A stretch of DNA of 64,000 nt from Octopus sinensis (GCF_006345805.1 NC_043011.1:33120464-33184463); one strand, 5' to 3'. Positions 1-64,000 are shown, numbered from the stretch's first letter. Notes: generated by a model from the letters alone, not told the origin. Numbers and translations: made by a program.

Positions 1-1857
1 TATAAAGCGATGATCCATCCGCGGAAGGTCGGGCCGAGAAGCCAGCCGCCGCCAGATACTGATGGTCCACCCTATCAAACGCTTTCGATTGGGTCCAAGT
101 GGACCATAGCCCCACCCTTGCCAGGAATCCTATTTACCCTTTCTAAGGCATAGCGTAGAAAGTGGAGATTGTCGTGGATGGTCCTTCCAGGGATGGCGCA
201 AGTTTGCGCCTCGCCAACAAGTTCACCCACGACCCTCGCCAACCTTTTTGCTAAGACCTTGGCCAAGATCTTCAACTCTGCGTTAAGCAGAGTGATAGGC
301 CGGAAATTATCAATTAAATCCCCCTTGTTTGGGTCCTTTCTTAACAACGCTACCACCCCTCGGCTCACAGACTTAGGAATTCTCCCGTTCTGCTGCCAGT
401 TGGTGTACACGCATGCAAGTAGGTGCCCAAACAAGTCTGGCATGCTACTATAGAGTTCGTAAGGCAGACCATCGAATCCCGGCGATTTGTCCCCGCCGCA
501 TTCTGCCAACATATCCTCGACTTCTTTGGCTGTGATCGGCGCCCCACAAGATTCCGCGTCCGGCCCCGATAGACGCGGCGAACCGGCTAGGAAGTCTGCT
601 AGCTTCTCCCCGCGCTCCAGCTCGCCGCTCCTCCCGAATAGCTGGGCGAAATGATCATGAAACACCTTGCACATCTCCTCGGGTTCGTTTACTAATCGAC
701 CATTTGGGCCCGTCAAGGATCGAATGGTTGAGTTGTTGCCACGCTGGCCCTCTACCACCCGGGCCCATCCGGCTGCGTTGATCCCTTCCTGTCTCATTGC
801 ACGGATCTTAGCCCTAATAATGCACCCTTCATGTTTAGCTTGGAGATGTTGGTCTAGTGCTAACCTCGCCGCTAACACTTTCGATGCACAGCCTGACCTC
901 ATTGCCTCCTCTATAGCCTTAACTAGTTCCTTTTCTACTTTGTTTTCTAGCACTAGCTAGTTCTTTGCTAAACCTAATTGACTCAAATTTGATGGCTCTT
1001 TTCAGGGCGTACCACCATTTATTGTTGATAATGGATCCGGTTAACGCCCTCATTACTAATTGTTTAATCCGATTCCTGTAGGCTTCACAGTCCAATAGTG
1101 ACTTGTTTAGCTTCCAGTAGCCGGTACCTCGTCTACACATGCTATCTATGTCGAGCGTACAGGTCACTAATTTGTGATCGCTGTAGCTGACGATATGGTG
1201 TTGTGGACAGCTAAGTATTTTCTTATCTTTCCTTCTAGTTATGATTTTATCGATATAAGATCTGGACGATCCGTCGTTTCTTGCCCAGGTCCACTCTGGA
1301 ATGTCTGGATGGTCCAGTCTGAATCTATCTGCCAATTCGAAACGACTTAGCATATTGTTGAGGTGAGGTAATCCCCTCGTATTCTTTCTTGAGCCAACAT
1401 AATCTACGCTTGCATCGCAAATTATGTTGAAGTCACCTAGCAATACTAACGTGTTCGACGTGCCAAGAAAATTCTCTAGGCTTTTGAAGTACTCTTTCTA
1501 CCCGGCTTTTCCTTCGCAGGGAGCATAGACAGCGACCAGCCTGAACGCTTTACCACTGCTGTGCGTCTTATCCAAAACGACCAGCCTGCCTTTCGGATCT
1601 ATAAAGACAGTTCTAATCTCTAGATCCAGGTTTTTCCTGACCAGTCCTCCGCCCCCTCCAGGTCGACAGGGAAAAACGTATTTCTCGTAGCCGTTTAGAA
1701 GGGGCGAAAAAGCCTGCAGCCCACTCAGTCTGGATTCGGTAATTACCACTACATCCAAACAATGCGACCTAAGGTCGTTAAGGCGGTAGCCTTGCTTCCA
1801 ATACGACCCCAGGCCGCGAATATTTATACAACCGAGTTTAAACGAGAATGTGAAAAA
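1..1857 (-). pseudogene. LINE ORF2 (APE endonuclease + reverse transcriptase), broken by frameshifts
   Basis: FKLGCINIRGL..DVVVITESRL, VAVYAP, GDFN, SYID, SDHKLV, YWKLNKSLL, KSPGFDGLPYELY, NFRPITLLNAELKILAK and (Q)SKAFDRVDH are spread over at least 4 frame segments (1498-1758, 919-1443, 75-953, <75). Confidence 0.9.
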
Positions 1858-2161
1858 TTAGTCGAATGTTTAAAACTTACTGTTTTAACGGAAGAGAGAG
1901 TGTAGTTTCACCCTCCTCTTTTCTGTCTGTGAGTGTTGTGTTTTGCGAGGTCAGTTTTTTTGCGAATTGCTTGTACAGATGGCTTGAAAAGTTCATCTGT
2001 AACGGCCTACATCCTCCGCAAAAGATTTTTTAATTTCAAAATAATCCTCGTTATCTATCGTATAAAATTCTACATTTTCGGATATAATACTATTTATATC
2101 TGTTGCGATATATTTTTTCGCCGATTTCAGTAAATTAATTTTTTCCCTTAATGGGTTCTTT

Positions 2162-3544
2162 TTATTTATCGCCGTGAAGGTGTTTCTTTTTTTTTTTGTT
2201 AGGTGATTGTGGAGGGGGCTGTGTGTGTGTGTTTGTGGGTGTGTGTGTGCTTGTAGAAGCGTGGGTGTCTGTAGGTGTGTGCGTGCTTGTGGTAGGTGTG
2301 TGAGTGTTTGTGTGTGCTTTTTCCAGTGTGTGTGTTTTTTTGGCTACGTGTGTGTTTGCGACTGTATTTGTGGGTGTGGGTGTGCTTGTCTGTGTATCCG
2401 AAGAGGGTGGATTTTTCCGTTTCCGTCTTCTTTTTGAAGCTTCCACGTTGACCCACTCCTGGATGTTGTTGTCATCGTTGTTTTCTCCCGTTGTCGGCTG
2501 AATTTCGGCAATTGGGGTGCGCGACGTGGCTGCTATTTCTAGCGGTGTGGTCGTTGTCTTCGGCGTCGTGCTTGCCTCTGCAGTATTTTCTTTCGCTGTC
2601 TTCTTGCAGCTCGACCGTATGTGGCCTTTCTCGCCACATTTATAGCATCTCGGTTTTCTTCCCTCGACTATTACCATCAAGGTGGTATCTCCAATGGTGA
2701 GGGAGCTTGGCAATTTTTCCAAGTCCGAGGGGTTCGCTTGGATCACAAGCTCTAAGTCCTGTCCATACCAGGTTGTGGGGCGGTATCTTTTAGACTGAAG
2801 AATGGCAATTTCTTCCTCTTTGCCTAAGAGAATCGCTGCTGTTATAAAATCCACCTCGATTTCGGGCGGAATGTCCGTAACCGTTATTCTACTAGTTCTC
2901 ATTCCTAAATAAAATGGTAAAAGAACTACCTCTTCCGACTTCAACGTTCTTGTTGAATGTTCCCTAGCTATTTCTTCGCTAGGGAAACGCACCTCTACCG
3001 TGCCGAAGCGACTACCCCTTGTTATATAACTTGTCTGTTGCCATATCGGCCTCAAACATTTTTCAATGGCTTCTCTCTGTACGAAGTCAATTTTCTTATT
3101 TTTGACATTATAAGTCTTGTATATTACAGTTTTTCTCTCCGTCGCGTAAATTAATTCACTGGGAGGGAACAACTTCACATTATCACCTTTTTTTAATAAA
3201 GTTTGGTACTTCTTTAATCCTTCTTTGTTAATAACGATGTTTTCACAGGGGCGAGTTGCTGCACTCGCAAAATTTATTTTTGCCTTTTCTTGTCGTTTAC
3301 TAGCTTCGCCAGACATATTGTCGTCTGCTTTTGTAACGCTCGCGTGAGACGTCTCTTTACTTCTACCTTCCTCCTCCCGCATTTTCGCCTTCATGCCTTC
3401 AAACAAATTTTCAACGTTTTCCTCCGACTCGGAGGAGACTGGTTGCAAATTCATGTCTTTTTCGTCACTTCCCCCTTGAAACAAGGGGGAAAAAACAGCA
3501 GAACTCTGCTGCAATAGCAGAAAAGAAGTGGCCTCGACGACCAA
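2162..3544 (-). CDS. LINE ORF1 nucleic-acid-binding protein (gag-like zinc knuckle, Thr/His-rich tail)
   Basis: Open 460-codon frame containing CYKCGEKGHIRSSC (CX2CX4HX4C). The true start Met is uncertain. Confidence 0.8.
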   Translation of the reverse strand: MVVEATSFLLLQQSSAVFSPLFQGGSDEKDMNLQPVSSESEENVENLFEGMKAKMREEEGRSKETSHASVTKADDNMSGEASKRQEKAKINFASAATRPCENIVINKEGLKKYQTLLKKGDNVKLFPPSELIYATERKTVIYKTYNVKNKKIDFVQREAIEKCLRPIWQQTSYITRGSRFGTVEVRFPSEEIAREHSTRTLKSEEVVLLPFYLGMRTSRITVTDIPPEIEVDFITAAILLGKEEEIAILQSKRYRPTTWYGQDLELVIQANPSDLEKLPSSLTIGDTTLMVIVEGRKPRCYKCGEKGHIRSSCKKTAKENTAEASTTPKTTTTPLEIAATSRTPIAEIQPTTGENNDDNNIQEWVNVEASKRRRKRKNPPSSDTQTSTPTPTNTVANTHVAKKTHTLEKAHTNTHTPTTSTHTPTDTHASTSTHTPTNTHTQPPPQSPNKKKKKHLHGDK

Positions 3545-3616
3545 AACAGCAAATTTTCAAACTTTTCAGCACAAAAACAATCTTTCACTGCGGAGCAAAG
3601 AATAACACGACCGATC

Positions 3617-3716
<100 letters not shown>

Positions 3717-4388
3717 AACCTCAAAATGATCACTGGACATGCTAGAAATAACAGCCAAATCTGGCGTATTATAAAAATAAATCAAGTATTTGACAATAAT
3801 AGTCCAATATAAGAAAAATATGAAGATTTCGATTCTGAAAAATAATTTTTCCCAAATTTCAATTTTAAAAAAAAAAAATATTATTTCGTCTCCGACATTC
3901 ACCCGTCTGCCAGAAGTAAGGAATGTCTCAGTACAGTTGTTCTTATTCTTTTCCCAACCGCCAACCATTCCAGTAACCTGAAATTGCATAAGAATCTGTG
4001 AAAAGCTTACATTCATAGAAATATTAGAGAATATTTTTTCTACCGCTCTTTACTGATCGATGAATGGACGAAACATCCATGTAACTCTGCTTTCTTCGCC
4101 CCATACTGGCTAAATGAATGGGTTATTTATTATTAGTACTCTAGTTTACATTGGAAATAGCGAGGAATTAAAACGATAAGTAACAAGTCTCAAAAAAGGC
4201 TTATCAGTCCGCCTCATGATTCCAGCAGACAAAATGGGAAGGCCGTTGACCCAGTGGGGCGGGGGTGTAGGCGATGCACTGGAACAGCCACTTTGACTAA
4301 TGGGGCTCGCACATGCGGATTGCTATCTCAGCCCCAAGAGTATGTGAACCGGTATGTGGTCTGGAGGCTGAGAACGCCGGAAGTCTCC

Positions 4389-4806
4389 GGCGATCTTTCG
4401 TCTCTAGTAGACCTTTCCGTCGATTTCCGTAAAAAATTTTTTTTTTTTTTTACATATGGGCTTGCGGGAACTTTTGAAGTAATGAGAGCGAAAGAGACTA
4501 AGAGAAAGCGATTGTATGACGAGGGAAGTTCTTTTGAAGTTACCGTGCATGGCAAGCATTGATATACATGTGTGTTTGATGGGGTGTGGGAGACAGAAAG
4601 TATGTTGTGTAAGTGAAGTGCTTCACACACACACACACACACATGTACATCAATGCTCCCATGCACGGTAACTTCATAAGTCATACAATCGCTTTCTCTT
4701 AGTCTCTTTCGCTCTCATTATTTCAAAAGTTCCCGCAAGCCCATATGTGAAAAAAAAATTTTTTACAGAAATCGACGGAAAGGTCTACTAGAGACGAAAG
4801 ATCGCC
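4389..4806. repeat. Foldback inverted repeat (arms about 4389-4575 and 4640-4806), MITE-like
   Basis: ggcgatctttcgtctctagtagacctttccgtcgatt... is mirrored by ...aatcgacggaaaggtctactagagacgaaagatcgcc. Confidence 0.9.
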
Positions 4807-5552
4807 AAAGAAGGCAAAAATTTTAAAATTCAACGGAAATTACCGAACACTTTCATTATCCCTATACCTCAATATAGTGCAATAGTTATTTATAAGCGCA
4901 GGCGTGGTTGTATGCTTACGTGTCTTGCTTTTCATTCACGTGGTATTAGGTTCAGTTCCAGTGCGTGCCACCTTGGGCATGTGTCTTCTGTCATAGTCCT
5001 TGCATGCCCAAATAACTGAACGAGTTTAAAAACTTTCAGAATATTAATGTTGTGCGATGGTATGGAGGATATTCTGAAAACCAGGACAGCAGACGTGTTG
5101 AGCACACATCCACTATCATTTAAAAATATATATTTCAGCGCTCTCTGGGTTTAAGTACATTTATCTGCAGGACTGATAATAAAACATCCTTCAGAAGTTA
5201 TAAAAATATATTTTATAAGATAATTAATATACCTAATTTCATTTTGAATTAGATATCCTTTCTCTACCCGTTTTTCGGAATGACCACCCCACTCAACCCC
5301 CGGTGGTTTTAAACTCGAACGTTTGTTGATTCAACGTAATGACTCGATATGCTAGAAACAACACCCAAATCTCTGAAAACTAATTTAATCCAAAATTTAA
5401 ATATTTTAAATTCTGTCTCCCTCTATTCAAACGAACCTTCTCCGAAATATTGTCCAGGAAACATGCACGTGAAGAAATTCTGTAGATATATGCATTTATA
5501 ATTATGCGATGGGAGAAAAGGGATAATTTAGGTTCTGTTATTTGTTATTTTA

Positions 5553-5715
5553 CGGGGTGAGCGCGAACGCAGACCCCACACTTAGAAATAGCGCACCCGA
5601 GTCGCCCACATTTGGGGCGATCGCAAAGGTCAACCCAACCGGAGTGCAATGGAAGGGCCTCGCTCTGGGAGAACCACCTTGCTGATCATGGTTTACCCCT
5701 GTGCCAGGTAAGTAT
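5553..5715 (-). ncRNA. U1: U1 spliceosomal snRNA (163 nt; variant or young pseudogene)
   Basis: The reverse complement begins AUACUUACCUGG, has the U1A loop AUUGCACUCC, SL3 CGCCC-CAAAUGU-GGGCG and terminal SL4 GGGG-UCUGCG-UUCG-CGCUCA-CCCC. Length matches U1. Confidence 0.95.
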
Positions 5716-6759
5716 GATTAGGGAGGTCATCATTATGTTATATATAGTTTTCATTACAAACATTGACTGATTTTATATTAATAACATTTCCTGTTATTTA
5801 TTTTTGTCCTGTATAAAATTTAAAAAGCTCTAAAATATTTTACTAAACAAATCATTTATTTATTTTTTCTATATTTTTGAAAGCATTTCTTTTTAATTTA
5901 CTTACATTGTATGTATCTATTAATTAAACGCTATTTAATAGCTGATTCAGTTGTAACCGACGACGTTATTCAAGGGAGGTAATTGAATAATTCTGTGCAT
6001 TTAGTATCATCTTTATCATAATTTATTTTTGATGATTTTCTCTCCTTTTAAGTATTCGTGTTATTAAAGGTGAAATACTTTACGATGTGCTATATTATTT
6101 TCCTGATCAAAGAACATACTTTTGTCTTGAATATGTATTTTAGCGTACCGAGTTCGCAATCTCATTTTGATTGTCTTTTAATTCATTATCACACTTCTCT
6201 TAATTTACTCGCAAAATTATGGTGAAGGAACCATACACAGTCTCATTTTCTTTCCGTATAAATATTCATTCATAATTAATTCATAGTTAAAATGTAATAT
6301 TATGGTGTTAACCGATAGTCTAGTGGCATACCTTCACAACTGTGCACCGCCGACTTTGTTCCTCCATAACTTTCAGAAAAATTTTTATCTTTTAATGAAA
6401 CTGTCTCCGAATACTTTTCAGATGGTGTAGATTACTATTATATCGGAATTTGTTTTGAAAAAAGTTTATCGGGGGTGGGAGAGGAGTTTCGGGTAATTCC
6501 CAGAAGTCTCCTTAGTTTCCTCTAACTTTAAAAACTGGATATTTTTAGTGGAATTTTCTACATCTATCTCACTGTAGCTGAAAAATGTTTCGGTCGCATT
6601 ACAACCTCTTCAGCGAAACATAATACGGAAAGACTTCCGTCCCCACCCATTTTCTCCCAAATTTCTTTATTTTTGTAATTTTTTTTGCCCCAAATCCCGG
6701 TTTTCGGATAGGGAGGTTCCAGAAAATTGTCATAAATCGTCGTATATAGGATCCCGTAT

Positions 6760-6761
<2 letters not shown>

Positions 6762-6845
<84 letters not shown>

Positions 6846-6846
6846 C

Positions 6847-6899
<53 letters not shown>

Positions 6900-6904
6900 C
6901 ATAT

Positions 6905-6978
<74 letters not shown>

Positions 6979-6982
6979 TATA
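6762..6982. repeat. (TA)n microsatellite with interruptions
   Basis: Seen directly; it explains the spurious YIYI ORFs. Confidence 0.97.
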
Positions 6983-6984
6983 TG

Positions 6985-7205
6985 TGTGTGTGTGTGTATG
7001 TTTGTGTGTCTGTGTTTGTTCCCCCAACATCGCTTGACAACCGATGGTGGTGTGTTTACGTTCCCGTCACTTAGCGGTTCGGCAAAACAACCGATAGAAT
7101 AAGTACTAGGCTTACAAAGAATAAGTCCTGGGTCGATTTGCTCGACAAAAGGCGGAGCTCCAGCATGGCCACAGTCAAATGACTGAAACAAGTTAAGAGT
7201 AGAGT
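6985..7205 (+). mobile_element. 3' half of the abundant tRNA-derived SINE (same family as 16763-17155 and 37360-37713)
   Basis: Shares cttagcggttcggcaaaa..ccgatagaataagtactaggcttacaaagaataagtcctgg..ccagcatggcc.cagtcaaatgactgaaacaag with the other copies. Confidence 0.8.
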
Positions 7206-8547
7206 GTATCAAGTCAAACGAAAGAAGATAAGGGAAAAACGGCACATTGATATGAAATTAACAAAACTTGACTAAATAATAAATGAAAAAAAAATCAACA
7301 TAATTAATAAACTCACCATGCAATTATAGAGAAGAAATTATTGAAATTAAATATTACTCATTTTACCCCATTTTAGACATCAATTTTTTTTTAAACTTGA
7401 AAATGATCAAATTAAACATTAATATGGGGAAAAAAATTGGCCTAGAATCCAACAGAGAAAAGAATAATGATTGTTAAAAAAACTAAAACTTTGTAACCTC
7501 AATATAAATCGGATCAAAGCTGAGGAAAAATTTTTTGAAAACAAGGAGCTGCCATCTGACTATGTCTTGAACAATCTCAACTTCAACAACAACAACTATG
7601 CTGACCAAGTTTTGCTTCCGAAGACGATGCAGCAGTACAAAATAACGATGTAATGCTTATAATACTTTAACCATTAGCATAGCTCACAGATTTCTCGTTA
7701 ACTATTTTAAATTCTCAAAGGCTTAAGATGGACCAGTGTAGACGCGAACCAGCCAACCTAAGTGCATGCGAGCGTCTGTTTCGTTTTATGTTTGCAAAAC
7801 TATGCACGTTTACGTGCATGCATTCCTTAACAGTCTGTACACTCTGTGAAGTTCTAGATCTCAAATCGCACGGTCGAATATTTCGGCTGGTTGGATTAAT
7901 CGATCGATCCTCATAATATATCATATTATATTATGTTCTTCTGATGAGCTAAGATAGCTCTTTATTATCGTTTTTTATTGATTATGTTTTGAATCATTTT
8001 ATTTCATCTTCATTTCACATCTACTGTTTTTTATTATTACCTTTTTAATATTTCAAAATTTTTTTAAAATTCTTTGAACAGTCTTTTTAAAATTTACGAA
8101 TTTATTCCATTCATTCATTTTTATTTCTCTGTTGTTTTATCCTTCAAAGTTTTCTCATGAAGCTTTATTAGTTTCGAATTTTTACTCGGGTACACATCTA
8201 GATCATCACCGGAAAATTTTCGTTTTTTTTTTCTACCCTACCTTTCTAGGACTTCGTTCTGTAAACCTTTCTTCCTTATTTAACAACTTTTACACTTTAA
8301 CACAAAATATTTCACTAAAAATACCAAAGAAGACCAAACAATACAGAAGAAATTCTTAAAACAAGGAAAACAAGCTGAAAAACCTATAGTATCATCACCT
8401 CTACTTTCTCATTTCAAACAAACGGCGGTCTGAGAGAGAGAGAGAAGAAAAAAGTTCGATTGAAATTGCATTTTCGTTTTACCCCAAACTATCTACTGTA
8501 ACTTTCCTTGTTCACCTTACTCGTGGGTTTATAAGAACACTGCAACC

Positions 8548-8659
8548 ATGTATATTGTAGGCTTAACAGGTGGTATAGCCTCAGGAAAGACTACTGTCAT
8601 GGATATGTTAAAGAATCTTCGTTGTAATGTCATAGACGCTGAAGAAATTGCCAACCAAA
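8548..8659 (+). CDS. DCAKD: Dephospho-CoA kinase domain-containing protein, coding exon 1
   Basis: [16 protein letters not shown] (CoaE P-loop) followed by donor gtaagt at 8660, phase 1. Confidence 0.9.
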
Positions 8660-11152
8660 GTAAGTCCTCCACCCTAAACTATACACCTTCCAACAACTGT
8701 TGTCAACACCCACATATATTTCTTTTCATAAATTACTTTCTCTTTGATATAAAAGATTTATTTTACGAGTGACTGTTTAAAGATATTCATTATTATTATT
8801 ATTAACACTACTTTCTAAGTTCAAATGCTGCTGAGGTCAGCTTTGACATTCGCCCTTTCAGGGTCGATAAAATAAGTATTAGTTGAGTACTTTGGTCAGT
8901 GTAATTGACTTCTCTCTCCTCTTAAAATTGCTGGCCCTTAGAAAAAACTATTATTTTATTATTAACATTATTGCATCATCACCGAAGACGGTTTTGTCAG
9001 TTAATTCCTTCCGAACCTTTTACCTTTAATGAAGTTTAAAAAAAAAAAGTACTAATAATACTAAACCCTCGAAACCTTTTATTTATTGTTGGACTATGAA
9101 GATATCGGAGGATACTTTTTATTATATTTCATAGTGAGTCAATGTATTTGAATCTATTTTTATGACCATAGCAATAGGCACAAACACAGTTATATTAAAA
9201 GTTCTGTTCATTCCACTGGGATAACATCTCATGGTGCTGAAAGGACTAAATACAAAAAAAAATCGCCGTCATTTCATGCTATTTTGACAACTGGTATTGT
9301 TTCGAATAAAGGAACAGCTATAGCTCTGGGTTTGTTCTCGTCGGCAACCTATGATCAAAGGCGTCATGGCCTTGACCATCACATCTTTTCGTGTGTACCT
9401 CAGGGGTTACGTTTTACTTAATGCGTGTGAATTGAGATTTGGCTGCTATTTCTAGCAGGTCGAGCGATCGTGTAGAGACTTTTTAAAAAGAAAACAGTAC
9501 CAAAAAATGTACTATTTTTGATATAAACCCACATGACAAGAACTAATCACTGTTTTAATCGATTTCTTGTTTGATTGGTTATTTAATCTTAGGTCAGCCA
9601 TGGTCAAGTGACTGATCATTTAGAGGCCCACCCTCGATGTCTCATACTATATATTAAATTGGTAACACTACAGCCCTTTTTCAATTGTTCACTAGAAAGA
9701 TATTTCAAATGATAGCAATATTCATATCATAATTTTCTAATGATTTAGTTGTCTTTGATATAGAACAACCTTCCTTTCGGATTAGCATTTTCGCCCTCTC
9801 TCTTAATGAATTTCTCTTAATCTCACAGCAATTCCCCAACTCCTTAGTTCATCATTCTAATATTTCTTTTCACAAGTCATATGTCCCCTCATTTATAATA
9901 GCATGGAAATGAGTGCGTGACATCCAAATGTTTCCAGTCCATTAAAAATGAGGTGGAACTAATATGTATATTCCGTCTGTTTTGGGTTTATTCAAGAAAC
10001 TTTCCTAGTGCAAGGAGTTTTATTTAGCTTTACATTCTAACTCAGAAATACAGTATTATTTTTCTTAATGGTGATAATAATGGTTACTGTTATTTTTATC
10101 GAAAATACTTCATAAAATTAAACTAAACTGCCTTCAGTTAGTTTTGAAAATCTTTGTCATTCGGGTGTGTACCTTACTGACTCAGCCCTTGCGTTTGTTT
10201 TGGGTTTCAGGGTTCAAAAGGTCAAATTTTTCATGCTATCTAGTTTATTTGTTGACAAAACCTGATTGCTGTCATTTTTTAAAAATTATTTTGTATGTCT
10301 GTTGAAACATCGTAAATGGAGAGTAAACCCAAGTAAATAAATATGAAAACGAAAGCTAAAATAATGTTCGGTGAAAATAGGATTGGCGTGTTAATTTTTC
10401 AAATAGTGTATATTTTTAAATGTTTCATTTTATACGATCGCCTGTTAAAGCTGCATAGTTTTTTTTTTTTAGTTGTTTATCGATGTAATTTCAAATCATT
10501 CCTCAATGTTTATTACGTTTATATTAATTCTTCACATTCTCTTCAACACTATCTTTTGACTTTGGATTTCTTTTTCAATCAAATCTTGAACCGTTAAATT
10601 CTACAAGACATTATGACCTTCACCTTTTGCCATTGAGTCACGTGGATTGACATTCAATCTACTAGAAATAGCAGTCAATTCAACTCTCAAATTATACCCT
10701 ACCATGCAAAAAAAAAAACAACAAAAAAACATGGAAGGACACACTGGGTAATGTTGTCCATAGTACGCTATCTGCCAAAAAAAAACCAAAAAAACCTGAT
10801 GATGATGACAATGCTTTGATCATAAGGTTTGATTAGTCAGCGCCGACTTAAAATTACAGACAATCCTTCTGTTTGATGTTTTGTTAAAATGGTACAATTA
10901 ACGAGAATTGGGCATTATTTCAATTACTTTTTTTCCACTGCTTTGTTTCAAATCTAAAGCATTTTATTATTTATTTTTAATTACTGTTGCCATTCATTGA
11001 ATTGTTTTTGTGTAGCCCGAGGTCAGCTCTGACCAAGCAGAGCCATATTGAAAAGCCTTCCAGTTGTGACCATCTAGCATATCAATGACTACATATAATT
11101 TCCAGTGCGTCCTATATATTTTTTATGATGGTAGAGTGTGATCTAAGGGAGA

Positions 11153-12480
11153 CTTGGGTGCTATTGCTAGCTACTAGAATGACTGCATAAACGCCTTCTT
11201 TGTAGGTTTGTTTCAAGGTCAGCTTGATAATATAAACCTGTGATCAAATGCACTTCAGCTGTGATCATCCCATCTTTATAGGCGTTTTCTTTCAGACGAC
11301 ATGAGCCATTATTGTTCTTCAGATATGTTTTGCATAGAGCTTGCACTAGTGGACCCTCATAGTCTGTTGGCCGGTAAACGTCCTGCAGTGCAAATTGTAC
11401 GAAAATTTTGGCATCTTTCGACGGATCTTTTTGGTTTGAACAGCAGTTTTTTTAAATAATTTCCACGTAACTAAACACTTTTAAACTTCGTATACTGGTA
11501 GAAAGTGTTTATAAAACATCTTTTTCTCTTGGCTTTATTGAGAAAATTCTATAGTTTGTAAGATATTTGTTGTTTTTCTTCTTTAATTTCTGCAATTTCA
11601 ACCAATCAATGACGTCTATTGAGGTGAAAACATTGTGCCGTATGAATATGCCCCTCGTTTAAGAAACAGATTGGGTTTATTTACATTTCTGAAGAAAAAA
11701 AGATACCCTTCCCCCTAACCCTAAAACAGATTGAAATGCAATAGATCGATACTAGGGTCATAATTATGGGTGACAATTTCATATGACACCGCTAGAAAAA
11801 ACTGCCGTTCAAACCGAAAAGATCCGACTTGGGTGCTATTGCTAGCTACTCGAATGACTGCATAGACGCCTTTTTTGTAGGTATGTTTCAAGGTCAGCCT
11901 CATAATATAAACCTGTGATCAAATGCACTTTAGCTGTGATCATCCCATCTTTATAGACATTTTCTTTCAGACGACATGAGCCATTATTGTTCTTCAGATA
12001 TGTTTTGCATAGAGCTTGCACTAGTGGACCCTCATGGTCTGTTGGCCGGTAAACATTGTCCTGCAGTGCAAATTGTACGAAAATTTTGGCATCTTTCGAC
12101 GGATCTTTTCAGTTTGAACAGCAGTTTTTTAAAATAATTTCAACGTAACTAAACACTTTTAAACTTTGTATACTGGTAGAATGTGTTTATAAAACATCTT
12201 TTTCTTTTGGTTTTATAGAGAAAATTCTATAGTTTGTAAGATATTTGTTGTTTTTTTTCTTCAATTTCTGCAATTTCAACCAATCAATGACGTCTATTGA
12301 GGTGAAAACATTCTGTGCCGTATGAATATGTCCCTTGTTTCTGAAGAAAAAAAGATACCCTTTCCCCCATCCTTAACCCTAACACTAAAACAGAATGAAA
12401 TGCAATAGATCGATACTAGGGTCATAATTATGGGTGACAATTTCATATGACACTGCTAGAAAAAACTGCCGTTCAAACCG
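11153..12480. repeat. Direct tandem duplication of about 670 bp, each unit carrying a small TIR element
   Basis: gacttgggtgctattgctagctact recurs at about 11153 and 11826. TIR-like ends cggatctttt.ggtttgaac.gcagtttt / aaaactgccgttcaaaccgaaa.gatcc. Confidence 0.9.
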
Positions 12481-12519
12481 AAATGATCCAATTTTAGCAC
12501 CTTTCGACAGTTTTATTCA

Positions 12520-14230
12520 GACAGTATTGATGCTTTGTTTCCTCATATTATCCATGCAGTCACCACACGAAACTTGGGGTAGCTGTAACCACTTAACCAA
12601 GTAACGATGCTTTACTACTTACTGAGGATGTGTTCTTTGCTGTCAGCCTTGGTTCTTCTTTCACATTATATCCATGATGATGCATTCTCTGCTTCCCCCT
12701 GGAGTTTGCAAATCACTGCTCTACTCACCTTTGTAAGTCTAATGCAAACCATATTGTTTAATGTGGGTCTAGTTACAAATTGTCATCTCATTTCTACAGG
12801 TAGCACCATGAGCTATCATCCTCGTGCCCCATACAGCTACTGAAGTCCTTCATATTTTAGGCCCTTCTTTTTATGTGCCTACTCCATGTTGCCTTTCCAT
12901 GGCACTATCAGCTCAACACACAAGACTACTTTTTTTTATTAAATCAGACTATACCACAATGTCAGAGTATTCTCTCAGAGAGAGAATCTCATCGTTTCCA
13001 GTTGAGATAATAACCCCCTGAAATTTTACCACTGCTTTGGGAATATCCATCTCCACAGTAAATTAGGTCTCATAGCTATCAACTATTTATAGAAAACCTT
13101 CCAAACATTTAAGCCTTTATTTCATGGGTATCCCTGCTGTTAATTACTCCTATGCACAGTTTTTCTTCTCAGTCAACCTGCCTATGATTCTGCTGCATCT
13201 CTTGTACACCCACAGTATACATTTGATAGGGAGTAATACTTTTTATCGCTTATTCAGTATAGCTTTATCTCTGATATAAGTAGAGTCTTGTCTTCTTTCC
13301 AGCTTAAAACTTTTGTCATTGCTTTGTTTACTTTGAGACTTTTTAGTTCTAGGTTTTGCTTCTTCATTTGGAATTTCTTTTTCAATTCTTTGACAAATTC
13401 AGCTCCAAGAACCAGGTCATCAGCATATAGATGTTCTTATAGATGACCAAGCATAAACTCCTCTCTTATGGCTTAGAAATAAACAAGAGAGGGCTGAGAA
13501 CTTGGCCTTGATTGACTCCTATCAGCATTCGTTTTGAACTCATTGCTAACTCTCATTTTGCTGACAGCATCTTTGTGGATGACTTGATTGGCTCTCAAGA
13601 CATTCATGTACACCTTTTCTTAGTGACTACCAAACCACAAAGTCTGGTACCCAATCAAAAGCCTTCTCCATATCAATATATTCTAAATATAGTGTGTTTA
13701 CTCTTAACCACAAACTTCTTCAATTGTCTCTCTAGGAAGAGAGTACTGGTAGTGCTCTGAACATTAATCCAAACTGCATCTCACCTAAGCTACTTTTCTT
13801 CCTAATTTGTTGTGCTATAGCTATTTGTATTTTCATAACCTGGTCCAATAATTTGATGCTTCTACAGTTGTTAATAATAAGGTTTCTCCTCTCTGATTGA
13901 TTATGTGAGCGACTAGCTTGTGATGTACTTCACTGGATATTTTCTATATCTTAGTAGTGATCTCTGGTTAGCCAACTACTTTACTTACTTTCATAGCCTT
14001 AATCACACGTTCAAAAATACAGCTGTTACTTCAGTAGCTGGTCTGTTTGTCTGTGTCTACATGGGATAAATTTGCTCACTTCCATGTGCATTCTCCACAT
14101 TCAGCAACCTTTCCTAGTAACATAGTAAAATTTCCATACTTCTTTCTTCTTGGGATCTGTGAAAGCAAGTGCATCACCATCATTCTATTCACACTTTTCA
14201 CTTTTCCTCAGTGACATAATCCTAGTTAAA
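12520..14230 (-). pseudogene. Decayed RTE-clade LINE RT remnant in DCAKD intron 1
   Basis: The reverse complement encodes DMEKAFDWVP (about 13650) and LYADDLVL (about 13420) amid stops and frameshifts. Confidence 0.75.
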
Positions 14231-16018
14231 CTGTATCTAAAATAAAGATGAGACAGCCACAACTGGAATGCCTTTGATCATTGAGCCTGCTAACTCTCTT
14301 AGGGATGATCTGAGGTTAGACAATGACAACAACACTGTCTTTGAATCATGAATAATACATTTGTTGGGGATCACATTTAGTTATTTGACTGACAAACTGC
14401 ATACCATGAATCTGTCTGATCAGAGCTGGCTTGGGGCTACACAGCAACATCATCATTTTATTTGATGGTTTGCTCATTCAGGATTGACCAAAATATATAC
14501 CACAGAATAACGTTTACACTAATTGCTTTTAAATTTCCTTTATACATCTCTTGAATATCTATTATATAAAATCCGTTCTGTGTGTGTCTTCCAGGATCTC
14601 AGGCATCCTCGATCCGATTGTGCTCAAATTTGGTATGTAGATACCAATGGTATCAGGGCATGTATAAGTCTTGAAAAAATTACAAAATCAATTCCAGGTG
14701 AGAATGTGATTGATAAAGCCGTGGGAACGTGCATTTGTACTTGCAAGTACATCAGCTGTTGAGATCAATTCTACGTGTATGTGAGAAAAATGCATGTGCA
14801 GTTTGCACAAAAAAAGCCGGCTGGCTTGAAATAATGCCACAAAATGCAGTATATTTAAGAGACCAAAAAAGTAAGATGCAAAAGAGATATTTTCTTCAAA
14901 CTTGGCATGAAGAAAGGAAAGACTATTTCTTTTTGCCTTAACTTCATTTAACAAAACCAAAAATTTTATTGAAATAAAGACATGCTTAATTATTTTTTAA
15001 TGAAAAGAAAACACTGATTGCTTTTTATTCAGCAGCTATGATTCAGCACCATCCATTGGACGGGCGGCGGGTGTTTTGCTCGTCTCTCATAAATTGTGTA
15101 TCTTTACACAACACTCTGTCTTGCTTACAAGACAATAGAATATTGCATGACACGACAATTCAGTGCATAGACAATTCAGCACAGGGCATCTTATTGACCT
15201 TGGGTACTATGCGTAGCTTTAATACTGAGATTGAAAGGCAGGAGCGAATTATGCCTACCTAATCTACAAAAAAATTTAATGTTTTACATTTTATGCATAG
15301 TAATCAGCGTAACCTTCATAATTTTATTGAATTAGGTGCATATTTTGCCAGAAAAGGAAAAATATTGCTATCAATCAATTTTATTCAGGGTAGGCACTGC
15401 CTACCTTGCCTACCCAGGCAGCACATCCCTGGTTTTGTATGGGTGTGTGTATATATGTTTGTTTTTTGCTGGTGTTTGTTTCATGTATATGTGTGCTTTT
15501 TACTTATTTATAGTTAATCTATTCTATGACTGCTGTGTTGGTAGGTTGCATGTCCATGTGTTTTAGATACATGACAAACACCAATATAATGTAATAATAA
15601 ATTACATTTATTACATGCACTGAATTGTTGATACTCCAGAATATTGAACTGTCCAACCCTTTTTTCTTAATCCTTTAATTGTGGAATTAAATTTTATTGT
15701 TATTCTGATAATGATGTTAAACATCTGCCAAAAATAATAAAATTGATATTTTCTGCAAATCGTGTTACCTCTATAAGCTTGGTCATTTATCATCATCATT
15801 ATTTAATGTCTGTTTTCCATGCTGGCATGGGTTGAAAGGTTAGACAGGAGCTGTTTTATATCCTGGTGTCAATGCTAAAGACTGAGCTATTTTAACTGGA
15901 TTATTTCAAGCAATTTATTTACTTATGTAATTATTAAATAATCAAATTTCACCGATTTCTTTTTAATATTTTTCTTTTTGTCATTTGAAAATCTATTTTT
16001 TTCTGTTTCAATATTTAG

Positions 16019-16222
16019 TTCTGAAACCTGGAGGAGCTGGATGGAAAAAAATCAAGAAATATTTTGGACCTGAAGCCTTTCTTGATAATGGTGAACTTAA
16101 TCGCAGGTACATTGCCAACCTTACATTTAGTAAACCTGAAAAAAATCAGCTCTTTATCATGTTGATCCAGCCCCTGATCCGGAGTCATATAATGTGGAAA
16201 GTCGTAAGGTTGTTTATCTGTG
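16019..16222 (+). CDS. DCAKD: DCAKD-like coding exon 2
   Basis: Acceptor tttag; (I)LKPGGAGWKKIKKYFGPEAFLDNGELNRR..LIQPLIR..ICG; donor gtaagt at 16223; phase 1/1. Confidence 0.9.
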
Positions 16223-16762
16223 GTAAGTACTCTTGTTTTCTTTGTACTATTTAGTTTAGTACTTCTTTCAGCTTTACATTCTGTGTTCAAATGCAACCGA
16301 GGTTGACTTTACCTTTCAGATGTCAATAAAACAATTGCCAGTCAACTACTGAAGTCAATGTTATTCTTGTGCCCCTTCCCCAAGAAATTGTTGGCTTTAT
16401 GTCAAAATTAGAAAGAATATACTTAGTTTAACACCAGGTCAGTGGATTGGTAGTATTGTTACAGCATCAGAAAAAATACCTTGCAGTAATTATTCCAGTT
16501 CATTACAGGGTCAGCTTTGCATTTCATTCTTTCAGGGTTGATAAATTAAATTCCAGTCAAGTTACTGGGTCAACTTAATGATTTGATTGGCTAACTATTT
16601 CTCCCAAAAGTTCAGGGTTCGTACTTGTGTTTGAAGCAATTATTTGGGTTAGTACCTATTTTATTAGGGTTTAAGACATTTTGGCATATCTGTTTTGGTG
16701 CTGCTTATTTGGCATCTCTGATTCGATGCTGACCTATCTGACATCAGACATTTATTACTCTT

Positions 16763-17155
16763 TACTCTTTTACTTGTTTCAGTCATTTGACTGCGGCTAT
16801 ACTGGAGCACCGCCTTAGTCGAGCAACTCGACCCCGGGACTTATTCTTTGTAAGCCCAGTACTTATTCTATCGGTCTCGTTTGCCGAACCGCTAAGTGAC
16901 GGGGACGTAAACATACCAGCATCGGTTGTCAAGCAATGCTAGGGGGACAAACACAGACACACAAATACACACACACACACACATATATATACGACAGGCT
17001 TCTTTCAGTTTCCGTCTTCCAAATCCACTCACAAGGCATTGGTCGGCCCGGGGCTATATCAGAAGACACTTGCCCAAGATGCCATGCTGTGAGACTGAAC
17101 CCGGAACCATGTGGTTGGTTAGCAAGCTACTTACCATACAGCCACTCCTGCGCCT
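16763..17155 (-). mobile_element. Full-length tRNA-derived SINE
   Basis: tRNA-like head (ggcgcaggagtggctgtatggtaag..ccgggttcagtc), internal (TA/CA) tract, and tail ..gactgaaacaagtaaaagagtaaagag. Confidence 0.85.
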
Positions 17156-19134
17156 TCTTATTTTAATATTTTTCTTATGCTCTCTGTTTACATGTGCAAA
17201 TGTATTTCCCTTTGTATATGAAGAGAGGGAAAATATTTATGTCAGGTGTGTTCAATAATTTAATTATGCTATCTCTCTATCTCTCCCTCCCTCTGTCTCT
17301 AAGTGTATATTTCTACATCATCGTCATCATCATCATCGTTTAACGTCCGCTTTCCATGCTAGCATGGGTTGGACAATTTGACTGAGGACTGGAGAACCAG
17401 ATGGCTGCACTAGGCTCCAATCTGATCTGGCAGAGTTTCTACAGCTGGATGCCCTTCCTAACGCCAACCACTCTGAGAGTGTAGTGGGTGCTTTTACGTG
17501 CCATTGGCATGAGGGCCAGACAGGCAGTACTGGCAGCGGCCACGCTCAAATGATGCTTTTTACACGCCACCTGTATAAGAGCCAGTCCAGTGGCACTGGC
17601 AACCACCTTGCTCGAATGTTTTTTCATGTGGCACCGGCACAAGTGCCAGTAAGGTTATGCTGGTAGCGATCATGCTCGAATGGTACTTTTTACGTGCAGT
17701 GTGCATATGTGTGTTTGCCTTCAGTGCCTATTAGTACTGTTCCAAAACCAATTTCAGTGTCCAGTCAGCTGTTCCAAACCACCAGCATCTAAACAGCAAC
17801 ACCCAGTTGTCTGGTTTTGATTTTATTAGCTATTTTCACTGTCTTCTACAGATACAGGCGTGTCAAAGTGGTTGGCATTAGGAAGGGCATCCAGCCATAG
17901 AAACCATGCCACAAGAAACAATCGGACTCTGGACAGCTCCCTGCTAGCCAGCTCCATGTCAAACCGTCCAACCCATGCCTGCATGGAAAGCAGGCATCAA
18001 ACGTGATGATGATGACATGATGATGATAATGGTTTTAAGGGACTGAAACCATTGTGCTCATCAGTTGTCTTTGTGTGGTGACACAGCCAGCATTATAGCA
18101 TAGGATCTGGTTCAGTGTTACATCTTGACAGATTCTTACTTGTGCATTACAGCACATGTGATGGGAGCTAAAACACAAAACAAGTGTGCCCTATATCTTT
18201 AGAATTGGATGTACTGAATATGAATAATGTTTGTGCATGTAAAATGTTCCAGGTTTTACTTTTGTCTTCATCTGTTGTTGTGGCAGCAAGCTGACAGAAT
18301 CATTACACGAAATGTCTTGGGGTAGTTCTTCCAAATTTTTACATTCTGAGTTCAGTTCCTGTGGGGTCAAAGGCTGCATGCAAGCTATCATAATCATTAG
18401 GATGTTGTACAAAATACCTTGGAGTATTTCTTCACCTATGGGATTAATTTTGTCTTTCATCCCTCTGGGTTTCATGTCAAAATGAAGTATTGGGATTATT
18501 GATATCAAGTACTGTGATTTTTAATATCAACTAACCCTTCCCTCCAAATTTGCTGGCCTTGTGCTTAAATCAAAAACCATTTTTCTATGATTATTAAAAA
18601 TAAAATACCTGTCAAGTACTGGAGATGACGGTATTAACTCACTCTCTTCTCTCAGAATTGCTCATCTTTTGCTTAAACTGGAGACTATTACTATTACTTT
18701 GTCATGTAGTGTAGATGAAAAATGCATGGGAGTATTTAGTTAGCAGTCAAGTCACAACAAGGACCTCAGACAGGTAATACTTTCCTTAAAATGTGTGCAG
18801 TTCCTAATGAAACTGATTGTTGTATGACACTAATTTTGCAAAGTATTCCCAACCTCTTTAAAAATTCTCTTGAAGTTTCAGTAGAATTGACCCTATTATT
18901 GTACAAGGCAGCAACCTGGCAGAATCATTAACATGCTGGGCAAAATGCTAAGCAGTATTTCATCCATCATCATCAGGTTCTGAGTTCAAATTCTGCAGAG
19001 GTCAGCTTCGCCTTTCATCCTTTCAGGGTCGATAAAATAAGTACCAATCATGTATTGATGTTGATGTAATTGACTACCCCCACCCCCAAATTTCAGGCTT
19101 TGTGCCTATAGTAGAAAGGATTATTATTATTATT

Positions 19135-19688
19135 GAGTGAGAGAGCAGTGCATGCCATCAAAGTGACACTGGGGTAAAATATACGAAGCTCAGTATACCC
19201 ATCATGACTACCTGTCTGATAAGGGTACACCGGGCACATGCATCACAACCATATGTGCGCAACATGGTGATCTCATATCAAGATAAACAGCTCATGACCT
19301 TGCAGGTCATGTCGCAGTTAGAATTTTCTTCTGGTCGAGTAACCCATCCCGCTTAAAAGGTCCCTGAATAAGGATTGTTTAAGGATGTTGAATGAAACAC
19401 CCATGTTTCCAGGGGTGAATTATTCAAACCCCAAAGAATCCTTCTCGACACATGGCTATGATGCTCCCCCACTACTTCTGCTCGTGATCAGAGATGCACA
19501 TAACGTCAGCCACTAAGGGACATGCTCAACTGGTTAGGGTCAAACAGCTGACAAGCAAATCTGTGGTATTGAGCAGAATATTTGCTGTAGCCCATCTTTT
19601 ATACCAAGACAAAACAATGTACATGATAACACTTCCAATCAGTTAAGATCAGAAGTCACGAGAACCACTGCCTGGTACTGCATCAGGG

Positions 19689-19690
<2 letters not shown>
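19135..19690. mobile_element. About 550-bp dispersed element embedded in (ATT)n, copy 1
   Basis: Near-identical to 45965-46496 with the same two ends (gagtgagagagcagtgcatgcc ... gtactgcatcagggca); ATT repeats on both sides. Confidence 0.85.
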
Positions 19691-19736
<46 letters not shown>

Positions 19737-20299
19737 CATCATCATCATCATTGCAAGGGTGGTGGACTGGCCAAATCATTAGAGCATTGGAAAAAATAAT
19801 TTTGCAGTGTTTGTTTCAATTACTTAGATACTGAGCTCAAATCCTGCTGAAGTCAACTTTGCCTTTCATTCTGCCGGTGGGTGGTGTTCGATAAAATGAA
19901 AGTACCAGTCGAGTACTGGAATCAAAGTTATCAACTATAGCACCTCCTTTCAAATTCCTAAACCTTGTACCTAAATCTGAAACCATCATCATCACATAAA
20001 AGTGGACCCATGATGGTGACAAGTAAAAGACAGTACACTCTGTGAAGTGGTTGGCATTAGGAAGGGCATCCAGCTGTAAAAACCATACCAAAGCAGAAAA
20101 TTGGAGCCTGCTGCAGCTCTCCAGCTTACCAGCTCCAGTCAATCTGTCTAACCTATACCAGTAAGGAAAACAGACTTTAAATCATGATGATGATGATGAT
20201 CTATTTTTTATGTTCTGAGTTCAAATGCCGCCAAGGTCAACTTTGTGTTTCATCCCTTCATGGTTGATGAAAAAGTACCAGCTGAGCACTGAGGTCAAG

Positions 20300-21880
20300 G
20301 AACTCGCATTGAGGGCTGGGAAGAAGATGCAGTCTTCAGAAGTGGTACCATCAGGCGGTGTACACTGTGAATCCTAATCAGCTGGAGTGCTTCTTTCAGC
20401 ATCTACTGCTGCACACTGTCAGAGGTCCTACATTATTCACAGGCCTTCGAAGACACACTGGGGGAGTCTGCATGACCTACACAGAAGCCTACGCCAAACA
20501 TGGACTATTGGAAGATGATGCTCACTAGGACCAGACTTTGGAGAAGTCAGCAGAGCACCAAGTCAGCTGTGCCAGATATTTTCTATCATGTTGATGACAT
20601 GTGGCTTGGGTGAACCTCTCCAGCTTTGGGTGACCCACAAAAGCAGCATGGCAGAAGACATCCTAGGAAGGATTCAAAGGCAAACCTCATTCAATAATGC
20701 CATTTACAGTGAGGTATTACTTGACCTGCACACTCGTGCAAGCTATGGGAGGTTAAGGCATTGCCACATTTGGTCTGCCTCAACTGGAGCAGGCAGTAAT
20801 CTCGCAATTGAGTACCTGGGAGAAATCAGCTATGACACCGAGGAAATGATGGCGTATGTAGCTGATAATGAACACAATCTGATGGAGGACCAACTGGGTG
20901 TTTATAAGACCATTATTTCGAGCATTGAAAGTGAAAGAGGAAGTCTTTTCTTTTTGGATGCTCCAGCTGGAAGTAGCAAGACATTTGTCATCAACTTTTT
21001 TTCTGGCTAAACTGCACCAAATGAAACGCATTGCCATGGCAGTGGCATCAGGTGGAATAGCTGCAACTCTGCTAAGTGGTGGCTGCACAGCTCATTCCTG
21101 TTTCAAACTCCCTTTGGACCTGTCCAAGAAAGAGAAGGCAAACTGCTGCATCAGTCGTGGTTCTATAAAAGGCAAACTTCTGGGTGAATGCAGGTTGATC
21201 ATCGGGGATGAGGCGACAATGAGCCATAAGGTTTCCTTTGAAGCTTTTGACATGGCCCCTCAGGATCTGAGACACATCATTAGGCTCATGGGAAGTGCCA
21301 CAGTCTTGCATGCAAGAGACTTTAGACAAACCCTTCTTGTGGTTCCAAAGGGGACAAGAGCTGACGAGGTAAATGTCAGCATAAAGTCCTACCTAGGGAG
21401 CAGTGTGCAAAAGCTGAGACTTGCAACCAACATGAGAGTGCAGCTCAGTGGTGATGATGCATATAGAACCTTTTCAAAGCAACAGATGGACATGGGTAAT
21501 GGCACTTAGGTTGGCAAGAAGGATGGCTGGGTAAAGTTGCTTTTTGGACATATGGTATCTGATTTAAAGGAACTAATAAATAAGGTGTTACTTAACCCGA
21601 GAAATCAGTTTACAGATCACAGCTGGCTGAAAATCCGTGCCATTTTAGCTCCAAAGAATGGGGCAGTTGATGATTTGAACATTAAACTTCAGGTGAGCAT
21701 CACATCTACAATTCCATTGACATTGTACTTAACATTGATGAAGCTGTGAATTATCCTGTTGAATTCTTAAATAGTCTAACACCACCCGGCCTGCCACCTC
21801 ACAACTTGTACCTCTAGATTGGGCACCAGTGTTACTTCTTTGAAACCTTGATCCACCAAAGTTTTGCAATGGCACACTAC
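20300..21880 (+). pseudogene. Decayed Helitron Rep/PIF1-like helicase fragment
   Basis: FFLDAPAGSSKTF (degenerate Walker A), AVASGGIAATLL.GG.TAHS.FKLP, IIGDEATM, DFRQTL and AILAPKN spread over frameshifted ORFs. Confidence 0.85.
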
Positions 21881-22082
21881 TTATAATAAAGAATTTTAAT
21901 TTTGTTTAATTTTGATTAATTTTTTGGGGTTGTTTGGACTTCTTTTTCTTTTACCCAAAAGAATTAGTCATTTAACTCAGTGATTCGCAAAGTGACAAAT
22001 ACCTCTCCCACCCTGTCTTTTATCTTTTACATGTTCTAGTCATTGACTGTGGCCATGCTGGGGCACCACCTTGAAGGGTTTA

Positions 22083-22334
22083 ATAAAAAAATAAATGCGC
22101 CCTTTTAAAGCCTAGCCAGGCTCATGGGCCCGGTTTCTATGGCGTATGTGTTCCCCAGCTGGACGGGACGCCAGTCCATCGCAGCGTTACTCATTTTTGC
22201 CAGCTGAGTGGACTGGAGCAACGTGAAATGAAGTGTTTTGCTCAAGAACACAATGCATCGCCCGGTCCAGGAATCGAAACCACAATCTTCCGGTCATGGT
22301 GCTGACACCCTAACCACTAAGCCACGCGCCTCCA
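22083..22334 (-). mobile_element. tRNA-derived SINE nested in another SINE, with a 16-bp target-site duplication
   Basis: caccttgaagggttta at 22067-22082 and 22335-22350. The minus-strand head has A box (tggcttagtgg) and B box (ggtttcgattcc). Confidence 0.85.
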
Positions 22335-23534
22335 CACCTTGAAGGGTTTAGTCAAACAAATTAACACGAGTACATTTTTTAAAAAATCTGGTACTTATTC
22401 TGAACTATAAAGGTTTCTTTTGCTGAACTGCTAAGCTTTGGGAATGTATACAAACCAACACTGGCTGTCGAGTGGTAGGAGAAGACTGACACAATGTTTA
22501 TCCATTGGAGCAATGAGGATTGTTCAGTCATCCTAGGGAATGACTGATGCATGACGGTTTTATTTCAAGGGTTGCACACTGTCAACCTCATTATCTCATC
22601 CATGACCATCTTCAATCCAGCGGCAAGACCAGGTCATGATGACTGGGGATGGAGATGGATGCAGTGGATGAGCATAATGTCTTACTGCTGTCTGCCCTCA
22701 ACAATGTATAGCTGCAGCACCTTATTTTTCATTGAACCATAAAGGTGTCTTATGGATCCAGGTACATAAGCTCTAATATACTAATTGACCCATAGCTGGG
22801 ACCCTGGCAAGTGCTATTACACTGGGTTAGAGTAGAGCTGAGAACAATAGTGGGTAAGTGGTGGTTTCTCACTCCTCAAAACCCTGGAGCTCCTGAAGCA
22901 GAGTCCCACTACCTGATGCAGTTTAAAGGTCATACCCAAGACACACACACACACACACACACACATGGACTTCCACACAGACTCCATCGATTGGCCTGGG
23001 GCTATTGTAGAAGACACTTGCCCAAGGTGATGTGCAGTGGGACCAAACCTGAAAACATGTTGCTAAGTGAAATTCTTAACCACATAGCCATACCTGCATC
23101 TATATTCTTTATTCTTTTACCTGTTTCAGTCATTTGACTGTTGCCATGCTGGAGCACTGCCTTGAGGGGGTTTTAGTTGAACAAATGTACCCCAGGGCTT
23201 AGCCTAGTGCTTATTCTATCAGTCTCCTTAGGGATGTAAATACACCAACACCAAATGTCAAGCAGTGATGGTGGGGACAAACACAGGCACAAAGACACAC
23301 ACATAGATATATGCGTATATATACAACGGGCTTCTTTTGATTTCCGTCTTTGTAATCAACTCATGATGTTTTGGCTCAAGGAGCCATGCAGTGAGACTGA
23401 ACCCAGAACCATGTCATTGCTAAGCGAGCTTCTTAACCACAAGGCCATACCTGCACCTGTATGTTACTTTTGTAATATTTCTTCCATTCTTTCTGCAATC
23501 TAACAATTTCTTTGAATGTCTCCTTTCATTCCAG

Positions 23535-23622
23535 GCCATCAATTTGTTATAATTAACATTCCATTGTTATATGAAAGTAAGATGATGATGTCCTACATGA
23601 AATACACAATTGTCGTTAACTG
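23535..23622 (+). CDS. DCAKD: DCAKD-like coding exon 3 (88 nt, not in the ORF track)
   Basis: Acceptor cattccag; (G)HQFVIINIPLLYESKMMMSYMKYTIVVN(C); donor gtaagg at 23623; phase 1/2 links exons 2 and 4. Confidence 0.9.
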
Positions 23623-25626
23623 GTAAGGCAACCCATATTTTGATTTCCCTCTTTGCAATTTAATAATGTCCTTCATTGTTTTGGGGTTTTTACAGTATTT
23701 TTCTCAATGTTGATGTAAATGGGAATTATCATTATCACTTAACATCCCTTTTTGTCTTCCTTTTCATTTTCCTTTTGTTTCCCTTTTTGCTTTCCCATTT
23801 ACATGCTGGCACAGGTTGGAATGTTCAATATGAAGAGATATTTCAGAGGGCTATACTAAGTTGTAATGTCTGCTTCAATAGGGTTTTAACAGTTGGATGC
23901 CCTTCCTAATGCCAACCACTTTACAGAGTGTACTGGGTGCTTTTTATGCGGCACCAGCACTGGTATGGTCATCAAATGCCCACAAGACAAATCCCTTCAA
24001 TAGAGTAGGGTATAGAATTGAAGGATAAGAAACTTAGGTAGGCCAACAAGAGCTGGTGTCTAGCTGAAGGTTATGTTTGGAAATTTTAGGTACAAATGGA
24101 ACATACATTTTCAGTTAGATTTCTGTATCCCTTTAGCATTTGGATTAGCCATATCTGGCTCAAATATTCTACATGTTTATGATCGAACCAGCCAGATCTG
24201 TCTTCTCATATGTATCATACAATGGCATTCTAAAAGTAAACAATCACATCTTCCTCTTACATCTGTTTTCTATGCTGGCATGGGTTGGAATGTTTGACTG
24301 AAAACTGGTAAGCTGGAGAGCTGTACCAGGTTCCAATCTGATTTGGCATGGTTTCTACAGCTGGGTACTCTTCCTTCCACCAACCACTCCAAGAGTTTAG
24401 TGGGTGCTTTTTACATACCACCAGCAAGGGTACCAGTTATGTAGCACTGGCATCAGACATGACTATGATCTCACTTGGCTTGACAGATCTTCTCAAGCAT
24501 GGTATATCACTAAAGGTCACTGCCTCTGTGAGGCCCAACATTCGGAGGGTGTTTTTCTATGTGCCACCACTACGGGTGCCAGTTACACGACACTGGCATT
24601 GGCCATGACCCTAATCTCACTGGACTTGACAGGTCTTCTCAAACGCAGTGTGTCACCATCAGCCTTAGTCACTTGTAGATCTCGGTCGTAGAAATTTTGA
24701 AGCTAGGAGATAAAACCTGAATAATTCAAAAGAATGTGACTCAATAAGCTTTATATTTGACATTTAATAATGCTAAGGGGTTCTACAGTAAACATCTTAA
24801 CACTTTTGTTACCATATTTCAGTTGAAATGCACTACCTTTGTTTTTGATAATTTTGAAAATGAGGTAGAATTTAATAAACTAACTTTGTCATTACTAAGC
24901 TAGTGTTTGGGAGATAAATTAGCATGGAATTTTGATGGAAGATTTTAATTTTGATCACTTTAAAGCAAGAAGTTTGTATCATAGAATCTGGGACAGTCTT
25001 GGGAGAGATTGGTACCAAAATGGTTAAATAGCAGCAATTGTAGGGATTTGAGATTTCATTTTTGTGAATTTTGCCTTGTCTAAAAAGTATTTCTTTTTTT
25101 ACATAACAGCAGGATATGCATTAAAGAAGGAACATTCACTATAATAATTACTAATTTAATGCAAACTCATCATTATCATCATCGTTTAACATCTGCTTTC
25201 CATGCTGGTATGGGTTGGACAGTTTGACATGGAGCTGGCTAGCAGGGAGCTGTCCAGACTCCAACTGTCTGTTGTGGCATGGTCTCTATAGCTGGATGCT
25301 CTTCCTAATGTAAAAAAGAAAAAAAAAATAATTATATAAAATAAGAAGAATCTTTCAAAATGCCTAAAATATATCTGAACAGTAAACACAGCAGTACAAG
25401 ATAGTTCTTAGACTCAGGTCTGTTATAATCCTTGGTACTAATACACTATGACAACTGAGTTAATTTTCAGATATAAGCATTTGAGATTGTGTCACATGAG
25501 CACTTTCATCATTAAACAACATCAACAACTGTATAATTAATACATGTCAAAGGATTTTTTCATCTGAGCTTTAACTAACCATGTTAGTGTGTTTGAGTCT
25601 TTTAATGCATATTTGAGCCCAAATAT

Positions 25627-27363
25627 TAGTATGCATTTGAGCCTAGCTGTTAGTATGCATTTGAGCCTAGCTGTTAGTATGCATTTGAACCTGGCTGTTA
25701 GTATGCATTTGAACCTGGCTGTTAGTGTGCATTTGAGCCCAGCTGTTAGTATGCATTTGTGCCTAGCTGTTAGTATGCATTTGTGCCTAGCTGTTAGTAT
25801 GCATTTGAGCCTAGCTGTTAGTATGCATTTGAGCCTAGCTGTTAGTATGCATTTGAGCCTAGCTGTTAGTATGCATTTGAGCCTGGCTGTTAGTATGCAT
25901 TTGAGCCTGACTGTTAGTATGCATTTGAACCTGGCTGTTAGTATGCATTTGAACCTGGCTGTTAGTGTGCATTTGAACCCAGCTGTTAGTATGCATTTGT
26001 GCCTAGCTGTTAGTATGCATTTGTGCCTAGCTGTTAGTATGCATTTGAGCCTAGCTGTTAGTATGCATTTGAGCCTAGCTGTTAGTATGCATTTGAGCCT
26101 GGCTGTTAGTATGCATTTGAACCTGGCTGTTAGTGTGCATTTGAACCTGGCTGTTAGTGTGCATTTGAGCCCAGCTGTTAGTATGCATTTGTGCCTAGCT
26201 GTTAGTATGCATTTGTGCCTAGCTGTTAGTATGCAATTGAGCCCAGCTGTTAGTATGCATTTGTGCCTAGCTGTTAATATGCATTTGAGCCTAGCTGTTA
26301 GTATGCATTTGAGCCTAGCTGTTAGTATGCATTTAAGCCTGGCTGTTAGTATGCATCTGAGCCTGGCTGTTAGTATGCATTTGAGCCCAGCTGTTAGTAT
26401 GCATTTGAGCCCAGCTGTTAGTATGCATTTGAGCCCGGCTGTTAGTATGCATTTGAGTCTAGCTGTCAGTATGCATTTGAGCCCAGCTGTTAGTATGCAT
26501 TTGAGCCTGGCTGTTAGTATGCATTTGAGCCTGGCTGTTAGTATGCATTTGAACCTGGCTGTTAGTGTGCATTTGAACCTGGCTGTTAGTATGCATTTGA
26601 ACCTGGCTGTTAGTGTGCATTTGAGCCCAGCTGCTAGTATGCATTTGAGCCCAGCTCTTAGTATACATTTGAGCCCGGCTGTTAGTATGCATTTGAGCCT
26701 AGCTGTTAGTATGCATTTGAACCTGGCTGTTAGTGTGCATTTGAACCTGGCTGTTAGTGTGCATTTTAGCCCAGCTGTTAGTATGCATTTGTGCCTAGCT
26801 GTTAGTATGCATTTGTGCCTAGCTGTTAGTATGCATTTGAGCCCAGCTGTTAGTATGCATTTGTGCCTAGCTGTTAATATGCATTTGAGCCTAGCTGTTA
26901 GTATGCATTTGAGCCTAGCTGTTAGTATGCATTTGAGCCTGGCTGTTAGTATGCATTTGAGCCTGGCTGTTAGTATGCATTTGAGCCCAGCTGTTAGTAT
27001 GCATTTGAGCCCAGCTTTTAGTATACATTTGAGCCCGGCTGTTAGTATGCATTTGAGCCTAGCTGTCAATATGCATTTGAGCCCAGCTGTTAGTATGCAT
27101 TTGAGCCTGGCTGTTAGTATGCATTTGAGCCTGGCTGTTAGTATGCATTTGAACCTGGCTGTTAGTGTGCATTTGAACCTGGCTGTTAGTATGCATTTGA
27201 ACCTGGCTGTTAGTGTGCATTTGAGCCCAGCTGTTAGTATGCATTTGAGCCCAGCTGTTAGTATACATTTGAGCCCGGCTGTTAGTATGCATTTGAGCCT
27301 AGCTGTTAGTATGCATTTGAGGCCAGCTGTTAGTATGCATTTGTGCCTAGCTGTCAATATGCA
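25627..27363. repeat. 24-bp minisatellite (gcatttgagcctagctgttagtat), about 72 units, in DCAKD intron 3
   Basis: Seen directly. A period divisible by 3 produces the long (CILTARLK)n and (VSMHLSLA)n ORFs. Confidence 0.97.
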
Positions 27364-27516
27364 GGTTTGAGTTTGTGTTAGCATGTGCTTGGGTCCGTGT
27401 GTATATGTGTCTGTGTGTGCTTGTTTATGATTGGGTTTATTATTACTTCTGCCTGAATAAGTTACTGTCAGAAGTGGTTGCAGCATGTGTAACTCTATCT
27501 TCTCTAACCATTTCAG

Positions 27517-27802
27517 CACTGAAAACCAGCAGGTTGAACGGCTCCTGAAACTAGGTGAAATTACAGAAATGGAAGCCATGTCTTGGATTAAAATTCAGAT
27601 GAACTTGTTCAAAAAAAGTGATCTAGCCACATTCATCGTTGACAATAGCAGCAGTCGTGAGTACACACAAGGACAAGTGGAGCGTATTGTCTGTCTGTTA
27701 CGTGCCTCGAAAGCCCAGTGGAAGTCTCGTTCAATTTTCTTCCTTGGCTTTGTCTCCCTGTCTGTGGCAGCAGCTGCTGTTTACTACACTAAGTTTAAGT
27801 AA
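27517..27802 (+). CDS. DCAKD: DCAKD-like terminal coding exon with C-terminal hydrophobic anchor
   Basis: Acceptor catttcag; TENQQVERLLKLG..IQMNL..FIVDNSSS..IFFLGFVSLSVAAAAVYY; TAA at 27800-27802. Exons sum to 112+204+88+286=690 nt (229 aa). AATAAA occurs downstream near 27967. Confidence 0.9.
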
Positions 27803-29997
27803 CACTAATTCCAGCTGCTAGTCTTAGGGGAAAGGGCAGGGTCTGGGATTCTCATTGTTTGCGATGTGGAGCATCTAAAATTTTCTTCTTTTTTTTTTTC
27901 TTTTAGCAAAGTACCTGTTATTAGTTATTTTAATAATAGGTTTTGATGAAACCTAAGGTAGTGTTAAATAAAACTAACATTGTTTCCCTAATCTCTTTTT
28001 ACCAATTAATTAATAAATTAACTACATTTCCAGAAGCATGTTTTGTTCTTGCTTCCTAGATTCTTTAAATATCGTAGCTTCTTGTGCAACAAAAATGAAA
28101 CCTTCATAAATTAGGGTTTAAACTCACAGCTCTTAGAAATAAAAAACACAAGATCTTTTGTATGTGGGTGTAGGTGCTATGCTATTAAACATTAAATCCA
28201 GTCAGCCAGGAATACTGCTTTAATTGCTCTAAAACTGTAGTTCTGTTACTCGTTGCTGTTACATTAGACTGAGAGCAACTTCACATCATCTGTTAGTAAA
28301 TGTTTTGGACAATTTTAAAACATTTAATCACTGCTGTGTTCTAGACATCACTATAACTTCAGTCTGCTGTCAGCTTCACACTAAGTAGTACGTCTGTTTT
28401 GTATAGTGTTTAATTTTTGATTTTTTCTTTTTCGGTTTTGAAATTTATATTGTTGGTTAAAAAAAAACAAAACAAACAATACGTATGTGAGTGGACTGTC
28501 TACTTGAATAATGTTATAAGGAAACAATTTATGTTTGATGTATTCATCAAATCCATGCTAGCATGGGAAAATAGCCGTAAAACAAATGAACAATTACAAC
28601 ACTAAATATTCTACAGCTATTTTAGAGAACAAGTTCTTCCATTTTGTACTCAAGAAGTACCATTTATTTATATTTTTTTTTTATCGTTTCTTTATTTTTT
28701 CTGTTGATATTTTTTTAGTGAATTTACATCTGTTGTATCATTTTTAACATTACAGATTGTATAATTCTCAGTTTGAAATGTTTTCTTTATTTAGTAGCGG
28801 TTGCAAACTTGATCTCATGTTGTTGATGAGAGGCCATAATCATTGACAGCCTCTCAGACATACAGGAATAATTTGCTTGTTAAGGCAATAATGTCCAGGA
28901 TTTTGGCTTCTTGGAAGACAGGTTGTGAAATTTCCTGCATGTTTAACAGTCAGATGTAACTAATTTCTAGACATTTTTTTTACCTAATACTCAAACAGAT
29001 CAACTTAGATTTGAATTTGGAATCTCAGAAAAGGAGACTCCTATAACTATTTACTGACTTTGGAAGCCAAAACTCTAAGAATGTGTAGGAGAGGATTACA
29101 AACCAGTGTCTTGTAATTATCTGTCTTTAACAAATTGATCTCTTCCACTTTTTACTGCAACTTTAGAGAGGCAATTTCCTGGTTATTCTGACATTTACAC
29201 ACAGTCATTTTAATATTGCTCCTCTTCCATTTAGGTGGGTTTTTTTGTGTTTTCAACAAGACTATTCCTCAATATATTTATTACCACTTTTAAGGCAGCA
29301 ACCTGGCGGTATCGTTAGCACTCCAGGTGAAATGTATAGCGGCATTTCATCTGTCTTTACGTTCTTAGTTCAAGTTTCGCTGAGGTTAACTTTGTCTTTC
29401 ATCCTTTCGGGGTCGATAAAATAAGTTCTAGTTGAGGACTGGGGTTAATGTAATCAACTTACCCACCTCCCCCGAAATTGCTGGCCTTGTGCCAAAATTT
29501 GAAACCAATGTATTATCACTTTTTCCTATTTAATGACCACCACAATATATTTATTTATTTATTTTTCTTAGTCTAATGCTAACTTAAATTCCAGTCAGAC
29601 AATGAATTGAGCATTTAGACATGAACAGCAAACATTTTTTTTTTATTACTATCATGAGATCTTCCAAAGAACCTTAGTTGTTTTTTTTTTAATTTAATTT
29701 ATTTTAATTTATGTATTTTTTTTTTTTACACAACTTGAGGTTTATGAAAACAAATATATTTATTTATAAAAATTGTGCCAACTTTTGTTCTTTTTGTAAA
29801 AAACAAAATATTTATATACATATATTTATACTTGTTATTTATGCATTTGTTATAGGCTGCTCCAACTGCAGTGTTTATCATTATTATTATTATTATTATA
29901 TTGTGTTTGGAACTTTATAATTTATACAAACTGTTTTACATTCCAACCAAAGATGCAGATATCTGTTACTTTTAAATATTGTGTCATTGACTGGTAG

Positions 29998-30716
29998 TGT
30001 GTGTGTGTGTATATGTAAATGTACATGTTTGTATATGTATGCTTATGTGTTTATGCGTGTATGTAAATGTACGTGTATGCATGTATGTAAATGTGTGTAT
30101 GCATGTATGTAAATGTGTGTAAATGTGTGTGTGCACGTGTAAATGTACGTATGTGTGCCCGTTTGTAAATGTACGTATGTGTGCATGTGTGTAAATGTAC
30201 GTATGTGTGTAAATGTATGTATGTGTGCCCATGTGTAAATGTACATATGTGTGTAAATGTACATGTGCACGTGTGTAAATGTATGTGTGCACGTGTGTAA
30301 ATGTATGTGTGCGTGTGTGTGTGAATGTATGTGTGTGCATGCGTGTGTATGTAAATGTACGTTCGTGTATGTACGTGTGTATATGTACATGTGCGTGTGT
30401 ATGTGTGTATGTAGATGTGCGTGTGTATGTGTGTGTATGTAGATGTGCGTGTGTATGTGTGTGTATGTAGATGTGTGTGTGTATGTAGATGTGCGTGTGT
30501 ATGTAGATGTACGTGTGTGTCTGTATGTAGATCTACGTGTATGCGTGTGTATATGTACGTATATGTGTGTGTATATGTACGTATATGTGTGTGTATGTAT
30601 ATGTACTTATATGTGTGTGTATGTAGATGTATGGTGTCTATATATGTGTGTATGTTTATGTATGTGTATACGTGTGTGCATATCTACATATGTCTATATA
30701 TATATATATATATATA
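29998..30716. repeat. Compound TG/TA low-complexity repeat
   Basis: tgtaaatgtacgtatg and gtgtatgtagat variants repeat throughout. Confidence 0.9.
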
Positions 30717-31247
30717 TCTTTTGTCAAGCTCATTAGAAATGAGTGTAGGTTGCACAAAACAGGGAGAGACCTTTTGCTAGAATACACTTCACATTGAAAA
30801 ATTGAAGTGTTGAATTCACTGAAGCTATTTCCAAATATTTCGACACTTTAAAATCATTTTTATTTAATTGTTAATTAATTGTTTGTTATCATGAGATTAA
30901 AGAAAACATGTTTGTTTGACAAATGTCTGTGTTTCTTTTTTTTTTTTTACCCCCTTTTTTCGTTTTAATTATTATTTTGTTTACTTACTCTTTTCAGTCA
31001 CTGAACTGCAGTTATGCTTAAGCACCACCTTGTGGGGTCAGTTGAACAAATCAACTCTCTCCAACTCAGTTTTGTTTACTCAGCTGCTAACTTAAGATGT
31101 AAACAAACCAACATTTGTTGTGAAGTGATGCGATTGATGAACACATGTGGATATGGGCACACACACACACACACACATATACCCTTTAATTTTTTCTGTC
31201 CAAAAGGGTTTTTAACTCAATATTTGCATGCTATAAGGCAGCGAGCT

Positions 31248-31810
31248 GGCAGAAACGTTAGCGTGCTGGGTGAAATGCTTAGCGGTATTTCATCTGCCGT
31301 TACGTTCTGAGTTCAAATCCGCTGAGGTTGACTTTGCCTTTCATCCTTTCGGGGTCAATAAATTAGGTACCAGTTATGCACTGGGGTCGATGTAATCGAG
31401 TTAATACCTATGTCTGTCCTTGTTTGTCCTCTCTGTGTTTAGCCCCTTGTGGGTAATAAAGAAATAGGTATTTTGTCTGCAGCTACATTCTGAGTTCAAA
31501 TTCTGCCGAGGTCGACTTTGCCTTTCATCCTTTCATGGTCGATTAAATAAGTACCAATTACGCACTGGGGTCAATATAATTGATTTAATCCATTTGTCTG
31601 TCCTTGTTTGTCCCCTCTATGTAGCCCCTTGTGGGCAGTAAAGAAATAAGAAACATTAGCATGCCGGGCGAAATGCTTAGTGGTATTTCGTCTGTCTTTA
31701 CATTCCAAATTTGCCTTTCGGGGGTCGATAAATTAAGTATCAGTCCGTATTGGGGTTGATCTAATCAGACTGGTCACCTCCCCACAAATTTCAGGCCTTT
31801 TGCCTAGAGT
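31248..31810 (+). mobile_element. SINE with internally tandem-duplicated body (about 3 units)
   Basis: ggcagcgagctggcagaaacgttag head, then repeated ttctgagttcaaa..gactttgcctttcatcctttc.gggtcgat blocks. Confidence 0.75.
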
Positions 31811-32335
31811 AGAAAAGAATATTTACATGCTATTATTTATAGCTTTATGTGCTTCAAGATCTACCATTCCAAAAAATAATGTTCACTTTCTCTCAAAGGT
31901 TTATGAATTCTTATATATCTTGCCAGTTATTTAGCAACCCCACTGGTGTTGGTTCCACATAAAAAATGCCCAGTACACTTTGCAAAGTGGTTGGCATTAA
32001 GAAGGGCATCCAGCTTTAAAAGCCATGCCAAAGCAGACAATAGAGTTTGACACAGTCCTCTACTTGCCAATTCCTATCAAACTATTCAAACCATACTAGT
32101 AATAGAAAATAGATGTTAAATTATGATGATACATGATATATAGGTGCAGGTGTGACTGTGTGGTAAAATGACAGCTTCCCAACCACATGGTTCCAGGTTC
32201 AGTTCTACTGCATGGCACTTTGGGCAAGTGTCTATTATAGCCTCAGGCCGATCAAGGCCTTGTGAGTAGATCTGGTAGACAGAAACTGAAAGAAACCACA
32301 TCATAATGTGTATATGTATATATATATATATATAT

Positions 32336-32728
32336 CAGCTAGCCTCGCCTGGCCCCCGTGCCGGTGACACGTAAAAGCACCATCCGTTTCGTGGCCGTTT
32401 GCCAGCTCTGTCTGGCCCCCGTGTTGGTGGCACGTAAAAGCACCATCCGTTCGTGTCCGTTGCCAGCCTCGCCTGGCCCCCGTGCCGGTGACACGTAAAA
32501 GCACCATCCGTTCGTGGCCGTTTGCCAGCTCTGTCTGGCACCTGTGCGGGTGGCACATAAAAAGCACCCACTACACTCACAGAGTGGTTGGCGTTAGGAA
32601 GGGCATCCAGCCGTAGAAACACTGCCAGATCTGACTGGGCCTGATGAAGCCTTCCAGCTTCACAGACCCCAGTTGAACCGTCCAACCCATGCTAGCATGG
32701 AAAACGGACGCTAAATGATGATGATGAT
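32336..32728 (+). mobile_element. 3' fragment of the RTE LINE (3' UTR repeats + (ATG)n tail), inverted relative to 32858-35788
   Basis: Reverse complement of about 32870-33250; ends ..gctagcatggaaaacggacgctaaatgatgatgatg. Confidence 0.85.
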
Positions 32729-32857
32729 ATCAGCTGAAATTGCGAGGATGATCCGGTTCTTGACTGAAGATTGGAGGCTTCGAATGTCCCGTCCCTGTTT
32801 TTTTGTATCGTCTTTAAATGTTTTGCGTTCTTGTCCCAGTTTGTATTTTTTTACATA

Positions 32858-35788
32858 TCATCATCATCATCATCATCATTTAGCGTCCGCTTTCCATGCT
32901 AGCATGGGTTGGACGGGTCTACTGGGGTCTGTGAAGCTGGAAGGCTTCGTCAGGCCCAGTCAGATCTGGCAGTGTTTCTACGGCTGGATGCCCTTCCTAA
33001 CGCCAACCACTCCGCGAGTGTAGTGGGTGTTTTTTACGTGCCATCTGCACAGGTGCCAGACAGAGCTGGCGAACGGCCACGAACGGATGGTGCTTTTACG
33101 TGTCACCGGCACGGGGCCAGGCGATGCTGGCAACGGACACGAACGGATGGTGCTTTTATGTGCCACCGACACGGGGCCAGACAGAGCTGGCAAACAGCCA
33201 CGAACGGACGGTGCTTTTACGTGTCACCGGCACGGGGGCCAGCCGAGGCTGACAACGAACACGAATGGATGGTGCTTTTACGTGCCACCGACACGGGGCC
33301 AGACAGAGCTGGCAAACGGGCACGAACGGACGGTGCTTTTACGTGTCACCGGCACGGGGGCCAGCCGAGGCTGGCAACGGACGCGAACGGATGGTGCTTT
33401 TACGTGCCACCGACACGGTTGCCAGACAGAGCTGGCAAACGGCCACGAACGGACGGTGCTTTTACGTGTCAGCGGCACGGGGGCCAGCCAAGGCTGGAAA
33501 CGGACACGAACAGATGGTGCTTTTACGTGCCACCGACACGGGGCCAGACAGAGCTGGCAAATGGCCACGAACGGACGGTGCTTTTACGTGTCACCGGCAC
33601 GGGGCCAGGCGAGGCTGGCAACGAACACGAACGGATGGTGCTTTTACGTGCCACCGACACGGGGGCCAGGCAGAGCTGGCAAACGGCCACGAGCGAATGG
33701 TGCTTTTACGTATCACCGGCACGGGTGCCAGACGAGGCTGACAGCGGACACGAACGGATGGGTCACTTAACCCCTGCTTTCTGATATATGATTTGATTTT
33801 GATTGTTCTCACTGGTCTTGCCGGGTCTTCTCACGCACAGCATACTTCCATAGGTCTCGGTCTCTGGTCATTTCCTTGGTGAGACCTAGAGTTCGAAGGT
33901 CGTGCTTCACCACCTCGACCCAGGTTTTCCTGGGTCTACCTCTTCCACAGGTCCCCTCAACTGCCAGGGTGTGGCACTTTTTCACACACCTATCTTCATC
34001 CATTCTCACCACATGACCATACCAGCGCAATCGTCTCTCTTGCACACAACATCTCATGCCTCTTAGGTCCAACTTTTCTCTCAAGGTACTTACACTCTGT
34101 CGACTATGAACACTGACATTACACATCCAACGGAGCATACTAGCTTCATTTCTCGCGAGCTTACGCATGTCCTCAGCAGTCACGGCCCATGTTTCACTGC
34201 CATGTAGCATGGCTGTTCGTACACATGCATCATACAGTCTGCCTTTTACTCTGAGCAAGAGGCCTTTAGTCACCAACAGAGGTAAGAGCTCCCTAAACTT
34301 TGCCCAGGCTATTCTTACTCTAGCCGTTACACTTTCAGCACACCCACCCCCACTACTGACTTGGAAGCTATCAACTACTTCTAGTTTTTCCCCCTGGAAA
34401 GTGACGGAAGTTGTTTTCTGCAGATTTTCAGAGGTTAATGCTCCCGAGCATCTGCCACATACAAAAACCATCTTCCTAGTTAGCCTTCCTATGACATTGC
34501 TGCACCTCTTATGTGTCCATAGCTTACACTTGGTGCATCTTATAGAGTTTCTACCTACACCTTTTCTACAGATCGAGCAGGGCCATCTACCTGAAGGCGT
34601 TTGTGATTTGTCTACCTTTCTACTTATTACGACTTTGGTTTTAGCTAGGTTGACTCTAAGGCCCTTCGATTCTAAACCATGCTTCCACACCTGAAACTTC
34701 TTCTCCAGTTCTGATAATGACTCAGCAATTAGAGCAAGGTCATCAGCATAGAGGAGCTCCCAGTGGCATCCTGTCTTGAATTCCTCCGTTATTGCCTGGA
34801 GGACTATGATAAATAGGAGGGGGCTGAGGACTGAGCCTTGGTGGACCCCTACCTCTACCCGGAATTCTTCACTGTACTCATTGTCAACCCTCACCTTACT
34901 AGCAGCGTCCCTGTACATGGCTTGCACAGCTCTCACTAACCATTCATCTATTCCTAGTTTCCTCATTGACCACCATATGAGGGATCGGGGGACCCTGTCG
35001 AAGGCTTTCTCCATGTCAACAAAAGCCAGGTACAGGGGCTTATCTTTGGCTAGGTATTTCTCCTGCAGCTGCCTTACCAGGAATATAGCATCAGTGGTAC
35101 TTTTCCCTGGCACGAAACCAAACTGCATCTCATCTAAACTAACTCTCTCTCTAATTAGTTGGCTTATGACCCTCTCTGTAACCTTCATCACCTGATCCAA
35201 CAGCTTGATACCTCTGTAATTATTTGTATTTAGGGCATCACCTTTACCTTTGTAGCAGTTGACTATTATGCTGCTACACCAGTCATTGGGTATGACTCCT
35301 TCATGTATCACCTGATTAACTATACAGGTGACTAGGCTATAGCCGACACTACAAGATATTTTGAGCATCTCTGCAGTGATACCTGATGGGCATGGGGCTT
35401 TCCCTGTCTTCATGCTTCTAATTGCCTTAGCTACCAAGGGACTATCAACCCTGATAGCTGGTCCCTCTGTTGGGTCAACGTTCGGCAGACTCTCTTTATC
35501 CCATTCATTTTCTTTATTCAGCAACCTTTCATAGTGGTGTCTCCAAGCCTCTCTCTTTGCATCCTCGTTTAGCGCAAGTGAACCATCTTCCATGCGAACA
35601 CACTTCTCTCCCACCACATCACAATTCTCTCTCACACACTGTCTTGCAATGCGAAACACCTCCAGTCTTTGGTCCTCACGGCGCAGAACATTGGCAAATT
35701 TTTTCTTATCTGCCTCCCCTCTGGCTAGATAGACCTGTCTCCTAGCTTCCCTTTTAGCAGTCTGGGGGTCAGCTAGTTGCTTCACCGA
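32858..35788 (-). mobile_element. 5'-truncated RTE-clade LINE with tandem-repeat 3' UTR and (ATG)n tail
   Basis: The RT ORF is followed by about 12 x 61-bp repeats and a tail ending in (catcat)n on the + strand at about 32858-32880. Confidence 0.9.
33809..35785 (-). CDS. RTE reverse transcriptase ORF (658 aa, endonuclease missing through 5' truncation), with a PHD-like finger
   Basis: NYRGIKLL, QFGFVPGKSTTDAIF, FVDMEKAFDRVP, GVHQGSVLSPLLF, LLYADD, RLRWYGHVVRM and GRGRPRKTW motifs are present. Confidence 0.9.
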   Translation of the reverse strand: MKQLADPQTAKREARRQVYLARGEADKKKFANVLRREDQRLEVFRIARQCVRENCDVVGEKCVRMEDGSLALNEDAKREAWRHHYERLLNKENEWDKESLPNVDPTEGPAIRVDSPLVAKAIRSMKTGKAPCPSGITAEMLKISCSVGYSLVTCIVNQVIHEGVIPNDWCSSIIVNCYKGKGDALNTNNYRGIKLLDQVMKVTERVISQLIRERVSLDEMQFGFVPGKSTTDAIFLVRQLQEKYLAKDKPLYLAFVDMEKAFDRVPRSLIWWSMRKLGIDEWLVRAVQAMYRDAASKVRVDNEYSEEFRVEVGVHQGSVLSPLLFIIVLQAITEEFKTGCHWELLYADDLALIAESLSELEKKFQVWKHGLESKGLRVNLAKTKVVISRKVDKSQTPSGRWPCSICRKGVGRNSIRCTKCKLWTHKRCSNVIGRLTRKMVFVCGRCSGALTSENLQKTTSVTFQGEKLEVVDSFQVSSGGGCAESVTARVRIAWAKFRELLPLLVTKGLLLRVKGRLYDACVRTAMLHGSETWAVTAEDMRKLARNEASMLRWMCNVSVHSRQSVSTLREKLDLRGMRCCVQERRLRWYGHVVRMDEDRCVKKCHTLAVEGTCGRGRPRKTWVEVVKHDLRTLGLTKEMTRDRDLWKYAVREKTRQDQ

Positions 35789-35900
35789 ATTTAGAAATAG
35801 GAGTTAAAAATTCCTTTTCTTCTACCGTAAGAATCTCCCAGACAGTAACACTTTTTTACGTAGGCAAAAGAAAAATAATGAATCCACACGACTCTGATTA

Positions 35901-35962
35901 GCCACAAACACGTTTCGAGATTAAAGTATGTTTACTTACTTATTTCTCATCATCAGTGTAGC
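35901..35962 (-). ncRNA. Minimal type I hammerhead ribozyme motif (Penelope-like)
   Basis: GCUACA-CUGAUGA-U-GAG..CUC-GAA-ACGUGU-U-UGUGGC. Stem I GCUACA/UGUGGC pairs fully (one G-U). Confidence 0.7.
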
Positions 35963-36242
35963 ATTCCGAATATAAAATTTGAAACTGCTAGAGTTAAATA
36001 TGTACACGATCGAGTGTCCTCGTGCAACAGATATCCAACCAACACTTCCAAAATTTACACAGCCAAATATGAATACACATTTATCCCTTGTACCCACATG
36101 TATGTTTCGAGCAAAACTGCAGTATTCCATATATATTAAATTAATGATATACATATGTATATAATTATATTAAGGGAGCAAGGGCGAAAATGACCTATCC
36201 CCAGTGTTTTCGCCCTTGCTCTCTTAGTATAATTACATACAT

Positions 36243-36275
<33 letters not shown>

Positions 36276-36575
36276 GTTTAGCGTCCGCTTTCCATGCTAG
36301 CATGGGTTGGACGGTTCAACTGGGGTCTGGGAAGCCAGAAGGCTGCACCAGTCCCAGTTTGATCTAGCAAGGTTTCTACGGCTGGATGCCCTTCCTAACG
36401 CCGACCACTCCATGAGTGTAGTGGGTGCTTTTTACGTGCCACCGGCACAGGTGCCAGACGAGTCTGGCAAACGGCCACGATCAGATGGTGCTTTTTATGT
36501 GCCACCGGCACGGGGGGCCAGGCGAGGCTGGCAACGGCCACGAATGGATGGTGCTTTTTACGTGCCACCGGCATG
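36243..36575 (-). mobile_element. RTE-family 3' end fragment with (ATG)n tail
   Basis: Same tail and 2-3 of the 3' UTR repeat units as 32858-33770. Confidence 0.85.
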
Positions 36576-36686
36576 GGATGTATATTATTATTAATTTAAT
36601 GTATAAATTGCCTATAAATTTTTATAGCTTGCTGACTACTTGATAAAAATCATTAACGTGATTTTTAACCTTATATTCTATTATGA

Positions 36687-36749
<63 letters not shown>

Positions 36750-37359
36750 ATATATATGTATGTATTTATATATATATGTATTTATATCCATATATATTTA
36801 TTCTTAATGGATTCAGGATAAGATCACATTAATGATTATATCTAGTGGCCAGCATGAACTCAACTCAAGTCAAGATTCTACAAATAAACCATTAAAACCA
36901 GCCATATCTGGCCAAAATATTCTACCTGTTTAACATCAAAATTAGCCATGTCTGGCGTCTCAAACTTACCCTACAATGTTATTCTAAAAATAAACTGTCA
37001 AAATCTCCAGGGTACAAGATAATGCATGATTAATTCAAAACAATGTGAATAAATAAGCATTACATTTGACCAAGAAATCAGGCATTGAAAAAAAACTTAC
37101 GTGTATACATAGGTGTCCCAAAACTCCCAACCCCCTCCTCGTAAAATAAAAAAAAAGGAAAAGAAAGGAAGGTAACAAGATTAATAATTTTTTTACGAAC
37201 TAATGAATAAACAAATTATTAAGTGAAATCAAGAGCTGGGAAACTACGACATTGGTAAATGTGTGGAATGAAATCCGCACGCATTTGAGATGTGTTATAA
37301 TCAATACAAATGATAAAGAGAAATTGGAGAAGTTCGAGGACAAAGTGAAATACGTCGAA

Positions 37360-37713
37360 GTAGCTTGCTTACCCAACCACAGGATTCCGGGTTCAGTCCC
37401 ACTGCGTGGCACCTCGGGCAAGTGTCTTCTACTGTAGCCTTGTGAGTGGATTTGATAGACGGAAACTGAAAGAAGCCCGTCGTGTATATATATTTATATA
37501 TTTATGTGTGTGTGTGTTTGTCTCCCCAACATCGCTTAACAACCGATGGTGCTGTGTTTACGTCCCCGTAAGTTAGCGGTTCGGCAAAAGAAACCGATAG
37601 AATAAGTTCTAGGCTTACAAAGAATAAGTCCTGGAGTCGATTTGCTCAACTAAAGGTGGTGCTCCAGCATGGCCGCAGTCAAATGACTGAAACAAGTAAA
37701 AGAGTAAAAGAGT
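37360..37713 (+). mobile_element. tRNA-derived SINE
   Basis: gtagcttgcttacccaaccac..ccgggttcagtcccactgcg head and ..gaaacaagtaaaagagtaaaagagta tail. Confidence 0.85.
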
Positions 37714-38634
37714 ATACATGATAAATACTGAAAATTTTAAATCAGACTTTAATATTAACGTTTCCGATTTTTGAAAAAAGTAATCAAAAGTGAAATGAAG
37801 GCACCCGGATGTGGGGCCGAGAGTCACCATTACATCTTTCATTTTTCCATTTCAGCCTTTCATCCGTTTTCGTCTACCCACATGTTTGTATTGTCTTGTA
37901 TTGTCCCCTCTGTATTTCGTCCCTTGTGGGTAATAAAGAATTCAGAAACGTTAGCACGCCAGGCGAAATGCTTAGCAGTATTTCGTCGGTGTGAACGTTC
38001 TGAGTTCAAATTCCGCCGAGGTCAACTTTGCTTTTCATCTTTTCGGGGTCGATAAATTAAGTACCAGTTGCGAACTGGAGTCGCTGTAATTGACTAGTCC
38101 TCTCCCCGCAATTTTCAGGCCTTGTGTCTTTAGTAGAAAGGATTGTTTCTATCGAAATATGCTACGAGCTACGAAATAATTTACAAGGTCGCTTGATTTT
38201 GATAGTTGAGCTGACATAAAGCAACCCCAAATTTTAAAAGACTATAATCAGTTGAATTGAGCTGTGTACAATTTTTTTCGAACTCGCAGAGGGGGAAATA
38301 GAATGAAGTAACATTTAATCCAGTAAGGGTAAAGACCCCCTTCGGTCATGAATGACCATGGGATTGCACCTAGAAAGTTACCCTCCTAGACACAAGTCTG
38401 GGCAAGGTTGTTTATGGAAGACCAGCAGTCGCCCATGCATACCAGCCTCCCCTCTCCACGCCACCAGTGTTATCCAAGGGAAAGACAAAGGTCGATACAG
38501 CTTGGCACCTGTGACGTCGCAACTCATTTCTACAGCTGAGTGAACTGGAGCAACGTGAAATAAAGTGCCTTGCTCAAGATTGCCAAATTTAATGTTCTCT
38601 AAGGGAGAGAACTTTTTCCGGTAGTTTTTATAAA

Positions 38635-39019
38635 TCTTTATATATAAAAGAGAAGTTGTGTGTCTGTTTCCTACGATTTAGATTCCTAACTACTCCCACA
38701 TTTTGCTGTGCAGTTTAACCAAAACCGGGTATCTTATAGTCGTGATTCATATCGAGCCCTTCTGGGTATTAGCGCGCGTCTACGATTTAAAAATAAATTT
38801 AACATCATTTTTTTCCATTTTAATGCATTTTTCGCTATTATATAAGGGAAGTAACTTTCTAAAAATGTCTACGATGAGTCAACGATTTAAAAAAAAATTA
38901 CCATAATTTTTTTTCCATTTTTAATGCATTTTTTTGCTATTTTTTGGCTATAACTCTCTAAAAATGCTTATATAGTTATTTCCGTTACAAACCCGAGCAA
39001 CGCCGGGCGATACTGCTAG
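38635..39019 (+). mobile_element. Non-autonomous Helitron
   Basis: A|TC 5' end, subterminal hairpin cccgagcaacgccggg, 3' CTAG|T, no TSD. Confidence 0.9.
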
Positions 39020-40865
39020 TTTTACATAATTATTTATCACATTCTGAAATAGTAATTGTCCATGTCTTAAAACTTATGAAAAATCATTTTCGATTTTGTT
39101 ATCCCCTGCCGTAACTTATTGCAGCGTGTTTTATTAAAGAACATCACGAAACGATAAAGAGGAATTATGTAGCATGGGAATTATCTCCCTTGCATTATTT
39201 ACAGTAATGAAGAATTGAAACGGTTTCCGATATTTTGTGAGTAGACAGTCCGTAATCAGCTGGGAGCTATTTCAATTGGCTTTTTTTTTTCTTTTCTTAA
39301 GCAGTTAATATACATACGAAGGATATGAATATTTAGACAACTAGTTTCTCCTTTCGGCCAAGTATCTGGGAAGATGTCAATAGAAATCAAAGAGTAACAC
39401 ATGCTTAATGTTAATGTAGTTAAGATTTTTACTCCCAGATAGTAACTCTGAAATTGTACAGCAGATTACAAACCGGATGATGTACTCGCTCCATCCTTAA
39501 CCGTTTGTTCGTCCCCGTTGACCTTCCACACTACTCCTTATTTCTTCAACGATCAATCTAGCGTACTTCTCGCTTCTTTGCCTTGGCACTGCCGCTTCCC
39601 CTATATTCCTTTAATTACCACCCCCATCTCTTCAAACGGGCCCCTAATTTGCCGGATATTTTAGTCAGTAGTTCCTCTACTTCTCCTAACACCCAACCAA
39701 GATTTTTCCCCTGCTCTCAAGTCCGACGCAGCGTATGTCTTTACGAGAGGACGCCGAAAAGTTCCTGGTTTTAAGGGTATCACGAAAGGCCTGATTCTAG
39801 GCCCAACCTTCCGAGTTCTTTTACAGGGCTCAGAAAAACTAAAGGACCACTGCAATAAGTGTGTGAATCTGAGAAGGGAACATGTTAAATAGAATCATAA
39901 TTAACTGATCCTCCTGCATTTTCTTTTACCCCAAATAAGGGACTTTTCAACACCCTTCGTACATCGACAACACTCCCATACTCCTTGGACACAACAAGCG
40001 TCGCTTTCTTATCACAAGAAATGTTACTTCCTGTCTTAAATATCTGTTCTGTGGTCCCTTATATATTGATGTTATTGAGCGAAAACACCTAAAGCTCCAC
40101 GAGGCTCCGGCAGGGGATGGTGGTGATCCCTGCTGTACTCTTTCACCACAACTTTCTCTTACTCTTACTTCCTGTTTCTGTTGTACCTGTATTTCAAAGG
40201 GCCGGCCTTGTCACTCTCTGTGTCACGCTGAATATCCCCGAGAACTACGTGAAGGGTACACTTGTCTGTGGAGTGCTCAGCCACTTACACGTTAATTTCA
40301 CGAGCAGGCTGTTCCGTTGATTCGGATCAACCGGAATCCTCGTCGTCGTAACCGATGGAGTGCTTCCATCCATCCATATATTGATGTAGCCGACCATAAG
40401 TTTGTATCGCCAATTCTACTCGTTTGTACACGCTATTTTCCTCATTTCAATTTGTGGTGATGTTTATAACACAACGCAACACATCCCATACTTTTTGCTG
40501 TCACAAAGAACAATATCTCATCTTCCACCTTGGTTGCAGTCGCATAAATAGTGCAGTTACATTTACACAATTGCATCCTACCATAGTGCATTCTTCCTCT
40601 CCACACTAAACCTTGTCATAGCACATCACTCTTATTGATATATCACAGGCCACATAACCATAGACATCAGTGACTGAACATACGATACACACGCATGCAT
40701 ATCATGCGCGCAATATTTCTTTCACCTTCTTACTCATTTTCTCCCTTTTGTGCCTCTCCTCTCACGTTCTCTCTCTCCATTCCGTCTTTCTCCCTCTTTC
40801 TGACCTCTCCCCAATTTCTTTCTTTTCACTCCGCCCTTCTCTCTCTTTCTGACCTCTCTCTAATT

Positions 40866-40897
<32 letters not shown>

Positions 40898-41375
40898 TCA
40901 CTGTGATCCAAATTGTATCTTTAATTCCGCTCCTTCTATCACATTCCCTTCTTTCCATTCTACACTCGGCCTGCCATGTAAACAGACGTCGTGAATTCGA
41001 TATGCTCTTTTTTTTCATTTGCTGCTTTTATTCATATCCATTTTTTCTGATAAAGTGTATCACTAGAAACTTTAGATTCTCTTCTGTATCTTTCATTCGT
41101 GTATTTATTTTCGCTTTACAATTTCTCATTGCTGTTCACCTTTATACTTCTACGCATTTTAGTCATGTGTTTTGCTTGTGTGACTTAGTGCATCGTTTGT
41201 TTGTTTGTCCCCTCATTACTTCATAACATTACATTTTTCACTTTACATGATTTCTCTCTCTCTCTCTCTCTCTTTCATACACGCACACTCTTTATCCGTG
41301 TGCGTATGTACGTATATATGCACGTATGTACACACACACACACACACACACATACACGCTCGCACACACACACAC

Positions 41376-41426
<51 letters not shown>

Positions 41427-42682
41427 AACTTCTGTACTTTCGAGTTGCGTCTTTTTCGACTTCGCTCTTTTGAGATTTCGTGTAATGACGCATGTCGTGT
41501 TGTGGAACCAATTATCAATGTAAGTTGAAGCAAGCCTGCACACACGCGCGTGCACACTCACACACACATATGTATATACATATTTCTTTATTGGCCACAA
41601 GGGGCTAAACATAGAGGGGACAAACAAGGACAGACAAAGGGATTAAGTTATTTAATCGACCCCGAAAGGATGAAAGACAAAGTCGACCTCGGCGGAATTT
41701 GAACTCAGAACGTAGCAGCAGACTGGGTAAGCATTTCACCCAGCGTGCTAACGTTTCTGCCAGCTCGCCGCCTTGTATATACACATATGTATATACAATC
41801 GTCACTAAAGTGACTAACGGTGCAAGCCAGTAACAGCATTGCTAGAAATAAGAGTCAAAACAACTGTTAGCCCTAGGCAACGGACTAATGTCACTGATGA
41901 GGATTAATTTTATCCCAAATCGTCGATGATCTTATGCTCTCTCTTGCTGTAGGGAGGTCATTTCCTTTGTCAGTCAATAGATAGTGCTTTGCCCCGTGGC
42001 TAAGAGTTGTTTTGACTCTTAGCAATCCTGGTGGTGACTTGCACGTGCTTGTGCCTTTTGGTTCTAAGTTGTGAATAATCACCTTAATAATTTATATATA
42101 TATCCATATATCTGTGTGCGCGCGCGCAAATGTGTGTGTGTGTGTGTGTATGTGTGTGTTCGTAGAGCGCGTGACAACATGCTATCAGAACAGCTTATTT
42201 TGGAAACGTATTTGCGAACGACTCGAAATGTCAAACTAATGGATTCAGGAACGTCATCGTTTAAAACTAAACATAAAAGACTAATTTGGGAATATGAAAA
42301 AAAAAAAAAAGTTTATGATAAAAAAAAAACAGAAAGAAAAACCCCATCAAACTCGAACATGGCGATGTTTTTCAGATAACATATTTGAACGAAATGTTGT
42401 TTCCTATGTACACAAATATACATACATCGCCATGATAGATCGCTAGCCACTATACCTTTTTCTATTTTCTCTCCCTTTTTATTACTATGTTCCTTTCTGT
42501 CGAAGAGCATAGCCTCGAAACGTAAAAGACTTTCTCACTTCCCGAGCGTTAAACTAATACATCTGTTTGTTGTTTTACACACCTGTCTTGGTTTATTTAT
42601 TTTTTTTTTTTGTAAATTCTCACTATATACATACATAGTCAGACAAACAGGCAAGTAAACAGACACACGCACAAATGCACGC

Positions 42683-42731
<49 letters not shown>

Positions 42732-43086
42732 CGCACATACAAAGGGATGACAAGTTTAAAAGAAGCTATGTCCAACTGAAAGATAGGTCTGAAAGTAAAT
42801 AGAATATTAAATCCATGATCATTATCCGAAAAGCCTTAGGCCAAACAAAATATATTTTGTTGGACTAACGATTTTGGATTAAATACTTTATTTCATTCAT
42901 TCATTCATTCGTACTCGAAAGTGACCTGACATACATACATACATACATACATACATACATACATACATACATACATACATACATACATACATACGTGCAT
43001 GCATAATCACTTATGTATGTATGTACCGTTATATAGGTGTAAGTAAATATATTTGCATGTACGATCAAACACACAGACACACGCAT

Positions 43087-43139
<53 letters not shown>

Positions 43140-43259
43140 TATTGTTTAATTAACTCAAAAACTCGTTCGGTAATTGGTATTTCGCCTTGTTATTAAATAG
43201 AAATTGTTTTTCAGTTGATTCTATTCACATTACAAAAGGACATACGCATTTACCCAACC

Positions 43260-43946
43260 ACACATACGCAGTTCTCCCTACCTCCTATCCACATATTACA
43301 CACACACACACAACACACACACACAAACACAAACACACACACACACATACTTTCTCTTTATCTCTTGCACACATACACACACAAACAAACACACACGTTC
43401 TCTGTCTGTCTGTGTGTCTGTCTCTCTATTTCTTGCACACTCTCTGTCTCTTGTACACATATCTCTATTCCTTGCACACACACACCACACCACACCACAC
43501 ACATATACTTTCTCTTTATCTCTTGCACACATACACACACAAACAAACACACACGTTCTCTGTCTGTCTGTGTGTCTGTCTCTCTATTTCTTGCACACTC
43601 TCTGTCTCTTGTACACATATCTCTATTCCTTGCACACACACACACACACACACACACACACCACACCACACCACACACATATACTTTCTCTCTATCTCTT
43701 GCACACATACACACACACAAACAACACACACGTTCTCTGTCTGTCTGTGTGTCTGTCTCTTGTACACATATCTCTATTCCTTGCACACACACACACACAC
43801 ACAAACACACATACTTTCTCTTTATCTCTTGCACACATACACACACATACACACAAACAAATACACACGTTCTCTGTCTGTCTGTGTGTCTGTCTCTCTA
43901 TTTCTTGCACACTCTCTGTCTCTTGTACACATATCTCTATTCCTTG

Positions 43947-43987
<41 letters not shown>

Positions 43988-44040
43988 ACACATACACACA
44001 CAAACACACACACATTCTCTCTCTCTCTCTCTCTTATTAT
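43260..44040. repeat. Tandem repeat of about 150-190 bp built from CA/CT microsatellite blocks (4-5 units)
   Basis: atactttctctttatctcttgcacacatacac..gttctctgtctgtctgtgtgtctgtctc recurs. Confidence 0.9.
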
Positions 44041-44269
44041 TTCCTGTACACATACATATACACACTCCACACATGCACCAAAGCACACTATCAATATTAG
44101 CACTCTGTCTCTTTATCCTGGAGGCATCTTGAAATTGTCAACAGAAGTGAAGCAAATACATAAAGAGATTAAAAAACATTGCTTGGAGAAGAGAGAGACA
44201 CCACCACCAACAACAATAACAACAGTTGTTCCATAACTTAAAGCAGCAGCGGCAGCACCAACCGCAGTA

Positions 44270-44762
44270 TAGGTGCAATGGCCCAGTGGTCAGGGCAGTG
44301 GACTCGCGGTCATAAGAACGCGGTTTCGATTCCTAGACCGGGCATTGTGAGTGTTTATTGAGCAAAACACCTAAGCTCCACGAGGCTCCAGCGGATGGGG
44401 GTGGTCAACACCGCTGTACTCTTTCACCACAACTTTCTCTCACTCTTTCTGCCACAAAGCAGAGGAACCATGGTGTAACCACACTATGGTGTGGTAAACT
44501 TTCAGACCCTAATCTAGATTGCGAATCCTCTGTACCCCAGGATGGTTCAGCTCTCCACCGGGTTAAAAGCCACCGTTTACGGAATGAAGATAACAACGTA
44601 GCTTTCGCGCCCGTCCAACCGTCAGTCTATCGCGTGTGGTGGGTGGATCTTCAAGTTGCCAAACGCATTCTTAGTAGCTTAGAGTAGGCTCGAATTAGAT
44701 ATTATTCTTTGTGGCTAAGAGCGTGAGTCCTGATTGGAAGAAGAAGAAGAAGAAGAAGAAGA
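44270..44762 (+). mobile_element. tRNA-derived SINE with (GAA)n tail
   Basis: A box tggcccagtgg, B box ggtttcgattcc, gaagaagaa tail; a homologous inverted copy lies at 58997-59478. Confidence 0.85.
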
Positions 44763-45389
44763 ACCAGCCGCAGGTGCTGCAATAGGCGGAGAGCTGGCAG
44801 AATTGTTACCACACAGGAAAAGTGCTTAGCGGCATATTGTACGTTTTTACGTTCTGAGTTCAAATTCCGCCGAGGTCGACTTTGCTTTTATCCTTTCGGG
44901 GTCGATTAAATAAACACCAGCTGAAAACTGGTGTCTGTGTAATCGATTATTCCTCTTCCCCGAAACTGCTGATCTTGTGCCAAAATTTGAACAAGGCTGA
45001 AAGGAATAAGAACAGCGACATTCCTCTTTGGTAAAACCCTCGTCGTTTCATTTGAAAAGGAGAGTGAAAGTGGAGAGGTGGTACCACTCTGAGTGTAGAC
45101 CTGGGCAATCTCGGATTATCCTCGATTATCCCTAGAGGTACTCCGGTATTAGGAGGATCCCATCATTATCACATTTGTTTTTCTTCTTCGTGTCGTATAC
45201 TTTGTATATTTCCCTTCTTTTAAGGTATACCTTTTTTTTATTATTCCATTATATGTAAATCGCCCCACTTTATGTCTGTCTTTGTATTGTTCCCCTCATC
45301 CTTTGCCATGGTGGCAAATAAAAGAAATGAAAATCATCATTATCATCATCATCATCATCATCATTACTATTATTGTTGTTGTTATTATA

Positions 45390-45900
45390 AGGCGGCGAGC
45401 TGGCAGAAGCGTTAGCACGCCGGGCGAAATGCTTTGCGGTATTTCGTCTGCCGTTACGTTCTGAGTTCAAATTCCGCCGAGGTCGACTTTGCCTTTTATC
45501 CTTTCGGGGTCGATAAATTAAGCACCAGTTACGCACTGGGGTCGATGTAATCGACTTAATACCTATGTCTGTCCTTGTTTGTCCCCTCTATGTTTATCCC
45601 CTTGTGGGTAATAAAGAAATAGGTATTTCGTCTGCCGTTATATTGTGAGTTCAAATTACGCCGAAGTCGACTTTGCCTTTCATCCTTTCGGGGTCGATCA
45701 AATAAGTACCAGTTATGTACTGGAGTCGATATAATCGACTCAATCAGTTTGTCTGTCCTTGTTTGTCCTCTCTGTGTTTAACCCCTTGAGGATAGTAAAG
45801 AAATAGGTATTTCACCAGTCGCTATGTTCTGAGTTCAAATTTTACCGAGCTCGACTTTGCCTTTCATCTTTTGGGGTCGATGAAATAAGACTTCAGGCCT
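45390..45900 (+). mobile_element. SINE with internal tandem duplication (3 body units of about 165 bp)
   Basis: gtatttc..c.gt...t.ttctgagttcaaatt..gccgaggtcgactttgcc repeats at about 45440, 45625 and 45805. Confidence 0.8.
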
Positions 45901-45918
45901 TGTGCCTATAATACTGTC

Positions 45919-45964
<46 letters not shown>

Positions 45965-46496
45965 GAGTGAGAGAGCAGTGCATGCCATCAAAGTGGCACT
46001 GGGGTAAAATAAACGAAGCCCAGTAATCTCATCATGACTACCCGTCTGATAAGAGTACACTAGGCACATGCATCACAACCATATGTGCATCACAATAGCA
46101 CACGATCTTGCAGGTGGGGGCCAGTTAGAATTTTCTTCTGGTTGAGTAACCATCCCGCTCAAAAGGTCCCTGAATAGGGGTTGTTTAAGGATGTTGAACG
46201 AAACACCCATGTTTCCAGAGGTGAATTATTCAAGCCCCAAAGAATCCCTCTCAACACATGGCTATAGTGCTCCCCCACTACTTTTGCTCGTGATCAGAGA
46301 TGCACATATCATCAGCTACTAAGGGACATGCTCAACTGGTTAAGGTCAAACAACTGACAAGCAAATCTGTGGTATTGAGCAGAATATTTGCTGTAGCCCA
46401 TCTTTTATACCAAGACAAAACAATGTACATGATAACACTTCCGATCAGTTAAGATCAGAAGCCACGAGAGCCACTGCCTGGTACTGCATCAGGGCA
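45965..46496. mobile_element. About 530-bp dispersed element embedded in (ATT)n, copy 2
   Basis: Same ends and internal sequence as 19135-19690, with one internal deletion. Confidence 0.85.
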
Positions 46497-46501
46497 TATT
46501 A

Positions 46502-46581
<80 letters not shown>

Positions 46582-47191
46582 TTACTTACTTACTTACTTA
46601 CCAGCGTCGCTTTACTGGCACTTGTGCCGATGTGCAGGTGACACGTAAAAAAAAACACGATTTTTCTGTGACCGCTGGCAGTACCGCCTGACTGGCCCTC
46701 GTGCCGGTGGCACGTAAAAGCACCCACTACACTCACGGAGTGGTTGGCGTTAGGAAGGGCATCCAGCTGTAGAAACTCTGCCAGATCAGATTGGAGCCTG
46801 GTGCAGCCATCTGGTTCGCCAGTCTTCAGTCAAATCGTCCAACCCATGCTAGCATGGAAAGTGGACGTTAAACGATAATGATGGTGATGATGATGATAAG
46901 TAATAGTAGTAGTAGTGGTCGGATGTAGTATCAACAACAGTGGAGACAGCACTGCATTTGTTGCAAACAATCTCTGGAAAATAATGCGGTTGGTTAAAAG
47001 ATGAGACAAGAAGAGAAAGAGGGAGGAGTAAAGACTATTATTACAGTCAAGAACAAAATTATGTCTTGAAGCTGATATATTAATACAAGCAGCATCAATA
47101 TATTAGCTGCATTATTAGGTAAATGCTTTTCTTTTATATCTGAAAGTGAATCTGTTTTATAACTGTTGTGTACATATAACACACACACACA

Positions 47192-47238
<47 letters not shown>

Positions 47239-47319
47239 TATCAGAATACGTGTATTATGTTATTATGTGTATTTTTACATACTTATATGTGTACACACAC
47301 ACACACACATTTATGTATG

Positions 47320-47353
<34 letters not shown>

Positions 47354-47354
<1 letters not shown>

Positions 47355-48199
47355 TAGCAGAATTGCCCGGCGTTGCTCGGGGCTGAATTGCTTGAAAGTA
47401 CTGTTAATGATTGCACTGAATTATGCTGATTATTCAGGCAAATATTGATATAAGTTTACGCTGGGAGATAAGGACTTAACGATCAAACGTGTGCCATTGC
47501 ATTGTTTTGGGGGAACCAAATTTCTGATGAGCATTATAGGGGCACCGACTTTAAGTTTGAGAATGTGTGGTGTTAGTCCGGGGTGCTCAAAGGAATTGAG
47601 TACCTCTATTGGATAGTTGATGACGTCCTGTGGGTCAGGAGTTGTATTGATAGACTGATATACATAGACTTCCCCAGGAATGAGTTTTAGCATTTCATCA
47701 TTAATATGGTGAACAGTTTTATTCATCGGGGCGAGTATAGCCTTTTGGCCAATCCAATCCATATTCTGATAATTAGCTTGTAGATCTTGGAACACTGCAT
47801 CTCTGAGATCAGAAGGCGTCTTAACAATGGTACAAATGGAATCGAAGGCAATATTACCATTTTCATCCCCTGGTATTTTGCCTTCGCCAAGTGCAAGGAG
47901 GGTGTGAGGAAATGCTGCTGATGTGATATTACGTCGCATATGAGCACGCATATTGGTGTGAAGTTTGAGAGTTACTTCCCTTTATTTAAAAAATATGCAT
48001 TAAAATGGGAGAAAATGATGGTAAATTATTTGTAAAATCGTAGACTCATCGTAGACGCGCGCTAATACCCAGAAGTGCTCGATATGAATCACGACTATAA
48101 GATACCCGGTTTTGGTTAAACTGCATCGCAAAATGTGGGAGTAGTTAGGAATCTAAATCGGAGTAGACAGACACACAACCTTTCTTTTATATATAAAGA
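47354..48199 (-). mobile_element. Internally deleted Helitron carrying a PIF1 helicase C-terminal fragment
   Basis: Same TC / hairpin-CTAG termini as 38635-39019. The internal ORF 47430-47951 has AILAP.N, LKLKVGAPIMLIRNL and CNGTRLIV. Confidence 0.9.
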
Positions 48200-49700
48200 T
48201 TTTCGTCCGTCCTAAAAAACTTTGTGCGGAGTGAATGGTTACCTCTATGGAAATATATACACACACATTATACATACATGTGTGTATAGATGAATATATA
48301 AATACATTTAAATATCTATATACACTTTTGGGTGATCTTTCTGCTACTTGGATATACTTTAGATCTTATATTCGTCCAATTCGTCCTAAATAACTTTGTA
48401 TGGAGTGAATGGTTACCTCTATGGAAATATATACACACGCATTATACATACATGTGTGTGTCTATATACACTTTTGGGCGACTGCTACTTAGAGATAAGT
48501 TTAGATGTTATTTTCGTCCTGAAAAAACTTTGTGCGGAGTGAATGGTTACCTCTATGGAAATATATACACACACATTATACATACATCTGTGTATAGATG
48601 AATATATAAATACATTTAAAAAACTTTCCTGTCACACACGCACACACACACACACACACACGCACCCTCACACACATACACACTCACACACACACACTCA
48701 CACACACACACACGCACACACACACATACACACGTTAGCTTACAATTTTATTTATATATTTGCGTGTCTATGTGTGTAAAGAGTAAGTGGGAATGCAGAG
48801 TGAAAGAGTGAATCCCATCAAACACACACACACTCACGCACGCACACATGTACATCAATGCTTTCGGAGTGAAATGTTAAAATATTGAGTTTTCTCGAAT
48901 TTTGTCTTAATTGGGGGTAAAATTGAAAGAAATTTTGTATGGCATGACCCAATGAAAGTACTTTGAAAAATCATGGGTAAACTCTAATTGAAGAAATTGT
49001 GTGAGGAGTAAATCGTTATGTATTTATTTGTTTCTGTTTGCTGTGTTTTTTTTTAGTAGTGGTTTAAGGTACACTTCTCTCGTTTTATAGAAATAGTTTC
49101 ACTTTAATCGTTGCACACTTGCAAAGAGAAAGGAGTAAAAATTAGAGTGATAGCGTGAGTGAAGCAGATCGCTCCGTTTGTGTGTGTGTGTGCTCTAGCC
49201 CACACTAAGAAAAGCACTTGACTTACACACCACAATGTGAGTTTTCTCTAAATTTTGCTTAATTGGGGTTGAAATTTAAAAAAACTGAACCTGGCACGAC
49301 CCGATGCATTCTACTCTTAAAAATGCTAGGTAAATTGTAATTGAAGAAATCCTATATTGTAGATTTCTATAAGAGACAAAGGGAGGCAGATAAAATCTGC
49401 CTTTTATAATAAGAGATATGGTGCAGGAGTGTGGTAAGTAGCTTGCTTACCAACCAAATGGTTCCGGGTTCATTCCCACGGCGTGGGACCTTGGGCAAGT
49501 GATTTTTACAATGGCCCCAGGCCGACCAAAGCCTTGTGAGTGGATTTGGTAGACGGAAACTGAAAGAAGCCCATCGTATATATTTATATGAAGATCAATT
49601 CCATTTGGGTCTTAACCTTGGAGTTTGCTTTATAAAGCCCGTCTACGGGCATCGGTTATCAGATACTATCATACAACGGAAATGGATCTTTTATTGAAGA

Positions 49701-50096
49701 CTAGCAGTATCGCCCGGCGTTGCTCGGGTTTGTAAGGGAAATAACTATATAAGCATTTTTAGAGAGTTATAGCCAAAAAATAGCAAAAAAATGCATTAAA
49801 AATTGAAAAAAAATTAAGGTAATTTTTTTTAAATCGTTGACACATCGTAGATATTTTTAGAGAGTTACTTCCCTTATATAATAACGAAAAATATGCATTA
49901 AAATGGAAAAATATGATGGTAAATTTTTTTTAAATCGTAGACTCATCGTAGACGCGCGCTAATACCCAGAAGGGCTCGATATGAATCACGACTATAAGAT
50001 ACCCGCTTTTGGTTAAACTGCACCGCAAAATGTGGGAGTAGTTACGAATCTAAATCGTAGGAGACAGACACACAACTTCACTTTTATATATAAAGA
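49701..50096 (-). mobile_element. Non-autonomous Helitron (same family as 38635-39019)
   Basis: Reverse complement of the 38635 copy, inserted at A|T. Confidence 0.9.
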
Positions 50097-50208
50097 TATA
50101 AGCCACGTAGTTATATACACATACTTTGTTATATACACATTCTTAAAAGAAAATGTTATTTTGAACACAACATTTACAAAGAATAAAATATTTTTTGGTT
50201 TTTCTTAA

Positions 50209-51267
50209 CCCTTTCGTTACTATATTTCTGACCAAAATACACCCCTTATGTGTTTCAATTATTTCTAACGTAATCATAAATTTAGTCTGGTTTCATTAAA
50301 CAACTATAACTTTTTTATTTATGAATATATTAATCTGATTTTTGGAAGATAATTTAGTGAAATGTTCTCAACCAATTCTATACTATAATTTTTGTCACAA
50401 AGTGACTCTAATTGCAGGTAGATACAGGTAAATTCAACAATATATAAAATTATTAAAATTTTGTTCAAACATCGCTATAGAAAATGGGTTATTAGCTAAT
50501 ATTCAATTGGGTATACAACAAAATTTTACGATAGAATTTGTTATTCTGGGTAACTTTCTAATACCCATAATAATATTTATGGCAAAATAGGCCTTAATTT
50601 CATTTAAGGTTGTGGGAAATAACAAACTATCGTTTCTTTCGCTTTGTTTAGGTTGAGCGTTCGTTTCCGCCGTAATGATTTCAAATAGGCTCATTCGAAA
50701 AAGTAAAAAGAAATAGTCTAAGGCTTTACTCTTCTGGGAAAGTCTGTGGCTTGGTCCAGTTTCTTCAGAGAAATCACCGAAAGAAACAGTTTTTAAATTT
50801 TCACTCCATTCAGGAGCCAAATCATTTTCTTTATCGCTGTCGGAGATCTCAGATTCACTGTTTTCACTTTCGGAAAATGAAACATCAGATTCATTATCAA
50901 ATACCACATGCTTTTTTTTTCAGTCATAGAGTTAGATTTATGAAGGTCTTCAGTAGAAAATCCTTCGAATTCTGACTCGCTGCTTGATATAATGAAATTC
51001 GTATCCATTTTTTGTCAGAATTACAAATTTTGAAAACACAATAGGAACAAATTTCGGAAAAAAATCTCCCATAATTCACAGAATTAAAATTACACTTCGA
51101 TTTTTGTACAAAACTGTAGTTGAACTGTTTACGAAGTATAATTCGTGTTTTCACGAATGTTCTAAAGAAATTTACTCTGATATTCTCATTTAAATATGAA
51201 TAGGTAAATTCGGGCGGCTTGGTCACATTAACCAAAGTTTTTTTCGGGCGGTTTGGTAACGAAAGGG
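50209..51267 (-). mobile_element. Internally deleted piggyBac transposon
   Basis: TTAA at 50205-50208 and 51268-51271; 12-bp TIR ccctttcgttac/gtaacgaaaggg; frameshifted acidic N-terminal transposase fragment (..LFEIITAETN..EIKAYFAINIIMGI..). Confidence 0.92.
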
Positions 51268-52335
51268 TTAAACGGATGCATACATTTATTAATAACTATA
51301 TATAAGTGTCGTCTGTTTATACATAAACACTGTTTCATACTGCAATTATATATACATATATCTATATATAATATTATATAATAAAATATATACAGAGTAA
51401 AATAAAAACCAATTTACCTTTTCTGTATTGTTATAGCAATTCGACCGTCCGTGTGTCTTTGCAAATGTGTTGGAATGATAAGTGAGTTGTGTTTTGGCGC
51501 CTTTTTTACTAATAACAAACACACACGTGTTTGTATGTAGTTGTTTGAAACGTTTGTTTGTCACTGTCATATATGTATGTGTATGCGTGTGTGTGAGGAA
51601 TGACACACACACACTCACGCACGCACACATGTACATCAATGCTTTTATCAGCGTCATAGACAGAAACAAATATTACATCGCCATCGCCATCGCATTCTAT
51701 TGTCTACCTGTCAACACACACACAGTGAATTAGTTTCACTTTATTCGTTGCACACTGTGTGTGTGCGTTTGCGTGTGCTGTAAACCAGACTAAGAAAAGC
51801 ATTTGACATACACACCAGAATGTGAGTTTTCTGTAAATTTTGCTTAATTGGAGTTTAAATTTTAAAAACTGGACCTAGCATGACCCGATGCATTCTACTC
51901 TTAAAAAGGCTAGGTAAATTGTAATTGAAGAAATCCTATATTGTAGATTTCTATAAGTTACAAAGGGAGGCAGATAAAATCTGCCTTTTATAATAAGAGA
52001 TATATCTGAAAGTCCGCAAAATATCCGTAGAGTTTATATAAATATGCCTTCAAATTTTGGCAGAAGGCCAGTAATTTCCGGGAAGGAGTTAATTCGATTA
52101 CATCAACCCCAATGTAACACTGGTACTTTTTTTATCGACCCCTGAAAGACGAAAAGTAACGTCGCTTTCGACAGAATTTTTATTTGGAACGTAAAAACGG
52201 ATAAAATGCCGCCAAGCATTTAGTCCGGAGTGCTAACGATTCTACCAGCTTGCCGGCTTAAAGTTTATATAAATATTGATTTCAAATGTGGCACAAAGCC
52301 AACAATTTCAGAGGAGGAGCAGGAGACTCTTTATT

Positions 52336-52439
52336 ATCATTACGATCGTTTCGACCCTTCGTACACCGTTGCCGCGCAGGTGAGATGCTCTAGAAACAGG
52401 TGTAGTGCATCATAGCAGCAGCTGTGTCTCGTCAGGTGA
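52336..52439 (-). ncRNA. Hammerhead ribozyme motif with long stem II at a decayed Penelope-like 3' end
   Basis: GUCAC-CUGACGA-GAC..(~66 nt)..GUC-GAA-ACGAUCGU-A-AUGAU. Helix III is a perfect palindrome; stem I has one mismatch. Confidence 0.55.
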
Positions 52440-53590
52440 CTTGTCAAAAGTATATAATAATATCCAGCAAAAACACTGTATGGCAGAGCACAGTGAGATG
52501 CAAAGTTCACCCTGTTCATACTACTGCATCTCCAATATACTTCGGTCGTCTTAGTAGCCTTGCCACTGGTCCAGAAGATCATGCACTTGAGCATTGATGG
52601 TGGTCTGTGCGGTGTAGCTTTCCCTCATTACAATACAAGTTCATGGATGTGTGGTAAGATGTTTGCATCCCAATTGTTTCGGGTTCAACCCCACTGCGCA
52701 ATGTTTTGAGTGCCTTCTACTATAGCCCCTGGCTGGTAAAAATCTTGTGAGTGCATTTGATAGACGGAAACTGAAAGAAGCCCGACGCATATGTGTATTC
52801 ATGGCTGCGTGGTTTTGTTTTTACTTTCCCTCACCGCTTGACCACCGGTGTTGCTTTGTTTACATTCAATAAAGTGCCTTGCTCGAGGATACAATGCACT
52901 GCTGGATATCGAACTCATTATCTTACGAGCGTGAGCCGAATACGCTAACAAGTAAGTCACGGGCCTGCACTCCTTAGAACTCTCTCTCTCACTCTCTCAC
53001 TGTATATGCATAAGGTGCGATGAGTAAATTGTCGCCATTTTATATTTTCAATTTCACACATTACATCGACCCCAGTTCGTAACTGGTACTTATTCAATCG
53101 ACCCTGAAAGGATGAAAGGCAAAGTCGACCTCGGCGGAATTTGAACTCAGAACGTAGCGGCAGACGAAATACCGCTAAGTATTTCGCCTGGCGTGCTAAC
53201 GTTTCTGCCAGCTCGCCGCCACGCAAGCTTCTTACCACATGGCCCTTCCTGCGCCTATATATAAATATGAACGGGGAGAGAAAGAGATAGAGAGAGAGAG
53301 GGGGTGGGGAGTGAAAGAGAGAGAGAGAGAGAGACTGGGAAAGTTTTATTTATTTATGCGGGAATATCTTATCTTGTACTCGTTTCAATCATTAGACTGC
53401 GTTCATGCTGAGCAACTGCCTTAAGGGGTTTAGCAAAAAAAAAGTGACCCCCAGGGCATTTTTCTTTAAAGTGTGGCGCTTATTTTATCGGTCACTTTTG
53501 CTGAATTGCAATGTTAAGGGAACATAAACAAAAGAATACCGGTTGTTAGGCAGAAGTATGGGACAATGACAAAAACAATCACACGTAAAC

Positions 53591-53622
<32 letters not shown>

Positions 53623-53688
53623 CCCCACACACACATACATATATATATGTATATAGTGTGTGTGTATGTATATACTCGTATATATATA

Positions 53689-54800
53689 CTAGCACTATGA
53701 CCCGGCAATGCCGGGTCATAGTGCTTATGCATGCATATACAGCTGCGTGCGTGTGCACATACACGCGAGTACTGTCCAAATCTCCGACCAATCGCATGCA
53801 GCTAGCTGGCATTCAATTGGCGTATCAAGTTTCGGGCATTTTGATTGGGTTTTGGATAGAAAATTCACAAAAAAGTCACTTCTATTGACTTTTTAGTGGC
53901 TTTGCGTGGTGATTGGGATAATGTAAAGATGTGCACGACCACCCTTGGATGGTTTTGAATGACCATAGAAAGTGCGAGCCCTCTAACTGAAAAATTGTGC
54001 ATTTGTATAAAGGACACACACACAGGCATTTTGCCGTTTATATATATACTAGCAGTATCGCCCGGCGTTGCTCGGGTTTGTTTCGACCCGCTGGAATTGT
54101 AATTTTGAAAAGTAAAAATTTTGTGAACATTTTTCTGGTCGAAATACACCGAAAAGTGGCGACACAGCAGTGAAAAAATCGTAAAAAATAGGGATTTTCA
54201 TAGAAAATAGCATCTTTTTGATGTAAATAATTTTTGGTGTTAACATGGTCCGATTTGAATTTTATGTTCTACGGAAGGAAGAGCAACCCTTCTTCTATCA
54301 TACTCTCAATTTTGGTCAACTTGCGCCGCAGGGTCTCGGAGGAGATAGTGTTAGTTGAAGGTTACCAAACGTGGCGCACACAGACAACTTTAGCTTTATA
54401 TAGAGACTAGCAGTATCGCCCGGCGTTGCTCGGGTTTGTAAGGGAAATAACTATATAAGCATTTTTAGAGATGTAAAGTATAATAGCCATCTCAATATGG
54501 CTAACCACAAAGGGAGAGGGGTGTTACTGTAGCTTTTTACGTTCTGAGATTTAATAATAAATTTTAGAGAGTTACTTCCCTTATATATGTCAAAAATGGA
54601 TTAAAAATGGGAAAAATTGATGGTAAATTTTTTTAAAATCGTAGACTCATCGTAGACGCGCGCTAATACCCAGACGGTCTCGATATGAATCACGACTATA
54701 AGATACCCGGTTTTGGTTAAACTGCACCGCAAAATGTGGGAGTAGTTAGGAATGTAAATGGTAGGAGACAGACACACAACCTCACTTTTATATATAAAGA
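53689..54800 (-). mobile_element. Head-to-tail array of three non-autonomous Helitrons (53689-54048, 54049-54406, 54407-54800)
   Basis: CTAG plus hairpin 3' termini at 53689, 54049 and 54407; TC-type 5' termini at 54406 and 54800. Confidence 0.85.
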
Positions 54801-54962
54801 TTTCCTCTATTTACATAATATTGAGGTCTCTTTCTTTCTTTTGTTATCTTACTGTTTTTACCAATATACATATATATATATATATAAATATATATATAGT
54901 TACAGAGATGTACTTGCATAGCAAGTGACTTGATCTGAGATCGTGTGCTGGAACGAAAACAG

Positions 54963-55221
54963 TTGCAGCGTTGAAGGTGTTTATAAGCCATCTAAGAAAC
55001 ACACAAAAACCGTTAGATTCACTTCAACATTTAAATTTAATTTGTCAAAATATTTTCGTCGCTTTGAGACCGCGACCTGTTAGCACGATATTTTTGTCAG
55101 TGAACAGGTCGCGGTCTCAAAGCGACGAAAATATTTTGGCAAATTAAATTTAAATGTTGAAGTGAATGTAACGGTTTTTGTGTGTTTCTTAAATGGCTTA
55201 CAAACACCTTCCACGCTGCAA
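54963..55221. repeat. Inverted repeat (arms about 54963-55081 and 55103-55221), resembling inverted Penelope pseudo-LTRs
   Basis: The two arms of about 115 bp are near-perfect reverse complements around a 21-nt spacer. Confidence 0.9.
55093..55143 (+). ncRNA. Minimal hammerhead-like motif with G3-C8 core variant
   Basis: UUUGUCA-GUGAACA-G-GUCGC-GGUCUCAAA-GCGAC-GAA-AAUAUU-U-UGGCAAA. Confidence 0.6.
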
Positions 55222-55569
55222 TATATATATATACACACATATATATATATATGTATGTATGTATGTATGTGTGTATATGTGTATGCATGTATGTGTGTGT
55301 GTGCGTGTCTGTGCTTGTGATTGTCCTCCAACACCGCTTGACAACGAATGTTGGTTTGTTTACATCCCTGTCACCTAGTGGTTTGACAAAGGAAACAGAT
55401 AGAATAAGTACAATGCTTACAAAAATAAAAGTGGAGTTGATTCATTAAACTACAATTCTTCAAGGCATTGCCCCAGCATGGCCACAGACCAATGGCTGGA
55501 AAAAGCAGAAGAATAAAAGAATACATTCTCTGCTTTGGTCAAGGCATGAGAAAGCTTGAGTTTACATGA

Positions 55570-55950
55570 GAAGGCCTAACAGACCTGGTAGAAACAGCAG
55601 CCAAATCTCCCCCAAATCACACCTTACTGTCTTATGTATGTATATATATATGAGCCAATGAGGGGGACCTCTACATGGTAGCTAGACCTGGTAGAAATAG
55701 CAGCCAAATTTCCCCCAAATCACACCTTACTGTCTTATCTATGTATATATGTATGTATGAGCCTATGAGGGAGACCCCTACATGGCAGCTAGACCTGGTA
55801 GAAATAGCAGCCAAATTTCCCCCAAATCACACCTTACTGTCTTATCTATGTATATATGTATGTATGAGCCTATGAGGGAGACCCCTACATGGCAGCTAGA
55901 CATGGTAGAAATAGCAGCCAAATCTCCCTCAAATCACACCTTACTGTCTT
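55570..55950. repeat. Tandem repeat of about 107 bp (about 3.5 units)
   Basis: gacctggtagaaatagcagccaaat.tcccccaaatcacaccttactgtctt recurs at a spacing of about 107 bp. Confidence 0.9.
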
Positions 55951-57610
55951 ATCTTTCTGCTACTTGGATATAGGTGTTATATTCGTCGTAAAAAACTTTC
56001 CTATCACACACTCACGCACACGCACACACACACACACACACACACACGCACCCTCACACACCCACTCACACACACACGCACGTTAGCTTACAATTTTATT
56101 TATATATTTGCGTGTGTATGTGTGGAAAGAGGAAGTGGGAAGCAGAGTGAAAGAATCACTCACTACAGTAAGTGAATTACTTTCATTTTATTCGTTGCCC
56201 ACTGTGTGTGTGCGTTTGCGTGTGGTGTAAACCAGACTAAGAAAAGCATTTGACACACACACCAGAATGTGAGTTTTCTGTAAATTTTGCTTAATTGGAG
56301 TTTAAATTTTAAAAACTGGACCTGGCATGACGCGATGCATTGTACTCTTAAAACTGCGAGGTAAATTGTAATTGAAGAAATCCTATATTGTAGATTTGTA
56401 TAACTCCCAAAGGGAGGCAGATAAAATCTGCCTTTTATAATAAGAGATAACACACACACATTAATACACATACATAGACACACACACACATGTATGTATG
56501 GATGTATATATGGGTACTTGTATCGCAGAGTGGTCCCGGTTGCGCACACGCGGATTCGCGCGTGCGAGCCAGACGTAGGTACTCGATACTCGATCGCCCT
56601 TAAATAATTACTTTTTTTTACAGAAACGCGAACGTATATAACGCGCAAAATTATTCCGTAGAATTTATCAAATTAAATAACTCAAAATTAATATATTTTT
56701 TGAAATTGCAAATTATTTAGAATATAAAAATCTGGCTGCTATTTCTAGGTGCCTGAGTAACAACCTCACGGATTTACAGATAAATGAATTAATTACTATT
56801 TTAGAGAATAAAATTAAATAATTCTTGAAAACTAATTAATATTAATATTTTTTGAACAAAGTAAATAATTTTTAAAACTTAAATAATAATTTTTTTTACA
56901 CAAACGTGAATGGGGAAAAGGGGGTGGCGAATTCGATTTTTTATTTTCGTTGAATGAATAGAAAAAATGTATAATATATGTTGTACATACCTAAATTTTT
57001 TCTTTTTCATGACATTGTAGCAAAATAGTAGTGAATTATATAAATACCAGCAGTACATTTTTTTTTCTGGGGTATTTTTTTTCAACCTCGTCACATATTT
57101 GCCCCTTTCAATTTAAACAAAGTCTTAATTAAGCAATTACGGCAGCTTAGCAATGGTTTCAATACAGGCGTGACATCTGTATCTCAATTGTTCAAAACCC
57201 TTCGAATTTTTTCGCACGTGATGATATCATAGTGAAAACTTTCAATTACGCGCGCTTAGAAGTACGCTCGAAAATTAATACTACCAAAATTTTGAAGTTC
57301 GCGCTCCGCTTGTGTGTGTGTGTGTGTGTGTGCGTGCTTTAGGTGTACGTAGGTATGTGTTTTTGTGTGTGTGTGTGTGTGCGTGCTTTAGGTGTACGTA
57401 GGTATGTGTTTTTGTGTGTGTGTGTCACTGAAGCCATACATACATATATACATACATAACCTCTCTCTCTCTTTTCTCTCTCAGTCACTCACTACAAAAA
57501 GTGAATAAAAAAAGTTCAGTTATTTCTGTCTTTCACTCTCTCTGTCTCTTTACACACACTAACAAAAGCACTTCACTTACACACCACACTTTCTGTGTCG
57601 CACAACCCAT

Positions 57611-57660
<50 letters not shown>

Positions 57661-58470
57661 TGTACATCAATGCTTTCGGAGTGAAATGTTAAAATATTGA
57701 GTTTTCTCGAATTTTGTCTTAATTGGGGGTGAAATTGAAAGAAATTTGTTATGGCATGACCGAATGGAGTACTTTGAAAAATCTTAGGTAAACTCTAATA
57801 GAAGAAATTGTGCGAGGAGTAAATCGTTATGTATTTATTTGTTTCTGTTTGCTGTGTTTTTTTATTTTTTGAGTAGTGGTTTAAGGTACACTTGAAAAAG
57901 AGAAAGTGGGAGAAATTATGTTGATAGCATGAGTGATCCGTTTTATAGAAATACTTTCAGTTTAGTCTTCCTCAAATCACTCTGTCGCTATTTACTCTCT
58001 TCCAAGAACATTTTCACTCACTCTTATCTCTTAGCTTGCCATACATTTTACTCATGTATCTATCAGCGTGATAGACAGAAACAAATATTACATCGCCATC
58101 GCCATCGCATTCTATTGTCTACCTGTCAACACACACACAGTGAATTACTTTCACTTTATTCGTTGCACACTGTGTGTGTGCGTGTGCGTGTGGCGTAAAC
58201 CACATTAAGAAAAGCATTTGACATACACACCAGAATGTGAGTTTTCTGTAAATTTTGCTTAATTGGAGTTTAAATTTTAAAAACTGGACCTGGCATGACC
58301 CGATGCATTCTACTCTTAAAAATGCTAGGTAAATTGTAATTGAAGAAATCCTATATTGTAGATTTCTATAATTGAGAAAGGGAGGCAGATAAAATCTGCC
58401 TTTTATAATAAGAGATTGTAGATTTCTATAACTGACAAAGGGAGGCAGATAAAATCTGCCTTTTATAATA

Positions 58471-58506
<36 letters not shown>

Positions 58507-58996
58507 CAGGCTTTTCAGTTTCCCCCTATCAAGTCCACCCACAAGGCTTTTGTCGGTTCCAGGCTTTAGTAGAAACATTTGCCCAAGATGCCACGCATTG
58601 AACCTGGAATCATATGTTGGGAAAGCAAGCTTTCAGTTACACACCCAGATCTGCGCTGATGAAGACATTTACTATCGGGAGTAACGTCAAGTGCGTCCAC
58701 TGACTTACGTAGAACAAACAACAGACGTAACAGACCGACGGACGACGATGATGAAGGCAATGGCGGTTTACACGACGTTTACCCTTTCATGTCGGTATGT
58801 TGCTGGTTGTTTAAATCGATAGGAATTGATTTATCGATGACATATCGTTGTCACTTAAGGATTCATTGAGTGTGTGCGTGCGCGTGACTGGGTGCTTGTG
58901 TGTGCACGCGCGCATTTTTATATGCGTGTGTTAGTCTTAAATATTTTATTGTCCTTCTTTCGTGATGGTTGCTGCTGCTGTTATTGTTGTTGCTCT

Positions 58997-59478
58997 TCTT
59001 CTTCTAATCAGGACTCACGCCTTTAGCCACAAAGAATAATCTGTAATTCGAGCCTACTCTAAGCTACTAAGAATGCGTGTGGCAACTTGAAGATCCACCC
59101 ACCACACGCGATAGACTGGCGGTTGCACGGGCGCGAAAGCTACGTTGTTATCCTCATTCCGTAAACGGTGGCTTTTTAACGGGCGAAGAGCTGAACCATC
59201 CTGGGGTACAGATGATTCGCAATCTAGACTAGGGTCTGAAAGTTTACCACACCATAGTGGGTTACACCATGGTTCCTCTGCTTTATGGCAGAAGTATGAA
59301 GAAAGAGTGAGAGAAAGTTCTGGTGAAAGAGTACAGCGGGGTTCACCACTACTCCCGCTGGAGCCTCGTGGAGCTTAGGAGTTTTTCCTCAAGAAACACT
59401 CACAATGCTTGGTCTGGGAATCGAAACCGCGTTCTTACGACCGCGAGTCCGCTGCCATAACCACTGGACCATTGCGCC
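58997..59478 (-). mobile_element. tRNA-derived SINE, same family as 44270-44762
   Basis: The reverse complement matches along its length. Confidence 0.85.
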
Positions 59479-59782
59479 CCACGTTGCTCATCTCTGGACA
59501 CATGAGCGAGACAAGTGTGGAAATTAGAAAGCAATCAACAAACAATAATAAACAAACAAAAAAGAAATCAAAACGAACAACCAAACAAATTTAGCTGCAA
59601 TATATCGTTTATTGTTATCAGTTTTAGGTTTATATAATCATCATTTTATAATTTTAATCATTATTTCATTATATATAACTATTATTATGAAATAAATTTA
59701 ATCATGTAGTCAACATGATTTTCTTTGAGTAGTAGTAGTAGTAGTAGTACCACCACCACCTCATGATTGGGTGTTTACTTAC

Positions 59783-60104
59783 AAACCACTCGGTAGAGGT
59801 CGTCAATTACTCGTTGTAGGGTGTCGTAACGCGACGCATGTAGTACCTTGCCTCCGTCACTCGTCATTTCGCCCAGAAGTGCATCGTCTGTGCGCCCGAC
59901 AGCGATGATTACGATTCTGGCATTCCGGATAACGCGTATATGTTTACTCCAGCGTGCGACCTCCTGCTTGTTTGAGATTTGACCATCAGTGATGACTATT
60001 ACCACTCTCTTGACGTCTTTCCGAACGGTGTGTAGTGAGAGCGCAGAGGTTGACGTGAACCGGAGAGCAGCACTAAGTCTTGTTCCACTGTGTACGGGTC
60101 CGAT
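59783..60104 (-). CDS. VWA domain, C-terminal exon
   Basis: Acceptor catttttag; IGPVHSGTRLSAALRF..KRVVIVITDGQ..IIAVG..LYRVV. Ends either at donor gtaagt (phase 1) or reads through to CK-TAA at 59775. Confidence 0.85.
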
Positions 60105-61864
60105 CTAAAAATGCGAACAGAAACAAAAGCTTTTGTAATAATTCTTTCTAATTTGGGCCCAGGGCCAACAATTTTGAGGGGAGGGATGAGATCGATTACA
60201 TTGACCCCCTCCCCAGTGCTCAACTGGTACTCGTTTTATCGATCCCGAAAGGATCAAAGACAAAGTGGACCTCAATGCCATCTGAACGTAAAGAACCGGA
60301 AGAAATGCCGCGAAGCATTTTGCTCAGCGGGGTAACAATTATATCTACTAACTGCCTTAGAAGTAATGATAATAATGGTAATTATACATGTGGTTCCCTC
60401 TGGCAAAGGCTGTTAATAAAAGGGAGATAACCGTCCCCTCACAACATGAGGAGGGATTTGAAAATTGAATTTGAAATTGAGGAAGACATGGAAGAATATG
60501 AGTAGAGTTCACATATTTTTATTTATTTTATTTATTTCGAAGTTATAATAATTTCTTGCTGGTAGCAATTATAGAATAGCACTATTCTATTATTTCTAGA
60601 AGTCATCAAAATCTGTAACTTTTTCTTTAGATTTATTATGAAGTGAGACATTTCATTTACATTAAAGGGCGAATTTATTACAATCTCCTGGATATTTATG
60701 GCATATTTGTTTTCCTTTACTATGGTTTCGTTCAGAGGAACAAGTCAACATTGTAATGGTGTTGTTGCTTACAGTTGCGAATTTTTCTTGCTACGTGATA
60801 CCTTTTGAAAGTTAGGTGGACTGAGCTGTTTTAACAGTTAAGAATCTTGATCTCCAAATTTGCGGTTAGCGGTTAAATCAATTACATCGATCCCAGTAAT
60901 CAACTAGCACTTATTTTATCGACCCTGAAAGGAATAAAAGGCAAAGTCGGACGAAATGTCGCTAAGCGTTTTGCCCGGCGTGCTAACGATTCTGCCTGCT
61001 CGCCACCTTACTGTACGTATAATTATTGTAAATATACACTCTAAAGACGAATAGGATTTTCTAAAAAGACAATTTTATAGGATTCACATATTTTTCTGTA
61101 GTACCTATATACAGCTAGATGGATCAGTTGAATTTAGAATTACCGTTTTTGATAGCGTAAAAGACTCACGGGCATATATGGCAGCCCAGTTTTAGCAGAC
61201 CATAGTCAGGAAGGCGGGTGCGCATGGCTTAGTGGTTAGGGTGTTGGACTCATGATCATAAGATTGTGGTTTCGATTTTTAGACGGGGTTGGGTTGTTCT
61301 TTGAGCAAAACACTTCATTTAACGTTACTCTAGTCCACTTAGCTGATAAAAATGAGTGATCCTGCGATGGATTACTGGGAAATGAGTAATCCCTTAATGA
61401 ATTACGATGAAACCGGGAAAACGGGCGTATGCTCCTTAAAGGAGTAATCTGGACTAACCATAATCAGGAAGAGTGGAGAAACTGGAACGATACCAAAACA
61501 CTAGTATAAAACAGATCTGGTTGGAGAGGTCGTGTTTCAGCCTCATCTGCTCCAAAGAGAGAACTAATCGATAGTCAAGAAAAACGGGTTTTAGTGCATG
61601 CTATAGGGGCCCAACATTAAACCATGTTATCGGAGCCCAACACAAAAATATCACTGGGGATGATATTTTTCTGATATTATTTTTGGAGAAAAAATTACGT
61701 TTTATATGCTAAGAATAACGGTTGGTTTCTTAATCTCTAACAATGCTGCGGTCTTAAATATAACTGCCAATATTATTCTTTGAAATCTGGTACCCTCTCA
61801 AACAAAGCAAACGATGATATTCGAAGATGGGGGAAGAAATCACTGGAAGTCAATAAATACTTAC

Positions 61865-62094
61865 CGTTTCGATTGCATCTTTGATTTCTTCTTTAGTCTT
61901 GGCGTCGTCAATGAAAAACTTATTGCTGACTTTAGAATTGAATAGCAGAATTCCTAATTGAGCTTGTGTAGAAGAAATGATCGAAGCGTTGACAAATTCC
62001 GTAAGGAATTTTTTGGTTTCGTAGAGTCCTTCCTCTCTAATACTATTAGATATGTCAACCACAAACTGGATGTCAATAGGTTCAACTCCACAGA
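61865..62094 (-). CDS. VWA domain, N-terminal exon
   Basis: Acceptor ctactag; (V)CGVEPIDIQFVVDISNSI (MIDAS DxSxS)..AQLGILLFNS..IKDAIET; donor gtaagt; phase 1/0. Confidence 0.88.
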
Positions 62095-63349
62095 CTAGTA
62101 GTGTGACAAACAACATAATATATTAACAATTCATTATAGGAAATTATATTTGGTGTTATATTAATATATATGATGCTATATCAATTGATATGTATTATTT
62201 TCTAACACTGGTTCAAGCAAAACTTTTTGCTGAGTGTTCAACAACTGACTGGTGGACAGCAGCGTAGCTGGAAGAGGGGGAGAGGAGCGTTCGAGTTCCG
62301 AGCGATGCTTCGATGGGACTGCGACTTTTGGGTCTGTTGTATAAGTTTATATAGGCTTATGGGCCAGAGAAAGTAGATACAAACTGAAGAACAGCCCCGG
62401 GCGGTGCACACTCCAACTACGCAACTTCTAATGGGAATTGGGACAGAAGTTCTCCGTCTGTTTCGACGAGGAGCATTCAGTTGTTTGACCAACTGAAATT
62501 AACCTATAAGCGGCTGAGTATTTCGCAGGTACATGTAACTTTAACGTAGTTCTTGGGCTGAATCTTGGATAACTTGCACAATCGTGAGAGAGATAGGGGG
62601 GAAGGAGAAGGACAGAGAGATAAAGAAAGACGGTGAGTGGGAGAGAGAGAGAGGAAAAGAGAGAAAGACAGAGTGAGAGAGAGAAAGAGAAAGAAAGCGG
62701 AGGAACGAGAGAAACAGAGAAGAATCGGACTCGGTAGTGCACTGATGTTTTATTTCACTGATATTGAAATGATAAAAGACAAAGTTAACATCAGTGAGAT
62801 TTGAACTCGGAACGTAAAGGACATATTTAGATACCACAAGGTACTCGATTGTAACGATTCTGAAAAAGTTTTCGGCCATCTTTAATATTTATGCTTTTAT
62901 AATATTTATTATCATTTATAAAACAAATATAATAATTCCCAAAATAGGCGCAAGGCTAGTAAGGCCAGCGGAGTCGAACATGTTTGGTGGGGGGATATAA
63001 TCGATTTATCGACTCCAGTATGTAATTAATCAAATTAATATTTGTATTTTAAGATGGGGGTGATTTTGATTTTTAAAGTGTAAGACCAATATATTTGCGG
63101 GCATTCCCATCTGTCTTTATATTTTCAAACATCTTTACATACATACATACATACATACATGAATGTATATATTATGTATGTATGTACTATTTCTGTCTAT
63201 TAATGTGTGTGTGTGTGTGTGTATGTGTGTATGTGTATGTGTGTGTGCGTACGTTTACACGCACACGGCACACGCAGATATGCAAACATACAGAAATGTG
63301 ATTATGTCTCTCACAACCCTGTGAAATACAAACATCGTTTCGACCTTAC

Positions 63350-63554
63350 CTGGAACTTTCTCACATTCGGTTTTGTTGTCATTGTATGCGAATCCTTTAT
63401 TGCAGACACATTGCCAAACTCCGTCCCGAGTGATGCACTGTGAATTCACCACACAGCCTTCAATATCAACAATTTTCCGTCGTCCTCTTGCTGATCCATC
63501 TTTTTCACACACAACTATCTTATCGCAACCGGGTAGAGTCAAGTTTTTGCCCAA
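63350..63554 (-). CDS. Exon of an extracellular protein: Cys-rich/EGF-like module
   Basis: Acceptor ttactttcag; LGKNLTLPGCDKIVVC..GCVVNSQCITRDGVWQCVCNKGFAYNDNKTECEKVP; donor gtaagg; phase 0/1. Confidence 0.8.
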
Positions 63555-63656
63555 CTGAAAGTAACAGTGATGGAATCTTATAATGATAATTATGCAGCGA
63601 TATGTATATGTGTAACTAAAAAGAAATCTCCCTTTCGATTTTGTTCCTAAGACAAA

Positions 63657-63704
<48 letters not shown>

Positions 63705-64000
63705 ACAGTGTCTCTTATTACACAGAGTTTCGTCTGTTAATGCACATGATCTTCAGCCAAATTGCGGCTGAAGAAATCATGGAAGTTGCACATCTATACA
63801 CATAGGTTCCCGGTTATAGGGAATGACAAACAGGGTAAAATGTGATAAATGGGTAAAAAGGAAGTAGAATGAAGAAAAAAAAGAGGACAAAAGAAAGTGA
63901 AAAAAAAAAAAAAGAAAAGAAAACAAGAAAGCGAGAAAAAGAAAAAGAAAACATGTATACTTGCATGTATTGGTGTCTGATTATTGGATATAGTTTACCA

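Follow-up and report, generated by a model that had tools for sequence, protein, structure and literature searches.

Known dephospho-CoA kinases

The closest described relatives of the protein studied here are the animal DCAKD proteins, for instance those of human (Q8WVC6) and Drosophila (Q9VI57) (PMC9311062), which have been described merely as putative monofunctional kinases of the mitochondrial outer membrane or the cytosol (PMC9311062, PMC9974488). Mouse COASY is regarded as the dephospho-CoA kinase (DPCK) of the main pathway (PMC9974488); COASY carries its DPCK domain (2F6R in mouse) fused to a PPAT domain and has no C-terminal anchor. DCAKD has been conserved in animals as distant as placozoans and humans, yet what it does alongside COASY is ill-defined. 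The bacterial counterpart is CoaE, with structures or sequences from E. coli (1N3B, 1VHL and 1T3H), Legionella (4TTP) and M. tuberculosis (Rv1631).

The roles assigned to individual residues below rest on mutagenesis and docking papers on M. tuberculosis CoaE and on a paper on Entamoeba. By mutagenesis, K14, R140, R145 and N175 of M. tuberculosis CoaE matter for activity: R140A is inactive, R145A is markedly impaired and K14A is reported to be devoid of activity (PMC13629385). The D32E variant is fully active, with a kcat/Km of 0.0904 compared to 0.0503 for the wild type, i.e. 1.8 times as high (PMC3019153). In docking, D32, R36 and H88 contact dephospho-CoA, together with R66, R140 and Q144. 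In Entamoeba DPCK1 the residue in the His column is, judged by the numbering offset, apparently a Trp. For residue numbering, the E. coli sequence was checked against the alignment text of the PDB matches and that of M. tuberculosis against the residue numbers in published papers.

The DCAKD gene of Octopus sinensis

The window, a stretch of 64,000 nucleotides of O. sinensis DNA, contains a DCAKD gene of four exons on the plus strand (8548-27802) with a product of 229 amino acids. The exons splice to 690 nt, corresponding to 229 codons and a stop codon (TAA, 27800-27802), with GT/AG borders at all introns, in agreement with the clean reading frame and canonical splicing noted in the preliminary description. 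The product is identical to RefSeq entry XP_029645946.1, the DCAKD of O. sinensis. Exon 1 (8548-8659; codons 1-37 plus one nucleotide) holds the start ATG, the P-loop, A31-E32 and N36 and ends at a GTAAGT donor; its tblastn identity is 100% with O. vulgaris and 73% with Argonauta. Exon 2 (16019-16222; codons 38-106, partial at both ends), which follows an AG acceptor and precedes another GTAAGT donor, encodes the CoA-binding helical domain with N80, I84 and Q88-P89 and shows 70% identity to Argonauta. Exon 3 (23535-23622; codons 106-135, the first and last of them incomplete) contains N113 along with P115-L116-L117-x-E119, which is retained, and exon 4 (27517-27802; codons 135-229) encodes the lid (R143, L147 and W158), D177-N178 and a hydrophobic tail anchor (27725-27790, about residues 205-226) that is followed by a basic TKFK end. 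The anchor, which had been pointed out before, has a mean Kyte-Doolittle hydropathy of 1.84 over residues 208-226, lies in a predicted helix (201-228 in the AlphaFold model) and has equivalents in other DCAKDs. Two open reading frames of 680 and 593 amino acids in intron 3 were rejected as artefacts of a 24-bp tandem repeat.

Membership of the DCAKD/CoaE family, as proposed earlier, was borne out by a match to the Pfam CoaE profile (PF01121; 151.9 bits, E-value 1.9e-44, gathering score 27) in which residues 2-181 cover profile positions 1-177 of 180. An AlphaFold2 model, built on the O. vulgaris protein that is 98% identical to the O. sinensis one, has the three-domain P-loop kinase fold (core, CoA domain and lid) with a pLDDT of 95.2, and all of the best 30 Foldseek matches in the PDB were dephospho-CoA kinases (E-values around 1e-16 and TM-scores of 0.8-0.9 for CoaE, normalised by target length; TM-score 0.79 for the mouse COASY domain). 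Bacterial CoaEs matched at the sequence level with E-values of 1e-20 to 1e-24. The best non-cephalopod relatives were the DCAKDs of molluscs, arthropods and hemichordates (40-46% identity, about 230 amino acids). A 520-residue protein (P0198) that had been considered as a COASY-type fusion was rejected, being a bacterial MazG-CoaE fusion. Its nearest relatives are DCAKDs and neither COASY nor bacterial CoaE, and it has the length of about 230 residues, the N-terminal P-loop and the tail anchor typical of the group. The protein thus belongs to the animal DCAKD orthogroup and can be described as a small enzyme-like protein of the coenzyme A pathway that is anchored in a membrane.

Retained and replaced active-site residues

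The ATP site is intact. The P-loop GGIASGKT (residues 8-15; codons G8-T16 at 8569-8595), correctly recognised in the preliminary description, conforms to the Walker A pattern GxxxxGK[ST], and the G, K and S/T of this loop are conserved in 116 of 117 homologs as well as in the octopods. Also present are K14, T15, R66, L116, E119, R143 and D177-N178, among which P115-L116-L117-Y-E119 and D177-N178 represent the PLLxE motif, which binds the acceptor, and the Asn that contacts the adenine of ATP (L114, E117 and N175 in M. tuberculosis). R143 (27539-27541) aligns with R140 of both E. coli and M. tuberculosis CoaE, the essential lid Arg. The earlier claim that this Arg had been lost was thus mistaken: the Arg that has been replaced corresponds to R144 of E. 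coli. Octopus DCAKD and bacterial CoaE both have K14, D30, R66, P89, PLLxE, Q140, R143, Q162 and DN178, and with COASY the octopus protein shares the P-loop, the first Asp of the DxD-type motif, R66, E119, R143 and Q162.

The unusual motifs reported before are all present in the protein, i.e. IDAEE (E32), LIQP (Q88), IINIPLLYE (N113), RLLKLG (R143 and L147) and AMSWI (W158). Seven replacements are common to Octopus and Argonauta (D32E, R36N, R80N, N84I/V, H88Q/L, D113N and R147L/M/Q), in columns that are 96-100% invariant (126-131 of 131) among other animal DCAKDs, and the set is unique to octopods among the 131 animal DCAKDs compared; some octopods have in addition lost R158. Column 32 holds an Asp in all other homologs (117/117 and 131/131) and a Glu in Octopus and Argonauta (GAA, 8641-8643), so that the strictly conserved second Asp of DxD, the catalytic base (D33 in E. 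coli, D32 in M. tuberculosis), is gone and its carboxylate is retained. N36 (AAC, 8653-8655) stands where every other homolog has R, K or H, at the position of R36 of M. tuberculosis. In column 88, a His in 131/131 animal DCAKDs, the His or aromatic residue that precedes the hinge Pro is replaced by Gln in Octopus (Q88-P89; CAG, 16168-16170, equivalent to H89 of E. coli) and by Leu in Argonauta (L88-P89); a Gln is found in this column in four bacterial CoaEs as well. N113 (AAC, 23555-23557) replaces an Asp present in 130 of 131 animal DCAKDs. The second lid Arg (R144 in E. coli, R145 in M. tuberculosis, R220 in COASY), conserved in 130/131 animal DCAKDs, is replaced by Leu in O. sinensis (L147-G148; CTA, 27551-27553) and O. 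vulgaris, by Gln in O. bimaculoides and by Met in Argonauta; the adjoining K146 is conserved in all octopods. The AMSWI substitution, given before as part of the same pattern, does exist but is confined to O. sinensis (W158; TGG, 27584-27586): the residue is Arg in O. vulgaris (CGG) and O. bimaculoides and Cys in Argonauta. G25R in O. sinensis is equally unusual, as are R36N, R80N and N84I, four changes that the preliminary description had passed over. Columns 84, 88, 147 and 158 thus vary among octopods (I/V, Q/L, L/Q/M and W/R/C, respectively), and E32, N36, N80 and N113 are fixed.

Of the 45 columns with a conservation of 90% or more, Argonauta deviates at 14 and O. sinensis at 9, compared to 0-5 in other animals. 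Other molluscs deviate at 0-2 of these columns.

Compared to bacterial CoaE, octopus DCAKD has a Glu for the catalytic Asp, a Gln for the His of the HP motif and a Leu for R144 of E. coli, and it adds the eukaryotic tail anchor; E. coli CoaE itself has Val in column 113 and Ile in column 158. Mouse COASY, unlike O. sinensis DCAKD, keeps D32, R147 and R158, but it has His, Met, Thr and Trp in columns 36, 80, 84 and 88, respectively. Since mouse COASY varies at all four, these columns are not universal requirements of a DPCK. Every residue for which damaging mutations of CoaE have been described is kept except the second lid Arg, and among the columns conserved across the characterised DPCKs compared, only this Arg (147/148) has been lost without a conservative replacement. 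In M. tuberculosis CoaE the second lid Arg is itself displaced by one position.

Rate of evolution and selection

In Tajima relative-rate tests, 39-64 substitutions were unique to octopods compared to 10-28 in other molluscs (p<0.005 in most of 50 comparisons), whereas other molluscs behaved clock-like with respect to each other. The rate of evolution on the octopod branch was 2-4 times that on the branches of other molluscs, and the octopod stem has a length of 0.24 in a neighbour-joining tree. Between Octopus and Argonauta dN is 0.22-0.24 (given with LWL85 and maximum-likelihood bounds, as NG86 and YN00 fail at saturated dS) and dS is saturated (>1.5), with an undisrupted frame in the octopods, which confirms the maintenance of the reading frame put forward in the preliminary description. 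Relative to O. bimaculoides, dN/dS is 0.23-0.48 over 160 codons, a value derived from about 20 substitutions and, taken alone, not clearly below 1. Three derived nonsynonymous changes fall on the short O. sinensis branch. Octopod DCAKD thus went through faster evolution on the stem, followed by purifying selection that holds the reading frame and the introns.

Consequences for activity

The reading that we prefer, to which we assign a probability of about 0.5, is that the gene encodes a selected DCAKD ortholog with an intact ATP site and a remodelled acceptor pocket and lid, the activity of which is probably weakened or shifted. A burst of substitutions before the split of Octopus and Argonauta would have replaced residues that do not vary in the DCAKDs of other animals, both in the acceptor (dephospho-CoA) pocket (D32E, R36N, R80N, N84I/V and H88Q/L) and at D113N and the lid (R147, later R158). 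The ATP machinery (K14 and T15 of the P-loop, R143 of the lid and D177-N178) would have been kept, as would R66, L116 and E119, the fold as a whole and the anchor, and purifying selection would have maintained the protein from then on. Such a protein would still bind ATP at the membrane surface. Its acceptor site would lack several positive charges and the His that contacts adenine, and because of this, phosphorylation of dephospho-CoA may be weakened, or the specificity may be shifted. The essential kinase step would then be supplied by COASY, which we assume to be present in octopus.

A weighty alternative, though one we favour less, is that octopod DCAKD is an ordinary, fully competent dephospho-CoA kinase in which the changes are tolerated or compensated, with Glu as the general base and K146, conserved in octopods, in place of R147; the remaining changed columns would be dispensable for catalysis. 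The activity of the D32E variant of M. tuberculosis CoaE (PMC3019153) is in line with this, as are the retention of the equivalents of K14, S/T15, L114, R140 and N175, the Gln at the His column of four bacterial CoaEs and the purifying selection on the gene; moreover, mouse COASY and E. coli CoaE between them lack the consensus residue of DCAKDs at columns 36, 80, 84, 88, 113 and 158. Nevertheless, seven columns in which 126-131 of 131 animal DCAKDs agree were changed jointly on one branch, and the drift of four former key columns among octopods points to released constraint rather than to a new optimum. In addition, three to four positive charges have gone from around the site for a pyrophosphate-bearing substrate, and no Arg is found at column 147/148, where the marked impairment of R145A in M. 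tuberculosis argues against full competence.

It is unlikely that the protein is a true pseudoenzyme, i.e. catalytically dead and kept at the membrane for a task other than catalysis, for instance nucleotide-dependent scaffolding, sensing or regulation. It does resemble kinase-fold pseudoenzymes in that the fold and the nucleotide motif are kept while conserved active-site positions are substituted under purifying selection. The octopod-only replacements and the acceleration would fit this reading as they fit a remodelled pocket, and the drift at former key sites despite overall purifying selection, together with the strict conservation of P-loop and tail anchor, would suit such a role. In contrast to these pseudoenzymes, however, octopus DCAKD mostly keeps the residues that mutagenesis of homologs has proven essential: K14, the R140 equivalent and a carboxylate at the position of the base are all present. 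No DCAKD is known to have a binding partner or a function other than catalysis, and a literature search found no described pseudoenzyme of the CoaE family and hence no precedent. Of the pseudoenzyme proposal in the preliminary description we therefore retain the replacement of invariant residues in a gene kept under selection; the loss of catalysis was overstated, since R143 is kept, D32E is active in M. tuberculosis, and COASY and E. coli CoaE vary at several of the changed columns.

Orthology and copy number

The locus was also proposed to be a diverged paralog, in which case the usual task would fall to a canonical DCAKD at another site in the genome; we consider this very improbable. The four exons and the intron phases are identical in O. 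vulgaris, Argonauta and the gene in the window, and a VWA/VWD gene lies downstream on the minus strand in both Octopus and Argonauta (exons of the VWA-domain gene at 59775-63557 in the window). Synteny at this locus is conserved between the two genera, and the gene is in all probability an ortholog rather than a paralog. In O. vulgaris a second copy of exons 2-4 lies about 66 kb downstream, which demonstrates that duplication occurs at the locus, but both copies carry octopod-type residues. No canonical second DCAKD was found in protein searches of the annotated octopod proteomes, a scope that leaves some room for a paralog. With the canonical Pecten DCAKD as query, matches of at least 46% identity came from molluscs, annelids, arthropods, vertebrates, cnidarians and Trichoplax, and no cephalopod was among the best 120 matches, although the database includes four octopod proteomes. 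A search of representative proteins with O. vulgaris DCAKD gave nothing between 46% and 92% identity. Orthologs from squid, cuttlefish and nautilus were not found in the protein searches, and no further sequence groups with the octopods in the tree. An apparent absence of exon 2 in O. bimaculoides was traced to an assembly gap and is no biological loss. Octopod DCAKD is the sole DCAKD-type gene found in the annotated octopods.

That the gene is decaying or silent, or that A-to-I RNA editing restores the canonical residues, can practically be dismissed: a copy derived from a transcript is absent from the protein collection, three derived nonsynonymous changes lie on the short branch of O. sinensis and N113, the only changed site so recodable, could be edited to Asp, but the 229-codon frame, splice sites and intron phases are intact in four species despite saturated dS, and A-to-G changes are unable to restore D32, R36, R80, N84, H88, R147 or R158.

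Meaning for the DCAKD family

The finding concerns a single gene, a curiosity rather than a new system. A more far-reaching and less probable reading is that octopod DCAKD is the first natural protein of the CoaE family to have abandoned the phosphorylation of dephospho-CoA and yet to have been maintained by selection from a time before Octopus and Argonauta separated, either as a membrane-anchored ATP-binding pseudoenzyme or as a retargeted kinase. In that case octopods would make CoA with COASY alone, and a retargeted kinase would use a less negatively charged acceptor.

DCAKD recurs in human association studies. The octopods offer a natural experiment in which the acceptor pocket has been rewritten and the ATP site, the anchor and the frame have been kept. 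Loss of kinase activity in the octopod protein would mean that DCAKD has to perform some other function on which selection can act; retained activity would show which 'invariant' residues can be spared. Either outcome would aid the interpretation of DCAKD.

The DCAKD gene and its surroundings

The four exons of DCAKD (8548-8659, 16019-16222, 23535-23622 and 27517-27802, plus strand) join into a frame of 690 nt (229 codons and a stop) with GT/AG borders at all introns, in agreement with the clean 229-aa open reading frame and canonical splice sites of the preliminary description; the motifs quoted there were all recovered in the product, as was the hydrophobic C-terminal tail (residues 208-226). 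The gene was already annotated in RefSeq (XP_029645946.1, 'dephospho-CoA kinase domain-containing protein [Octopus sinensis]', identical to the window protein). The product matched the Pfam CoaE family (PF01121) across the whole domain with 151.9 bits (E 1.9e-44; gathering score 27) and solved bacterial dephospho-CoA kinases (DPCKs) at E 1e-20 to 1e-24, and its descent places it in the CoaE family and, within animals, in the DCAKD orthogroup. The O. vulgaris protein (98% identical to that of O. sinensis) was modelled with AlphaFold2 (60-sequence alignment; mean pLDDT 95.2, pTM 0.88); the model had the expected order of strands and helices and a long C-terminal helix (201-228), with 30 DPCK chains as best PDB matches (TM up to 0.9, target length). 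The CoaE fold is thus predicted to be fully retained; the side-chain contacts discussed below were derived from the literature and not from model coordinates.

Intron 3 contains a 24-bp tandem repeat (ATTTGAGCCTAGCTGTTAGTATGC; 25611-27363, 73 copies, 92% match), which is shared with copy B of O. vulgaris and with O. bimaculoides. Two long open frames in this intron (680 aa on the minus and 593 aa on the plus strand) were rejected as genes because they are artefacts of the repeat. PIF1-like helicase fragments are present in intron 2 (20588-21509, plus strand, two overlapping frames; PF05970, E 6e-33) and at 47430-47951 (minus strand, Pif1 2B domain), both probably Helitron-derived. An uninterrupted reverse-transcriptase ORF of 658 aa (33809-35785, minus strand; RVT_1, E 3.5e-32, and a weak PHD-like match), which adjoins GC-rich 61/122-bp tandem repeats (32341-33761), is likely a young non-LTR retrotransposon, and a piggyBac-type transposase fragment is located at 50503-50907 (minus strand; DDE_Tnp_1_7, E 9e-8).

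Residue replacements in octopods

The DCAKD coding sequence was rebuilt from genomic DNA of Argonauta hians, where it lies on two contigs, of O. vulgaris, which has exons 2-4 in two copies, and partially of O. bimaculoides, and the octopod sequences were compared with 131 other animal DCAKDs (O. sinensis numbering). Octopods have E at column 32 (D in 131/131 others), N at 36 (R 126, K 4, Q 1), N at 80 (R in 131/131), I or V at 84 (N in 129/131), Q or L at 88 (H in 131/131) and N at 113 (D in 130/131). Column 143, R in all 131, is retained. Column 147 (R in 130/131) is L in O. sinensis and O. vulgaris, Q in O. bimaculoides and M in Argonauta; column 158 (R in 130/131) is W in the window, R in O. 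vulgaris and O. bimaculoides and C in Argonauta. One of the animal DCAKDs examined carries Q at column 147 and M at 158; we take it to be P0033, the Megaselia abdita protein 'dcakd.2' (match by id unconfirmed); if so, the lid arginine would also be lost in a duplicated insect copy.

At 45 columns conserved to at least 90%, Argonauta deviates at 14 and O. sinensis at 9, against 0-5 deviations in other animals and 0-2 in other molluscs. Of 14 key residues, octopods lose more than any of 144 diverse family representatives. Tajima relative-rate tests gave 39-64 octopod-specific changes versus 10-28 in other molluscs (p < 0.005 in most of the 50 comparisons), the DCAKDs of the other molluscs being mutually clock-like. 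Together, these counts and tests indicate that the replacements go far beyond chance and characterise the octopods as a whole instead of a single assembly. E32, N36, N80 and N113 are fixed within the octopods; columns 84, 88, 147 and 158 vary, which suggests that the old constraint on them is gone.

Consequences for catalysis

The ATP-binding apparatus of octopod DCAKD is intact, and its acceptor pocket and lid are remodelled in an octopod-specific way. Our main reading, to which we give a probability of about one half, is that of a remodelled or weakened protein.

An ordinary active DPCK is a possible, though more doubtful, explanation. In M. tuberculosis CoaE the D32E mutant has a kcat/Km of 0.0904 versus 0.0503 for the wild type, and D32A is almost dead for dephospho-CoA (PMC3019153); the change of DAD to DAE, present as described earlier, is therefore no evidence of inactivation. 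Moreover, columns 36, 80, 84, 88, 113 and 158 are invariant only at the level of the DCAKD orthogroup, and functional DPCKs differ at them: the mouse COASY kinase domain (sequence from 2F6R) carries H36, M80, T84 and W88 in this column numbering, E. coli CoaE carries V113 and I158, Gln occupies column 88 in four bacterial CoaEs, and Entamoeba DPCK1, characterised in recombinant form (PMC6284149), apparently has W at the His column, judged by numbering offset. The reported conservation of the HP histidine holds for the 131 other animal DCAKDs but not for mouse COASY. What speaks against an ordinary kinase is the octopod loss of three or four positive charges near the site of the pyrophosphate-bearing substrate. 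In docking of M. tuberculosis CoaE, D32, R36 and H88 contact dephospho-CoA (PMC2765170). Since octopod DCAKD is without three family-typical features (the Asp base, the HP His and the second lid Arg) and its kinase activity is putative, we left it outside the active EC 2.7.1.24 class.

A fully dead pseudoenzyme is unlikely. With the E. coli CoaE numbering checked against the PDB chain, octopus R143 aligns with E. coli R140, which had been thought lost; in the change of RxxxR to RLLKL this first Arg is kept and only the second (E. coli R144 equivalent) is gone. The R140A mutation in M. tuberculosis CoaE made the reaction not measurable (PMC3019153). Most enzymes have the second lid Arg at column 147, and M. 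tuberculosis has it at 148; in octopods the two columns read L, Q or M followed by G, adjoining a conserved K146. Mutations of K14, S15, R145 and N175 impair M. tuberculosis CoaE (PMC13629385). These residues and L114 map to octopus K14, T15, G148, N178 and L116; the second lid Arg is the only one of them not kept. The proposed loss of catalysis is overstated; an altered or reduced activity is plausible. Our literature search found no paper on a CoaE-family protein that is degenerate or a pseudoenzyme, and no discussion of cephalopod DCAKD.

Orthology

Judged from synteny and searches of annotated proteins, the suggestion of a diverged paralog, with a canonical DCAKD elsewhere in the genome, is very improbable. 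The rebuilt octopod loci are all intact, with identical exon boundaries and phases. Downstream of DCAKD, the window and Argonauta share a minus-strand VWD/VWA gene as the immediate neighbour; three of its exons in the window (59775-60104, 61856-62095 and 63345-63557), used as synteny marker, are colinear with the Argonauta counterpart (815 aa, VWD/C8/TIL/VWA) at 64-77% amino-acid identity. The best 120 matches listed for a canonical Pecten DCAKD, all 46% identical or more, belonged to molluscs (bivalves, gastropods and a chiton), annelids, arthropods, hemichordates, vertebrates, cnidarians and Trichoplax; cephalopod proteins were absent among these 120, in a database that includes four octopod proteomes. 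Among 1.84 billion cluster representatives, scanned exhaustively, none matched octopus DCAKD at 46%-92% identity. On the basis of exon and phase conservation, synteny and these annotated-protein searches we conclude that the window gene is the octopod DCAKD ortholog rather than an additional, diverged paralog.

The O. vulgaris chromosome OX597831.1 is ~97% identical to the window DNA. Its locus (L003) contains exons 2-4 twice (17490-24391 and 84023-94611, ~66 kb apart) with one exon 1; both copies are intact (DNA identity 94-98%; annotated CAI9736035 and CAI9736036) and reflect either a true segmental duplication or haplotypes that were retained. The window ends ~29 kb short of where a second O. 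sinensis copy would begin. In the O. bimaculoides locus (L004, CM046618.1; 7434-7971) exon 2 falls inside an assembly gap (N run 7817-7917), so that XP_052830494.1 (284 aa) reads through intron 1 and omits exon 2; UniProt A0A0L8GU84 (155 aa) is likewise partial. In Argonauta, the annotated protein (243 aa) includes an additional 3' exon by splicing (L001, 21819-22101 and 24208-24267), and the unspliced exon 4 ends in frame with YYAKTK-stop, parallel to Octopus, giving 228 aa. The Argonauta protein is identical on the two contigs, which differ at four synonymous sites.

Selection and RNA editing

Between Octopus and Argonauta, dN is 0.22-0.24 and dS is saturated (> 1.5), hence a dN/dS of about 0.15 or lower, and neither the frame nor any splice site or intron phase has been disrupted across this divergence, bearing out the maintained frame of the preliminary description. 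Against O. bimaculoides, dN/dS is 0.23-0.48 (160 codons, exon 2 missing in the gap; 8-11 nonsynonymous and 8-9 synonymous codon differences). The low dN/dS and intact frame indicate that the gene is maintained under moderate constraint. The very short O. sinensis branch, polarised against O. vulgaris and O. bimaculoides, has three derived nonsynonymous changes (R158W at 27584-27586, E187G at 27671-27673 and R194C at 27692-27694), two of them CpG C-to-T transitions, and only three synonymous changes separate O. sinensis from O. vulgaris copy A; this is a hint that exon 4 is weakly constrained or that the sequenced individual carries a variant.

A-to-I editing recodes many coleoid proteins. A decaying gene or one rescued by editing can be practically dismissed. 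In a full enumeration of A-to-G edits over the relevant codons only N113 (AAC) could revert, to Asp, and E32, N36, N80, I84, Q88, L147 and W158 had no restoring edit.

Octopod DCAKD is a conserved, selected, tail-anchored CoaE-fold protein. In mammals, DCAKD has been assigned to the outer membrane of mitochondria or to the cytosol (PMC9311062, PMC9974488). As a remodelled or weakened protein, octopod DCAKD would keep ATP binding at a membrane surface, with its dephospho-CoA kinase activity weakened or its acceptor preference shifted, and COASY, presumed present in octopus, would cover the essential kinase step.
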